A stretch of 64,000 bases of DNA from Heptranchias perlo (Eukaryota), in contig NW_027138407.1 in NCBI RefSeq assembly GCF_035084215.1, positions 930,001 to 994,000 of the forward strand. The letters are read 5' to 3'. Within the stretch, counting starts at the first letter, position 1. Every line of letters starts with the position of its first letter. Of this stretch, positions 1 through 64,000 are shown one piece after another. The translations under genes and the position numbers were made by a program. Below the pieces are notes generated by a model. The model did not search any database, had not been told where the DNA came from, and was given only the letters and a program-made list of their open reading frames with translations.

Positions 1-183
1 TTTCGAAGCGGGAGATTCAAGCACTCGGTCCGCGAGACATCCATCTGTGAAAACATTCAGACAATGAAACACTGGAACACAGTGAATAAAACATATTCCC
101 GGTTATTGAGTCCAAATCCTGAACCTACTTGTTAGCAGCACCACAATGGCGGGTAATACATTAGCTTGTATCGAGTAGCACAT
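1..183 (-). CDS. TCR alpha/delta-type V segment, GLEW family, 5' part only (continues beyond the window start)
   Basis: Leader exon 183-129 (MCYSIQANVLPAIVVLLT, phase-1 GT donor). AG acceptor at 46-45; exon from 44 reads GCLADRVLESPASK. Near-identical to the start of the V at 23020-23448. Confidence 0.85.
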
Positions 184-654
184 CCTCGCAATTAAGATGT
201 AAATAAGAAAACGGCACACAGCTCACATCAGATGATCTCGAACCGAGTGAACACAGTGAACAGTCGGAGAAACAAAGTCAGCGCCGCTCAGTTAAAGTCT
301 CAGTCACGTGTGTCTGCTGCTTTTCGATTGGCTGGTAATAGCTATTATTCACACAAGATGTGCGTAGGCAGTTTGTTGATCTGCTCTCACTTCTCCTGGG
401 TTCACATCTGGACCTATCAATTGTCCAATGGGCAACTCACTCGTCTTGAGGTGGGACGTGAGTTGAGTCCCATCCCTTTGTGTTAGTCTCCCTCTAAAGA
501 GAGATGCCTGGCGCTGAATGATTGGAAACAAGTCAAACTCTTTCACCGGACTCGACCGTCCAATAGATGAGCCGGGGTGATTGTAACGGAATCTACCAAA
601 GTGTTGCTCAGAGAGGAGATATTGTACGAGAGCTGCGCCATTTCCCTCACCGTG

Positions 655-1046
655 GCTCAAGGCACAGTAATAGATTGCGGTATCCGCCAACTCTGCCTGG
701 TCGATGCCGAGAGTGCTCAGTCTTTGATCCCTGTCGGTGTAGATCTTAAACCGGCCTTGCTGGTCCTCTCCTTTGAATCCACAATGAATGAATACCGGGG
801 CCTCGCTCACCAGTCGGCTGTACCAACAGATGCTATTGGTCGTGTTGAACTCGCACGGAATCCTGACGGGATTTCCTTCCACTGCGAACTCTTCGGCAGG
901 CTGAGAAATCTGGGCGAAACTCGGAGCATCTTTGGACACAATTTGAGAATTGTTAGATTCAAACAGTTTTATAAAGTACGGTGATTGGAATGATATGTGA
1001 AATACTCACAGGTCACGAACAACAGGAACACTTTTATTACGCCCAT
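655..1046 (-). CDS. TCR alpha/delta-type V segment, apparently functional
   Basis: Leader 1046-1010 (MGVIKVFLLFVT, gtgagt donor). V exon 929-655: QISQPAEE..IPC..ICWYSR..GRFKIY..DTAIYYCALS. RSS CACGGTG(654-648)-22bp-ACAATATCT(625-617). Confidence 0.9.
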
Positions 1047-3068
1047 GGCTGTCTTTCTTTTCTCCGATCGTTGACGACAGGTTTATAATTCTCGAGTTCA
1101 GCTGATTGTGGTTATTTTGGAGACTGCAACTCATCAATGCGCACGCGCAGAATCATGCCGCAGACTCCGCCTCTTCACAGCTGCAATGGGTCCGAAGCAT
1201 CTCTTTCGCCTTCTGGGATTCCATGTTCAAATAGGGGCAATGATTCCCGCCTTTGGAGACCGGGGGTGGGAATGAATCCCGTATCTGGTTATTATAACCG
1301 GGAAGCACAGGATTGTTAATGGTGACAGAAAACTTCCCAGCATTAAAGGGTATTTCTGATGGACAATGGACATTGGGGGAACTCTGTGCTCGGAAGTTTT
1401 TTTTAAAGAGCACAGTCACCGCGTTGTGAAATCTGTTCATTGTGTATAAACTTTTTCTAACACGGCAAAATACTGTGATCAAATTAACCTTGTGTACAGG
1501 CCGCGATCAAACATTCCTAAAAATTGACATGGTTTACCCATCTCGGGGCGTCAGCTGACCGACGCAGCAGTTTATTACTGTGCGCGGAGACTTACAGTGC
1601 GGGAAAGCAGTTGTACCCTCGTAAAACAACTGCCGCCCTTGTGCAGATTAAAGGTAGAGTGAGTCCAGAGGGAGCAGCAAGAAACATGTGACTGTGGGAA
1701 TTTTGACACTGTTCGGATACTGGATGAAAACAACCAGTTAGTGTATCTATGGGACAGTTTCCACCGCTCATTCATGTGTTGCAGCGATACTGATCGCAGA
1801 TGTTGCTGAACATAAGACCAACTTCATGTTAAATCCTGCTTATTCCGTTTTATTTAATCGCTCAACCAAAACTGTTGAATGAAGTTAGTGGTTATTAGTA
1901 TAATATAAACCATAGAGATGCCGATGAGATGCCGACTATTAATTACTATGTCACATGGAGAAGATGCAGATCTGTCTCATGATTCCCACATATCCGATAT
2001 GGGATGTGAATTAAATCAACTGCTGATATTCTAAACTTGTCTCTGAGCTCCCGTTATTATCTTTTATCTATAATAAATGCGAGTTCAACTCACCGACGAA
2101 TATAATTCCGCAAGTGGACCTCACCTGTTCTCCTTGAGTGTTATGTTTTATTTCCATTTGCAGAACGTCCCCTGTGACTCTCACTGTGGATGCGGAATTA
2201 TTCGTTTTGTTTATCTGTGTGCGAGCGCCCTCTAGTGAGCACTAATTTGAACTTTCAGTGTTGTTTTTTTTTTGCACGGGGTGCGCAAAATTGCTGCATC
2301 AGTGTGGTGTTCATGAAACAGAAATACAGGGCGGTTTTGGAGATCGTGGCATTGCCGATGATTAGCTCGGAAATCTTATTCGTTTTATTAAACATGGAAG
2401 AGAACCGATTAGTTATGCTGGTGTTCCTGTATCCGTTCAACCGATAATATGAAGCATGTACTGTGGAGGAAGCCCGGGGTGCTGACTGTACCAGTAAATA
2501 TAAGGGGTACTGTCTCCTGTTCACAAGGTGCACGTTAGTGTGACGTTACTTCCATCTTCAACCATCATTTCAGGAACCGGTTTCATTGTGTCTTTGGCGG
2601 CGCTGATCAGTTGCGCTCGGAGCTGATGGAGCGGAAATGACGATGCTTGGGTCTTACGAAGTAAGCACGCAAACTGCCTCTGCTGACCGATCAAGAGACT
2701 GGGAGTGAAATGAAGGGAATCGACAGATCAGAAATAATGAGCGGGTTTCATCAGTTCTAATTTAGATCGTTGACAGACAATATCCGGGCACACGTGCTTT
2801 TATATATGATCCAAAGACCCTCAATCCCCTCAATTACCTCATTCCAAACCGGATTAAAAAGAATGCACAGCAGAGGGCGCCAACCGCACGCATGCTAATT
2901 AAGAGTCACATCGTGCAAACACTAAACCAATTGCGGTCGTAGCCGGAGTTACGTCACAATCAGGCCGGCCCCCTGCAGTGTGTGGGTGGAACAATGAGCT
3001 GAAGAGGCACCAGGTTTCCTCTCTCCATCTCAATCTCCGGCTCATTCAATTCCCAGTCACTGTGAGAC

Positions 3069-3591
3069 ATGTTTCTAATAATACTGGCGGCAGTGTTGGA
3101 CAGTAAGTACCGGATTGTATTAAAGAACACATGTTTGCAGATTGATTCACAGAGCTTGTCGGAGTTAGTTCAATTACCGATCAGAAATATCTCTATGATA
3201 GACAGCTGGGTAGATGGAAGGTTACACACTCACACAGATAGACACACATTTAGTTCGATTCTGTTTAAACTTGACTGTTTTTTGCCCTATCTTCATAGAC
3301 GGACTATGTGCAGATCGAGTAACTCAGTCTTCGTTGGCAAGAGAAGTGTCGGAAGGAGGATCGGTGCAGTTAGATTGCGAATATACAATCTCGGCTATTA
3401 ACGCCATGCAATGGTATCGGCAGAAACCGGCACAGCCTCCAAGGTGGATAATTAGCAAAGTAGCAGGACTAAATGGGGACGAAATCTCAGGACGATATCT
3501 GGCGGCTGTTGACGTGTCTAAAAAGTACGGTTACCTCAATATAAGCAGCCTGAGTGTGGAGGACGGGGCGGTCTATTACTGTGCAGTGAGG
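3069..3591 (+). CDS. TCR alpha/delta-type V segment, apparently functional
   Basis: Leader 3069-3102 (MFLIILAAVLD, gtaagt). V exon 3299-3591: DRVTQS..LDC..MQWYRQKP..DGAVYYCAVR. RSS CACAGCG(3592-3598)-23-ACAAAAACT(3622-3630). Confidence 0.93.
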
Positions 3592-4788
3592 CACAGCGTC
3601 AGATAAAAGCAAAGGCCCCGTACAAAAACTTCAGCGAGTATTTACAGCTCCATTAGGGTCTAGATGGTAACAGATAACCGGTGTTTGGTGAGCTGTGATC
3701 AGGTTCGCGAGGCACTTGTGTCCGCCTCTTTACCAGTAACCCACTGATGGTTTGTAGCACGTAAACTTCAAAACGGATCTCAAAGGGAACTATTAATTCT
3801 GTTTTAAACAGCCCGCGTGAGGCGAGGTTACCTGGAGCGCCTTCAACCGGTCAATGCTAATAGCTATTTTCTAGTATGAAAAGATTAACTTAGCATCCTC
3901 CTTCTTTCTTTCTTTTATTAATTTTCTATGTAATGATCTCTCCTACATATGATTAAGAGATAGATAGGCAACCACACCGAGGCGCGCACATACATGCAGA
4001 ACACTCTGAGCCATTTCCGAGGACCAGGGAGCTGTTTTATCTATGTTATCACCAATATTGTGTGGGGCGCACTCTCTCTGTCTGACAAGGGATTCCCAGA
4101 AGGGAATTGGATACATACCAGAAGAGGAAAATATTGCACGGCAGTGGGTTTGTGGAACTAATTGGATAGCTCTTTCAAAGAGCCGGCACAGGCATGATTG
4201 GCCGAATGACCTCATTCTGTGTTGCACGATTCTCCGATTCCATCGAAAGAGGACAGAAGAAAAATCAAAGAGACACTAGGGGGCGACATTGGCCCAGGAG
4301 AACGATCACCATGTCGTTCCAGGTTGTGGCCATTTGTTGGCTCCGTGGAACGAATTTCCTTCGTCTCTCGGTCGCTGTTTGCTACATGTAAAATATCACC
4401 AACTGTTCCCCGGTAACACTAAAAACAGCTCAGTACAGTCTATATAAAATGGCACTGCTACTTGCAGTGAACGAAAACATGAGGGGTGGGAATAATTCCT
4501 CTGTTCACAGAGTGCAGCGAATCGTAAATCCTTCCGCGGAGATTTCCTCAGGTCTCCATCTCTAAATGAATCCAAAATACGTTCTTTTTGAAATTAAGTT
4601 ATACACACACGCAGAGACTAAAGCAATCTCCCCCACGCCTACCCCGCCCCTCCCTGACGGCGTGACATCGTCACAAACGAATGTGACGTGGTTATGCCAG
4701 TCACAGGTTTAACAGTTCAGTCTGGCACTGGTGGCAGTGTTTGCGACTGCAGAGAAGTGGTAAATGCTCACATTGTGAACCCCTGAGA

Positions 4789-5235
4789 GTGCTGTGTTTC
4801 CCTGTTTATTTCAGTGGGGTTTTGGCCTTGTTTACGTTGTGTAAGTACACGTGGAATCCGAGTACAAAAAACACCAATAGGTCTGGTTAGTGGGGCGGAT
4901 ATCTGTAAATGTTCAATTTCTCTTGCAGCCGACAGCGTTGGTGGCGATTCCGTTCATCAAGACTATTCGGCCAGGACGGTGCGGGAAGGAGAAATGGTGA
5001 CGATGAATTGTAGTTTTACAACAACATCTGCAGCCCCTGAAATTTTCTGGTACCGGTAGTTTCCCGGTCGGGCGCCGGTAAATGTGTTGCTTATTACCAA
5101 ATATGACACGTTCCCAACCGACTTCGCCAAGGAACGTTTTACGGCAAAGCTGAACGCAGAGGAGAGCGCGGTTTGGCTGAGAATTTCCGAGGTGGAGCAG
5201 TCAGACAGTGCTGTGTATTACTGCGCTCTGAGACC
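4789..5235 (+). pseudogene. TCR V pseudogene
   Basis: Leader 4789-4840 begins GTG rather than ATG. V exon from 4929: GDSVHQ..MNC..FWYR*(TAG 5057-5059)..DSAVYYCALRP. RSS CACAGCT(5236-5242)-23-ACAAAAACT(5266-5274). Confidence 0.9.
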
Positions 5236-5710
5236 CACAGCTGCACAGCTCCGAGCCCGTCCTGTACAAAAACTGCAGCACTGTGTGTAAACCAAGCAGT
5301 GTGTATGGCCGGACTACGCGTCTGTAATGGTCCGAATAGGACAGTTACTATCAGCACACAATATCCCCACAGGGCAGCTCCCATCGGGTCTGAATAGAGG
5401 AGTCCGAATTTAGATTTAATTTATTCTTCAGTGAGGGACGAACAGGAGAAACCTCGCACACGTTTAATAGACCAACCGACCGTGTAATGTGTTCAAGTTT
5501 CCCCGCTTCACTGCATTTTTCATCTTTTTCACACCACATAAACCAACACAAAATATGCAGCTTTGCTGAGATTTGGGGTTTAATCAGCGGGCTCTAACCC
5601 ATCACATTGCTGAGTGTTTGTTTCATTTCTGCCGGTGTGTGACGGCTCGCCGCGAGCATTAAGTTCATTGTGCTCCAACATTTGCGTTTACACCGAGGAG
5701 TCCGCTCTCT

Positions 5711-5861
5711 GGGGTGGATTTCCTCTGGTCGCTATTTCTAGCGACGCAGTGAACGCATTCTAAAAGAAGGAGTAACGATTCCACTAACCGAGCGATCACA
5801 GGAGATCTCCCGCTCTGTTTGCGATGTCGCTAACACACCGAGACCAGAGGGAATCATCCCC
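5711..5861. mobile_element. MITE-like element with ~15-20 bp terminal inverted repeats; related copies at 22499-22639 and ~49015-49110
   Basis: Ends GGGGTGGATTTCCTCTGGTC ... GACCAGAGGGAATCATCCCC. The same GATTTCCTCT(G/T)GTC / GACCAGAGGA ends occur in the other copies. Confidence 0.5.
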
Positions 5862-6004
5862 TTGTGAGTCCACAGCAGAAGGCTAAACAAACCCGACCCC
5901 TGTCAACCTCCTCAGTCTGATTAGTGACAACGAATGAAATAAACTGAACATCTTCATCTGCATTCAAACAATATTTTTTCTCACTTTGGGGCGACTATCC
6001 TCAC

Positions 6005-6097
6005 ATCAGAGATCAGCTTTCTCTCTGATCATACTCTCTCTCAGGTCAATTCGAGATTAAACTGTCTCTCTGGTCAATTAGAGATCAAGCTGTCTCT
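6005..6097 (+). repeat. 28-bp minisatellite, ~3 units, upstream of a V promoter
   Basis: Units resemble TCAATTAGAGATCAAACTGTCTCTCAGA. Confidence 0.65.
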
Positions 6098-6171
6098 TTT
6101 TATTCGTGTTGCTCCCTCTGCTCTGCAGGATGTGACGTTATAATCCCAATTCTCTGAAATCAACACATGCT

Positions 6172-6193
6172 TGTGGTTAAGGAAGTGACATCA
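6172..6193 (+). promoter_or_regulatory. V promoter composite RUNX/ETS/CRE-like element
   Basis: TGTGGT-TAA-GGAAGTGACATCA about 95 bp upstream of the ATG at 6286. GGAAGTGACATCA recurs at ~12227-12239; related sequence lies upstream of 17847 and 32058. Confidence 0.6.
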
Positions 6194-6285
6194 GTCCAGC
6201 CCCAGCCGGCGCTCTCAGCTCCTTCCGTTTGATTTTCTGCAGGTTTCTGAGACACAAAAAGCCCCTCGAATCCGAAGCAGCAGCA

Positions 6286-7371
6286 ATGCGGCTCCCTGTT
6301 CTCAGTGTGGTGTGTGTGACATTCATTTTCGGTAAGAAGGTTGAAACTTTTAAAAGGGGTTAATTGCTGGAGGAAAAGAATTGAAAAGCATAGAAGTTAG
6401 GTTAAACTTGTATAGAACCTTGCTTCGACCTCACTTGGTGTACCGTGCACAGTTCTGGTCTCCATTTTACACAAAAACAATAGATGCACTGGAGAAGGTG
6501 AAAAAACTTACTCGGCTGATGCCAGAACTGAATGGTTACAACTATCAGCAAAGATAGAACTGGCTGGGCTTCATTTCTTTAAAAGGGGAAGGCTGAGGGG
6601 TGACCTGAAAGAGGGCTTTAAAAACGATGAAGGAAATTGTTAGGGTAGACAAAGAGAAAATGTTTCCGCTGGTGGGAGAATTCAAAATTAGTGGTGATAA
6701 ATATCAGATAATCACTAATACATCCAGTAAGGAATTCAGAAGGAATTTCTTTCCCCAAAGAGTGGTTAGAATGTGGAACTCGCCGCCACATTGAGTGGTT
6801 GAGGCGAATGGCGCAGATGCATTTAAGCGGACGCTAGATAAGTACGTGAGGGACAAAGGAATAGAAGGTAAAATGAAGTGGGATGGGAGGAGGCTTGTCT
6901 GGAGCATAAACATCGGCATGGACCATTTGGGCCGAATGGCCTGTTTCTGTGCTCTAAAGTCTATGTAATTCTATTTAAAACTCACTCCGCATTTAGATAC
7001 ATTTTCACCGTCAGTTCAGTTTGAACTTTTAATCGATGATTTCCGCTTTCTTTTACCGTGTGTTCCAGATTTGAGCGATGGCGTTTCTGTTACTCAGCGG
7101 GAGTCCTCGGTCACACAGACAGAGGGTGAGGCTGCCACTTTAAACTGCACCTATACCAACGATGGTGATTACTTATTCTGGTACCGCCAATACCCAGGCA
7201 GAGAACCCGAGTTTGCAGTCCGGAGGCACACGAACGGCGGTAATGAATATCAGGCAGATTTCGCCAAAAGCCGTTTTTCTGATACAGTCCTGAAGTCGGA
7301 CAAGTTGTACCGTTTGAGGATCTCGGAGCTGCAGCTGTCTGACACCGCGGTGTATTATGTGCACTGAGTCT
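6286..7371 (+). pseudogene. TCR V pseudogene (1-nt deletion at YYC), expanded 'GVSVTQRE' family
   Basis: Leader 6286-6331 (MRLPVLSVVCVTFIF). V exon 7069-7371 is open until TATTATGTGCA, where paralogs have TATTACTGTGCA; the second Cys is lost. RSS CACAGTG(7372-7378)-23-ACAATAACT(7402-7410). Confidence 0.9.
6345..6975 (+). mobile_element. CR1-like LINE 3' fragment inside the V leader intron
   Basis: Degenerate RT C-terminus (LY..L.RPHL.Y..QFWSP; RLRGDL; FF.QRVV.MWN) followed by the typical 3' tail GGGCCGAATGGCCTGTTTCTGTGCT. Confidence 0.85.
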
Positions 7372-7747
7372 CACAGTGATGGGAACGAACGAAAGCCTCG
7401 TACAATAACTGTCGCAGGTTTCTGGGTCACAGACTCTGTCTGTTGCGGGCTATTTATGACTGCGTGTCAGGCACTTCCACGTGAATGTATTCCTGTGCGC
7501 GGAGTCCCCGAGCAGACAGCTCACTTAAACCGTTCACATCGAAACAAATTCCTTCGGATTATTGTGTTAACTGTGTGAGGGCAGAATGTGGTTCCGTTTA
7601 TTTGTGTATACCAGGGAACTCGCCATTCCCATTGAGAATACCCACACCCACAGGTGGATTTGAATTGGTTATAACGGTGCACTCTTGCTTCGGATGTAGT
7701 ACATGGCAACGGCCAAAAAATGATTGGTTCAAAATATCAATTTGCAG

Positions 7748-8429
7748 TGTAGGCAGAGGTCGGCCAGGTGGAGAAAACCCCACTGATTCCAATCACTTCA
7801 TTAAACGTTTCTCAATATTAAAGACACTTACATATTAAAACTAAGAAGTTGCAATATATGCAAGTTCTTAGTGGTCATATTCAGGGGAAGATTAGAAGCT
7901 AATGAACAAGCAATAATGGACGTATAATCTATAAGAACAGATATGGTATGTTCTCGGCACTGCGCCACACAATGAGAAGACCGACTGAATGCAAGTGACT
8001 AATAGAGAACGCATCAAGAAAGAGGTGGTAGCGAGGTAAAAACCGTGAAAAGAACAATGTACAAAGACGAGACAGGGTCGCGCAAGATGACTTAATGGGT
8101 TGAAGTGTTCGGTATTAATTAAAACTAACCAGAGCATGTTGGCATGTTACGATCACGTTAGCAAGACGTTACTAAAACTATGGAAGGTACAACACACCAA
8201 AGTTGAGGGGACTTAAAGGATTGGAGCTTGAGGCAGTCAAGGAAGGACATGAAATCAACACTGCTCTCAATAGGAACGGGTAATATCGCTTCTATTATAT
8301 CTATTGCCTTAGCTGTTAAGATTGTTAGCAATCTGACGTATTAACTGTGCTTTGTCTTGTAATAAAAAAAAACAACTATTTAATTACCACAACAGTTTGG
8401 TCTAGTCTCCTTCTGAATATCTTGCAACA
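7748..8429 (+). mobile_element. Solo-LTR-like insertion
   Basis: TGT...ACA ends, flanks GCAG/GTAG (imperfect 4-bp TSD), AATAAA near 8361. Absent at the paralogous sites near 15200 and 29900. Confidence 0.5.
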
Positions 8430-10609
8430 GTAGCGCGGAAACGGTATTCACCGAATTGAAGCCAAAATTCTAAGGGAGAAATTCTAAATTATTCCACTGG
8501 ATGGCACCAAATCCATAGGAAACACACGGGTGCATCTGCATGCTGACGCCGATCTGTTCCCGTGGCAAGCAGGAGTTCGCTCACATGCAGAGTCGGCCAT
8601 TAACTGCTGAACTAAGGTTGCTGCAGATAACGTCACCCTTTGATTGGTCTGGAACTTGTCTACCAGTAACTCCATGTTTTTAAATCTTTTTGTGTTCCCA
8701 GAAAGCACTCGGGTTAAATTGGTGAGTTCACCTGCCCTCAGAGGAGTGGATTCGCCATCCTGCCTCTATCTCAATCGACGAACCCTGCGTAAAAATACAG
8801 AGTCCGGTCACTTCTACAAGGTCGAAAACCGGTTCTGTAAATAACTTCATAATCGGGTTTGAGATGATCTGATGAGATATGTGCAAATCCATTGGTAAAA
8901 ATGGTCCATGTATCTGATTGGAGCAGCTTAGTCTGACTGACGAACTCCTCGAGTGAGGACGCTTCACCGGTGAAAATGCAGGTTTGGAGACCATTGAAAA
9001 TCCGAGTAAACAATGGAAGGGCCCAGGAATGGCTCAGGAATTGTGTGTCATGAGGAGTGACTCACAGAAAGTATTTCAAAAAAATATTCTCGGGATGTGG
9101 ATGTCACTGGCAAGGCCGGCATTTATTGACCATTCCTAGTTGCCCTGAGAAGGTGATGGTGGGACTTTTTCTTGACGCGCTGCAGTGTAACGGTTCGATA
9201 CAGCTGATTCACTTCAGGAGGCAGTTAAGAGTCACCCACGTTTATTGTGAGACAGGAGTCGCAAGAGATCACGCCGGATAAGGACGGCAGGTTTCCTTCC
9301 TCTAAAGGGACATTAGAGAACAAGTTGGATTTTTTAGAACACTCTGACAGCTTCACGGCCACTTTTACTGATACCAGTTTATTATGTCCAGATATTTATA
9401 CGCTGAAGTCACGTTCTCTGGATTACGAGTCGAGGAACACAACCACTGCACTGACATACTCTGTGAGAAAGTTACAAGCAACTCACATTGGAACAGGAAA
9501 GGATACAGCGTCTGTTTTAATCACATTCCATTACATTTCGATGGATTTGTTTGTTAGTCGATTGTGGCTTTCGTCTTATGTACATGTAAACTTTCTGTGC
9601 AATGAATATAACGTTGGTTTGTCGGCCAGGACACCGGGAGAATTAATTTGGGATGTTTTTACGCTATCGCAAAATGTGCAGGATAAAAGTCATTCTTCAC
9701 AAATTCATTCTCAATGATTCTTAGCACCTTCGAATACAAAAAAGGTGATTCAGCCGCTCAAATCTGCACTTTCGTTCTCACTCCTCACACCGTTCAATAA
9801 ACCTCTAAATCCCCAATGTGCTTCATTTTTGATACAATTCACGCAGAGCGAGTCACTTAACACGTTCTGGCAGAATATTCGACATTCTTACCTCCTCTGT
9901 AAATAATGTTTTCTGACTATTAAAATGTCTCTTTCCAGGAGTGATATTTCCCACCAGGTTAAAATTTATTCGTCCGTCTGTTTCCACAGGGACCAGTAAA
10001 GTTTCTTCTTTCCTTTCCTTTGGTTCAATCTGCGATTCACCGGTTGGGTTGATGACCGGTCACCTCCTCCTGTGATTTCCTGGATTAGGTGTCCAATCTG
10101 CTCAGAGATTCTCTCCGCTCAAAACGACGCCCTCAGTCTGTCGGCAACGACAATAGCGGCAGCTCTGGGCTGGAAAGAGCTTGGAAGGTTGACTCAGTTG
10201 ATGACTCGGCAATGGAGGACCGCGGCTCCCACAATCCACAGCGGCAGAGAAAAGTCAATATCTGTGACACCAGGCGCGCGGCACTCTGGGGAACTGTTCG
10301 CACATGCGCACCTCACCATTTGTTTTTAACCCAACGTTTTTTTTATTCTCTCGCATGTGAGACTTTCACTTTTATCGAACAAGATGGGGCAGTTATTTTG
10401 ATGGAAACTGAAGGCACTTTTCGTTTCGATCTACCCGTTTTATGTAAATAAACGGCAGACATGCGCAGTGTATTACAACATACAAACATGGTCGATTGTA
10501 CGTGGAAAAAACATGGCCCACTGCACGTCACACAAAGAAGACCGACGGTTGTTCAAACAAACATTAACGATTATTCATGTAGCTGTGCAGGTGAATGATT
10601 TATTCATGC

Positions 10610-10788
10610 TGGATAATTCGCAAAGTAGCAACACTGAAGGGAGACAAAATTTCAGGACAATATCTGAAGGCTGTAGACGTGCCTGAAGTTTATGGTTACC
10701 TCAATAAAACGGCCTTCGTCTGGAGGAGGGGAGTTGGTTGAGGGGGTGGGGGTGGGGGAGGGGTGGTGTCTATTATTTTGCAATGAGG
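10610..10788 (+). pseudogene. 5'-truncated V remnant, paralog of 3069-3591
   Basis: WII.KVA..GD.ISGQYL.AVDV..YGYLN homology, a G-rich insertion, and YYFAMR (Cys lost). Heptamer CACAGCG at 10789-10795 with a shortened spacer. Confidence 0.8.
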
Positions 10789-11530
10789 CACAGCGTCAGC
10801 TCAAAGCAAAAACGTCAGCGAGTATTTACAGCTTGATTGGGTTCTGGATGGGAACAATTAACTGGTCCTTGGTGAGCTTGTATCAGGTGAGCGGACCAGT
10901 GGTGTCCGTCTCTTTACCTGCAACCTACTGATGGTCTGTAGCAGAAACAGTTCAGAAAAGCACTCAAAAGGCAATTTTAATTCTTTTTTGAACAGCCCGC
11001 CTGAGGCCAGGTTGACAGGAACACCCACAACCGGGCAATTTAGAATTATTTTCAAATATTTCAGCGTAACTTTACATCCTCCTTCTCGATCTCTTTTATT
11101 CATCTTTTCTAACTCTCATTTCTATGTATTATTGAGAGATAGAGACGACCACACTGAGGCGTACAATCTCAAGCAGAACACGCGGAGCCACTTCCGAGGA
11201 CTGGACAGCTGCATTATCTCTCTTTACAATATTCCAAATCTTTTATGGAACGCAGCCTTCCTATCAAGTAAGTAATTCCCAAAGGGAAATTAGATACATA
11301 CCAGAAAAGGAAAAAGAAGTGCAGGGCTTTGGGTAAAGAGCAGAGGAGTGGGACTAATTAGGTAGCTCATTCAAAGATTCGCCGAAGGCAAGATGGACCG
11401 AACCACATCCTTCTGTGCTGTGGAACTCTACGATTCTATGGAATGAACTCAGAAGAAAAGTTAAATGGACGAGTGGTAAGTTTGACTCAGTAGAACAGGC
11501 ACCGCAACATTCTAGGCTTTGCCCATTTGG

Positions 11531-11630
11531 TGGCAGAGAGTTTCCGTGGCGGAGCTGTCAGACAGCGCCGTGCATTACTGCGCTCTGGGACCATCAGCTT
11601 GCAGCTCCGTGCCCGTCCTGTACAAAAACT
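11531..11630 (+). pseudogene. 3' remnant of the V at 4789-5235 with a broken RSS
   Basis: ..SVAELSDSAVHYCALG, damaged heptamer, nonamer ACAAAAACT at 11622-11630. Flanks are homologous to ~5173-5330. Confidence 0.75.
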
Positions 11631-11756
11631 GTCGCATTGTGTGTAAATCGAACAGTGTGTGGCCGGGCACCTCAGTCTAATTCGTGACAGTGAGATAAAT
11701 CAACTGAACACCTTCATCGATATTCAAGCAATAGTTTTGTCACTTTCCTTCCCTCA

Positions 11757-12140
11757 CATCAATTAGGGATTAAACTGTCGCTCATCAATTCGAGAGCGAA
11801 TTGTCTCTCAGGTTAATTAGAGATCAAAATGTCTCTCATATCAATTAGAGAGCAAATCGTCTCTCAGATCAATTACAGAGCAAATTGTCTCTCAGTTGAA
11901 TTTGAGATGAAGCTGTCTGTCAGATCAATTAGAGATTAAACGGTCTCTGAGAACAATTGGAGATCAAACTGTCTCTCAATTGAATTTGAGATGGAGCAGT
12001 CTGTCAGATCAAACACAGATGAAACTGTCTCTCAGATCAATTAGCGATGAAACTTTCTCTCAGATCAATTAGAGTTCAAACTGTCTCTGAAGCAAATTCG
12101 ACATCATGCTTCCATTCAGGTCAATCAGAGATCAAGCTGT
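11757..12140 (+). repeat. 28-bp minisatellite, ~14 units, upstream of a V promoter
   Basis: Tandem TCAATTAGAGATCAAACTGTCTCTCAGA-like units. Confidence 0.85.
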
Positions 12141-12332
12141 GTTTCTTCATCACGCTCGCTCCTGCTGCTCAACAGGAAGTGACGTTTTATCTCAGTTCTC
12201 TGAAATCAACACAGACTTACGGTTGAGGAAGTGACATCAGACCAGCACGAGGTGGCGCTCACAGCCCCTTCCGTTTGATGTTCCGCAGGTTTCTGCGACA
12301 CAAGCAGTCCATTGAATTCCGGAGCAGCAGCA

Positions 12333-13416
12333 ATGGGGCTCCCCGTTCTCGGTGTGGTGTGTGTGACGTTAATTTTCGGTAAGCAGGTTAAAACTTTTAA
12401 AAGGGGTTCATTTTTAAAGGGATATAATTAAAAAGCAGAGGAATTCCATTGTACTTGTATCGAACCTTGGTTCGACCTTCTTGGAGTAATGTTCACCGTT
12501 CTGGTCTCAATATCATAGAAAGGCAATAGAGTCATTGGGGAATGTGCAAAAAAGATTTAAAGTGATAATACCAGAAGTGAAAGGTTGTATCCATCAACAA
12601 AGATTGAACAGGCTTGGTTTATTTTCTCTCGAAAAGAGGAGGCTGAGGGGGGACCTCATGGAGGGCTTGAACATTATGAATGGATTTGATAGGGTAGATG
12701 TAGAGAAAAGGATTCCGCTCATGGGAGTACCTAAAACAGGGCGTGATAAATAAAGTATTCGCTGATAGAACCGGTAAGGAATTCAGAAGGAACTTCTTTA
12801 TTCAGAAAGTGGTTAGAATGTGGAACTCACACGTTTGAGGGGAATCGCATCGATGTATTTAAGAGGAAGCAAGATAATACACGAGGGAGAAAGGAGTAAA
12901 AGGATATACTGATATGGCGAAATGAAGTAGGGAGGGAGGAGGCTCGTGTGGAGCATAAACACCAGCACAGAGCAGTTGGGCCGAATGGCCTGTTTCTCTG
13001 CAGAGAATTCTATGTAAAACTCATTCCGCATTTAGGTAGATTTGCACCTTCATTTCAGTTCAGTTTGAACGTTTAATGGTCGATTTTCGTCTTTTTTAAC
13101 CGTGTGTTCCAGATCTGAGCGATGGAGTTTCTGTTACTCAGCGGGAGCCCTCGGTCACAAAATCAGAGGGAGAAGCTGCCACTTTAACCTGCACCTATTC
13201 CAGCGATGCTTATTACTTATACTGGTACCGCCAATATCCAGGCACGCTGCCCGAGCTTGCAGTCCGGAGGAACAAGAACGGCGGTGAAGAATATCAGGCG
13301 GATTTCGCAAAAAGCCGATTTTCTGATACAGTCCGGCAGTCAGACAAGATGTACCGATTGACAATCTCGGAGCTGCGGCTGTCTGATACCGCGGTTTATT
13401 ACTGTGCAGTAAGACA
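12333..13416 (+). CDS. TCR alpha/delta-type V segment, apparently functional ('GVSVTQRE' family)
   Basis: Leader 12333-12378. V exon 13113-13416: GVSVTQREPS..LTCTYSSDAYYLYWYRQYPG..DTAVYYCAVR (this frame is absent from the ORF track). RSS CACAGTG(13417-13423)-23-ACAAAAACT(13447-13455). Confidence 0.93.
12390..13015 (+). mobile_element. CR1-like LINE 3' fragment in the V intron
   Basis: RLNRLGLFSLEKRRLRGDL motif (ORF 12535-12753) and the CR1 tail. Confidence 0.85.
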
Positions 13417-13744
13417 CACAGTGATGGGAACGACCTAAAGCCTCGCACAAAAACTGCCGCAGGTTTCTGGGTCACAGACTCTGTCTGGTGCAGACTTATT
13501 TTTTTACAGCGGGCCAGACACTGTCACGTGAATGCATTCCTGTGCGCGCACAGCCCGAGCAGAAACCACATCAACCTCATATGAAACCTTTCACATCGAA
13601 TACTGTTTCCATCTCATTATTGCATTAACTGTGTCAGGGCAGAATTTTCTGCTGCTTATTTGTGTTTCTCAGGAAAGCCGCTGATCCTTTTGGGAATACA
13701 AGCACCTGCAGCTGGTCTGGGACTGGTTATCATAAAACCATGCA

Positions 13745-15140
13745 GCACATAACATCGGGACAGGAATAGGCCATTCACTCCCTCGAGCGTCTTCCGCCAT
13801 TCAATGAGATCATGGCTGATTTGTATTTTAACTCCATCCAACCACCTTGGCTCCATATCCTCATGCACTTGGCGAAAAAAATTGAAGGATCGCAGATTTA
13901 AATGTATCATTTGAGATAGAATCTACTGCATTTTGTGGGAGAGAGTTCCACATTTCCACCATCCTTTGTGTGAAGAAGTGTTTGCTAACTTGCTTCCCGA
14001 ATGGCAAGGCTCTGATTTTAATGTTATTTCCCCTTCTAGGCTCACCCATCATCGGAATAAATCTCCCTATCTACCCTATCAATTCATTCAAATTCCTAAA
14101 AACTTCAATCAAATCGCCTCTTAACCTTCTATATTCCAGGGAATAAAAGCCGAGCCAATGTAATCGCAGACGGAGGCCTGTGGCAGCACTCAGCAAGAGC
14201 GAACAATTAGTCCCATTCCCCCTGCTCTTTCCCCAGAGACCTGCACTTTTTTTTCTTTTTGAGTAGAAATTCAATTTTCTTCTGAAAGTTACAGTTGAAT
14301 CTACTTCCAATGCCCTTTCATACAATGCATTCCAGATCATAAGAACGTACAAAATAGTCTCCTCTTCTCCCCCCAGCTTGTTTGCCAATTATTTTAAATC
14401 TCTATCATCTATTTACCGACTCCCTTGCCATTGGAAACAGTTTCTCCCGAACAAATCTATCAAACCCCCATATAATTTGAAAATCTTTATTAAACATCCC
14501 CTTAACCTTCTCTGCTCTAAGGATAAAAATCCCAGCTTCTCCAGCCTCTACACATAACTGAAGTCCCTCATCCCTGTTACCATTCTAGTAAATATCCTCT
14601 GTACTCATTCTAAGGCCTTGACATCCTTCCTAAAGTGTGAAGCACATCCACAGGATGCACTGCTGCGACTCGCCAAGGCTTCTTCGACAGCACTTCCCAA
14701 ACCCCCGACGTCTACCACCTAGAAGGAAAAGAGCAGCAGGTGCATGGGAACAACACCACCTGCACGTTCCCCTCCAAGTCACACACCATCCCGACTTGGA
14801 AATATATCGCCGTTCCTTCATCGTCGCTGGGTCAAAATCCTGGAACTCCCTTCCTAACAGCACTGTGGGAGAACCTTCATCACACGGACTGCAGCGGTTC
14901 AAGAAGGCGGCTCACCACCACCTTCTCAAAGGCAATTGGGGATGGGCAATGAGTCCCGGCCTCGCCAGCGACTCCCACATCCCATGAACGAATATTAAAA
15001 AAAAGCCCATAATTGGACACAATACTCCAGCTGAAGCCTGATCAGTGGTTAATAACAGTTTTGCATAACTTCCTTGCTTTTGTACTCTGTGCCTCGAGTT
15101 ATGAAGCCAATGACTGCTTTGGATTTTTCAACAGCTTTAT
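13745..15140 (-). mobile_element. Nested CR1-like LINE fragments, with a different LINE 3' end inserted at ~14640-15005 on the + strand
   Basis: Minus-strand LGFYSLEYRRLRGDLIEV and FFTQRMVEMWNSLP. Plus-strand RSFIVAGSKSWNSLPNS ending in an A-tail near 15000. Confidence 0.8.
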
Positions 15141-15349
15141 CAACATGCCGGTATAATGCTGCTTCAGATGTACGACAACCAGACAAATGATTGGTTTAAA
15201 ATATTATTGTACAGGAACTCATAAACAGGCGTTCAACGAGTTTTGGACTGAATGCAAATTTCTCGTGGAAAAATTCTAACCTATTCCATTAGATGGCAGC
15301 AAACCCTCAAGAATCACACCGCGCCATCTGCCTGGAGACGCCGATCTCT

Positions 15350-16665
15350 GCCCGTGTAAAAGAATAATCGAATCTTTCAGCTCAGAAAGAGGCTAATCGG
15401 CCCATCGCATCTGAACCGACTCCTTGAAAGAGCTATAAAATTAGTCCCACTCGCCTGCTCTTTGGAGATAACATTGTAAATATTCGCCCTTCAACTTTTA
15501 ATATAATTTCCTTTTCAAAGGCGACGATTGAGTTTGATTCCAACACCCTTTCAGGCAGTGCATTCCACACTTCTGGAAGGATGTCAAGGCCTTAAAGAGG
15601 GTGCAGAGCGGATTTGCAAGAGTGGTATCAGGGATGAGGGATTTATGTGGAGGTACTAGAGAAGCGTTGAAAGCTCTCCTTAGAACAAAGAAGGTTGAGA
15701 AAAGATTTAATCTAGATGTTCAAAATTATGAGGGTCTTTGATAGAGTGGTTGGGGATAAACTATTCCCAGTAGCAGAAGAGTCGTCACCCAAGAGGGCAC
15801 CGATGTAAGATAACTGGCAAAAACCGAGAGGGGAGACGAGGAGAAATTTGTTTATGCAGCGAGTTGTGATGATCTGGAATGAATTGCCTGAAAGGGTGTT
15901 GGAAGCAGATTCAGTAGTAACTTGCTAAAGGGAATTGGATACATACTTGAAAAGGAAAAAAAAGCAGGGCTATGGGGAAAGAGCAGTTGAGTGGGACTAA
16001 TTGGATCGAACATAAAAACATGAGAAAGAGGAGCAAGAGTCGGCCTTCCGGCCCTGCAAGCCTGCTCCGCCATTCAATAAGATCATGGCTGATTTTCTTC
16101 CTCAACTCCACTTTCCCGCCCAATTTCCCATATTCCTTGATTCGCTCTTTCACAGAGTCAGCACAGGCATGATGAGCCGATTGGGCTCCTTCTGTTCTGT
16201 ATGATTCAGCCCACAGGAATTGCACTCTGTGCTGCAACTGTATCTGACCGCAATTTTCATTTGACGCCCCAGCAACCATCGCCATTTGAGGATAGAGTTC
16301 ATGGTTTCTTCTAACCTTTGTGTGAAGTAGTGCTTCCTGATTTCGCTCATGAACGGCCTGACTCTAATTTTAAGATTGTGCCACTTTTTTCTTGATTCTC
16401 CGACCAGAGTAAATAGTTTCTGTGCATCGACCCTGTCGGATCTTCTTAACATTTTTAGCACCTCGATTATTTCACCCCTCAATCTTCTAAACAAGCCAAG
16501 TTTATGCAACCTGTTCTGATAATTTAACCTTTTAGCCACGGTAGCATCCTGGTGAATATGCGGAGCACCTCCTCCAAGGCCAATATGTGCTTCATGGGGT
16601 GTCGTGTCCAGAACTGAACGCAGTACTCCAGATGGGGTCTGACCAAGGCACCGGATAGCTGGGAT
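15350..16665. mobile_element. Cluster of CR1-like LINE fragments on both strands
   Basis: ALVRPHLEYCVQFW and RRLRGEIIEVLK motifs (minus, ~16270-16660); plus-strand CR1 tail at ~15570-16010. Confidence 0.75.
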
Positions 16666-17299
16666 GTTGTATTTAATTTTGTTCTCTGAGAAATAATAGA
16701 CCGGTACAAATACATTCATAATCTTTTCCACAAGGCATGGAGACAAACACTGCTCTGTCATTTGTAGTGGGATATCAGCCAATCGGTGACGCGGCGGGCT
16801 GTCCTTTAGGTGTTCGGTTCTGTGGTCGGAACTAGCTGAGGCCGAAGGGATGAGAGTCCTTCCCTTGAGCAGCTGTCACTGTTTATCTCCGGTGTTGAGT
16901 TCATGCGGTCTGAATGCATTTGGCGGTGACCCCGTGTCATCATCACCATAAGACCCGTTACAGTTCGAAAACAAGGGCCAGAACCTGCTCAATCTCATTC
17001 AATTGTCATGTAATAAAGAATCACTAACTCTCCCTGGTAAGTCTAGCGCAGCTTACTCCTATCTCAGTTAAACGACACTGCGACATAGAATGTCCAAAAT
17101 AGCCGAGGGAGGAGGGGAATAATGTCGCTGTTGTATGAGTGCAGCGAATCGTAATCCATCAATATTTCCTTTCGTCTCTAAATTAATCTTAAGCACGTTC
17201 TTTATGAAATTACGTTGTTCAAAAAGGCAAGGGAATACGATTTTGCTCGAAATACCGACCAGAGGAATCTCCATTGAAACATTTGGGATCGTCCACGAG

Positions 17300-17657
17300 A
17301 TCAATTAAAGGTCTCAATTAGAGATGAAACTGTCCCCCAGATCAATTAAAGGTCTCAATTAGAGATCAAACGGTCTCTCAGTTGAATTTGCGATGAAGCT
17401 GTCTGTCAGATCAAATAGAGATCAAACTGTCACTAAGATTAATTATAGATCAAACTGTCTCTCAGAACAATTAGAGATCAAATGTCCGTCAATTGAATTT
17501 GAGATGAAGCTGTCTGTCAGATGAAATGAAGATCAAACTGTCTCTCAGTTCAATTGGCGATCATACTTTCTCTCCGATCAATTAGAGTTCAAACTGTCTC
17601 TCACGTAAATTGGACATCATGTTGCCTTTCAGGTAAATTCGAGATCACGATGTCTCC
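17300..17657 (+). repeat. 28-bp minisatellite, ~13 units, upstream of a V promoter
   Basis: Same unit as 11757-12140. Confidence 0.85.
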
Positions 17658-17846
17658 TTTTATTACTCTTGCTCCCCCTGCTCAGCAAGATGTGACGTTA
17701 TTATCTCAGTTCTCTGAAATGAACACATCCTTTTGGTTGAGGAAGTGACAACAGACCAGCACCAGGCGGCGCTCACACCCTCTTCCGCTTGGTTTTCCGC
17801 AGGTTTCGGCGATACAAGCAGTCCCTCGAATTCCGGAGCAGCAGCA

Positions 17847-18937
17847 ATGCGGTTCCCCGTTCTCGGTGTGGTGTGTGTGACATTAATTTTCGGTAAGCAG
17901 ATTAAAACTTTTAAAAGGGGTTCATTTTTAAAGGGATATAATTGAAAATCAGAGGAATTCTATAGAACGTGTACAGAAGCTTGGTTGGACCTCACTTGGA
18001 GTACTGTGCACAGTTCTGGTCTCCATATTATACAAAGGCAATAGAGGCATTGGAGAATGTGCAAAAAAGATTTACAGTGATGATACCAGATGTGAAAGGT
18101 GATATCTATCAACAAAGATTGAACAGGCTTGGTTTATTTTCTCCAGAAAAGAGAAGGCTGAGGGGTGATCTTATGGAGGGCTTGAAACATATGAATGGAT
18201 TTGATAGGGTAGATGTAGAGAAAATGATTCCGCTTATGTGAGTAACTAAAATTTGGCGTGATAAATAAGGTAGTCGTTTATAGATCCAGTAAGGAATTCA
18301 GGAGAAACTCCTTTACTTCGAAAGTGGTTAGAATGTGGAACTCGCTGCGACACGGAGTGTTTGAGAGGAATAGCATTGATGTATTTAAGGGGAAGCTGGA
18401 TAGAACACGAGGGAGAAAGGAGTAAAAGGATTTGCTGATATGTTGAAAAGAAGTACGAGGCGGGAGGCTCGTGTGGAGGATAAACACCGGCACAGAGCAG
18501 TTGGGCCGAATGGCCTGTTTCTCTGCAGAAAATTCTATTGTAAAACTCATTCCGCATTTAGGTAGATTTGCACCTTCATTTCAGTTTGAACGTTTAATGA
18601 TCGATTTTCGTCTTTTTTAACCGTGTGTTCCAGATCTGAGCGATGGAGTTTCTGTTACTCAGCGGGAGCCCTCGGTCACAAAGACAGAGGGAGAAGCTGC
18701 CACTTTAACCTGCACCTATTCCAACGATGGTTATTACTTGTACTGGTACCGCCAATACCCAGGCAGACTGCCCGAGTTTGCAGTCCGGAGGTACACGAAC
18801 AGCCGTGATGAATATCAGGCGGATTTCGCTAAAAGCCGATTTTCTGATACAGTCCGGCAGTCAGACAAGTTGTACCGACTGACCATCTCGGAGCTGCGGC
18901 TGTCTGACACCGCGGTGTATTACTGTGCAGTGAGTCT
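17847..18937 (+). CDS. TCR V segment with an open frame but a deleted RSS nonamer (likely non-rearranging ORF)
   Basis: Leader 17847-17892 (MRFPVLGVVCVTLIF). V exon 18634-18937 ..YYLYWYRQYPG..DTAVYYCAVS. Heptamer CACAGTG at 18938-18944; about 19 bp including the nonamer are missing relative to 13424-13460. Confidence 0.88.
17905..18540 (+). mobile_element. CR1-like LINE 3' fragment in the V intron
   Basis: ORF 17969-18241: YRSLVGPHLEYCAQFWSP..RRLRGDL. Confidence 0.88.
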
Positions 18938-19254
18938 CACAGTGACGGGAACGAACTAAAGCAGGTTTCTCGGTCACAGACTCTGTCTGTTGCAGGCTGT
19001 TTTTTTTTACAGCGAGCCAGACACTGTCACGTGAATGCATTCCTATGCGCGCACAGCCCGAGCAGACACCACATCAACCTCACATGAAACCTTTCACATC
19101 GAATACTGATTCCATCTCATGATTGCATTAACTGTGTCAGGGCAGAATTTTCTGCTGCTTATTTGTGTTTCTCAGGAAAACCGCCAATCCTATTGGGAAT
19201 ACAAGCACCTGCAGCTGGTCTGGGACTGGTTATCATAAAACCATGCAGCACAGA

Positions 19255-21350
19255 ACAAAGGAACAGGAATAGGCCATTCATCCCCTCGATCGTCTTCCGC
19301 CATTCAATGAGATCATGGCTGATTTGAATCCTAACTCCATTCAACCACCTTGGCTCCATATCCATCATACAGTTGGCTTGCAAAAATCTAAGGATATCAG
19401 ATTTAAATTGATGAATTCAGATAGCATCTACTGCATTTTGTGGGAGAGAGTTCCACATTTCAACCATCCTTTGTGTGAAGAAGTGTTTACTAACTTCGTT
19501 CCCGAATGGCCTGGCTCTGATTTTAATGTAATGTCCCCTTCTCCTGGACTCCCCCATCATCGCAAAAAAGTCTCTCTAGCTCCCTTATCAATTCCTTTCA
19601 AAACCTCAAAAACTTGAATCAAATTGCCTCTTAACGTTCTCTATTCCAGAGAATACAAGTCTAGCCTATGTAATCGCAGACGGAGGTTTGTGCCAGCAAT
19701 CCAACAATTGGTCCCATTCCCCCTTCTCTTTCCACAGAACGCTGCACTTTTTTTCCTTTTAAGTGGAGATCCAATTTTCATTTGAAAGTTACAATTGTAT
19801 CTGCTTCCACTGCCCTTTCCCACAATGCATTCCAAATCAGAAGAATGTACAAAAAATTCTCCGCTTCTCCCCCCGGCTTTTTTGCCAATTATTTCAGATC
19901 TCTGTCCTCTATTTACCCAACCTCTTGCCAATGGAAACAGTTTCTGCCTATGAAATCTGTCAAACCCCCATATCATTTGAAAATCTTCATTAAATCTCCC
20001 CTTAACATTCTATGCTCGAACGAGAAAAATCCCAGCTTCTCCAGCCTCTCCACATAACTGAAATCCCTCATCCCTGATACCATTCTAGTAATTCTCCGCT
20101 GCACCCGCTCCAAGGCCTTGATGTTATTCCTAAACGGTGGTGCCCAGAATTGGACACAATAGTCTTGCTGGAGCCTGACCAGTGTTTTATAAATGTTCAG
20201 CATAACTTCCTGGATTTTGTGCTCCGTGCCTCGATTTATAAAACCAATGATCGCATGGGGTTTTTTTAACAGCTTTATCAACTTACCGGTATACTGCTGC
20301 TTCAGATGTACTGAACGGTAACCGGACAAATGATGCTTGGTTTAAATTATCATTGTACATTAACTCAGAAACAGGAGATCATCGAGTTTTGGACTGAATG
20401 CAAATTTCTCGTGGAGAAATTCTAACATATTCCACTGGATGGCCGCAAACCCTCAAGAATCACACCGCCCCATCTGCCTGGAAACGCCTATCTCTGCCCG
20501 TGTTAATAAATCATAGAATCTCACAGCTCAAAAAGAGGCTAATCGGCCCATCGCGTCTGTGCCGACTCTTTGTAACAGCTACACAATTGCTCCCACTCGC
20601 CTGCTCTTTCCACATAACCTTGTAAATATTTCCCTTTCAAGTTTTTATACAATTTCCTTTTCAAAAGCTACGATTCAGTTTGATTCCATCACCCTTTAAG
20701 GCAGTGCATTCCACACATAAGGAAGGATGCCAAGGCCTTAGAGAGGGTGTGGGGAAGATTTGCCAGAGTGCTATCAGGGATGAGGGAGTTATGTGGAGAG
20801 ACTAGAGAAGCTATGAATGTTCTCCTTAGAACAAAGAAGTTTGAGAAAAGATTTAATGTAGATGTTGAAAATTATGAGGGTCTTTGATAGAGTAGTTGAG
20901 GACAAACTATTTCCAGTGGCCGAAGATTCGGCAACCAGAGGGCACACCGATGTAAAATAATTGGCACAAACCGAGAGGGGAGACGAGGAGAAATTTGTTT
21001 ACGCAGCGAGTTGTGATAGTCTGGAATGAATTGCCTGAAAGGGTGTTGGAAGCAGACTCAATAGTAACTTGCAAAAGGGAATTGGATACATAGTTGAAAA
21101 GGAAAAAAATAGCAGGGCTATGGGGGAAGAGCAGTTGAGTGGGACTAATTGGATAGAACATAAGAACATGAGAAATAGGAGCAAGAGTAGGCCTTCCCGC
21201 CCTGCAATCCTGCTCCGCCGGTCAATACGATCATGGCTGATTTCCTTGCTCAACTCCACTTTCCGGCCCTATCCCCATATCGCTTGATTCCCTCTTTCAC
21301 GGAGTCAGCAGAGGCATGATGAGCCGATTGAGCTTCTTCTGTGCTGTATG
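19255..21350. mobile_element. CR1-like LINE fragments, duplicated together with 13745-16210
   Basis: ORF 19973-20329 (minus): IYKTLVRLQQDYCVQFWAP..RMLRGDL. Plus-strand CR1 tail at ~20715-21150. Confidence 0.75.
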
Positions 21351-23019
21351 ATTCAGCCCACAGGAATTGCACTCTGCGCTGCAGCTGTATCTGACCGCAC
21401 TGAAACTGATACGCGCCAAAACAGACGGCAGGCAGTTTTTTTACGAGAGGAGAACTGGGTTATAACACTTTGCTGGAATAGCTGCAATTTCTGGTCACCG
21501 CCTCTCTTTCAAAGTGCAGTGCTGCAACCGACCACTGCGTGACCGAGTCTGCACAGCTAACACCTGCAGAAATTTCGCGATACATAACGTTAAGCTTTCA
21601 TTATCATTTTATTATAACTAAGAGCACAAGGATAGTGGAGTAAATTGCAAATAGGAAGAAAACTTCTGTGAAAGGAAGATCCTCTATGTCACTAACACGT
21701 GCAAGAGGGAGATCGTGGAACAGTAACTTTACCAGTTAAGAGAGCCACAGCTCTGACCAATAAATAAAAAGTAACATCCTCCATGATTGCAGTGAGTTGA
21801 TGGCTGATTTGAACAGGACGAGTTGAACCTGGAATTCTTTTTAGTCAAGATTTGGGAAGATGTTGAGTAATATCCGGCCTCTCTGCCAATTGGCTTGTTC
21901 CTGACAGAGTCAGCAGGGAAACATCCAATCAGCTCACAGGGTTTTTTTCTCCACTTCATCCAATCAGCTCACAGCTCTTTTGTTCTCCAATTGATCCAAT
22001 CAGCTCATAGCTTCTTTGTTCTCCAATGCAGACAATCAGCTTACCCGCCCTTTGTTCAGCAATTCATGACGGGCGGATGTGAGGAAGGCGTGGGCGGGGC
22101 AGTGTTACCGCAAGGTTTGTCTCGAGATTGTTCTGCAGATAACGGGTTTGATCAGAGACACCGTCAGTCAGGATGCAGTCAGCCGCCGAATGAGCGCAAT
22201 ATACGGTTAATAAAGTCTAACATCATAGAAGGAGCCCATTCGGCCCATCATAAATGTTCCCCAACAATCTCTTTAGTTCCCACTTTCCAGCTCTTTCCCT
22301 ATGGCCCTGCAAATCTTACCTTTGAAGGAAAGTTTCAAAAATATTTAGGTTCTAGACATATTCAATGAACCTTAATCGATCATGTTCATGAATGTTTGTT
22401 TAATTTATGGTAGTGAAGAGGGTGATATATCACCGAGAACATTCAGTTCATTGTCGAGAAACAATTGTGTTTACACGGCGATGGCAGCTCTGTGGTTTAG
22501 ATTTCCTCTTGTCGTCATTTTTCGTGTAATCGGTAAAGCATTCAAAAAGAATCTGTTTACCATTTGGCTGGAATCGTTTTTAGAGGAGATTTCCCTTCTG
22601 TTTGCGATGTCGGTTCCACAGGGAGACCAGAGGAAATCTTCGCCTCATATGCTCCTGTCCTTCTTTTCGTTATTTTCGATAAGGATTATAGACGATGACA
22701 TTTAAACTCTGCCCAGATTAACGTCGTCGAGACAGAGAACTGGAAAATGTTCTCCTTAACCATTGCAAAAAAGCCCCCGACATAAATTACCTCAAGTTGC
22801 TTTCATAAACGCCATGTCATCGATAAAAGTGAAATGAATTGGAATGTGACAGCTTTAAATCAACGTAAAGATAAACGGGTTACACAAATGACCTAAAATT
22901 GTTCTATTAAACTGCGCCCATCTGTAAATGATGGAAGTGCAGTAAGTAGTTTCGTGTGACGCGACTTTAAAGGCGCGGGAGGTTTTTATACAGCGGCTGC
23001 CGCGTTTCCACTCAGCGTG

Positions 23020-23448
23020 CGGCTCTATCGCACAGTAATAGACTGCGGTATCTGCAAACTCCATGCTGTTAATGACCAATTCGCCGCGTTTGTCCGCAGT
23101 GGAAAGATCCAATTCAAAGCGGCCTCCGCTCTCTTTGCCGGACGACATTCGCCTTATTAGCCACTCCAGTCCCTTACTGGTTTTCTGCTTGTACCAATGC
23201 ATGGCGTAAATGCTGGACATATCATAACTACAGTTTATCTGCACCGAATCCCCGATCCGGACTGTTTTCGAAGCGGGAGATTGCAGCACTTGGTCCGCGA
23301 GACATCCACCTGTGAAAACATTCAGATAATGAAACACTGGAACAAAGTGAATAAAACATATTCCCAGTTATTGAGTCCAAATCCTGTACTTACCTGTTAG
23401 CAGCACCACAATGACGGGTAATACATTCGCTTGTATCGAGTAATACAT
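23020..23448 (-). CDS. TCR alpha/delta-type V segment, apparently functional (GLEW family)
   Basis: Leader 23448-23394 (MYYSIQANVLPVIVVLLT). V exon 23309-23020: DQVLQSP..INC..YAMHWYKQKTSKGLEWLI..DTAVYYCAIEP. RSS CACGCTG(23019-23013)-23-ATAAAAACC(22989-22981). Confidence 0.9.
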
Positions 23449-24070
23449 CCTCGCAATTAAGAGGTAGGTAAGAAAACGGCACTCACATCACATCAGATGA
23501 TCACGAACCGAGTGAACACAGTGAACAGTCGGAGAATCAAAGTCAGCGCCGCTCAGTTAAAGTCTCAGTCACGTGTGTCTGCTGCTTTTCGATTGGCTGG
23601 AAATGGATATTATTCACATAATACGTAAGGAGGCAGTTTGTTGATCTGCTCTCACTTCGCCAATGTTCACATCTGTACCGGTCAGTTTTACATAGAAGCA
23701 GAGTATGATCCTTCCTGCCTGTGCTGGATCTTTGAGAGAGATATCCAATTAGTCCCACTGCCCTGTTATTTCCCGATCGCCCTGCAAATTTTACCTTTGC
23801 AAGTGTATATCCAATTCCTTTTTGCAGAACTTTTCATGAACCCTGATATGCTCTCTACAACATTACCCGCAGATAATGTTTAACATAATTACTTTTAACG
23901 TATCATTCATAAATGTCCTATTTTATAGGGTTCCAAATTGTATTAAGGCACGGGATTTCTCTCTCTATCACCTGCTATACACATTATAAGCCGCGTCTGG
24001 ATGTGGAGATTGTCTGATAGGAACCTGCTACAAATATTGTACTGGAGCATTCAGCGTTTCTCTCACTGTG

Positions 24071-24470
24071 CTGCACTGCACAGTAATACACTCCAGCATC
24101 TGATACCGCTGGGCTGTCCATGCCGAGAATGTTATAACTTCTCGTTTGGTCAATGAAGAGTTTGAATCGTCCGTCAGTGGTGTTGCCCCCGATAGCAGAT
24201 ATGATAAATTTCGGGCCACGATTCTGTAGTTGTCTGTACCAGAATATTCTGTCAGTGCCGCTGGTGGTTGCGTTACATTGGATTTTAATCGATTGTCCCT
24301 CTTGTGCAAACATCTGCTGTGGTTGGTGGATCACAGCCTCGCCGCCCAAAACTGTCGATACAAAAAGAGACATGAAAATGAGAAACAACAAATATGATTT
24401 AACAGCAAACGATTTTCTGCACAAAACACTCACCTAAAATCCAAAAAATGAAAGTTCCAATTCTATTCAT
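24071..24470 (-). CDS. TCR alpha/delta-type V segment, apparently functional
   Basis: Leader 24470-24434 (MNRIGTFIFWIL). V exon 24351-24071: VIHQPQ..IQC..IFWYRQ..GRFKLF..DAGVYYCAVQ. RSS CACAGTG(24070-24064)-23-ACAATATTT(24040-24032). Confidence 0.92.
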
Positions 24471-26710
24471 TGCGTTTTCCTGTTTTCTGCACTCGGTGGA
24501 TCAAGAAGGTTACTAGGAAATCGATTTAATTCGGTGTGATTCTGATGTGCAATCGATTATATTATTTCTGCCAGATACGACGGTAGTTATCTCTTTTATC
24601 TTCACCAATGGCCAGGGAACGAGGCAAGTGCTGACGCTTTATTGTCACTGACACGCCCTCAAGTGGCTCGATTTCTCAATTATCCTCTGAACAAAAACAG
24701 TAAAGATCACCGTTAACGCGTGCTGAACTGGTGCTGGAGTGGGTCAGAGACTGACCTTTTAAACTCTGGGGCCTGCGCTCACATCCATACACAGACACCC
24801 AGGGGATGAAGGTATCCTCTGTCTGATGGGAACTGGGTGGGGCGGTGGGTCAGATATTGACCTCTTAACCTCTGGGTCCTGGGGTCAAATGGAACAAACA
24901 GATAGGGGTGAAGGTCTCTTCTCTCTGATGGGGAACAGGTTGGAGCAGCGGGACAGTCCTTTCCTACCTGGAACGTGGGTTATAGAACAGTTGGGTTGGA
25001 AAGAATAGAGAACTGTTGTCTCTGATGGGGACTGAGCAGATCCGTTGGTTTAACGCTGGTATTTCTCCTGCATTGAAATACAGCCCAGAAATTGAGTAAA
25101 GGGGGAATTTGGTTTCTGCTGTGAAGGTCTTGAATTTAATTGGGGGGGGGGGGGGTAGGGGGTTTGACGTTTGTTGTCGTGGCAAGGTGGTGATATACGT
25201 GATTATGCTGATTACACTGGCCACACAGTATTGACTTCTCCCGCCTTCTACTACATAAACCGTCACCTAATCGAAGATAATGTTTGAGGAATGGAGTCGA
25301 AAATAAATACTTGGGTATTTTCGCTGCATCGAAAATCACCAACGTAGTAGCTGCGCCACCTGGCGACCCATTCGAGTTACATCGAGTTGCATCGAAACCA
25401 CAGCAGAGAAACAGGTCATTCGGCCCAACTGGTCTATGCAGAGGCTTATGCTCTACAAGAGCCTCCTCCCTCCCTAATGCATCTAACCTTATCAGCATAC
25501 TCTTCTATTCCTTTTCCCTCATGTACTTATCTAGTTTCTCCTAAAATGCATCTCTGTTATTTGCCTCAATTACTCCTTGGAGTAAATACTTTTTTGCCAA
25601 ATTTGTCAATGAGGGAAGAACAGTGAGAGAAACAGAGAGTCAATGATGGAAATAAAGGGTGAGAGATTAAGATAAACAGAGGGAAAGAGTGAGGGAAAGA
25701 AAGGGAGTGGGAGAAACAATGGAAGAGGCAGGGAGAGAAGCAATAGCTAAAGTAGAAGCAAGAATTCGAGGAAACAAAAGCCAATAACATAAATATGTAA
25801 GCTAGCAAGTGATATGGAAAGGTTTAATCTGGAAAACGACTTTAACTTAAACAGCGGCCGTAGGATAAGTGGGCACAGGTTCAAACTAGTAAAAGGCAAT
25901 ATTAGGACTGAGATCAGTAGATTCTTGCTCACACAGGGAGTGATCGAGATTGGAATGGACTCCGGGCAAAGTGACAGAGTCCAAAACTACGAAATTACTT
26001 TAGAAACAACTAGAGGATTTTTTTTATTGCAGGGATGTTTCCGGAAGGATGAATTAAGATGGGACGAGCGGATTTCCTCATCCACAAGAACCTTGTGATC
26101 TTGCAATTGGTCTGCTGCAGTGAAAAGGAAAACACGATGAGGGAGCTCCCTCTGGTGACTATGTGAGGTAAATGGCCCTCGGCCTGGGAAATTATTGAAT
26201 TCTCAAATTACTAATGCATGTTGTTGGATGATTACGTCACATTTAATGCAGATAAATATATCCACGACGTTGATTGCAACGCCAGATTAAACCCTGGTGA
26301 TTCCATTTGTTTATTTTTAGGAACGCAGACATACATGTTGAATGATGCTCGCTTGAAACAATACGAAACCACAGAGATGCCGATGAGATGCCGACTATTA
26401 TTTACCGTGCCATATACAAAGGATGTCGATTTGTCTCATGATTCCTGCCTATATAATATACTGTGGGATTTTTAATGTAACTGGTGCCAATTTAAACGTC
26501 TCGGAGCTGACGTTATTATCTAATATCTACTGCTAATGTTAATGGAACACATTGTTTGGTGCAATGGTAGAAATCAGAGATTGAGTCAAATGGGATTTTT
26601 AAAATTCTGCACCTTCAGGGAACACAGTAGAGAAAGCTACAGAGAGAGAAAACGAGAGAGTGTCTCCAAGATAGAGTAAGAGGAGATGGAGACACAGAAT
26701 GAATGAAAGA

Positions 26711-27306
26711 CCTGAATATGGTGGGGATTACAAACACACCATATTGATGCAGAGCACGGGGAGAGAGAACGGGATCCTGAACACGCTCGGGATTACAGAC
26801 ACAGAGATACAGAGCACAGAGACAGAGAGTACAAAGACATGAAGATGGTGGGGATTACAGACACAGTGATACAGAGCACGAGGAGAGAGTACAAATAACT
26901 GAACATGGTGGGGGTAACAGACACTCAACAATACGAAAGACCGGGACAGAGAGCACAGAAATCTTAAGGTGGTGGGGATGTCAGATACAGAGCACAGGGA
27001 GTAAGTAAACAATCCTGAACATAGTGAGGATTACAGACACACGGTGTTACAGATTCACAGCGAGAGGCTGGAAAAACATGAAAATGGTGGCGATTGCAGA
27101 CACACGGTGATACAGAGCACAGGGAGAGATCTTACAAAACCTGAACAAGGTGCGGATTACAGATACACTGTGGTGCAGAGCACAGGGAGTGAGTACGAAA
27201 ATATGATCACAGTGGGGATTACAGGCACACGGCGATACAGAGCACAGGGAGAGAGTGCAAAAACCTGAACATAGTGTGGATTACTGATACACTGTGGTGC
27301 AGAGCA
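26711..27306 (+). repeat. ~62-bp minisatellite (~10 units) whose unit is an RSS-like heptamer-22/24bp-nonamer
   Basis: Consensus by eye: CCTGAACATGGTGGGGATTACAGACA-CACRGTG-ATACAGAGCACAGGGAGAGAGT-ACAAAAA. Examples: CACAGTG(26862)-22-ACAAATAAC and CACGGCG(27228)-22-GCAAAAACC. Confidence 0.85.
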
Positions 27307-28016
27307 TTATTGTACGATCCGCTGTCGGCCATGTTTGTGTGACATGTGGTCGTCCATGTTTCTGTGATGTGCAGTCGGCAATGTTGTATGACAACACGCA
27401 GCGTATGTGACCCATTTATTTAAATCAATCAGCTCAATTGAAAAGGTAAGAGAATTCTGTTTCTAGTAAAGTGACCGCTCAGTCTTAATCAGTAAAACTG
27501 AACGTTTGGCTCCCGAGAGATTTCAAAAAGCGCTCTCTGAAAACGGTTGGTGCGGTGCGCATGTGCGAACAGCTCTCCCAGGGTACAGCGCGGCTCGTGT
27601 CACAGATAGGGGCTTTACTCTGCCGCAGTGAATTGTGGGATCTGTTGTCCTCCATGGGCGGGTCATGAACTGAGTGAATCCAAACCCAACCTGCTTCCAG
27701 CCGGAGCTGCCCGGGTTGTCAGTCCCGACACACTGCGGGTGTCCTGTTGAGCGGAGCAGATTGGACATTTAATCCTGGAAAGCGGAGGAGGAGGTGACCG
27801 ATCATCAACCCAACCGGTGAATGACAGATTGAGCCAAAGGAAAGGAAAGAAGAAACTTTACTGGTCCGTGTGGAAACAGGAGGACGAATAAATTTAAACC
27901 CTAGGGGGGAAGTATGACGACAAGAAAGAAACATTTTAATGGACAGAAAGCATTATTTCCGCAAATGTAAAGAATCTTACAGCACCAGGTTATAGTCCAA
28001 CAATTTTATTTGAAAA

Positions 28017-28053
28017 TCACAAGCTTTCGGAGATTACCTCCTTCGTCAGGTGA
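28017..28053 (-). ncRNA. Minimal type-I hammerhead-ribozyme-like motif (left arm)
   Basis: Exact reverse complement of 28309-28345. Confidence 0.5.
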
Positions 28054-28308
28054 GTGAGTGTGGGACTCCTTGAACGTTTCGCATTTATAGTCATAGAACA
28101 ATACCTGGATGTTCCTTTTGGATGTTTCTCCCTCTCTCTCTCTGTCTTGTGTTCTGGCCGTTTGTGTATTCGGTGGTCCTGTTGGTAACACCTCTCCGTC
28201 TGAACACTTTGATTGCCTTGACAACGGGCAGTTGGAAAGATTATCTGTAATCACCAGGTAATGTTCTCTAACTATAAATGCGAAACGTTCAAGGAGTCCC
28301 ATACTCAC

Positions 28309-28345
28309 TCACCTGACGAAGGAGGTAATCTCCGAAAGCTTGTGA
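28309..28345 (+). ncRNA. Minimal type-I hammerhead-ribozyme-like motif (right arm)
   Basis: UCAC-CUGACGA-A-GGAG(GUAAU)CUCC-GAAA-GCUU-GUGA: helix I UCAC/GUGA, catalytic core CUGANGA/GAAA, helix II GGAG/CUCC, palindromic AGCU helix III. Confidence 0.5.
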
Positions 28346-29999
28346 TTTCCAAATAAAATTGTTGGACTATAACCTGGTGTTGTAAGATTCTTTACATTTG
28401 TCAAACCCAGTCCATCACCAGCATCTCCACATCATTATTTCCGCAGAGGGAGGTAAGATGTCGAATATTCTGCCAGAAAGTATTAGTGACTCGGATTGCG
28501 TGAATTACTTTAAAAATGAAGCACATTGGGGATTTAGAGGTTTATTGAAGGGTGTGAGGAGCGAGATCAAAAGTGCAGATTTGACCGGCTTAATCTCCTT
28601 TTTTAGTGTTTTAAGGTACTAAGGTTCATTGAGAATGAATTTGTGAAAAATGTTTTTTATCCTGTACATTTTGCGACATCGTATAAACATTCCAAAATAT
28701 TCTCCCGGTGTCCTGGCCGACAAATCCACGTTATATTCATTGCAGAGAAAGTTTACATGTACATGAGACAACAGCCACAATCGACTAACAAACAAATCCA
28801 TCGAAATGTAATGGAATATGAATGAAACAGACACGATTTTCCTTTTCTGTTCCAACGTGAGTTGCTTGTAACTTTCTCACAGTGTACGGCAGTGTCGTCG
28901 TTCAGTTCCTATACTCATAATCCAGAGAACGCGAGTTCAGCAAATAAAAAATTGGACATAATGAGCTGGTATCAGTAATAGTGACCGCGATGCTGTTGGG
29001 TTGTCCAAAAAAAACCAACTTTTGCATTAATGTCCCTTTAGGGGAAGGACACCTGCCTTCCTTATCCTGCCTGAGCTCTATGTGACTTCAGTCTCATTAC
29101 CAATTTGGGTGACTAGTAACTGACTCCTGAAGTGGTCTAGCAAGTCATTCAGCTGTATCAAACCACTGCAGCACTTCAAGAAGAAGACCCATCATCACCT
29201 TCTCAGGGCAACTCGGAATGGTTAATAAATGCCGGCCTTGCCAGCGACATCCACATCCGGAGAATGAATTTTTAAAAATACTTTCTGTGTGCCATTCCTT
29301 GTGACGCACGTTCCCCGAATAGTTCCTGGGCCCTTCATGGTTTGGTCGGATTTTCAATGGTCTCCAAATCTTCATTATCTTCACCGCTGAAACCTCCTCC
29401 AGGCGTTCGTGATTCAGACTAAAAGCTGCTGCAATCAGATACATGGACCATTTTATCAATGGATTTGCACATTTCTCAGCAGATCATCTTAAACCCGATT
29501 GTGAAGTTATTTACAGAACGGGTGGTCGACCCTGTAGACGTGACCAGACTCTATCTTTTTTTACCCAGTGTCCATCGAGTGAGACAGAGACAGGATGGAG
29601 AATCCGCTCCCCTGAGGACAGATGAACTCACCAATTAACCCCAAGTGCTTTATGGGAGCAGAAAAAGATTTGAAAACACGTATTTGCTGATAGAGAGGGT
29701 GACCTTGTCGCCAGCAACCGTAGTTCAGCAGTTAATGGCCGAGTCTGTGTGTGATCTCCTGTATAATACGCGCAGAGATCGGCGTTTCCAGAAAGATGCT
29801 GCCGGGTGATTCCTGGGGAATTGCTGCCACCTAGTGGAATTCGTCATAATTTCTTCCTGAGAATTTTGCCTTCAATCCAAGTTTCGGTGAACTACTGTTT
29901 CCGATTTACTCTCGAAAAATATGTTAAACCAATCCTTAATTGACCGCTTGGCGGGCGTTACTTCCGAAGCAACATTGCACCGGTATAACCGGTATATGA

Positions 30000-30662
30000 G
30001 AAAGTTGATCAAGCCATTAAAACAATTTACAGAAGCATTATAAATAGGGGCGTCGAGTACAAAAGCAAGGAAGTTATGCTAAACCTGCATAAATAACTGG
30101 TTTGGCACCAGCTATAGCATTATGGCCAATTCCGGGCAGCACACTTTAGGAAGGACGCCTAGGTCTTGGAGAAGTTGCAGAGAAGATTTACTAGAATGGT
30201 ACTAGGGATGAAGGGCTTCAGTTATCTGGAAAGACTGTAGAAGCCGGGATTGTTCGCCTTACAGGAGAAAGGATTACGAGGAGATTTAATAGAGGGGTTC
30301 AAAATTATGAGGGGTTTTGATAGAGTAAATGAGGAAAAAATGTTTCCACTGGCAGGAGGGCCGGTAACCAAAAGACACAGATTTAATTTTATTGGCAAAA
30401 AAAACCAGGGGGGGGGGAGATGAAGAGAATTCTTTTTAGGCAGCGAGTTGTTATGACTTGGAATCTACGGCCTGAAAGGGTGTTGGAAGCAGATTCAATA
30501 GCAACTTTCAAAAGAGAATTGGATCTCTGCTTAAAACGAAATGAAATACAGTTCTATGAGGAAAGGAGCAACGGTGCGGGACTAATTGGACAGCTCTTTC
30601 AGCGAGCCAGCACAGGCACGATGGGCCGAATGACCTACTTCTATGTTGTACGCTTCTATGAT
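30000..30662 (+). mobile_element. CR1-like LINE 3' fragment
   Basis: EYKSKEVMLNL, GDLIE.FKIMRGFDRV and QRVVMTWN motifs, plus the CR1 tail. Confidence 0.8.
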
Positions 30663-30962
30663 AACCAGTTCCAGACCACCTGCATGTGTATGCATTCTGA
30701 ATGAGTCTGGCGAGTTCCCAGATATTTACTAATCAACAGCAGCAAATTCTACCCTCACACAGTTAATGCAATAATCAGACGGAATCAGTATTCGATGTGA
30801 ATGGTTTTATGTGAGGTTTGAGTGGTTCCTGCTCGGGGTCTGTGCGCACGGGAATACATTCATGGGTCGGTGGCTGGCACGCTATTGTAAGGAGACCGCA
30901 ACAGTGACCCAGAAACATGCAACAGTTATTGTACGAGACTTTTGCTCGTTCCCATCACTGTG

Positions 30963-32058
30963 AGACTCGATGCACAGTAATACTCGGCGGCGTCAGACAG
31001 TCGCAGCTGCGAGATGATCAATTGATACAACTTGTCTGACTGCTGGATTGTATCAGTAAACCGGCTTTGAGCGAAATCCACCTGATATTCAGAACGGCCG
31101 TTCACGTCTCTCCGGACGGCAAACTCGGGTTGTCTGCCTGGGTACTGGCGGTACCAGAATAAGTAATAGCCATCGCTGGGATAGGTGCAGGTTAAAATGG
31201 CAGCTTTTCCCTCTGTCTGTGTGACCGAGGACTCCCTTTGAGAAACAGAAACTCCATCGCTCAGATCTGGAACACACGGTTAAAGAAGGCGGAGGTGATC
31301 GAATAAAAGTCCAAACTGAACTGAACTGACGGTGAAAATGCATCTAAATGCCGATTGAGATTTACATAGAATTACATAGACTTTAGAGAACAGACACAGG
31401 CCACTAGGCCCATCTGGTCTATGTCAGTGTTTGTGCTGCGGACGAAGCTCCTCTCATCCCACTTCATCTAACCCTATCAGCATAACCTTCTATTCCTGTC
31501 TCCCTCGTGCACTTATCTGGCGTCCGCTTAAATGCATTCGCACTATTCACCTCAACCATTCAATGTGGTAATGAGTTCCACTCTTTGGGTAAAGACGTTT
31601 CTCCTGAATTCCTTACTAGATTTAATACGTAATTTCTTACACTTTTGACCGCTAGTGTTAGATTCCCAAAAAGCAGAAATATGTTCTCTACGTCTACCTT
31701 ATCAACCGCTTCATAATCTTAAAAACCTCCAACAGATGGACCCTCAAATTTCTATTTTCTAGAGAAAAGAGTCACAGCCTGTTGAATCTTTCCTGATAGT
31801 TATAAGCTTCCCGTTCTGGTATCATCCTTCTAATTCTATTCTTGCACCTCTCCGATGCCTCTATATCCTTTTTATAACATGAAGACAATAACTGTGCACA
31901 ATACTCTAAGTTTGGACAAACCGAGGTTCTATACAAGTTTAACATAACTTCTCTGCTTGTCAATTCTATTCATCTAGAAATGAACCCCTTTTAAAAGTTT
32001 TAACCTTCTTACCGAAAATGAATGTCACACACAACACCACGAGAACGGGAAGTCGCAT
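30963..32058 (-). CDS. TCR alpha/delta-type V segment, apparently functional ('GVSVTQRE' family, inverted copy)
   Basis: Leader 32058-32013 (MRLPVLVVLCVTFIF). V exon 31266-30963: GVSVSQRES..LTCTYPSDGYYLFWYRQYPG..DAAEYYCASS. RSS CACAGTG(30962-30956)-23-ACAATAACT(30932-30924). The intron carries the family CR1 fragment (~31365-31990). Confidence 0.9.
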
Positions 32059-32249
32059 TTCTCCTGCTCCCGAATTCAAGGGGCTTTTAGTGTCTCAAAA
32101 ACCTGAAGAACATCGAACAGAAAGAGAATAGAGTGACGGCCGGAGCTGGTCTGATGTCATTTACTTAACCACAAGTATGTGTTTATTTCAGAGAACTGAG
32201 AGTAACGTCATATCCTGCTGAGTAAAGGGAGCAAGACCAAGAATAAAAC

Positions 32250-32577
32250 AGCTTGTTCTCTAATTGACCTGAGGGACAGCTTGATGTCGAATTTACCTGA
32301 GAGACAGCTTGATCTCTAATTGACCTGAGAGACAGCTTGATCTCCAATTGACCTGAGAGACAGCTTGATCTCTAATTGACCTGAGGGACAGCTCGATCTC
32401 GAATTGACCTCAATTAAAGTTTTATCTCTAATTCACCTGCGAAACAATTTTATCTCAAATTAAACTGAGAAACAGTTTTGATCTCTAATTGATCTGAGAA
32501 ACAGTTTGATCTCTAATTCAGCAGAGAAACAGTTTGATTTCTAATTCACCTGAGAAACAGTTTGATCTCTAATTAGC
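32250..32577 (-). repeat. 28-bp minisatellite, ~11-12 units, upstream of the inverted V
   Basis: Reverse complement of the 11757-12140 unit. Confidence 0.85.
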
Positions 32578-33814
32578 CATGATAGTGCAGCCATCGTGGT
32601 TTGGAATGGGCTCGATGGGCCAGCTGGTCTTTTCCTGCCCTAAATTTCGCATGTTCGTATGTACACTATCAAAATCTTTCATGATTTTCAACACGTCTAC
32701 GAAATCTACCCTTGACCTTCATTTCTCTAAGGAGAACAACCGCAGTTTCTCCAGTCTCTCCGCTTAACTGAAGTCCCCCATCCCTGGCACCATTCTAATA
32801 AATCTTCTCCGCACCCTCTCTAAGGCCTTGACATCCTTCTAAAAGTGTAGATTGAAACAAATTAAATCTTTCTGTCTCCTTCAGACATTATTTCTAAGGA
32901 CACGTGGCATCTTAAATTTGGACTGAGAAGTAATCTGAGTATTATTAATATTGATAACAATAATATTACTTGTTCTGATAGTGAAGTCAGTTACTTATCT
33001 AGTCAGCAACACAGGCCTCTGCATAGTTCAGGTTTCAATAAGGTCACTGTCGTCACCTGCTGATGAAACACTTCGACTACACCCCCCAGACAGGTTGGTT
33101 TTAAAATATTATTCATAACTCCACATACAATAATTTGCATTTACCTTGCGGCGTTCAATCAGCAGAGCTTCTCAGAGCAATCCACAAGATGAGCAAGAGA
33201 TCAGAAGGAATTAAGGGCAAAAGGGCCACAATTACCGTTATAAATTCTAAGAAGATATTTAATGGGAAGATGTAACGTTGTTGAGGGAGAAACAGGCAAC
33301 GAAGAAGGGAATCACAGCTGCAAAGAAATATTTCTAACCTCTAATGGTGGGACAGGAGGAAGAGCTGCATCTGAGTTTCCTTTGGGTAGCTACGAACCTG
33401 CGCCTCTCACAGCAGGTTGAAACTTGCTGCAATGAGCGAAGAGAGCGCTGAAAAAGCCCACATTTGAAAGGCGGTTTAAATGGTGAATTGCATTGTGAAG
33501 GTGCTTGAGTCGAACGACCTACTTTCCAGTGTTACGGTTTCAGAAAACAGCTGAAACCGATTTCAGTGCCGTTGGCACACCTGTGTCTGTAGATTTGACG
33601 TCCATCGAATGTTACAAATGAAACAGAATTGTATTTCCTGTTTCTATTTTGAATCCATATACGGTCATAAAGGAATGGATAAAGTAGTGATTCCATTGAT
33701 CTCTGGGATCTATGTTCAATACCATCCAACGTTGAGGTGTCCAAAGTCTCCCCTTTCTGTTGGGATACTGGACGATGCATTGGATTATACACTGTCATTT
33801 CAACTCAGCTGTCA

Positions 33815-34030
33815 ATCTTGACTCAGTGGGCATCACTCTCGCCTCTGAGTCAGAAGGTCGTGGGTTCATAGTGCCACTCCAGAGAACTGAGCCCATAATC
33901 CAGGCTGGCATTCCCATTGCAGTACTGAGGGAGCGATACATTGTCGGTTTTGCCGTCTTTCGGATGAGACGTTAAACCGAGGCCGCGTTTGCCCTTTTTG
34001 GTGGACTTAAATCTCATAAGGCCACTACTT
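33815..34030 (+). mobile_element. tRNA-derived SINE with a Deu-like domain
   Basis: tRNA-like head (CTCAGTGG..GCCTCTGAGTCAGAAGGTCGTGGGTTC) followed by GCAGTACTGAGGGAG..TTTCGGATGAGACGTTAAACCGAGG. A 5'-truncated copy lies at ~48140-48420. Confidence 0.7.
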
Positions 34031-34099
34031 CGCAAATTCCTTGCTTTCACTCACCTCCCAACATTCACCTCTGCCAAATTACCAACAGTCACTTCAATA

Positions 34100-34722
34100 T
34101 ACAAGTGTGAGGTGGTACATTTTGGGAGGTAAAATAAGGAGGCCACGTACTCCTTGGAAATAAGACTCTAAATGGGGGAGAGGAGCGGAGGAATATGGGG
34201 GTATAGATACACAAAACACTAAAAGTAGCAACGCAGGTTGATAAGGCCATAAAAAGAATCAAACAAAGAACTGGGGTTCATTTCTCGAGGGAAAGAAATG
34301 AAAAATGGGGAAGTTATGTTAAACTTGTATAGAGCCTTGGTTAGACCATTCTTGGAGTATTCTTGGAGTATTCTGAACAGTTCTGTTCTCAATATTAAAA
34401 GAAGGGTAACGGCACATTGGAGAAGGCACAAAAACAAATTTAATAGGATGATACCAGAATTGAGAGGTTGTATATATCAGGAAAGATTGAACAGGCTGGG
34501 ATTCTTTTCTCTAGAATAGAGAAGACTGAGGGGTGACCTGATAGACGTCTTTAAGATTATGAAAGTGTTTGTTAGGGTATACGTAGATAAGATGTTTCCA
34601 CTTGCAAGGGAGACCATAACTCGGGGCTATAAATATAGGATAGTCCCGAATAAATCCAATAGGGAATTCAGGAGAAACGTCTTTACTCAGAGAGTGGTTA
34701 GAATATGGAACATGCTACCATA
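34100..34722 (+). mobile_element. CR1-like LINE fragment
   Basis: EVMLNLYRALVRPFLEY..ERLNRLGFFSLE. Confidence 0.82.
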
Positions 34723-36228
34723 ACGATTATGTGCCCTCCTTATTCTTCCTACCAAAATGTACCAGATCACACCTATCTATATTGTCTTCCAACATTATGA
34801 CGCAGTCGTCCTCAGTATTAAGTACACCCACCAATTTGGTGTCCTCCACAAATTTTGAAATTGTACCTCCGAATCCCGAGTCCAAATCGTTGTCAAATCA
34901 TGAACAACCATTTCTTCATTCTGGGGAAGGAGCAGGGTAGTGGGCCTAATTGGATAGCTCTTTCAAAGAGCCGGCACAGGCAAGAAGGGCCGAATGACCT
35001 CATTCTGTGCTGTTTGGCTCATTGATTCTACGATCGTTTTCAGTCTGCAACTGAAGTGAGTCAGCCGAGGGTCAATAGCATCAATCCCTGTGGAACACCA
35101 CTTCCCAACTTTTGCCAGTCTGAGTAACCATCTTTAACCCCTACTTTCTGTTTTCTGGTTTGTAGCCAGCTTTCTGTCCATTCTGCTACCTGTCCCCTGA
35201 CTGTGCATGCTCTAACCTTAACATGAATCTACTATGAAGTAACTTATCACAGTCCTTTTCAAAATACAAATATATTAAATCTACTGCGTTACTCTTGACT
35301 ACCCTTTCTGCTCCTTCTTGAAAGAATTCAATAAAGTTGGTCAAGCATCACCTTCCCTTTTGAAATCCATTTTGAATATCGTTTTCAATAGCTAATGTTG
35401 TTCTGCTATCACTGCCAGAAGCTCCCGTTAAATGCACTGCTCACTGGCCATTCGAACGACCCACAGCCGATAGAAAGGGGGAAACAGACGGGCAGCGACT
35501 CCTGAGGGATTTAAACACAATGGTGCGATAAATTAGACAAACAGCACCTTTTATATGAATGAAATGCGGAGTGACTGACAGATATGAGCAGAATGGGAGG
35601 GTGCAAACAGCCGATGAGTTCAATAATTCTGTGTTAGCTACTCATTAAAATATTCACAACATGTTATCATTAATAATCATTTAATAATTCATAACATTAT
35701 TTAAAATACATCGCAACTTGCATTTGAAATTAATGCCTCTTTTTCCGAATGTGTTTCTTTTATCTCTTTTCTTAAATAAAGTAACTTGAAAAGAAGAAAT
35801 GTAGACGACGATGGGGAAAGATTAGGGGAGTGGGACTGATTGGATAGCTCTTTCTAAGAGCCGGCAATGGCAAGATGGGCCGAATGGCCTCCTTCTGTGC
35901 TGTATGATTAATTGATTCTATGAATAATCTCACTCTGCAACGGAAGCGAATAGACTAACTATTGCTGCAGGGTCAGCCCAGGGTCAATAGCCCGGTGGTA
36001 CTTTAAATTGACTTGAACTTCCCTGCTTAACAGGCATAGGCTAAAGGTTACCATTACTATAATATGCAGAGGAATCAATAGCAGTATAACATTAGCAAAC
36101 TTCAGGACAGTCTGATTAACCCTTTGTTTACAGCATGAATGGAGCCTGTGGAACTCTACCCCACAAAGGAGTCAACATATTCAGGGCAGTCTCATTAACC
36201 CTTTCTTAGCAGAATGACGGCGCCCTGG

Positions 36229-36522
36229 AACAGAAATACATGGCAGTATCGGAGATCATGGCATTGCTCATCGTTAGCTCGGTAATTTTAGTAGTTTTGT
36301 TAAATGTGGAAGAACATCAATGAGTGAAGTCGGGGTTCTGGTTTATTATCCTTCCGGTAAGCCAGATCACGCACTGTGGAGACTGCACGGGTTGCTGACG
36401 GTACCAGAACACATAAAGGCTAGGTCTGTTTGTTTTGAACGTGCAGGTTACTGTGACATTACTTTCTTCTTCAACCGTCATTTCAGGACCCTGCTGTTCC
36501 ACTATGGCATGGTGACTCCATT
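36229..36522 (-). pseudogene. TCR V pseudogene, paralog of 45605-46097
   Basis: VEQQGPEMTV..VTCT..VFWYRQQP..DFTH*(36319-36317)..DTAMYFC. The RSS is deleted and the leader appears cut by the LINE insertion near 37010. Confidence 0.85.
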
Positions 36523-36544
36523 CTAAAATACAAGGTAGTAATGG

Positions 36545-36906
36545 NNNNNNNNNNNNNNNNNNNNNNNNNNNNNNNNNNNNNNNNNNNNNNNNNNNNNNNN
36601 NNNNNNNNNNNNNNNNNNNNNNNNNNNNNNNNNNNNNNNNNNNNNNNNNNNNNNNNNNNNNNNNNNNNNNNNNNNNNNNNNNNNNNNNNNNNNNNNNNNN
36701 NNNNNNNNNNNNNNTCATCAGCANNNNNNNNNNNNNNNNNNNNNNNNNNNNNNNNNNNNNNNNNNNNNNNNNNNNNNNNNNNNNNNNNNNNNNNNNNNNN
36801 NNNNNNNNNNNNNNNNNNNNNNNNNNNNNNNNNNNNNNNNNNNNNNNNNNNNNNNNNNNNNNNNNNNNNNNNNNNNNNNNNNNNNNNNNNNNNNNNNNNN
36901 NNNNNN
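36545..36906. other. N runs (36545-36714 and 36724-36906), probably an (ATC)n microsatellite in the V intron
   Basis: Flanked by ATC-like repeats. The paralogous intron at 45720-45790 contains (ATG)n/(ATT)n. Confidence 0.75.
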
Positions 36907-37009
36907 ATCACAATCACTATCATCATCATTTACCAAAAATAACATAACATTACATCAGTCAGGGGGAAATGTTTTTTTTTCTGGGAAGGAAATAGTTACT
37001 AAGAAGTTT

Positions 37010-37275
37010 AAAAAAAATTTCTTAATGGGATGTGGGCGTCGCTGGCAAGGCCAGCATTTATTGCCCATCCCTAATTACCCTTGAGAAGGTGGTGGTGAGC
37101 AGGCTTCTTGAACCGCTGCAGTCCGTGTGGTGAAGGTTCTCCCATAGTGCTGTTCGGTAGGGAGTTCCAGGATTTTGACCCAGCGACCATGAAGGAAAGG
37201 CGATATATTTCCAAGTCGGGATAGTGTGTGACTTGGAGGGGAACGTGCAGGTGGTGTTGTTCTGGAGGGGCACAG
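37010..37275 (-). mobile_element. LINE 3' end (same family as 14640-15005 and 57050-57420)
   Basis: HPDLEIYR.SF.VAGSKSWNSLPNS-like translation and an A-rich tail. Confidence 0.75.
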
Positions 37276-37541
37276 CTCACTCACGCTTAGTTAACTTATA
37301 AAGTTATTGAACTGTAAGAGGATGTATAACATTAATGAGCACAAATATGATATAAAAATAAATGTCACGTTAATTGATATTGAGAAAGTGTTAGTCAATA
37401 TTGGTTGATGTAACGTGACCGGCTGTGGGAAAAAGGCGGTCTCTGAGCGCCACCTGGCGGCTGGGTTTAAAGTATCTTCTTTGAGCTGATCTCACAAAAC
37501 ACGGTTACTGTACAAATTGTCCCGAGTCCCTTCTCATTGTG

Positions 37542-38269
37542 GGTCTCAGTGCACAGTAGTAGACGGCGCTATCAGCGAGTTGCAGCACAGTCAGGTTGAA
37601 AAAAGCCATTTCTCTTGACGTTTCCAGAATGACAGAGAAACATTCGTTAGATAGTGGGAGATCTTGTTATAATTCTGACGATAAAGCTGCAGTTGGTAGC
37701 TGGGATGAGAGGTTGAATAGTTACCATTAATGCTCATCGAGGTACTTTCCAGATATTGGGCTTCTGTTGGCTGCTGCCCGACGGAGTTTCAAGAACCCAG
37801 TCCTGCAGAAAACATTCCAGGTTACCCATGGAACTGATCACACGTATCTCCCACTTTAAAAACATATCTGTCTATCTCTCTGTTTATTCACAGGGAGACA
37901 AAGAGACAGAGAGAGAAAGTGTCAGATTAATGGCTAGACATAAATAGATAGACGAGAAAAAGAGAGACAGACAGAGAGACAGAGAGACAAACAGACAGAC
38001 AGACAGACAGAGAAACCGACAGAAAGATAGATAGAGAGACAGACAGAGAGAGTGTCAGACAGGCAGGGAGAGAGACAGACAGACTTCTACACAGACAGGT
38101 GGATAGACAGAGAGAACGACGAATGGAGGACAGTTGTATTCATAGTGGAATGGACAGACAGATCATATGTGTAAATAAATAAACCAATCAAATAACAAAG
38201 TGTAAGGCACAAAATACCGAAAATCCCAAAATCTATGGTCTGCAGTATTTCCACACTGAGACCCTGCAT
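37542..38269 (-). pseudogene. Degenerate TCR V pseudogene
   Basis: Putative leader 38269-38218 (..FGIF|G gt). Exon 37802-37542 is decayed at the 5' end but ends FFNLTVLQLADSAVYYCALRP. RSS CACAATG(37541-37535)-23-ACAGTAACC(37511-37503). Confidence 0.8.
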
Positions 38270-38421
38270 TTCACCCGGTGCCCCCTCTCAGTTGAAGTAT
38301 TCGGACTGAAAGGGAGAATTTGCACATTGACGCGAGAATTTTACTTGCGCCGCACTCGCTTCCAAAATACGTGCGCTGAGTGATTTCTTGTACGGGCTCC
38401 TCTCCTCTTTGTTTCACCGTG

Positions 38422-38702
38422 TCTCACTGCACTGTAATACACCGCAGCGTCTGACAGCCGGGCCGTGTTAACGGTGAGACTGGTGTAACTTTTCTCACCG
38501 TCCACATATACCTTAAACCGTCCCTGAACCTTTTCCTCTCTGAATGTGGAGATGAGATGCTGGGGAGCTTGATCGGAGAACTGCCGGTACCAGAAAACAA
38601 GTTCATTTGTAGCGAAAGTAGCGTTGTGTTGAATTGAAATGGTTTGTCCTTCGGTTCCCCGATACACCGGTATTTGTAACGTCTCCGAGGGACAAGAAAC
38701 AG
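38422..38702 (-). pseudogene. Open-frame V exon lacking both canonical cysteines; no clear leader
   Basis: ISIQHNAT..VFWYRQ..GRFKVY..DAAVYYSAVR. RSS CACGGTG(38421-38415)-23-ACAAGAAAT(38391-38383). Confidence 0.8.
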
Positions 38703-39096
38703 CTACCAATGTAAGAAAAATATTAGTTAACATAATGATATATGCAGAGAAGAATTAAACAAAGAGGCTGGATAGAGGCCGAATGAACTCTATCCATACA
38801 TCTATCTATCTATGTGCATGAGGCAGAAATCCTTGTCTGTTCGTCTGTGTACTTTGTATGTTGTACATCCAAACATAGAAAATCTCAGTTGATATGTTTC
38901 GCCGCGCTGTAATTGTAGGTATAGCCATTGGATCTTGCAACTTTATCCAGGTGTAAGTTTAAACACGGGAAAGTAATATTTCGGAATATCACTGACACTT
39001 CGAAAGGACTTGATCTGGGGAAAGGTTAACGGTGCAGCGGAGACAGGTTAGCAAACAAGATATTGTGCAGCTGGAGCCGCTCTTTGCCTCACTGTG

Positions 39097-39524
39097 TTCC
39101 CTTCGCACAGTAATACACTCCGGCGTCTCTGGGCGCGATGCCGTCTATAGAGATCGTGTTGGACTGTTTTGCTGGGTCAAAGGACAGTTTGTATCGTCCT
39201 GTAGTCGTATTCCCCCGGTATATGGAGCCGATAAATGTTGGCGCCCCTGTCAGTGCTTGTCTGTACCAGAATACGCTCTCACCACTAGCAATGGAGAGCC
39301 GGCAGACCAGTTCAGCCCGTTCCCCTTCCCGAAACATCACCTGGTCCGGGTGTGAGCTCTGATCCTCACACCGAACGGCTGTGGACAAAACAAATTCATT
39401 CAAGAACCACAAGGTATGAAGAGATTCGTTAAAATAATGCCTCTGACCATTAAATAAACTCACACAACATCAGCAGCACCAGGGTTCCAACTGGAATTAG
39501 GACTTTGCCGACGTTCTTGTTCAT
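39097..39524 (-). CDS. TCR alpha/delta-type V segment, apparently functional
   Basis: Leader 39524-39464 (MNKNVGKVLIPVGTLVLLML). V exon 39378-39097 ..ELVC..VFWYRQ..GRYKLSF..DAGVYYCAKG. RSS CACAGTG(39096-39090)-23-ACAATATCT(39066-39058). Perfect CRE TGACGTCA at 39680-39687. Confidence 0.92.
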
Positions 39525-41346
39525 GGCGATGAAGATGGACAAATGGCGGATCAATATGGGTGCTGAACGTGCAATGGTGGGGAAGGGGAAGAGAGGGGAG
39601 AGATTTACGTTCTCCCCGTACAGTACGAGACTGATAGGCGACAGTCTCACCAATCGGCTTAATATGGGAATTTGTCACCTGACGTCATTCAGAGCCCCAC
39701 TCAGGGATTGGCCGTCTCTCAATCCAAAGAACTCTTGAACTGTCACTGGGAATGGAGTTGTCTGGTCGCTGTGTGTAGCGACAGATTAAATTGGTCAAGA
39801 AGATTTGATCTCCGTTGTATTTCGAACTCAAATGACCATCGCTCTCATAGAATCATAGAATTTCACAGCACTGAGGAAGGCTATCCAGCCCACCATCACT
39901 GTGATGGCTCTCTAAAAGAGTGAACGATTTAGCCCCAATCCCTTTGCCTGATTCCCATATGTTATTGTTTCTTTACTCTTTTTTTTCAAATATCTATCCA
40001 CTTGACTCTTAAAGTTGAGCATCGATTATGTTCCCATCACCTAACCATCCTCTGTGGAAAAATACTAAAATCTTCTAACCTCTCCCTTCGTTAAATTAGT
40101 AATGATCTGAAATGATGCCCACTGGACGACTAGTCAGATTAAGCGTTTCTTTTTAGCGGTTTCCAAACCTTTTCTATTTGTGAGCTCCTCTGTCAGACCG
40201 CTTTTAAACCCTCCCTGTTCTCGTGAAAAGTGTCCCAGTTACTCAAGTCTCCCCTCAGAACTAACGTCTCCCACATCCAGTTCATCTTTCCCAATATCTC
40301 CTTCACCTTGTCCTTCACTTTGACGTTATCCTAAGGTAGAGCCCTCGAAACTAAACCAATTATTCTATCTGTGGTCTCACCAATGATTTGTGCCGGTTAA
40401 GGATTACCTCTTTGTGTTTAGCGATCCCTGCCCCTGCTTATAACCCTCTGAGTCTTTGACCCTTTTACAGCATCATCAGTTTGTTCCCCAATTTCTATAT
40501 CTGAACCCTCAAATCTTTCTCCTCCTTTATTCCTTTAAATAAATATTTACTTACAATTTCCCTTTCGTTATTCGTCTACTTTATATTTACGGTGTCGTCC
40601 ATATGATCTCTACTCTGTATGCTTCCTTTGTATAAGAGAAACCGAAGCGGCAATTTCTGGAGCTGGCTTGTACTTTTGGCAATTTCTAATTGTCCTTTAG
40701 GTCCTGACTGGGCTGGCGCGTCACCTAGTGGCGGATTCGCGTCAATACGCGTCTGTCGATTTTGTCAAAGGAGGTATTCAGTCCCTGAAATATTTGTAAT
40801 TTTTTTCGATTTATTTTACCGTGAAGAGCATGATCACTGCGGGGAGATATTAACCCACCACATTAACCCAATATAATATTGTGAAAACTTCCATTTTTAT
40901 TTGATTTGATTTGAAGTGACAATAAATAATAAAAATGACGAAGTCCTAAAAATTATACAAAGTTTATTCTAAATTCATTTTTGGGATGTGAGCGTCACTG
41001 GTAAGCCCGAAATTTATTGCCCATCCCTAATTGCCCCTGAGACTGTCTGGAACTCGCTAACCGAGTTTTTAATAATATGAAGCGATCCTATTTCATGTAT
41101 CCCAGTGAAATCACGGTTCCTGAGTAACCCAACCCCCACTGGGATTCCTACAAGTGTGTCCACCTAAAGTGGCGCCACCATTAAACTGTCTTCACCCCTT
41201 GAGATCGTTTTCAGTTGGCATTGAATGTCCATACTGCAATTCTGAATGCTTCGTTTGTAAAGGAACACTCAAGATGGTGAGGATGAATGTACTGAACTCG
41301 TGACTATATTTATTGTGCAGGATGCCTCACCGTTTGTCCCAATGTG

Positions 41347-41607
41347 CACCTTCCCAATTTAATACATCCCAGAGACTCAATCCGCGTTTTCCGGCACAGC
41401 AAAAATGTTATAACTTGTCGTTATGTCAACAAACACCTCGAACCGCCCGCTTCTGTCGGTTGTATTGCCCTGGAAGGCGGAGATTATAAATTCTTGTGCC
41501 CGTCCCGATAATTGCCGGCACCACATGATCATTTCCTTCCTCCTGGTAGTGGCATCGCACCTCCTTCACCTACTCGGTTTGTGATATTCCATCCTCACCT
41601 CGGGCCC
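41347..41607 (-). pseudogene. TCR V pseudogene related to 24071-24470 (not in the ORF track)
   Basis: CDATTRRKEMIMWCRQLSGRAQEFIISAFQGNTTDRSGRFEVFVDITTSYNIF..*..MY*. RSS CACATTG(41346-41340)-23-ACAATAAAT(41316-41308). Confidence 0.82.
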
Positions 41608-43409
41608 CTGTTAATAAAAGAGAAACATGCAACACTGTCAATAGGTTTCTTTTCCAATCCAGTCTTCTTAATTCAGAAGAGTCAGGTGATTAACTAAAGG
41701 TGATTGTCCCAATTCGATGCATGGTATTTCAGGATATTGGTTTTGAAATTCCAGCGATATTGATTATCTGAAAATCTGTCTGTATCATCGATCGATTCGG
41801 TAATCGTCGCTTTAATTTGCCAGCGGCTGGGAAAGGCGGCCGTCTGTTATATCTTTGTTCTTCAGCGTCCAATAATCAGACGGCTGACTTGTTTCTCCCC
41901 GACACGTCGGATAATCGACCTGGTTTGACTTTGTAAACGGCAAAAGCGATTGATGTCTATTCACTCTGGCGGGAGAATCGGGTCCTTGCAATGGGTCCGA
42001 AGCAATCCTTTCACCCTCTGGGTCTCTGTTCAAATCCGGCCAGAAAAAAGGGGATGGACACCACCCGTTCTGGTTGGGGCTGTGGTGAGCAACGTGTCAG
42101 ACAGATTGCCTTTTCAGCCACCGGGGTTACCGAGCACAAGGGGAGAAAATGAACGTTTGCTGTCTCGTTAAGTGGACTTACCAGGCCGAGAGAGAAAACA
42201 CAAAATAGACAATTATGGCGGATGAAATTTAATCAATAAGAGTAAAATATTGTACATAAGAAAGGAAATTAGTCAAGCTACATAATGTACTTCATGAGCA
42301 GTGCTGAAATAGCTATGGAAGAATTTGAAAGAGAGCTGGGAATGTAAAGGCCTCACATGTGCATGGAATGCAGTGGAGAACACGTGGGATGTCGCCAGGA
42401 TGTGGATTCATTTTACAGGGGATGTTTACATTGACAGCATCCAAAGCATTTAATATCTCCTGTCGAAGTTTGTTTAACTGCAGCATTCTGCTGAGCAACA
42501 CGCATACAATATATGTGTAAGGAAATGACTTAAATCATAAAGTAGCCTTTGAAAATTATATGAATCCGCTTCTCCACAACAACCGTGTTACTCCCAGACT
42601 CGCGAAAGACAGTGCTGGGTTAATAGACTGCTGCAAAAATCATAATTGAGCAGGAATAAAACTGTGATGGTAAAAGCAGATGTTGGAAAATATAACAAAA
42701 TCCCAACCAATTCCGAAGTTAATTGTAATTACGAATGAGAATCGCCATTATTTCCAAACAGTCAACTAATGTGTGAAATTATTAAACTGTAAGGGAACGA
42801 TATAATATTAACGAACATAAATTTGAGAGTTGAAAAGGAATTTATTGTTAATTTATATTAAAACAGATGTCTGTCCATATAGGTTGATGCAATGTCAGCA
42901 GCGGTGGGAAACAACGGTCTGTCATCGCCACCTGGTGGCCGAGTTTAAAGTAACTTGTTCTCGATTTGTGTTCTCTGTTCCCATTTCCGGGTCTGAATCA
43001 GAATAAATCGCTGATGCTTCGTTGCATGTCCTTTCCACCCCACCACCCAACAATGGTGAGTCTGGACCTCCCCTCACAGGTTCACTTTGTGAGTCGCAGA
43101 GACGCTTGTGTGACGGGCACAGTCTTGTGGTGTCCGGCTCAGATTAATACAAGAAAGCGCTGTCTGCTCCTGGAGCCTCCATCGGCCTGGCTCTGCCGAC
43201 AGTTACTTTACAGAAGTCCATAGAAGCCGACATTAACCGAGCTTCACTTTAGTATTTATCTCTCTGCATTTCATACTCTCCCCTCCGTGTGAATATGGTC
43301 ACAATTGCTGTCTGTTAGGAATATTTTACATATTATATTTATTTACATACATTTATAAATATATTATATTGCATTATATTATATTACATTGTATATATAT
43401 ACTTCGCAG

Positions 43410-43682
43410 ATGTCACTGGCAGTGAAGAGGTACCGCACCCTCCCGAGTCGATGGTAGTTATCGAGGGAGGGACTGCATCGATGAACTGTTCCATGACAGT
43501 CACAGAACAGATCCTAAAATGATACAGACAATACCCGAACTTAACCGTGCAGCAGCTGGCGACAGGTATCACCAATCGGAACAGGATCAAGGCTCGGTTC
43601 ATTTCAACAGAGAAGCGCAGTACTCTAACTGTTAGCGGCGCGTTTGTGACGGACACCGCCATCTATTTCTGTGCGGTGGAGA
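43410..43682 (+). pseudogene. TCR V pseudogene (conserved Trp mutated to TGA)
   Basis: EGGTASMNCS..LK*YRQYP (TGA 43520-43522)..DTAIYFCAVE. RSS CACAAAG(43683-43689)-23-ACAAAAAAC(43713-43721). Confidence 0.85.
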
Positions 43683-43985
43683 CACAAAGCAGCGAAGATC
43701 GTTAGAGACCGAACAAAAAACGTGACGGGTGTTACTAACCGCTCGCATCCTGTGCCGTTATCTGAGCTGAATTTACTCTTTAATATCTGGCTAGAAGGGT
43801 CAACATATTGAACATATCCTGCTGTTTTCTGGCGAAATCTAAACCAGACACCATGTGCTCACCATATTCCTTCCTGATAATAATGGTCGCGCCGACCTGT
43901 GAATCATCTATGTTTATTTGGTCAATGTGTGTTTCATGGGTTCTATTTACTGCCAGACTTTTGATACATTCTCTATGTTGTTACG

Positions 43986-44185
43986 GGAATCAGTTGTAAA
44001 GACTCAGTGTACTCGGATCCGTCTGAATCAATGAGAAGATACACTGCCCCAACTTTCTTCTGGTACATCAGGGGAAGCCCCAACATATTTACTGATGAGA
44101 TCCGGCTCGGGGCACGGAGATAAATCTCCAGGTTTTCCAGACCGGTTCTCTGCTGATTTAGACAAAGACAAGAATGCAACTCTTT
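43986..44185 (+). pseudogene. Degenerate V fragment
   Basis: GISCKDSV..FFWY.. and, after a frameshift, YLLMRSGSG..GFPDRFSADLDKDK. No YYC or RSS. Confidence 0.6.
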
Positions 44186-44329
44186 GCTACAGATACCTGA
44201 CAGTTTATCGTCTCCGTAGGTTTGGGATTAAACAAACCCCACAGATCAAAAACAACAAAGAAACTTAATGAAGCTGTAAATACTCGCTGAGGTTTTTGTA
44301 CGGGGCCTTTGCTTTTATCTGACGCTGTG

Positions 44330-44857
44330 CCTCACTGCACAGTAATAGACCGCCCCATCCTCCACACTCAGGCCGCTTATGTTGAGGTAACCGTACTTCT
44401 TAGGCTTGTCAACAGCCGCCAGATATTGTCCTGAGATTTCGTCTTCCTTCAGTGCTGTTTGTTTGCTAATTATCCAGATTGGAGGCTGTGCCGTTTTCTG
44501 CCGATACCATTGCATGTTGTAAATATTTGGGTCTGTATATTCGCAATGTAATTGCACCGAACCCCCTTCTGACACGGCTATTGTCACCGGAGACTGAGTG
44601 ACCAGATCTGCACATCGTCCTTCTGTGAAAATAGCGACACAAAAGAACAGGAGGTTAAACAAGATCGATTAAAACTTGTATCTATCTGTGTGTGTGTGTA
44701 ACCTTCCATCTCCCAAGCTCTCCATCAAATGGATAGTTCTGATTGGTAATTGCACCGAATCCCCGCACAAGCTTTTTGCATCAATCTGCTAACCTGTGTT
44801 GTTTAATATAATTCAATACTTACTGCCCAATACAACCGCCAGTATTATTAAAAACAT
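44330..44857 (-). CDS. TCR alpha/delta-type V segment, apparently functional (inverted paralog of 3069-3591)
   Basis: Leader 44857-44824 (MFLIILAVVLG). V exon 44622-44330: DLVTQSP..LHC..MQWYRQ..DGAVYYCAVR. RSS CACAGCG(44329-44323)-23-ACAAAAACC(44299-44291). Confidence 0.93.
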
Positions 44858-45604
44858 GTCTGACTCAATCCCTCACAGTGACTTGGAACTGAATGAGCCG
44901 GAGATTGAGAAGACAAGGTAACCCGGGGACTGTTCAGCTCATTGTTCACCTACACAGGGGAAGGGGCACGGCCGACAGTGGCGTCACTCAGGCTACGATC
45001 GCTATTGGCTTTAGGGTTTGCATCACGTGACTTTCTAATTACCATGCCTGCGTTTGGCGCCCCCTGCTGGCGGATTCTTTCAAATTTGATTTCGATTGAG
45101 GTCATTGCAGGGGCTGAGGATTTATGGATCACATATAAAAATACTTGTACCCAGATATTGTCTCTCAATGATCTAGAATAGAACTAATTAAACCCGCGTA
45201 CTATTTCTGATACTGGGTAATCCCTTCATCTTCCTCCCATTCTATTTATTTCCAGTCACTTGATCAGTGAGCAGAATCATTTTGGCCACTAATCTTCAAG
45301 ACCCAACCATCGCCATTTTCGCTCCATCAGCTTCGAATGCAGCTGAGCGGCACCGCGCACTTTCTGCGGTTGCACAGAGACTTGAAATTGTGCAATTCTG
45401 AGACTGCGGCACCCCCGCCAACAGTTTCCGTTTGCTGCTCTCTCTCTCTCTGACTCGCCTTTCCAGCCCTGTGTAATTGGAGAGATCACTACAGCTGTCC
45501 GTGTTTGGCATTGGTTGGATCAGCTGTGCAGTGGGGCGGGGATCTGTATTTCTGCTCCGACGGAGGATTTCTGGGACTGCAAAGTTACAGATTCCGGGAG
45601 TATC

Positions 45605-46097
45605 ATGCGTAACCGTCTCCCACCGCTGGTCATCATTATATCACTTCTCAGTAAGTATTTCCTTCACGGTAAAAATCCATTCTCCCCCGACTGCTGTAAT
45701 CCCGATGTTATTATTGGTGAAATGATGATGATAGCGATGATGATAATGATGATGGTGATGATGATGATAGCCATTACTATTATTATATTTTAGAATGGAG
45801 CCACCAAGAGACAGTGGAACAGCCGGTTCCTGAAATGATGGTTCAAGAGCAAAGTAATGTCACATTAACCTGCACCTTGAAAACAAGCGATGGTAACCCT
45901 TATGTTTACTGGTACAGCCAGCAGACCGGGAAGCCTCCACAGTACGTTCTCCGGCTGATCGGAGGAACGATAAACCGGAATCTGGACGTCACTCACCGAT
46001 TTTCTTCTACGTTTGATAAAACTTCCAAGGTTACCGAGCTAACGATCGGCAATACCCAGATCTCCGACGCCGCAGTCTATTTCTGTGCTATGAAGCC
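45605..46097 (+). CDS. TCR alpha/delta-type V segment, open frame, 24-bp RSS spacer
   Basis: Leader 45605-45650 (MRNRLPPLVIIISLL). V exon 45794-46097: TVEQP..LTCT..VYWYSQ..DAAVYFCAMK. RSS CACAGTG(46098-46104)-24-ACAAAATCC(46129-46137). Confidence 0.88.
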
Positions 46098-46869
46098 CAC
46101 AGTGCTGCAGAGATATAGCGGATCCCGTACAAAATCCTACACTGAGAGTTGCAGTTATTATTCACCAGAGGGCGCTCTCACGCCAATAAACAGAAGCAAT
46201 AATTAAGGCTCCACAGTGAGAGTCACAGGGGGGCTTCTTAAAAGGGCAAACAAATCACAACACTCAACAAGAACAGGTGAGGTCCATTTGCGGAATTATA
46301 TTAGTTGGTGATTTCAATGCGCATTTATGCTAAAAATGAACTTCACAATTTCATCTGCAGTGCCTTATCTCACCTTTTGTCTATCGATGCCCTCCCCGTG
46401 CCTACCTGCAATATTGTGCAGCCCTTTATGCATTTCCCTCTCAGTTAACCAAACCTTTTGATCGTGGCCTGGACACAAGCTCTATTTGATCAGAGTATGT
46501 TTCTGGGTCAGATACAGTTTAGACATAATGAACAGATTTCACAAGGTAGCGATTGTGCTCTTTAAAATGTGCCACAAGCACAGAATTCCCCCAAAGTCCA
46601 TTCTCCTTCAGGATGTTTCTTCAATGCTATAATGTTTTCTGCCGTCATTAACAGTCCTGTGCTTCACGGTTACAATAATCATACAAGGATTTCATTCTCA
46701 CCCCCGGTCTCTAAAATTGGAGCCATTCCCCCTTTAAGGACACTGATTGTAGCCAAGCTTGGTGTGTTTCCATTTACTGGCAGCAAACTCACTACCTACA
46801 GGTTGCACACACGAATGTGGACACAAGGAAGTGAGGTGAGAGCATCCTGAGACACGACAGCACATCACA

Positions 46870-47880
46870 GTAAAAGAGGAGGTAGTTGAGATACTGGCTG
46901 TGCTAAAACTTGATAAAGAGAAGATACTATAAAGGCTGGCTGTACTTAAAATAGATGGAAAATTGCAGATGACACAAAACTTGGAAGTGTAATGAATAGT
47001 GAGGAGGATAGCGATAGACTTCCAGAGGACATAGACAGGCTGATGGAATGTACAGGCACATGGCAGAAGAAATTTAACGCAGAGAATGGCAAAGTGATAC
47101 ATTTTGGTAGGAAGAACGAGTAGAGGAATCACAAACTAAAGGGTACAATTCTGAAGGGGGTGCAGGGACAGATAGACCTGGGGGTATATGCGCACAGATC
47201 GTTGACGGTGGCAGGGCAGGTTGAGAAAGCTGTTAAAAAGGCATATGGGATGCTGGACTTTATAAATAGAGGCATAGAGTACAAAAGCAAGGAAGTTATG
47301 ATGAACCTTTATATAACTCTGGTTCGGCCACAACTGAAGTATTGTGTCCAATTCTGGGCACCGCACTTTAGGAAGGTTGTGAAGGCTTTGGACTGACTGC
47401 CAAAAATATTTACTGGAATGATTCCAGGGATGAAAGACTTCAGCTACGTGGATAGACTGGAGAAGCTGGGATTTTTCTCCTCAGAGCAGAGAAGGTTGAG
47501 AGGAAATTTGATAGTGGTATTTAAAAGCATGAGGGGTCTAGATAGAGTAGATGGAGAGAAACTGGTACCATTGGCGGAAGAGTCAAGAACGGGAGGACAT
47601 AGTTTTAAGGTGATTAGCAAAAGAACCATAGGTGACATGAGGAAAATCTTTTTTTCACAACGAGTGATTATGATCTGCAACGCACTGCCTGAGGGGGTGG
47701 TGGAGGCAGATTCAATCGTGGCTTTCAAAAGGGAATTGGAAAATTACATGAAGCGACATAATTTGCAGCGCTTGTGGGAAAGAACTGGAGAGTGGAATTA
47801 GCTGGATTGCTCGTGCAGAGAGCACACAGGGGCTCGACGGGCCGAATGGCCTCCTTCTGTGCTCTAACCATTCTATGATT
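46870..47880 (+). mobile_element. CR1-like LINE, RT C-terminal part and 3' tail
   Basis: ADDTKL-like motif near 46965, LYITLVRPQLKYCVQFWAP, RRLRGNLI, and the CR1 tail. Confidence 0.88.
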
Positions 47881-49463
47881 ATATGATTTAGGGCGGGGAT
47901 TAGAACGGGTGTCTTCAAATATCTAACCCCCGTTTTACAGAGCGGACAGCGACAAAGCTGAGTAGAATCCCGGGCAGATGCAGCCATAATGTGTAGCGCT
48001 CAGTCAGGCGCTCAAACTCATACCAAGAGGAAATCAAATTAATCTCGGAACAAACAGGCACCCAACTGTTTCCAGCAGCGGCCGAAAAGATAAACTGCAG
48101 GGTCCAATTGGTCCGAAAGAGCGATAACAGAGGCTCGAGTACATAATCTAGGCTGACATTACCAGCGCCAGTACTGAGGGAGTGCTGCACTGTCGGAGGT
48201 GTCGTGTTTCGGATGAGATGTTAAACTGAGGTCGCGTCTGCCCTTCTCAGGTGGACGTAAAAGGTCCCACGCCACTTTAGGAAGACGAGCAGGGGAGTTC
48301 TCCCGGTGTCCTGCGCTAAATTTATCCCACAACCAACAGATTATCTCGTCATTAACAGGTTGCTGATTCTGGGATCTTGCTGTGCACAAATTGGCTGCCG
48401 CGTTTCTTACAAACAACATTAAACTGTGTTTTTGCTGAGAAAGAGTTCACTGCAAAGTGGGCGATGTGATGTGCTTCGTGTCCACGAATCTCAAAGGAAA
48501 AATTAATGCGTGTTTAACAAGGGTGATGCCCCTGAACTTTCTCCTCGTTCACAAACCTTTAAATGAAAGTAAACTTATTTTTCCATCGGAATGAAATGAC
48601 AGGGAGAAATTAAACCGTCGTTTCCTGCAGTGAGACAGCGCGGTTTGCTCCCCACAACACAACATCGCGGGCCAATGAGCTGTAAGGCTCCGACCGTTAA
48701 ACCTCTGTCTGTGGCCGAATAGCTGATTTCTACTTCACAATTCTCCAACCGAACACCAGCTTTTTCCAAGAGTAACGTTTTACTTTGTATTATTTTCTAT
48801 CATTTGCACTGTAAACGGTGCCTGAGTCCTGTAAATAAAACAACGCTGCAAGTTCACCTGAGTAGCTTCTCAATGGCTGCAACATGGAGAGAGGGAGAGA
48901 GACAGAGAGAGAGGCAGAATTAGAGAGAAGAAGAGAGATAATCACTAATCACTAATCATACTAAGATGGTTGATGGGAGTCCGGTTTAATCAACCTTCTC
49001 CTGGGGACACACAAGGGGAAGATTTCCTCTGGTCTCTGTGGAAATCTCCTCTGAAAGTTCTTTTAGAAATGCGCTCACGATTTCGTTAGAAATAGAGACC
49101 AGAGGATAAGCTGCCGCATAGAGCGGATAGTGCAGTGTAAAGACGAATTTTGCAGGACAATAAACTTAATGGTCGCAGCGAGTCGTCAAACGCCGGCAGA
49201 AATTAAACAAACACTCAGCAAAGTGCCCGAATAGGATCGGGCCCATTGAATAAAATCCTAAAGCTCTGCGGGTCAAAGGAGCTTCAGCTGACCTATGACC
49301 CTTATTTGAATCTAATTTCAATATTTGGCGGGTTTATTGGAGGTCACGTCATTGGGGGAATAACGTCATGAGACCAGGAAGTGAGGTTGACCCAATAGGA
49401 GCCACTATTTGAGTCCGGGATGAGCTTTTAAAGGGGACGACAGATTCGGGCTGGGCAGCAGCC

Positions 49464-50363
49464 ATGCGGATATTCAGCGCCTGGGTTATGTTTGGGGCCT
49501 TTATTTTCGGTAAGGATGATTCCAGTCATGTCAGGTTCAATCTAAGTGTTAATATAGGAACAGGAGTAGGGCATTCAACCCCTCGGGACTGTTCGGTCAT
49601 TCAGTTAGGCCAATGCTGATATGTATCTTGACTCCATCTACTCCCTTGGTTCCATATCCCTTATCCCCTAACTTCACAAAACTCTATCAATCTCAGTATT
49701 GAAATTTTCAGTTGGGCCCAGCCTCAACAGGTTTTGAGGGGAATGTTCCAGATTTCCACCACCCTGTGTGTGAAGAAGTGCTTCCTCACATTACCCCTGA
49801 ACGGCCTAGCTCTAATTGTAAGTGATGCCCCCCTTTTTCTGGGCTCCCGCATCAGAGGCAATTGCTTCTCTCTATCTACCCTATCAAATCATTTGATCAT
49901 CTGAAACACGTCAATTAGGTCACCCGTTAATCTTCTATACTCAAGGGAGTACATCCTCGTCTATGCAACATGTCTTCATAATTTAACCCTTTAAGCCAAG
50001 GTATCATTTTTTAATACTCGTTCTTATCTTGTTCCTGAACACATGTTACAGATCAGAGTCATGGAAATTCTGTTACTCAGTCCCAGTCTTCAAAGATCAG
50101 GAGAGAAGCTGAAGCGGTGACTATGAAATGTACCTATAGCACTACATACAACATGTATTATTTATATTGGTACCGGCAACAACCAGAGCAGGAGCCCCGA
50201 TTTGTAATGTGGAGAAGATCTTGGGATACACAGGAACGGAAAGGAGAAGGTTTCGGAATCCGTTTCTCTGCGGAGCTCCAGCCCTCCGACTCCTTCGCCA
50301 GTTTAACCATCTTCGGGCTGCAGCTCACTGAAGGTGCTGTGTATTACTGCGCTCTCAGTGAGT
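49464..50363 (+). CDS. TCR alpha/delta-type V segment, apparently functional
   Basis: Leader 49464-49509 (MRIFSAWVMFGAFIF). V exon 50052-50363: NSVTQSQ..MKCTYST..YYLYWYRQQP..RFSAEL..EGAVYYCALSE. RSS CACAGTG(50364-50370)-23-TCAAAAACT(50394-50402). Antisense CR1 fragment in the intron (~49555-50010). Confidence 0.92.
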
Positions 50364-50944
50364 CACAGTGATGGAAATCAGTCTCATCCCCGTTCAAAAA
50401 CTGTCGTTGGACTGCAGGTCAGAGGTTCCGTCTGTTGGGGGTTGTGCAGAATCGCGGGTAATGTGCAGCGCGCTATCAGGAGCTCAAATACACATGGAGA
50501 GGAAACCAAATTAACCTCGGATCAAACTGTCACCAAACTGTTTCCAGGAGCGGCAGAGAAAATAAACTGCAGAATCAAATCTCTCTGAAAAATCGATTAC
50601 AGAATGAATCGACTAGTTAAACTGTCCTCTCTGCTTCTGATCAGCTGTTTTCTCCGAAAAGCCATGGATCGATGTTCAGATCAGCTCCGAGAAACAGGTG
50701 ATTGTCATCGCTAAAAAGTTTCTGCTGGTCGCTTTACAAGGGCAGGACCTAGTTCTGCCCCTGTTTATTACTTTTTCCAGTATATCCCTTCAAAACCGGA
50801 TATTAAATGTGTTGGCTGCTCAGAGAATCCTTTGACACATTACTTTCTTTCAGGTTTACCCAAAGATAGAAGCAACTTGCCAAACTTTAAAAAAATCAAA
50901 TCAGACCGATTAGAAAAACACAACCGAATGGGAGAGCACAAAAG

Positions 50945-51610
50945 AACGTAAGAAATCAGAGTAGGAGTAGGCCATAGGGCCCCTCGAGCCTGCTCTACCA
51001 ATCAATAAGATCATGGCTGATCTTCGAACTCAACTCCACTTTCCCGCTGGATCCTCATACCCCTTGATTCCCTTAGTGTCCAAAAATATATCGATCTTAT
51101 TCCTTAATATATTCAATGAATGAGCATCCACAGCACTCTGGGGTAGAGGATTCCAAAGATTCACAACCCACTGAGTGAAGAAATTCCTCCTCATCTCAGT
51201 CGTAAATTTATGATCGCTTATCCTGAGACTATGCTCTCTGGTTCTAGAGTCTTCAGCAAGGGGAAACAGCCTCTCAGCATCTACCCTGTCGAGCCTGCTC
51301 AGAATCTTATATGTTTCAATGAGATCACCTCTCATTCCTCTAAACTTCAGAGAGTATAGGCCCATTCTACTCAATCTCTCCTCATAGGACAACCCTCTCA
51401 TCCTAGGAATCAATCTAGTGAATCTTCATTGCACCGCCTCTAAAGCAAGTGAATCCTTCCTTAAATAAGGAGCCTAAAACTGTAGACAATACTCCGGATA
51501 TGGTCTCACCAAAACCCTGTACAATTGCAGCAAAACTTACTTACTTTTGTACTCACAACCCCTTTTCAATAAAGGCCAACATTCCATTTGTCTTCCGAAT
51601 TTTTTGCTGT
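50945..51610 (-). mobile_element. CR1-like LINE 3' fragment
   Basis: ORF 51030-51413: GLSYEERLSRMGLYSL..MRGDLIETYKIL..FFTQWVVNLWN. Confidence 0.9.
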
Positions 51611-54294
51611 ACACGAAAGAGAAAAATAGTTTCCTATTTTGGGAGACCAGTGGGGGAAATAGAGAGTTTTCTGAACGCTTTCGTTATTTTCCGTGATTGC
51701 ATCATTTAACTTTCGTGCATTAGTTAACCCGCAAATAAATCTGACCGAGGGCTATTAGCCTATGAGAAGAGTTGTGTCGGTGCGGCAGTTTTCCTCAGGA
51801 AGCTGGAATAAATTCCATTAAGTGCTTCAGTTGGATTTCACCCTGTAAATGGCTTATGGAAGATTGAACGAGAGAGCTTCCCACAATGCAAAGCGGCACA
51901 GGAAGGGGCCGTGCTGCACCATGGGAGAACTGGTCGCACATGCGCATTTCGCAAAACGCTTTTATCGTCGCTTCCTATAATTTTTTATTTATCCATATCG
52001 CTCATTCTCATATTTTTATCAAGAAAGGTAGAGTGCTTCTTTTGTGGGAACTGGAAGTCACGTTTTAGTTCGATTTGGTCTGATTAGTGACGTCAGACAC
52101 ACATGGCCGCCGTTGGATGGTGTGCAGTGATGACGTCACCCGTGTTGCCGACCCTTCATTTGATATTTTTAAATGAATTGAAGATGTTTTAATGGAGTTC
52201 TCAGCAATGTGATGATTATTTAAGTTTATTGACTGAGTCCCAGTTTCCGGACTCCTGCTTAGAGTTTAAATCTTTTATAAAAGTGGGGGGCCTCTTAAAG
52301 GGGCCCTGCACTGCCTGAGAGACCCGAGGCCCCCGTTAGGCCTCTTAAAGGGACCCTGCACTTTCTGAGAGCCCCCGAGCCCCCACGGGATGCGGTGGCA
52401 TCTTAAAGGGGGATGCATAGCCTGAGAGTCCCCGATGTCCCGGTGCTCAGGACAGAGAGACGGGGTGTGAGATTAAAGGGGAAGGCGGCAACGGGTAGCG
52501 GGACAGGGGGAGAGATTGATGCGGAAACAGTGTTTAAACACCAACTCCATCCATTCCCAATCTTCCTTCCGAGCACTTCAGAAGGGCCTGTTAATTATTC
52601 CCTCCCTTAACCCTCTGTGACGTTCGACCACAGGAGACCTCGCGCCTGAAGTCCAGGAGTTTCGATGAAAAAGCAGAGCCGCAGCAGAAGGAAAACTGCC
52701 GGAAGATACTCGAGTCTGAGCAGAAACCTCTTGAGATGTTCCCGTGGCCGAGAGTCACCGAAAGAATCCGATGAGTAGGTGTAGGACGTCGAGCGAAACT
52801 TCAGGGAAACAGGGAGCGAAGTTCTGAAGAGGACTGTCGGAGCTCTGGGGTGATAATTGGTGATTTTAGATGGATGGTATAAAAGGAGAAAACATGCTAT
52901 CTGTCTGCATCCTGGGCACAAAGACCAGGGGCATCCGGCACCAGTTGAACTGAAAGGAAATGAAAGTCAGTTGTTGTGAATGTGGTTTGTGGATTGTTGT
53001 TATTTATTGTGCAGATCAGCAAGGATCATATCTGCGAGTGATTTCCAAGCACCAATTCATCGAATTAATATTTCTCTCCCTGTAAGTGATGATGTACAAG
53101 GATCGATATTCGCCATCAGCATCGCCACAATACACTTCCCCCCAATTGACTGGCAAAAGAACCAAAGGCGACATAAGGAAAAACTTTTCACGCCGTGAGT
53201 CGTTATGATGAAGAATGTACTGTGGAGGGCGCACATTCAATCGTTCCTTTAAAAGAGAATTAGATAAGTACTTGTAGGGCAATAATTTGTAGGGCTATGG
53301 GGAAAATGTGACTGACTGGATTGCTATTGTAAAGAACCTGCATGGGCTCGACGGGTCGAATGGCCTCCTTCTCTGCTATAACCCTTCTATGATTCTATGA
53401 TTCTAAATGGGGCCAACAGTGGAGGAGTTCTCATTATTACCACCAGAGGGCGCCGTGGTCACATGTTTCTCGCTGCTCCCTCGGGACTCGGTCCAACGTT
53501 TTTACTGATTTGTGTAAATGCATCGTCGTTTCAAAGCATCTTTATCTGTAATTGCGGGATTCAGCAAAGAGTTGCCCCCTTCGTCTTGTTTTGTGCACTT
53601 TTCATTGACAAAATCTCTCTCCACCATGATTATGAATTACTTCCTCATACTGAAAACCTTAAATCAAGTATCGTTTTTTTTAAGTAGAATTACATAGCAT
53701 TTACTACACAGAAACGGTCCGACAGGTCTGTGCCAGTGTTTATGCTTCACACGAGCCAACTTGCTATCCATTCTGCTACTTGTTCAACATAACGTCTCTT
53801 CTTTTCAATTCTATCCCTCCAGAAATTAACCCCAGTGTTTGGTTTGTCCATTTTATGACCTTATTAACCTGCATCGCTATTTTTAGTGATTTATGCATCT
53901 GTACCCCGAGATCCCTTTGGCCTCTACCCTATTTAGACTCTTATTAGCCAAGCAGTATGTGGCCTCCTCATTCTTCCTGCCAAAATGCACCACTTCACAC
54001 ATATCCATAAAGAAATTAATTTGCCAATTACACGCGCATTCTCTTGAATTGAGAAATTAGAGTCGGAGCATTTGAAGAACTGGCATGATATTATTTTGAC
54101 AGCTGTTTAAAACGACGAATTAAACATCTGTTCAGTTGAGCTCGTTTCTTTCATCTTTCTTTCTTTCTATCTTTCCTTTTCTTTCTTTCTGTATTTCTTT
54201 CTTTCCTTCCTTATTTTTACCCAAGTACTGTTCATCTACTATTGTGTCTCATTGTAATTATTTTCTACCGCTAAACCTTCTCTGTTTTGCATTC

Positions 54295-54490
54295 TCTGGC
54301 TTTTTGAGTGAAACAAAGATATCTCAATTCCTTCAGCTGTTAACAACTGCGGGGGAGAAGGCTCAATTTCAGTGCAATGTCACGATAAACGCTGGGACAG
54401 CGTGCTTAATACAGAGAATCTCCCAAACACCCATCAACATATACTGGCGAAATTATAAAAGGCCTTTTCAGGTTATTGCCTAATAGAGAA
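54295..54490 (+). pseudogene. Highly degenerate V fragment
   Basis: ETKISQFLQLLTTAGEKAQFQCNVT resembles FR1 of the 24-kb V. WYRQ, YYC and RSS are not recognisable. Confidence 0.4.
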
Positions 54491-56191
54491 ATGGATCAGC
54501 GTGGAATAGGTCGGGGTTTCAGGCACTACAGTATGTTACTGTTCAGAATGATAAACGCAATGACTTGATCCATATACTCTCTCGCTCCTCGTGTCCGCTC
54601 TCGGTTCCATTTTTACCAACCCCAAATGTGGCATCACTTGGTGGCACAAAGCACACGATCACCAAATCTTGGGGTAAAATTCCCAACTTGCTGGCCGGGC
54701 GTAAACTGGATGAAATCAATGGAGACGCAATCGGGCGGTTTCTATAACGGGCGGCCGGTTGGCAACGTCAGTTTTACACCCATGTGGCAAGGTGAAATTC
54801 TACTCCCTTGTGTTTGCTATCGATGGTATCAGTTCAGTGTATTAATTAGAACAAAGTACAATCCAGCATTCTCTTCCATTTAAAAAAAAAATTCAGTGAT
54901 GTGGTAGGAATACTACAGGACAAACCTCACTCGAAATCTACCTGAAAATTAAATATTACTCAAGAATTGCTGAGGCCTGAAAAACTATGTCACAAATGGA
55001 GTTGCGCATACCAGCCTTTGTTACCCGCACAATTCCATTGGCTCACACCTGCAATATCTAGTTAATGGCACACTTTGACAAGGACTTCATTGATCTTAAT
55101 TTACGCATGATGTCATCTTTCAAGCAATTGACAATGTCAAATTGAGCAAAAATATTTGCATTACTCCTTATACGGGACCAAACTCCAAAAAGTTTTTATC
55201 TATAAACGGTGAATTCTAGGGTAAATTATAATCCCTCTGGTCCACACTTGATGTCCTGCAATATAGGGATGTTATTCCCAATTTCAGACAAGTACATCGC
55301 CTTGAACTCTCTTTCATGCATTCGTCTACGGGCTCTTGGATCCCGTAATTCTAGTTCATTTCAGCTGAGTTTCTATGCGTTCCAGAGCCTTAATTGTGAG
55401 ACGCACATCGTTGTTACAATTGACGCTGTCGTCATGCAAAAAGTATACTAAACAAAAACATTAATGTAACTCGATAACTGGATGTGCCATGGGAAAAGGG
55501 AAGGTGCTTTCGGGGACTTCTGAAAGCTGAGGGGCAGAGAGCCTCGAAGAGCAAATTAGGTAAGTAGAGGTAGAGATGCAATGCCTGATAAAGGGGGCCA
55601 GAATAGTGGCGTGGTAGAGCCAGGAATAAGTACTATGGAAGATGCGAAAGGTATATGGGGCGAGGGTGTCGCTGAGATTGGGAACGGCCATGAATTGAAA
55701 GGCTTTGAAAGCGAGATGGAGGATCCATTTGCTAATTCGTTGGAGTATGGGGGAGCAGTGGAACTTGTTGAAGAAGGAAATACTAGGAGCTGGGTTTATG
55801 TGAGCTTAACTATGCGGCCTAGCATTTTCATTGAGAGCCAGCTCGGCAGAAACAGCGAATAAAGAAAATATGAAGAGAGGAGATGCCCCCAAGCGATTTC
55901 ATAATTGGCCACCTACAGCGACCCCTGGCCCCTGATGTTTGAAATGTTTTTGTTGTGTTTCACAGAGAGTTACAGTCAATGCATTGTGGAACTGTGGATG
56001 AGGCAAAGTAACAACATCCCATATTAAACAAGTTTGAAATAACAGCTGCTCATACGGTGGATACTGTTAGGAGAGGAAATGGTCACGTGCCTGTCGCAGG
56101 GTTAATGCATAAAAGGTTCAGACAGATGTCTCGTCAGCGTCTGTCTCCTGTCTAATAAATTCTAACTTCACGGGACCATTCAACAGTATCA

Positions 56192-56595
56192 ATGGATATT
56201 TTACCAGTAATTGTGCTGATCCTCACTTGTAGGTATTTACAGCAGTTTTGTTCAATCTGTCTCAATAAGTGATGTTCGTGTTTTAATATTTCAATTTATT
56301 CACAGGCCGGTGCAACGCAGGCCAAGTGAGACAGTCGCCCGCTACAGAAACAGTTCAGGTCGGAGATTCCGTACAGATGGATTGCAGCTTTGAGACTCCG
56401 AACTTCGATGCCATGCACTGGTACAAGCAAAAATCCAGAGGGGGCCTGGAGTGGATAATCCGAAGATTGATTACCGGCAAAGAGAGCCGTGGGCAGTTTG
56501 AAATGGAGCTTGTAACTGCAGATAAGCGGGGCAGCCTGGGGATCAATATTGTCGAGTCTACGGACACCGCCGTGTATTACTGTGCAATGGAGACT
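56192..56595 (+). CDS. TCR alpha/delta-type V segment, apparently functional (GLEW family)
   Basis: Leader 56192-56228 (MDILPVIVLILT). V exon 56306-56595: GQVRQSP..MDC..DAMHWYKQKSRGGLEWII..DTAVYYCAMET. RSS CACAATG(56596-56602)-23-ACAAAAACC(56626-56634). Confidence 0.92.
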
Positions 56596-57049
56596 CACAA
56601 TGAAAGGAAATGGCATAATCGCTGTACAAAAACCTTTTTGCGTTACAACTGCAGTAGTTTCCAGCAAAGAAGTTGGGTATTTGCTACAGACTGTGCCGGT
56701 TCTCCTATACAGCTACCAAATTTGTCCCACTCCCACTGCTCTTTCCCCACAGCCCTGCAAATTCTTCCTTTTGAATGTTACTATTGAATATGCTTCGACC
56801 ATACTTTCAGACAGTGCAATTCAGATCATAACCACTGGCTATGTAAAAAAAAAGAATCTGCGCTTCTCTCCTTCTGGTTATTTTATCAATCCTTGCAATT
56901 ATCTCAAATCTGTGTCCTTTGGTTATCGACCCTTCCGCCAATGGAAACAGATGCTCCTTATTTACTTTATCAAAACCCCTCATATATTTGTGTTTCAATA
57001 ATATCATTCAGAGAACCCCTGTTCTTAAACATCTACCCCTTTCACTACA

Positions 57050-57420
57050 GGCGTAGCGTGGGCTGCAGTGTGATCTATCTACATGAAGCACTGCAACAAT
57101 TCGCCAAAGCTTCCTCAGCACCGCCTCTCAAACGCATGACCTGCATCATCTAGCAGCACAAGGGCAGCAGGTGCATGGGAGCACCATAACCTCCAAGTTC
57201 CCCTCCAAGTCACACACCATCCTGACTTGGACATATACCACCGTTCCTTCCTCGTCGCTGGGTCAAAATTCTGGAACTCCCGACCTAACAGCACTGTGGG
57301 AGCACATTCACCACACGGACTGCAGCGGGTCAAGAAGAAGGCTCCCGACCTTCGCAAGGGCAATTAGGGATGGGCAATAAATGCCGGCCTTGCCAGCGAC
57401 GCCCAATCCCGAGAATCAAT
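57050..57420 (+). mobile_element. LINE 3' end
   Basis: Same family as 14640-15005. Confidence 0.72.
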
Positions 57421-57530
57421 TGAAAATGCAATCACCATATTGTTGGGTGAGCAATAATCTCACCTCCTGTTGGGATTCATAATCCACAGTTTCTGTATTT
57501 TATCTCAATATTCCCCTCTCCGTTCTTTAG

Positions 57531-57705
57531 ACAGCGTCCTTGAGTGGATCTCAGATCAGCCAAAGGAAGAAGCGATCGCTGAGGAGGAAGAGATCGGGAC
57601 CATAACCTGCTCCCATACCAAGGTGACGAGCCCATCTAGTTTGCCTGTATTGGTACTGGGAGGGGCGGTCCGTGGGCCCGGAGTATATTCTCATCCGCTG
57701 CACCG
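57531..57705 (+). pseudogene. 5' fragment of a V pseudogene
   Basis: After an AG acceptor: DQPKEE..GTITCSHT, a frameshift, then LYWYWEG..GPEYIL. 3' half absent. Confidence 0.6.
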
Positions 57706-59099
57706 ACTGGTACAGTGACAATGTGATCTTTGCAAGATGGCGTTTAACCTCATCTTTGGCCAACACTTACAGTTTTACAGGTGACAGCTGGTGATTCCAT
57801 ACAATACTTCTGCATCTTAACACCACACACAGTGTAGTATTTAGGTCGAGAGTTTAAATAAAAATTGCAGATGTTACGGCTGGGGAACTTTGATAGTATA
57901 CTCTCTGTGTCATTGTATTTCCTTGTCAAATGTCACTGCATCGTTCGAAGGGGAAGCATAGCATCCATAGGCAGACAGACAGTTAGATAGATAGTTAGAT
58001 GTGTCGACCGATGTGTAACCGGATGATATTGTGATTGTTGATCATAAATTGAAAATATCTGGAAAGTAACACTGACGAAATAGATTAACCCGTTTCAAGG
58101 TGCGTTGGTCATACGTGGAAGCACATTATTTTGACCCCATACAACTCAATCAAATGGCAGCATTTGTAATGGGTGTCATTAGAACGTGTGTAATGAATCG
58201 TAGATCACAAGAAGGAGCTTACCAGAGGGGCAGGAGGAGGGATGGTTGACAAGACTGAAAAAATGCTTCCTGGACATGTCCCTCCTCGTCTTCCAATCCC
58301 CCCACAGCAACGCCTCTCCCACCTCCGTTATCTGTTCAGCGTGATATCCAGCGCTCCACTCCCGGTTCTCCAGCAGCGGCCCACTGTTCTTTCTTCACTC
58401 CCTCCCTTCCATTAATATTTCCCCGCAGACTTCTTGCTCCTGATCTTTGGAACTCCATTCCCGCTTCTTGTCTTCCCTCCTCCTTCCCTGGCGCCATATG
58501 CCCATCGGCTCCTTATAAATTGGTTCTATCATTACACAAAGCGAATAGAAGAAATGTCGCCTGTCATTTGGTATATGGACCAAAAGCAGAAATATTGTCG
58601 TAAGATCTTATTTGTACAGCGGCGCTGGAAGGTTTGCCGTGTTCAATATTTTAGTGATAAAAAACGGATTTAACTTTTCTCTGTGTATCAATATTAATTG
58701 AAAATGTTGCCGCTGTTCTTATGGTAGCGATAAGAGTTAACTGGGACCAGGAGAAAATTCACTCAATTAACAACAAATTGGATTAACGTGAAACACCATG
58801 TCAGCATATAAATTACTTCTTGAAATATCGGAGTATGAGCAGATGAGGGGCTGGTATGACATTATTTTGTGAAATAGTTTCCACACCACTATTATGTTTT
58901 ACATATATGCACAATTGAATTGACACATGTTTGCAATATCCAGTTTGCGACCTGAAGGTGGCGCTGTTGCCTAAGTATTTATTCAGCTTTAACAACCACT
59001 TCAAAAGGGCAACACGTCTCGATTTTCGAATCATCTTCCAACGGATTTACAATACAAACCTGTCGAAGGCATGACATTCTAATAAGTTCTTCAATTTCT

Positions 59100-59330
59100 T
59101 CTTGCTGTTGTTCTTGTTTTTTCATTATTATTATCATTTTATTCCTATTGTTATTGGTATGGTTACTGTTACTGTTCCTGTTATTGGTATTGTTATGGTT
59201 ATAGCTATTGGTATTTTTATTGCTATTGATATTGCTATTGTTACGGTTATTGTTATTGTTCTTGTTATTGGTATTGTTGCCGCTATTGGTATTGGTATTG
59301 ATGTTGTTATTGCTATTGTTATTGGTATTA
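59100..59330. repeat. Degenerate (ATT/GTT/GGT)n trinucleotide microsatellite
   Basis: Low-complexity run that generates the hydrophobic pseudo-ORFs at 59102-59468. Confidence 0.85.
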
Positions 59331-59630
59331 TCACCTGTAAACGTGAAGAAACTTTTATCTGTTTCCGCTGGTGCCGGAAATAATCAAACAGTGATATTGT
59401 ATCACACACAGATAAAGATCAGGGCAGCAATGTCCTATCGGGACAGAGCTACACCGAGTGATCGTTAATCCTTCTTGAGTCTGAATGATCTTCTGGACTG
59501 TGGAAATGGTTTTGACAGTAGCAATTGCGATCACCTTATTGTGTAGATAATTGTTAGTCACTGTAGACTTTCAGCGGGGGTTGGAAATGATTGATGCCGT
59601 TATCCTTTTATAATTTCAATATTTTAACAG

Positions 59631-59895
59631 GCGTTGGCTACTCCGTCAATCTCCTCCTTCGAGCGCAGTTCAGGTTGGCACACATTCCCTGCAGTTACAC
59701 AACTTCTACAGTGTGCACTGGTACAGACAGCGAACAGACGGACGGCTAGACTCGAGAATAAGCAGATCGTGGAATGGGAAAGGTCGCATGGGGCGGTTTG
59801 AAGTTGAGCTCGCCACCTCTGGCAAACGCTGCCTGTTTAGCATTACCGAATCGGTGCTAGCAGGTTCCACCGCCTATTCCTATGCAATCGAAAGA
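59631..59895 (+). pseudogene. V pseudogene, GLEW-family-like
   Basis: ..VHWYRQRTDGRLDSRISR..GRFEVELATSGKR..STAYSYAIER (Cys lost). RSS CACTGTG(59896-59902)-23-ACATAAACC(59926-59934). Confidence 0.8.
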
Positions 59896-60004
59896 CACTG
59901 TGAGAGGAGATACGGCAGTGGATGTACATAAACCCCCTTCTGTGTCAGAAGCTGGGGGAGTAGATGCAAAGATCGTCTTCAATCCTCAAGCGCATTCTTA
60001 ATTT

Positions 60005-60130
60005 AAAGATTTGATGAAAGTTAATCGAAATGAAACGTTAACTCTGTTTCCCTTTCCACAGATGCTGTCTGACCTGTTGAGTGTTTTCCAGCATTCTCTG
60101 TTTTAATTTCAGATTTCCAGCATTTTGCCG
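60005..60130 (+). mobile_element. Degenerate Penelope-like repeat end
   Basis: TTGATGAAAG..TGAAACGTTAACTCTG..CACAGATGCTG..GACCTG..TTTCCAGCA, with a decayed hammerhead-like core. Confidence 0.5.
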
Positions 60131-60774
60131 TTGTTAATTTACACACATGATTACGCTATAGAATAAGAATAATATCTGTACCCTATTTGAATCAGGAAGC
60201 ACAAGTATTCTGCATCACAAACGATAGATAGAGAGGCAGATAGACAGATATCTAGATGCTGGATAGATGGATGGATAGATAGATAGTAAGATAGATAGAT
60301 AGAAAGATAGATAGAAACAACCTAAAGGAATAATGGGCGAATGTATCAAATCCGCAATAAAAATAGAGCACAGTAGAAATGAACAACTAAGCCGTTGAAA
60401 CATCCCGCTCTACCTCTTGATATAATCAGGTTTCGTAATTGATGGGGTGTAAAAGAGATTCACCAAAATAACACAAGGATTGAGCTGTTCGAGTTGTAAG
60501 TACAGAAAAGTCAAACTATGGCTGTTTTCATTGGAACAAAGTAAGTTAAGAGGAGCTCTGATAGAGGTGTTCAACGTTGTAACAGGTCGTTAGAAATGAA
60601 TTTGTGGAAAACCTTCCAATGGGCGTTGGGTCCGTAACAAGAGGGCGTGAATCTCAGATAATCACCGTAATACTTTCCAAAATGGAAGCTGATAAATATA
60701 GACGTAAAAGAAGAAACCAATAACAGAGTGCGCTGAAAAGGTGGTGAGTGAGACAGGTGGATGGTCTTTCAGAG

Positions 60775-60915
60775 GGACTGTGAGAAGCGGATTGTCCTAA
60801 TGGTCTATGGACGATTAGAGATCGTTCCTGAAATGACCGAAAAGCGAGGCCATTTGGCTTTCAGAAGGTTGGAGCATCCCGACTTCGCGGTCTATTACCG
60901 TGTAATCCATGCACT
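60775..60915 (+). pseudogene. 5'-truncated V pseudogene
   Basis: GRLEIVPEMTEKRGHLAFRRLEHPDFAVYYRV (Cys to Arg). RSS CACTGTG(60916-60922)-23-ACAAAAACG(60946-60954). Confidence 0.75.
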
Positions 60916-62559
60916 CACTGTGACAGCAATGAGCGGCACCGCTGTACAAAAACGTGGCCTTTACAAATGCTCTAAAAATATTTTCTGTGTCATTTTTCTT
61001 TACAAAACACATGCCCGTTAGATTCGATAATGTGATTTAACTCGGATTATCGCCTCCGACTGCACATTGTTAAAACTACATTGCTTGGAATTTTAAGCTC
61101 AGAAACGGGTCATTCGGTCCAACTGGTCCATGCCGGTGTTTATGCTCCACACGAACCTCCTTCCACCCAATTAATTTAATCCTTTCAGCATGTCTTTCTA
61201 ATCCTTTCTCCCGCATCTACTTATCCAGCTTTCGCTTAAATGCATCTATGCTCTTCACCTCACCTACTCCATGTGATACTGAGTTCCACATTCTCACCAT
61301 TCTCTGGGTAAAAAAGATTCTGCTGAATTGGACTGATTCGTGACTATCTTTTCTTTATGATCCGTAGTTTTAGATTCCACCTCAAGTGGAAGCATCTTCT
61401 CTACGCCTGCGCTATCGAAAGCTTTCATAATTTTAAAGACGTCTATCAGGTCACGCCTCAGCTTTCTCTTTTCGAGAGAAAAGATCCCGAGCCTGTACAG
61501 CCTTTCCTGATCAATTTAACCTCTCAGTTTTGGTATTTTAAGTTGCTCCGAGTGCCAGTGGATTTTCTTTGATGTGGACTCTAATCTAGGAACAAAGGAA
61601 CAGGAGTAGGCCATTCAGCCCCTCGAACTTGTTGCTCCAAGGCAAACATTTTCCTTAACTTTCCACCCCGCGCCCCCTCCCCCTCCCCCTCCCCAGCTCC
61701 TCAAGCAAAACCTTTATTCTCCAATGAAACACCTTCCCACTCTCATCCCTAGATAGTCCACTGAAACTCATCACCTCTTCTGTCTCTTTGTATATCCCAG
61801 TATATCTGGAAGTTTACAAAGCCTTTCACGGTGATACTTGAAACTAAATGACTGCAAATTACGTAGAATGACACAGCATTTACAGCACAGAAACAGGCCA
61901 TTCGGCTCAATTGGTCTATGCCGGTGTTAATGCTTCATACGAGCCTCCTCCCTCCCGATTTCATCTAACGTTATCGGCACAACCTTCTATTCCTTTCTCT
62001 CATGTGTTTATCTAGCTTCCCCTGAAATGCATCTATTCTATTCACCTCAACCTTTCCAAGCGGTAGCAAGATCCACTTTCTTGTTGTGTATATAGATATG
62101 TATATATATATATGGCAAGAAAGTGGATATGTATATATATGTATAAACAAATCAGATATATATATATATATGAATGATGGGTAGAGAAATACGCCTTTTC
62201 GGGCAATACATCCGATATTATCAGCTCTGGCAAGTCTTTGATTAATGTTATTTGTTGTCCGATAGGGCCATTCTCTCGCTCAAACCCATAAATCTGAACT
62301 GCAATATTGTTATAGTTTAACTCGGTAACGACCTGACCCGCGAGCAGAGAGCGACCGGGAGAAGTGAGCCCATCTGTGGTGGGGTACCTCACCTCGCCGT
62401 GACGATCGCAGTGGATTCCCTATAGTCTCAGACACATAACCGCAAGGGCCTTAGAATTACCATTCTGACAGTTTTGGGTAAAGATGCCTGGCAGGTGGGT
62501 CTGAAATTCCTGTCTGCGCTATCTTAGTAAAGCGGTTAACTCGCTTCAACATCAACAAC

Positions 62560-63142
62560 TGCAAAAATTTGCATTTATATAGCGCCTTTAACGTAGCAAA
62601 ACGTCCCAAGGCGATTCACAAGAGCGATTATCAAACAAAATTTGACACCGAGCCACATAAGGAGATATTAGGACAGGTGACCAAAAGCTTGGTCAAAGAG
62701 GTAGGTTTTAAGGAGCGTCTTCAAGAAGGAGAGAGAGGTAGGGAGGCGGAGGGGTTTAGGAAGGGAATTCCAGAGCTTAGGGCTTAGGCAGATGAAGGCA
62801 CGGCCGCAAGTGGTGGAACGATTAAAATCGGGGATGCTTATGAGGCAAGAACTGAAGGAGGCAGAGATTTCGGAGAGTTGTAGGGATAGAGGAGGTGACA
62901 GAAATAGGGAGGGGAGAGGCCATGGTGGGATTTGAAAACAAGAATGAGAATTTTAAAATCGAGGCGTTTCCCGGCCGTGAGCCAGAGTCGGTCAGCGAGT
63001 AAGGGGGGTGATGGGAGATCGGGTCAGAGTTTTGGATGAGCTCAAGCTTGTGGTGAGTGAAAGATGGGAGGCGAGCCAGGGGACCATTGGAGTAGTCCAG
63101 TCTGGAGGTAACAAAGGCATGGATAAGAGTTTCAGCAGCAGA
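62560..63142 (-). mobile_element. L2-like LINE 3' fragment
   Basis: AAETLIHAFVTSRLDYSN motif (ORF 62822-63196) and a ..GGCGCTATATAAATGCAA 3' end. Confidence 0.8.
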
Positions 63143-64000
63143 TAGGAACATAGGAACAGGAGTAGGCCATTCAGCCCCTCGTGCCTGCTCCGCCATTTGA
63201 TAAGATCAAGGCTGATCTGTGATCTAGCTCCATATCCCTTAATACCTTTGGTTGCCAAAAAGCTAGCTATCTCACATTTAAATTTAGCAATTGAGCAAGT
63301 ATCAATTGCCGTTTGCAGAAGAGAGCTCCAAATTTCTACCACCCTTTGTGTGTAGAAATGTTTTCTAATCTCACTCCTGAAAGGTCTGGCTCTAATGTTT
63401 AGACTGTGCCCCCTACTCCTAGAATCCCCAACCAGCGGAAATAGTTTCTCTCTAAACATCCTATCTGTTCCCTTTAATATCTTATAAACTTCGATCAGAT
63501 CAACCCTTAACCTTCTAAACTCTGGAGAATACAACCTCAATTTGTGTAATCTCTCCTCGTAACAACCCTTGAAGTCCGCGCATCATTCTAGTAAACCTAC
63601 GCTGCACTCCCTCCAAGGCCAATATGTCCTTCCGAAGGTGCGGTGCCCAGAACTGCTCACAGTACTCCAGGTGCGGTCTAACCAGGGTTTTGTATAGCTG
63701 CAGCATAACTTCTGCCCCCTTGTACACCAGTCCTCTAGATATAAAGACCAGCATTCCATTAGCCTTATTGATTATTTTCTGCACCTGTTCATGACACTTC
63801 ATTGATCGATGTACCTGAACTCCTAAGTCCCTTTGGACATCCACTGTTTTTAACTTTTTACCATTTAGAAAGTACCCTGTTCTATCCTTTTTTGATCCAA
63901 AGTGGATGACCTCACATTTGTCTACATTGAATTCCATTTGCCATAGTTTTGCCCATTCACCTAAGCTATCAATATCCCTTTTCAATTTTATGTTTTCATC
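63143..64000 (-). mobile_element. Relatively well-preserved CR1-like LINE (RT C-terminus, frameshifted), adjoining the L2 copy
   Basis: ORF 63515-63985 (WAKLWQMEFNVDKCEVIHFG..LYKTLVRPHLEYC) and ORF 62992-63540 (RRLRVDLIEVYKIL). Confidence 0.92.

What the first reader, a model, noticed from the sequence alone, without database searches (positions are those of the whole stretch)
26711..27306. Minisatellite built from recombination signal sequences: a tandem array of orphan 22/23-RSSs inside the V cluster
Seen: about 10 tandem 60-65-bp units with consensus CACAGTG-ATACAGAGCACAGGGAGAGAGT(22 nt)-ACAAAAACC, i.e. the canonical heptamer and nonamer at 23-type spacing. The spacer ends in 'GT', like many real V RSSs in this window. 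Individual units: CACAGAG(26800)-24-ACAAAGACA; CACAGTG(26862)-22-ACAAATAAC; CACGGTG(27040)-23-GGAAAAACA; CACGGTG(27103)-24-ACAAAACCT; CACTGTG(27166)-22-ACGAAAATA; CACGGCG(27228)-22-GCAAAAACC; CACTGTG(27290), truncated. No V exon precedes any of them, and they face opposite to the flanking minus-strand Vs. Established: RAG1/2 needs CAC, tolerates 23+/-1 spacers, and uses coding-less RSSs (deltaRec, kappa-deleting element). Inference: an amplified RSS that could act as a RAG decoy, a deleting/inverting element array, or a germline instability hotspot; it sits at the edge of the inverted duplication starting near 27520.
Basis: partly seen in the sequence, partly recalled or inferred. Interest (0 to 1): 0.88.

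Follow-up and report, generated by a model that had tools for sequence, protein, structure and literature searches.

The report
RSS-like minisatellite in shark TCR V cluster
A single-locus tandem repeat of about ten 62-base units sits between T-cell-receptor V genes of a shark, and its founding unit looks like a near-perfect recombination signal, but the copies seem to be decaying freely rather than being kept for use.

Summary
Tandem Repeats Finder gives 9.6 copies of a 62-bp unit at 26706-27291, 67% matches.

The window is a dense TCR alpha/delta V cluster with about 20 V or pseudo-V segments on both strands.

The RSS likeness is not compositional. With a matrix built from 14 local V signals, the majority consensus unit scores 23.8. 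None of 20,000 mononucleotide and none of 20,000 dinucleotide shuffles reach that. Eight other tandem-repeat consensus units in the window score -3.9 to 5.5. Three units score 16.1-19.1, inside the range of real V signals (12.1-25.4 leave-one-out).

Against a kept function:
- Heptamer and nonamer columns are the least conserved part of the unit (71.6% vs 85.3%).
- Only 1 of 10 units has CACAGTG.
- No unit has both motifs intact.
- No V body lies next to the array.
- No spacer or flank similarity to the 20 local V signals tested.

The exact array is single-copy.

Best reading: a locally born, neutral minisatellite seeded on an RSS or RSS-grade site, leaving a few cryptic 23-type signals. A decoy or deleting role is untested. 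The scan's first readers noted similar arrays elsewhere in this genome; none has been checked.

The parts
26706..27306 (+). 62-bp minisatellite, about 9.6 units; the last three units form a 125-bp higher-order repeat
   Evidence: TRF; self-BLAST; unit alignment
26629..26705 (+). Purine-rich stretch that looks like one or two older, degenerate units at the left edge
   Evidence: Sequence; partial alignment of the stretch starting at 26663 to the units; TRF 16-bp row at 26629-26660
26862..26899 (+). Unit with CACAGTG, 22-nt spacer, ACAAATAAC; PWM 16.1
27103..27142 (+). Unit with CACGGTG, 24-nt spacer, ACAAAACCT; PWM 19.1, the best unit
27228..27265 (+). Unit with CACGGCG, 22-nt spacer, GCAAAAACC; PWM 17.1
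26800..26839 (+). Weak unit: CACAGAG, 24-nt spacer, ACAAAGACA; PWM 12.8
27166..27203 (+). Weak unit: CACTGTG, 22-nt spacer, ACGAAAATA; PWM 11.8
27040..27078 (+). Unit with CACGGTG, 23-nt spacer, GGAAAAACA; not among the 30 best plus-strand PWM sites listed, so below 11.6
27324..32314 (-). Copy B of an inverted duplication (partner 6027-10546 on the plus strand). It carries the V segment with heptamer at 30962 and ends 18 bp from the array. The partner copy has no minisatellite beyond its boundary.
27324..27393 (+). 25-bp tandem repeat (2.8 copies) lying inside the stretch that matches the partner copy at 9901-10546
23984..24433 (-). Nearest V on the left (TCR alpha-like); 23-RSS heptamer at 24070
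30962..31156 (-). Nearest V on the right; the span runs from its 23-RSS heptamer (30962) to the WYRQ motif of the V body (31156)

Best explanation
This is a locally born, single-locus minisatellite in an intergenic gap of a shark TCR alpha/delta V cluster. A roughly 62-bp segment carried a near-consensus recombination signal: CACNGTG, a 22-nt spacer starting AT and ending GT, then ACAAAAACC. That signal was most likely an orphaned V-type RSS, or otherwise a strong cryptic one.

The segment was amplified head-to-tail by replication slippage or unequal exchange. The latest step copied a 125-bp dimer. Since then the copies have drifted without selection for RAG use, and the (CA)n-like, CpG-bearing heptamer and the A-tract nonamer have decayed fastest.

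What remains are three to five cryptic 23-type signals of weak-to-moderate quality on the plus strand. In thymocytes these could at most support rare, non-productive deletional or inversional joins with 12-RSS partners.

Shown: the array, its RSS-like consensus and its significance, single-copy status, the conservation pattern, and the lack of a neighbouring V body. Inferred: the RSS ancestry of the seed, the amplification mechanism, neutrality, and any RAG cleavage.
For: - Array structure.
- The consensus unit scores 23.8 on a matrix from 14 local V signals. The 14 real signals score 12.1-25.4 leave-one-out. 0 of 20,000 mononucleotide and 0 of 20,000 dinucleotide shuffles reach 23.8; the dinucleotide maximum is 23.0.
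- 8 of 8 other TRF consensus units in the window score 5.5 or less.
- Units at 27103, 27228 and 26862 score 19.1, 17.1 and 16.1. The window's 99.9th percentile is 7.7.
- The local style matches. A real V (heptamer 654, minus strand) uses CACGGTG with a 22-nt spacer. GT precedes the nonamer in 15 of 19 local V signals.
- Position 4 of CACNGTG is the least discriminating heptamer position for RAG1/2, and an AT spacer start is in the best class (PMC9723617, passages).
- Neutral drift: signal columns agree with the consensus at 71.6% against 85.3% for the other columns. Only 20 of 100,000 label permutations are as low.
- Single locus: a 1,493-bp contig with 0 differences spans the array at depth 49, against flanks of 47-49.
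- No matching contigs lie on the array in two runs guessed to be RNA. There is no Rfam family and no inverted repeats.
Against: - No V remnant lies directly 5' of the array. tblastn of 13 V translations against 24500-27600 finds nothing in 25600-26700 at E<0.01.
- No similarity between the unit's spacer or flanks and any of 20 local V signal contexts. The lowest of the 60 comparisons is 48 of 1,000 shuffles, which is unremarkable for that many tests.
- No progenitor copy elsewhere in the window; best E is 0.13.
- RSS ancestry therefore rests only on the 16-20 signal positions of a reconstructed consensus.
- Faster decay of the signals could also mean selection against cleavable copies rather than neutrality.
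- Function in lymphocytes was not testable.
Confidence: 0.6

Rival explanations
1. Pure coincidence. This is an ordinary purine-rich, G-skewed minisatellite whose CA/AG-rich unit happens to read like an RSS, with no RSS ancestry and no relation to RAG.
For: - The unit is ACAG/GAGA-rich, with strong strand asymmetry: GC skew 0.179 and AT skew 0.163 over 26001-28000.
- No V body, spacer or flank homology to real local signals.
- Only 1 of 10 units has CACAGTG.
- This genome appears very rich in minisatellites, and first readers repeatedly saw 'signals' in them (unchecked notes). That raises the number of trials and the risk of pattern-seeking.
- Cryptic signals were estimated at about 5x10^-4 per bp in mammalian genomes (PMC2193808, passage).
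Against: - The consensus score of 23.8 is not reached by any of 40,000 composition-preserving shuffles.
- The other eight repeat consensus units score 5.5 or less.
- The only sites of 16 or more found outside the array without a V directly upstream are 25224 (17.8) and 36378 on the minus strand (16.6, inside a V body).
- The consensus also matches the local extras: AT after the heptamer and GT before the nonamer.
- The array lies inside a V cluster, which is a tiny fraction of the genome.
Confidence: 0.25
2. A selected RAG element. The array would work as a multi-copy coding-less 23-RSS, analogous to deltaRec or the kappa-deleting element. It would either pair with a 12-RSS to delete or invert part of the locus, or act as a decoy or sink that tunes V usage.
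For: - Three units score within the range of real V signals.
- 5 of 10 units keep CACNGTG, which RAG1/2 uses about as well as CACAGTG in plasmid assays (PMC9723617, passages).
- Spacers of 22 and 24 nt also occur at real V segments here: heptamers at 654 (minus strand) and 46098.
- Cryptic sites inside a V region do rearrange at low frequency in mouse thymocytes (bioRxiv 10.64898/2026.09.01.748595, abstract).
- Tandem gamma-satellite units with 23-type cryptic signals are cut by RAG (PMC2193808, passages).
- A relative (organism B) keeps 179 bp of the array with 1 difference.
Against: - Signal columns are the least conserved part of the unit.
- No unit has both motifs intact, one unit has lost the heptamer, and two have poor ones.
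- The paralogous copy of the adjoining block has no such element.
- No break or join data exist.
- The near-identity in organism B is uninformative, because its flank is also about 96% identical (6 differences in 169).
Confidence: 0.07
3. Counter-selected RSS array. The units began as cleavable signals, and their heptamers and nonamers have been preferentially inactivated by selection against harmful RAG cutting inside the V cluster.
For: Signal columns decay faster than spacer and flank columns: 71.6% vs 85.3%. Without heptamer position 4 the figure is 74.4%, with 68 of 100,000 permutations as low. Depletion of RSS-like sites near RAG-accessible genes is described in PMC5203794 (abstract) and PMC7768089 (passage).
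Against: Mutational bias explains the same pattern. The heptamer sits in a (CA)n-like run with a CpG, and the nonamer is an A-tract; both are slippage- or deamination-prone. There are only ten units, and contiguous columns are not independent.
Confidence: 0.08

Closest known systems
Cryptic 23-type recombination signals in the tandem 234-bp mouse gamma-satellite (Cowell et al. 2003, PMC2193808; passages read)
   Same: A tandemly repeated unit that carries a complex, physiologic-looking 23-type signal. Individual copies vary in predicted quality. In the mouse, some copies are cut by RAG on plasmids and in the genome.
   Different: Gamma-satellite is described as about 6% of the mouse genome, lying outside antigen-receptor loci. 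This array is about 10 units at one locus inside a V cluster. No cleavage data exist here.
Isolated, coding-less RSS used as deleting elements (deltaRec in TRA/TRD, kappa-deleting element/RS); recalled, apart from a search-listing abstract that mentions 'RS deletion' (PMC2211894)
   Same: RSS-like signal without an adjoining V, D or J body, inside an antigen-receptor locus. 23-type spacing that could pair with a 12-RSS.
   Different: Those are single, conserved signals with documented rearrangement. This is a decaying multi-copy array whose signal positions are its least conserved part. Usage is not shown.
Ordinary G-rich minisatellites
   Same: Unit of about 62 bp, head-to-tail copies, strand asymmetry, higher-order dimer, intergenic position, roughly 30% divergence between units.
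   Different: The consensus unit scores as a near-consensus RSS, unlike the 8 other tandem-repeat consensus units in the window.
V-segment 23-RSS of this locus
   Same: CACNGTG heptamer, AT start and GT end of the spacer, ACAAAAACC nonamer, 22-24-nt spacer. PWM scores of three units overlap the real range.
   Different: No V coding body 5' of any unit, no spacer or flank homology, and no intact unit.

Membership tests
Minisatellite | Head-to-tail tandem copies of a 10-100-bp unit | tested here: met
   TRF: period 62, 9.6 copies, score 370. All units are in one orientation and there are no inverted repeats.
Minisatellite | Confined to one or few loci rather than dispersed as a transposon or satellite | tested here: met
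   A single 1,493-bp contig at single-copy depth spans the array. One other listed 647-bp contig matches about 2.3 units with 25 mismatches and 9 gaps. The neighbouring transposons reach depths of 10^4-10^6. There is no other copy in the window.
Functional 23-RSS | Heptamer beginning CAC with the CACNGTG-type purine/pyrimidine pattern | tested here: inconclusive
   5 of 10 units have CACNGTG. Two more keep CAC plus a purine-pyrimidine-purine pattern at positions 5-7 (CACGGCG, CACCATA). Two have poor heptamers and one has none.
Functional 23-RSS | A-rich nonamer close to ACAAAAACC at 23 +/- 1 nt | tested here: inconclusive
   The best nonamers match 8 of 9 (27228) and 7 of 9 (26862, 27103, 26800). 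Spacers are 22 nt in three units, 23 in one and 24 in two.
Functional 23-RSS | Signal positions conserved more than the spacer among related copies | tested here: not met
   Heptamer 70.0% and nonamer 72.8%, against spacer 87.4% and flank 83.4% agreement with the consensus.
Functional 23-RSS | Adjoins a V, D or J coding segment | tested here: not met
   No V homology lies directly 5' of the array. The ORF list shows only a 94-aa low-complexity ORF on the opposite strand.
Functional 23-RSS | Cleaved and joined by RAG1/2 in lymphocytes | not testable with these tools
   Only Logan contigs of DNA runs, and of runs guessed to be RNA, were available. No listed joint lies in the array, and 115 further joints were not shown.
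Coding-less deleting element (deltaRec / Kde type) | Single conserved isolated RSS with documented locus-deleting rearrangement | tested here: inconclusive
   It is isolated from coding segments, but it is multi-copy and decaying. Rearrangement and cross-species conservation could not be tested. The one relative seen is too close to be informative.
Satellite-borne cryptic RSS (gamma-satellite type) | High-copy, genome-wide tandem satellite | tested here: not met
   Depth over the array is about 1-2 times single copy, except one low-complexity bin at 524.

The most novel reading that the evidence does not exclude
RSS-seeded minisatellites are a recurrent, locus-specific feature of shark antigen-receptor loci. 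This array and at least four other first-reader notes in the same genome (all unchecked) describe tandem arrays of RSS-like units.

Germline RAG nicking at a signal, or repair of such breaks, would trigger local tandem duplication. The resulting multi-signal arrays would then be disarmed by preferential loss of heptamers and nonamers. The array's position 18 bp from an inverted-duplication breakpoint would fit RSS-associated germline breakage shaping the V cluster.
Probability: 0.1. Interest if true: 0.75.

Novelty: new variant of a known kind. Interest (0 to 1): 0.42.

Why it matters
If the seed was a true RSS, this array is a natural record of what happens to recombination signals once they are freed from a gene segment. 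It gives ten paralogous copies in one genomic context whose decay can be read position by position. It is also a ready-made panel of natural heptamer, spacer-length and nonamer variants to test with shark or mouse RAG.

If such arrays prove enriched in shark antigen-receptor loci, they would link germline RAG activity to minisatellite birth and to V-cluster rearrangement. Germline RAG activity is recalled from the germline-joined shark Ig genes.

If it is only a chance look-alike, it is a caution for motif-based RSS annotation in repeat-rich genomes.

Tried and rejected
- Derivation from a neighbouring V's RSS. Global alignments of the unit's spacer, 3' flank and 5' flank against 15 and then 5 more local V signal contexts, each with 1,000 shuffles, gave nothing beyond chance. 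The lowest values were 48, 51 and 63 of 1,000 among 60 tests. Local alignment of a consensus dimer only picked up the short heptamer or nonamer matches.
- A progenitor copy in the window. Relaxed blastn of the consensus dimer gave a best outside hit of E 0.13.
- A V remnant upstream. tblastn of 13 V translations against 24500-27600 gave only a 15-residue FR2-like hit at 24579-24623 (E 0.003) and weaker hits. None adjoins the array.
- The paralogous copy of the adjoining block as a guide to the ancestral state. It carries no array beyond its boundary. Instead it is followed by a stretch (10610-11534) 68% identical to the V end, signal and downstream flank at 3445-4341.
- A transposon-borne repeat. 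Rejected by single-copy depth.
- A known RNA family: none found.
- A signal-joint-like head-to-head structure: none found.
- The search for homologous proteins with a V gave no hit.
- The search of earlier findings by sequence was blank.
- Literature. No paper describing a tandem array or minisatellite of RSS in an antigen-receptor locus turned up in four searches; a fifth search looked for papers on the shark TCR delta locus. The library lacks most subscription journals.
- Papers, and what I saw of each: PMC2193808, PMC9723617 and PMC7768089 as passages only; PMC5203794 and bioRxiv 10.64898/2026.09.01.748595 as outline and abstract only. No supplementary files were requested, so I did not see Supplementary Dataset S1 of PMC9723617, which may hold the full heptamer ranking.
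- A RIC or REC score was not computed because neither model is on hand. A 16-position matrix from 14 local V signals was used instead.

Full report
**What is there.**
Positions 26706-27291 hold a tandem array with a 62-bp period, 9.6 copies, 67% matches and 9% indels. The right-hand 2.6 copies form a 125-bp higher-order repeat at 79% matches. Self-BLAST confirms this.

I split the array into ten units of 52-65 bp plus a truncated 29-bp last unit and aligned them. The left flank, from about 26630 to 26705, is purine-rich and aligns partly to the unit, so it probably holds older copies. All units point the same way and there are no inverted repeats. No Rfam family matches. The only ORF over the array is a 94-aa low-complexity reading on the opposite strand.

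**Context.**
The window is a dense V cluster.
- Four tested ORFs hit Pfam V-set.
- One V is closest to solved TCR alpha chains and another to antibody VH domains.
- An ESM Atlas look-up of a third V lists TCR alpha/delta variable clusters.
- Ten V segments with WYRQ...YYC and a downstream signal were found by pattern. Further V or pseudo-V segments turned up from signal scans, giving about 20 on both strands.

Alpha-like V segments mixed with VH-like ones fit a TCR alpha/delta locus. An earlier follow-up note of this scan calls the genome a sevengill shark. I could not verify that, because the protein search was blank.

The array lies in the widest V-free gap of this part of the window, between minus-strand V segments with heptamers at 24070 and 30962. 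It reads as an RSS on the plus strand.

**Are the units RSS-like beyond chance?**
I built a 16-position log-odds matrix from 14 local V signals.
- Leave-one-out, the real signals score 12.1-25.4.
- The window's 99.9th and 99.99th percentiles, over 127,922 positions scored on both strands with spacers 22-24, are 7.7 and 19.9.
- The units at 27103, 27228 and 26862 score 19.1, 17.1 and 16.1. Those at 26800 and 27166 score 12.8 and 11.8. The others are lower.
- Outside the array, the only listed sites of 16 or more with no V directly upstream are 25224 (17.8) and 36378 on the minus strand (16.6, inside a V body).

The majority consensus of the units scores 23.8, and TRF's own consensus scores 26.0. 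None of 20,000 mononucleotide shuffles (maximum 19.7) and none of 20,000 dinucleotide shuffles (maximum 23.0) reach 23.8. That test allowed both strands and six spacer lengths. The eight other tandem-repeat consensus units of the window score -3.9 to 5.5.

The consensus also shares two local habits:
- GT before the nonamer, seen in 15 of 19 real signals.
- AT after the heptamer, which is in the best spacer-start class in high-throughput RAG assays (PMC9723617, passages).

The same paper reports that heptamer position 4 is the least discriminating and that CACNGTG variants rank together. So the T/G/A variation at that position among units does not itself argue against RAG use. A real V in this window (heptamer 654, minus strand, open reading frame ending IYYCALS) uses CACGGTG with a 22-nt spacer.

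**What argues against a kept function.**
Agreement with the consensus is 70.0% for heptamer columns and 72.8% for nonamer columns, against 87.4% for the spacer and 83.4% for the rest of the unit.
- Signal versus non-signal columns: 71.6% against 85.3%, with 20 of 100,000 label permutations as low.
- Without heptamer position 4: 74.4%, with 68 of 100,000 as low.

Real RSS families show the opposite pattern. Most position-wise information lies in heptamer and nonamer (PMC2193808, abstract passage).

Further points against:
- Only 1 of 10 units has CACAGTG and 5 of 10 have CACNGTG.
- One unit has lost the heptamer and two have poor ones.
- No unit has both motifs intact.

The heptamer lies in a (CA)n-like run with a CpG, and the nonamer is an A-tract. 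Mutational bias therefore explains the faster decay as well as counter-selection does.

**Origin.**
I found no V body next to the array. There is no similarity between the unit's spacer or flanks and 20 real signal contexts, and no progenitor copy in the window.

The array starts 18 bp beyond the end of an inverted duplication, 6027-10546 against 32314-27324. The partner copy has no array beyond its boundary. Instead it is followed by a stretch (10610-11534) 68% identical to 3445-4341, which covers the end of the V at 3412-3582, its signal and its downstream flank.

Units differ from each other about as much as these duplicated blocks do: pairwise unit identities are mostly 42-85%, and the blocks are 75-80% identical. 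The order of events is therefore open.

RSS ancestry remains an inference from the consensus. I think it more likely than coincidence for two reasons. A 62-bp seed drawn from a cluster with one 39-bp signal every roughly 3 kb would contain a whole signal about 1% of the time. A non-RSS seed would reach this score far less often. I give it roughly 2:1, not more.

**Copy number, relatives, expression.**
Logan contigs were laid on 25600-28400 for one DNA run of organism A, a small DNA run of organism B, and two runs guessed to be RNA.
- In the DNA run of organism A, one 1,493-bp contig (26371-27863) spans the whole array with 0 differences at depth 49.1. The left flank contig has depth 46.8.
- Array bins read 60-105, except 524 at 26728-26821, which is the ACAGAG-like low-complexity part.
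- One other 647-bp contig matches 26984-27129 with 25 mismatches and 9 gaps, so at least one related locus exists.
- Neighbouring elements at 25788-26069 and 27950-28400 reach 10^4 to 10^6, so they are high-copy transposons.
- Organism B has a 179-bp contig over 26980-27158 with 1 difference, and a flank contig with 6 differences in 169. It is too close a relative to say anything about constraint.
- The two runs guessed to be RNA put nothing on the array. One has depth 6-42 at 26540-26727, just left of it.
- The joints listed all lie in the transposon at 28005-28365, and 115 more were not shown.

**Comparison with what is known.**
The nearest precedent I found is the set of cryptic 23-type signals in the tandem 234-bp mouse gamma-satellite. 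They were predicted by RIC and shown to be cut on plasmids and in the genome (PMC2193808, passages). That repeat is a genome-wide satellite, whereas this one is a single-locus array inside a V cluster.

Cryptic sites within a mouse V-beta region do rearrange at low frequency (bioRxiv 10.64898/2026.09.01.748595, abstract), so rare use of the better units is plausible.

Four literature searches found no description of a tandem RSS array in an antigen-receptor locus. The library is incomplete.

First readers of this scan noted RSS-like minisatellites at four other places in the same genome (s1-882586, s1-883255, s1-883286, s1-883071). They also left many notes of other 'signals amplified into minisatellites'. 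None of these has been checked.

**Verdict.**
The descriptive part of the interpretation (an RSS-unit minisatellite) is supported. The functional part (decoy, or deleting or inverting element) is not supported by the conservation pattern and is otherwise untested.

Most likely this is a neutral, locally born minisatellite seeded on an RSS-grade sequence, now a small cluster of weak cryptic 23-type signals.

Noticed in passing
window 22855-23337 (-) and about 56273-56583 (+): V segments whose closest solved relatives are antibody VH domains sit among TCR alpha-like V segments. This resembles the VH-delta / TCR-associated Ig-like V arrangement (a recalled term). Only the first was searched against solved structures. 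The second is 69.6% identical to it in DNA.
   Followed up: partly
window 6027-7672, 12076-13730, 17589-19233, 32314-30661: Four copies, 75-78% identical, of a roughly 1.65-kb V block. Each starts with a 28-bp minisatellite (arrays at 6027, 11753, 17355 and 32246), followed by a V of one family and its 23-RSS.
   Followed up: partly
window 18938-19000 (+): This V has an intact open frame ending YYCAVS and a CACAGTG heptamer. The expected nonamer is missing: compared with its paralogues, the end of the spacer and the nonamer appear deleted.
   Followed up: no
window 27962-28108 and 28254-28400: A 147-bp inverted-repeat pair, 96% identical, with summed contig depths of 10^5-10^6 in all four runs laid. 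It looks like a very high-copy MITE-like element, and many internal-deletion joints are seen in it.
   Followed up: no
window 615-980 (-): A functional-looking V (…AIYYCALS) whose signal is CACGGTG, a 22-nt spacer and ACAATATCT. This is a natural 22-spacer V signal in the locus.
   Followed up: partly
window 10610-11534 (+): A stretch 68% identical to 3445-4341, which covers the V end, signal and downstream flank of the V at 3412-3582. It looks like a decayed pseudo-V, and its signal seems shortened by a deletion in the spacer/nonamer.
   Followed up: no
window 1-422 vs 23266-23687: The most similar duplicated stretch seen in the window (90.8% over 422 bp). It overlaps the upstream end of the ORF of the VH-like V and the sequence beyond it, which suggests a recent duplication.
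   Followed up: no
window 25224-25261 (+): An isolated cryptic signal (CACAGTA, 22-nt spacer, ACATAAACC; PWM 17.8) with no V reading frame upstream. It lies next to a fragment (25374-25579) that resembles the upstream regions of one V family.
   Followed up: partly
window about 36500-36900: The window holds 353 N, which in ORF translations interrupt a minus-strand V (…FWYRQQPVQS).
   Followed up: no
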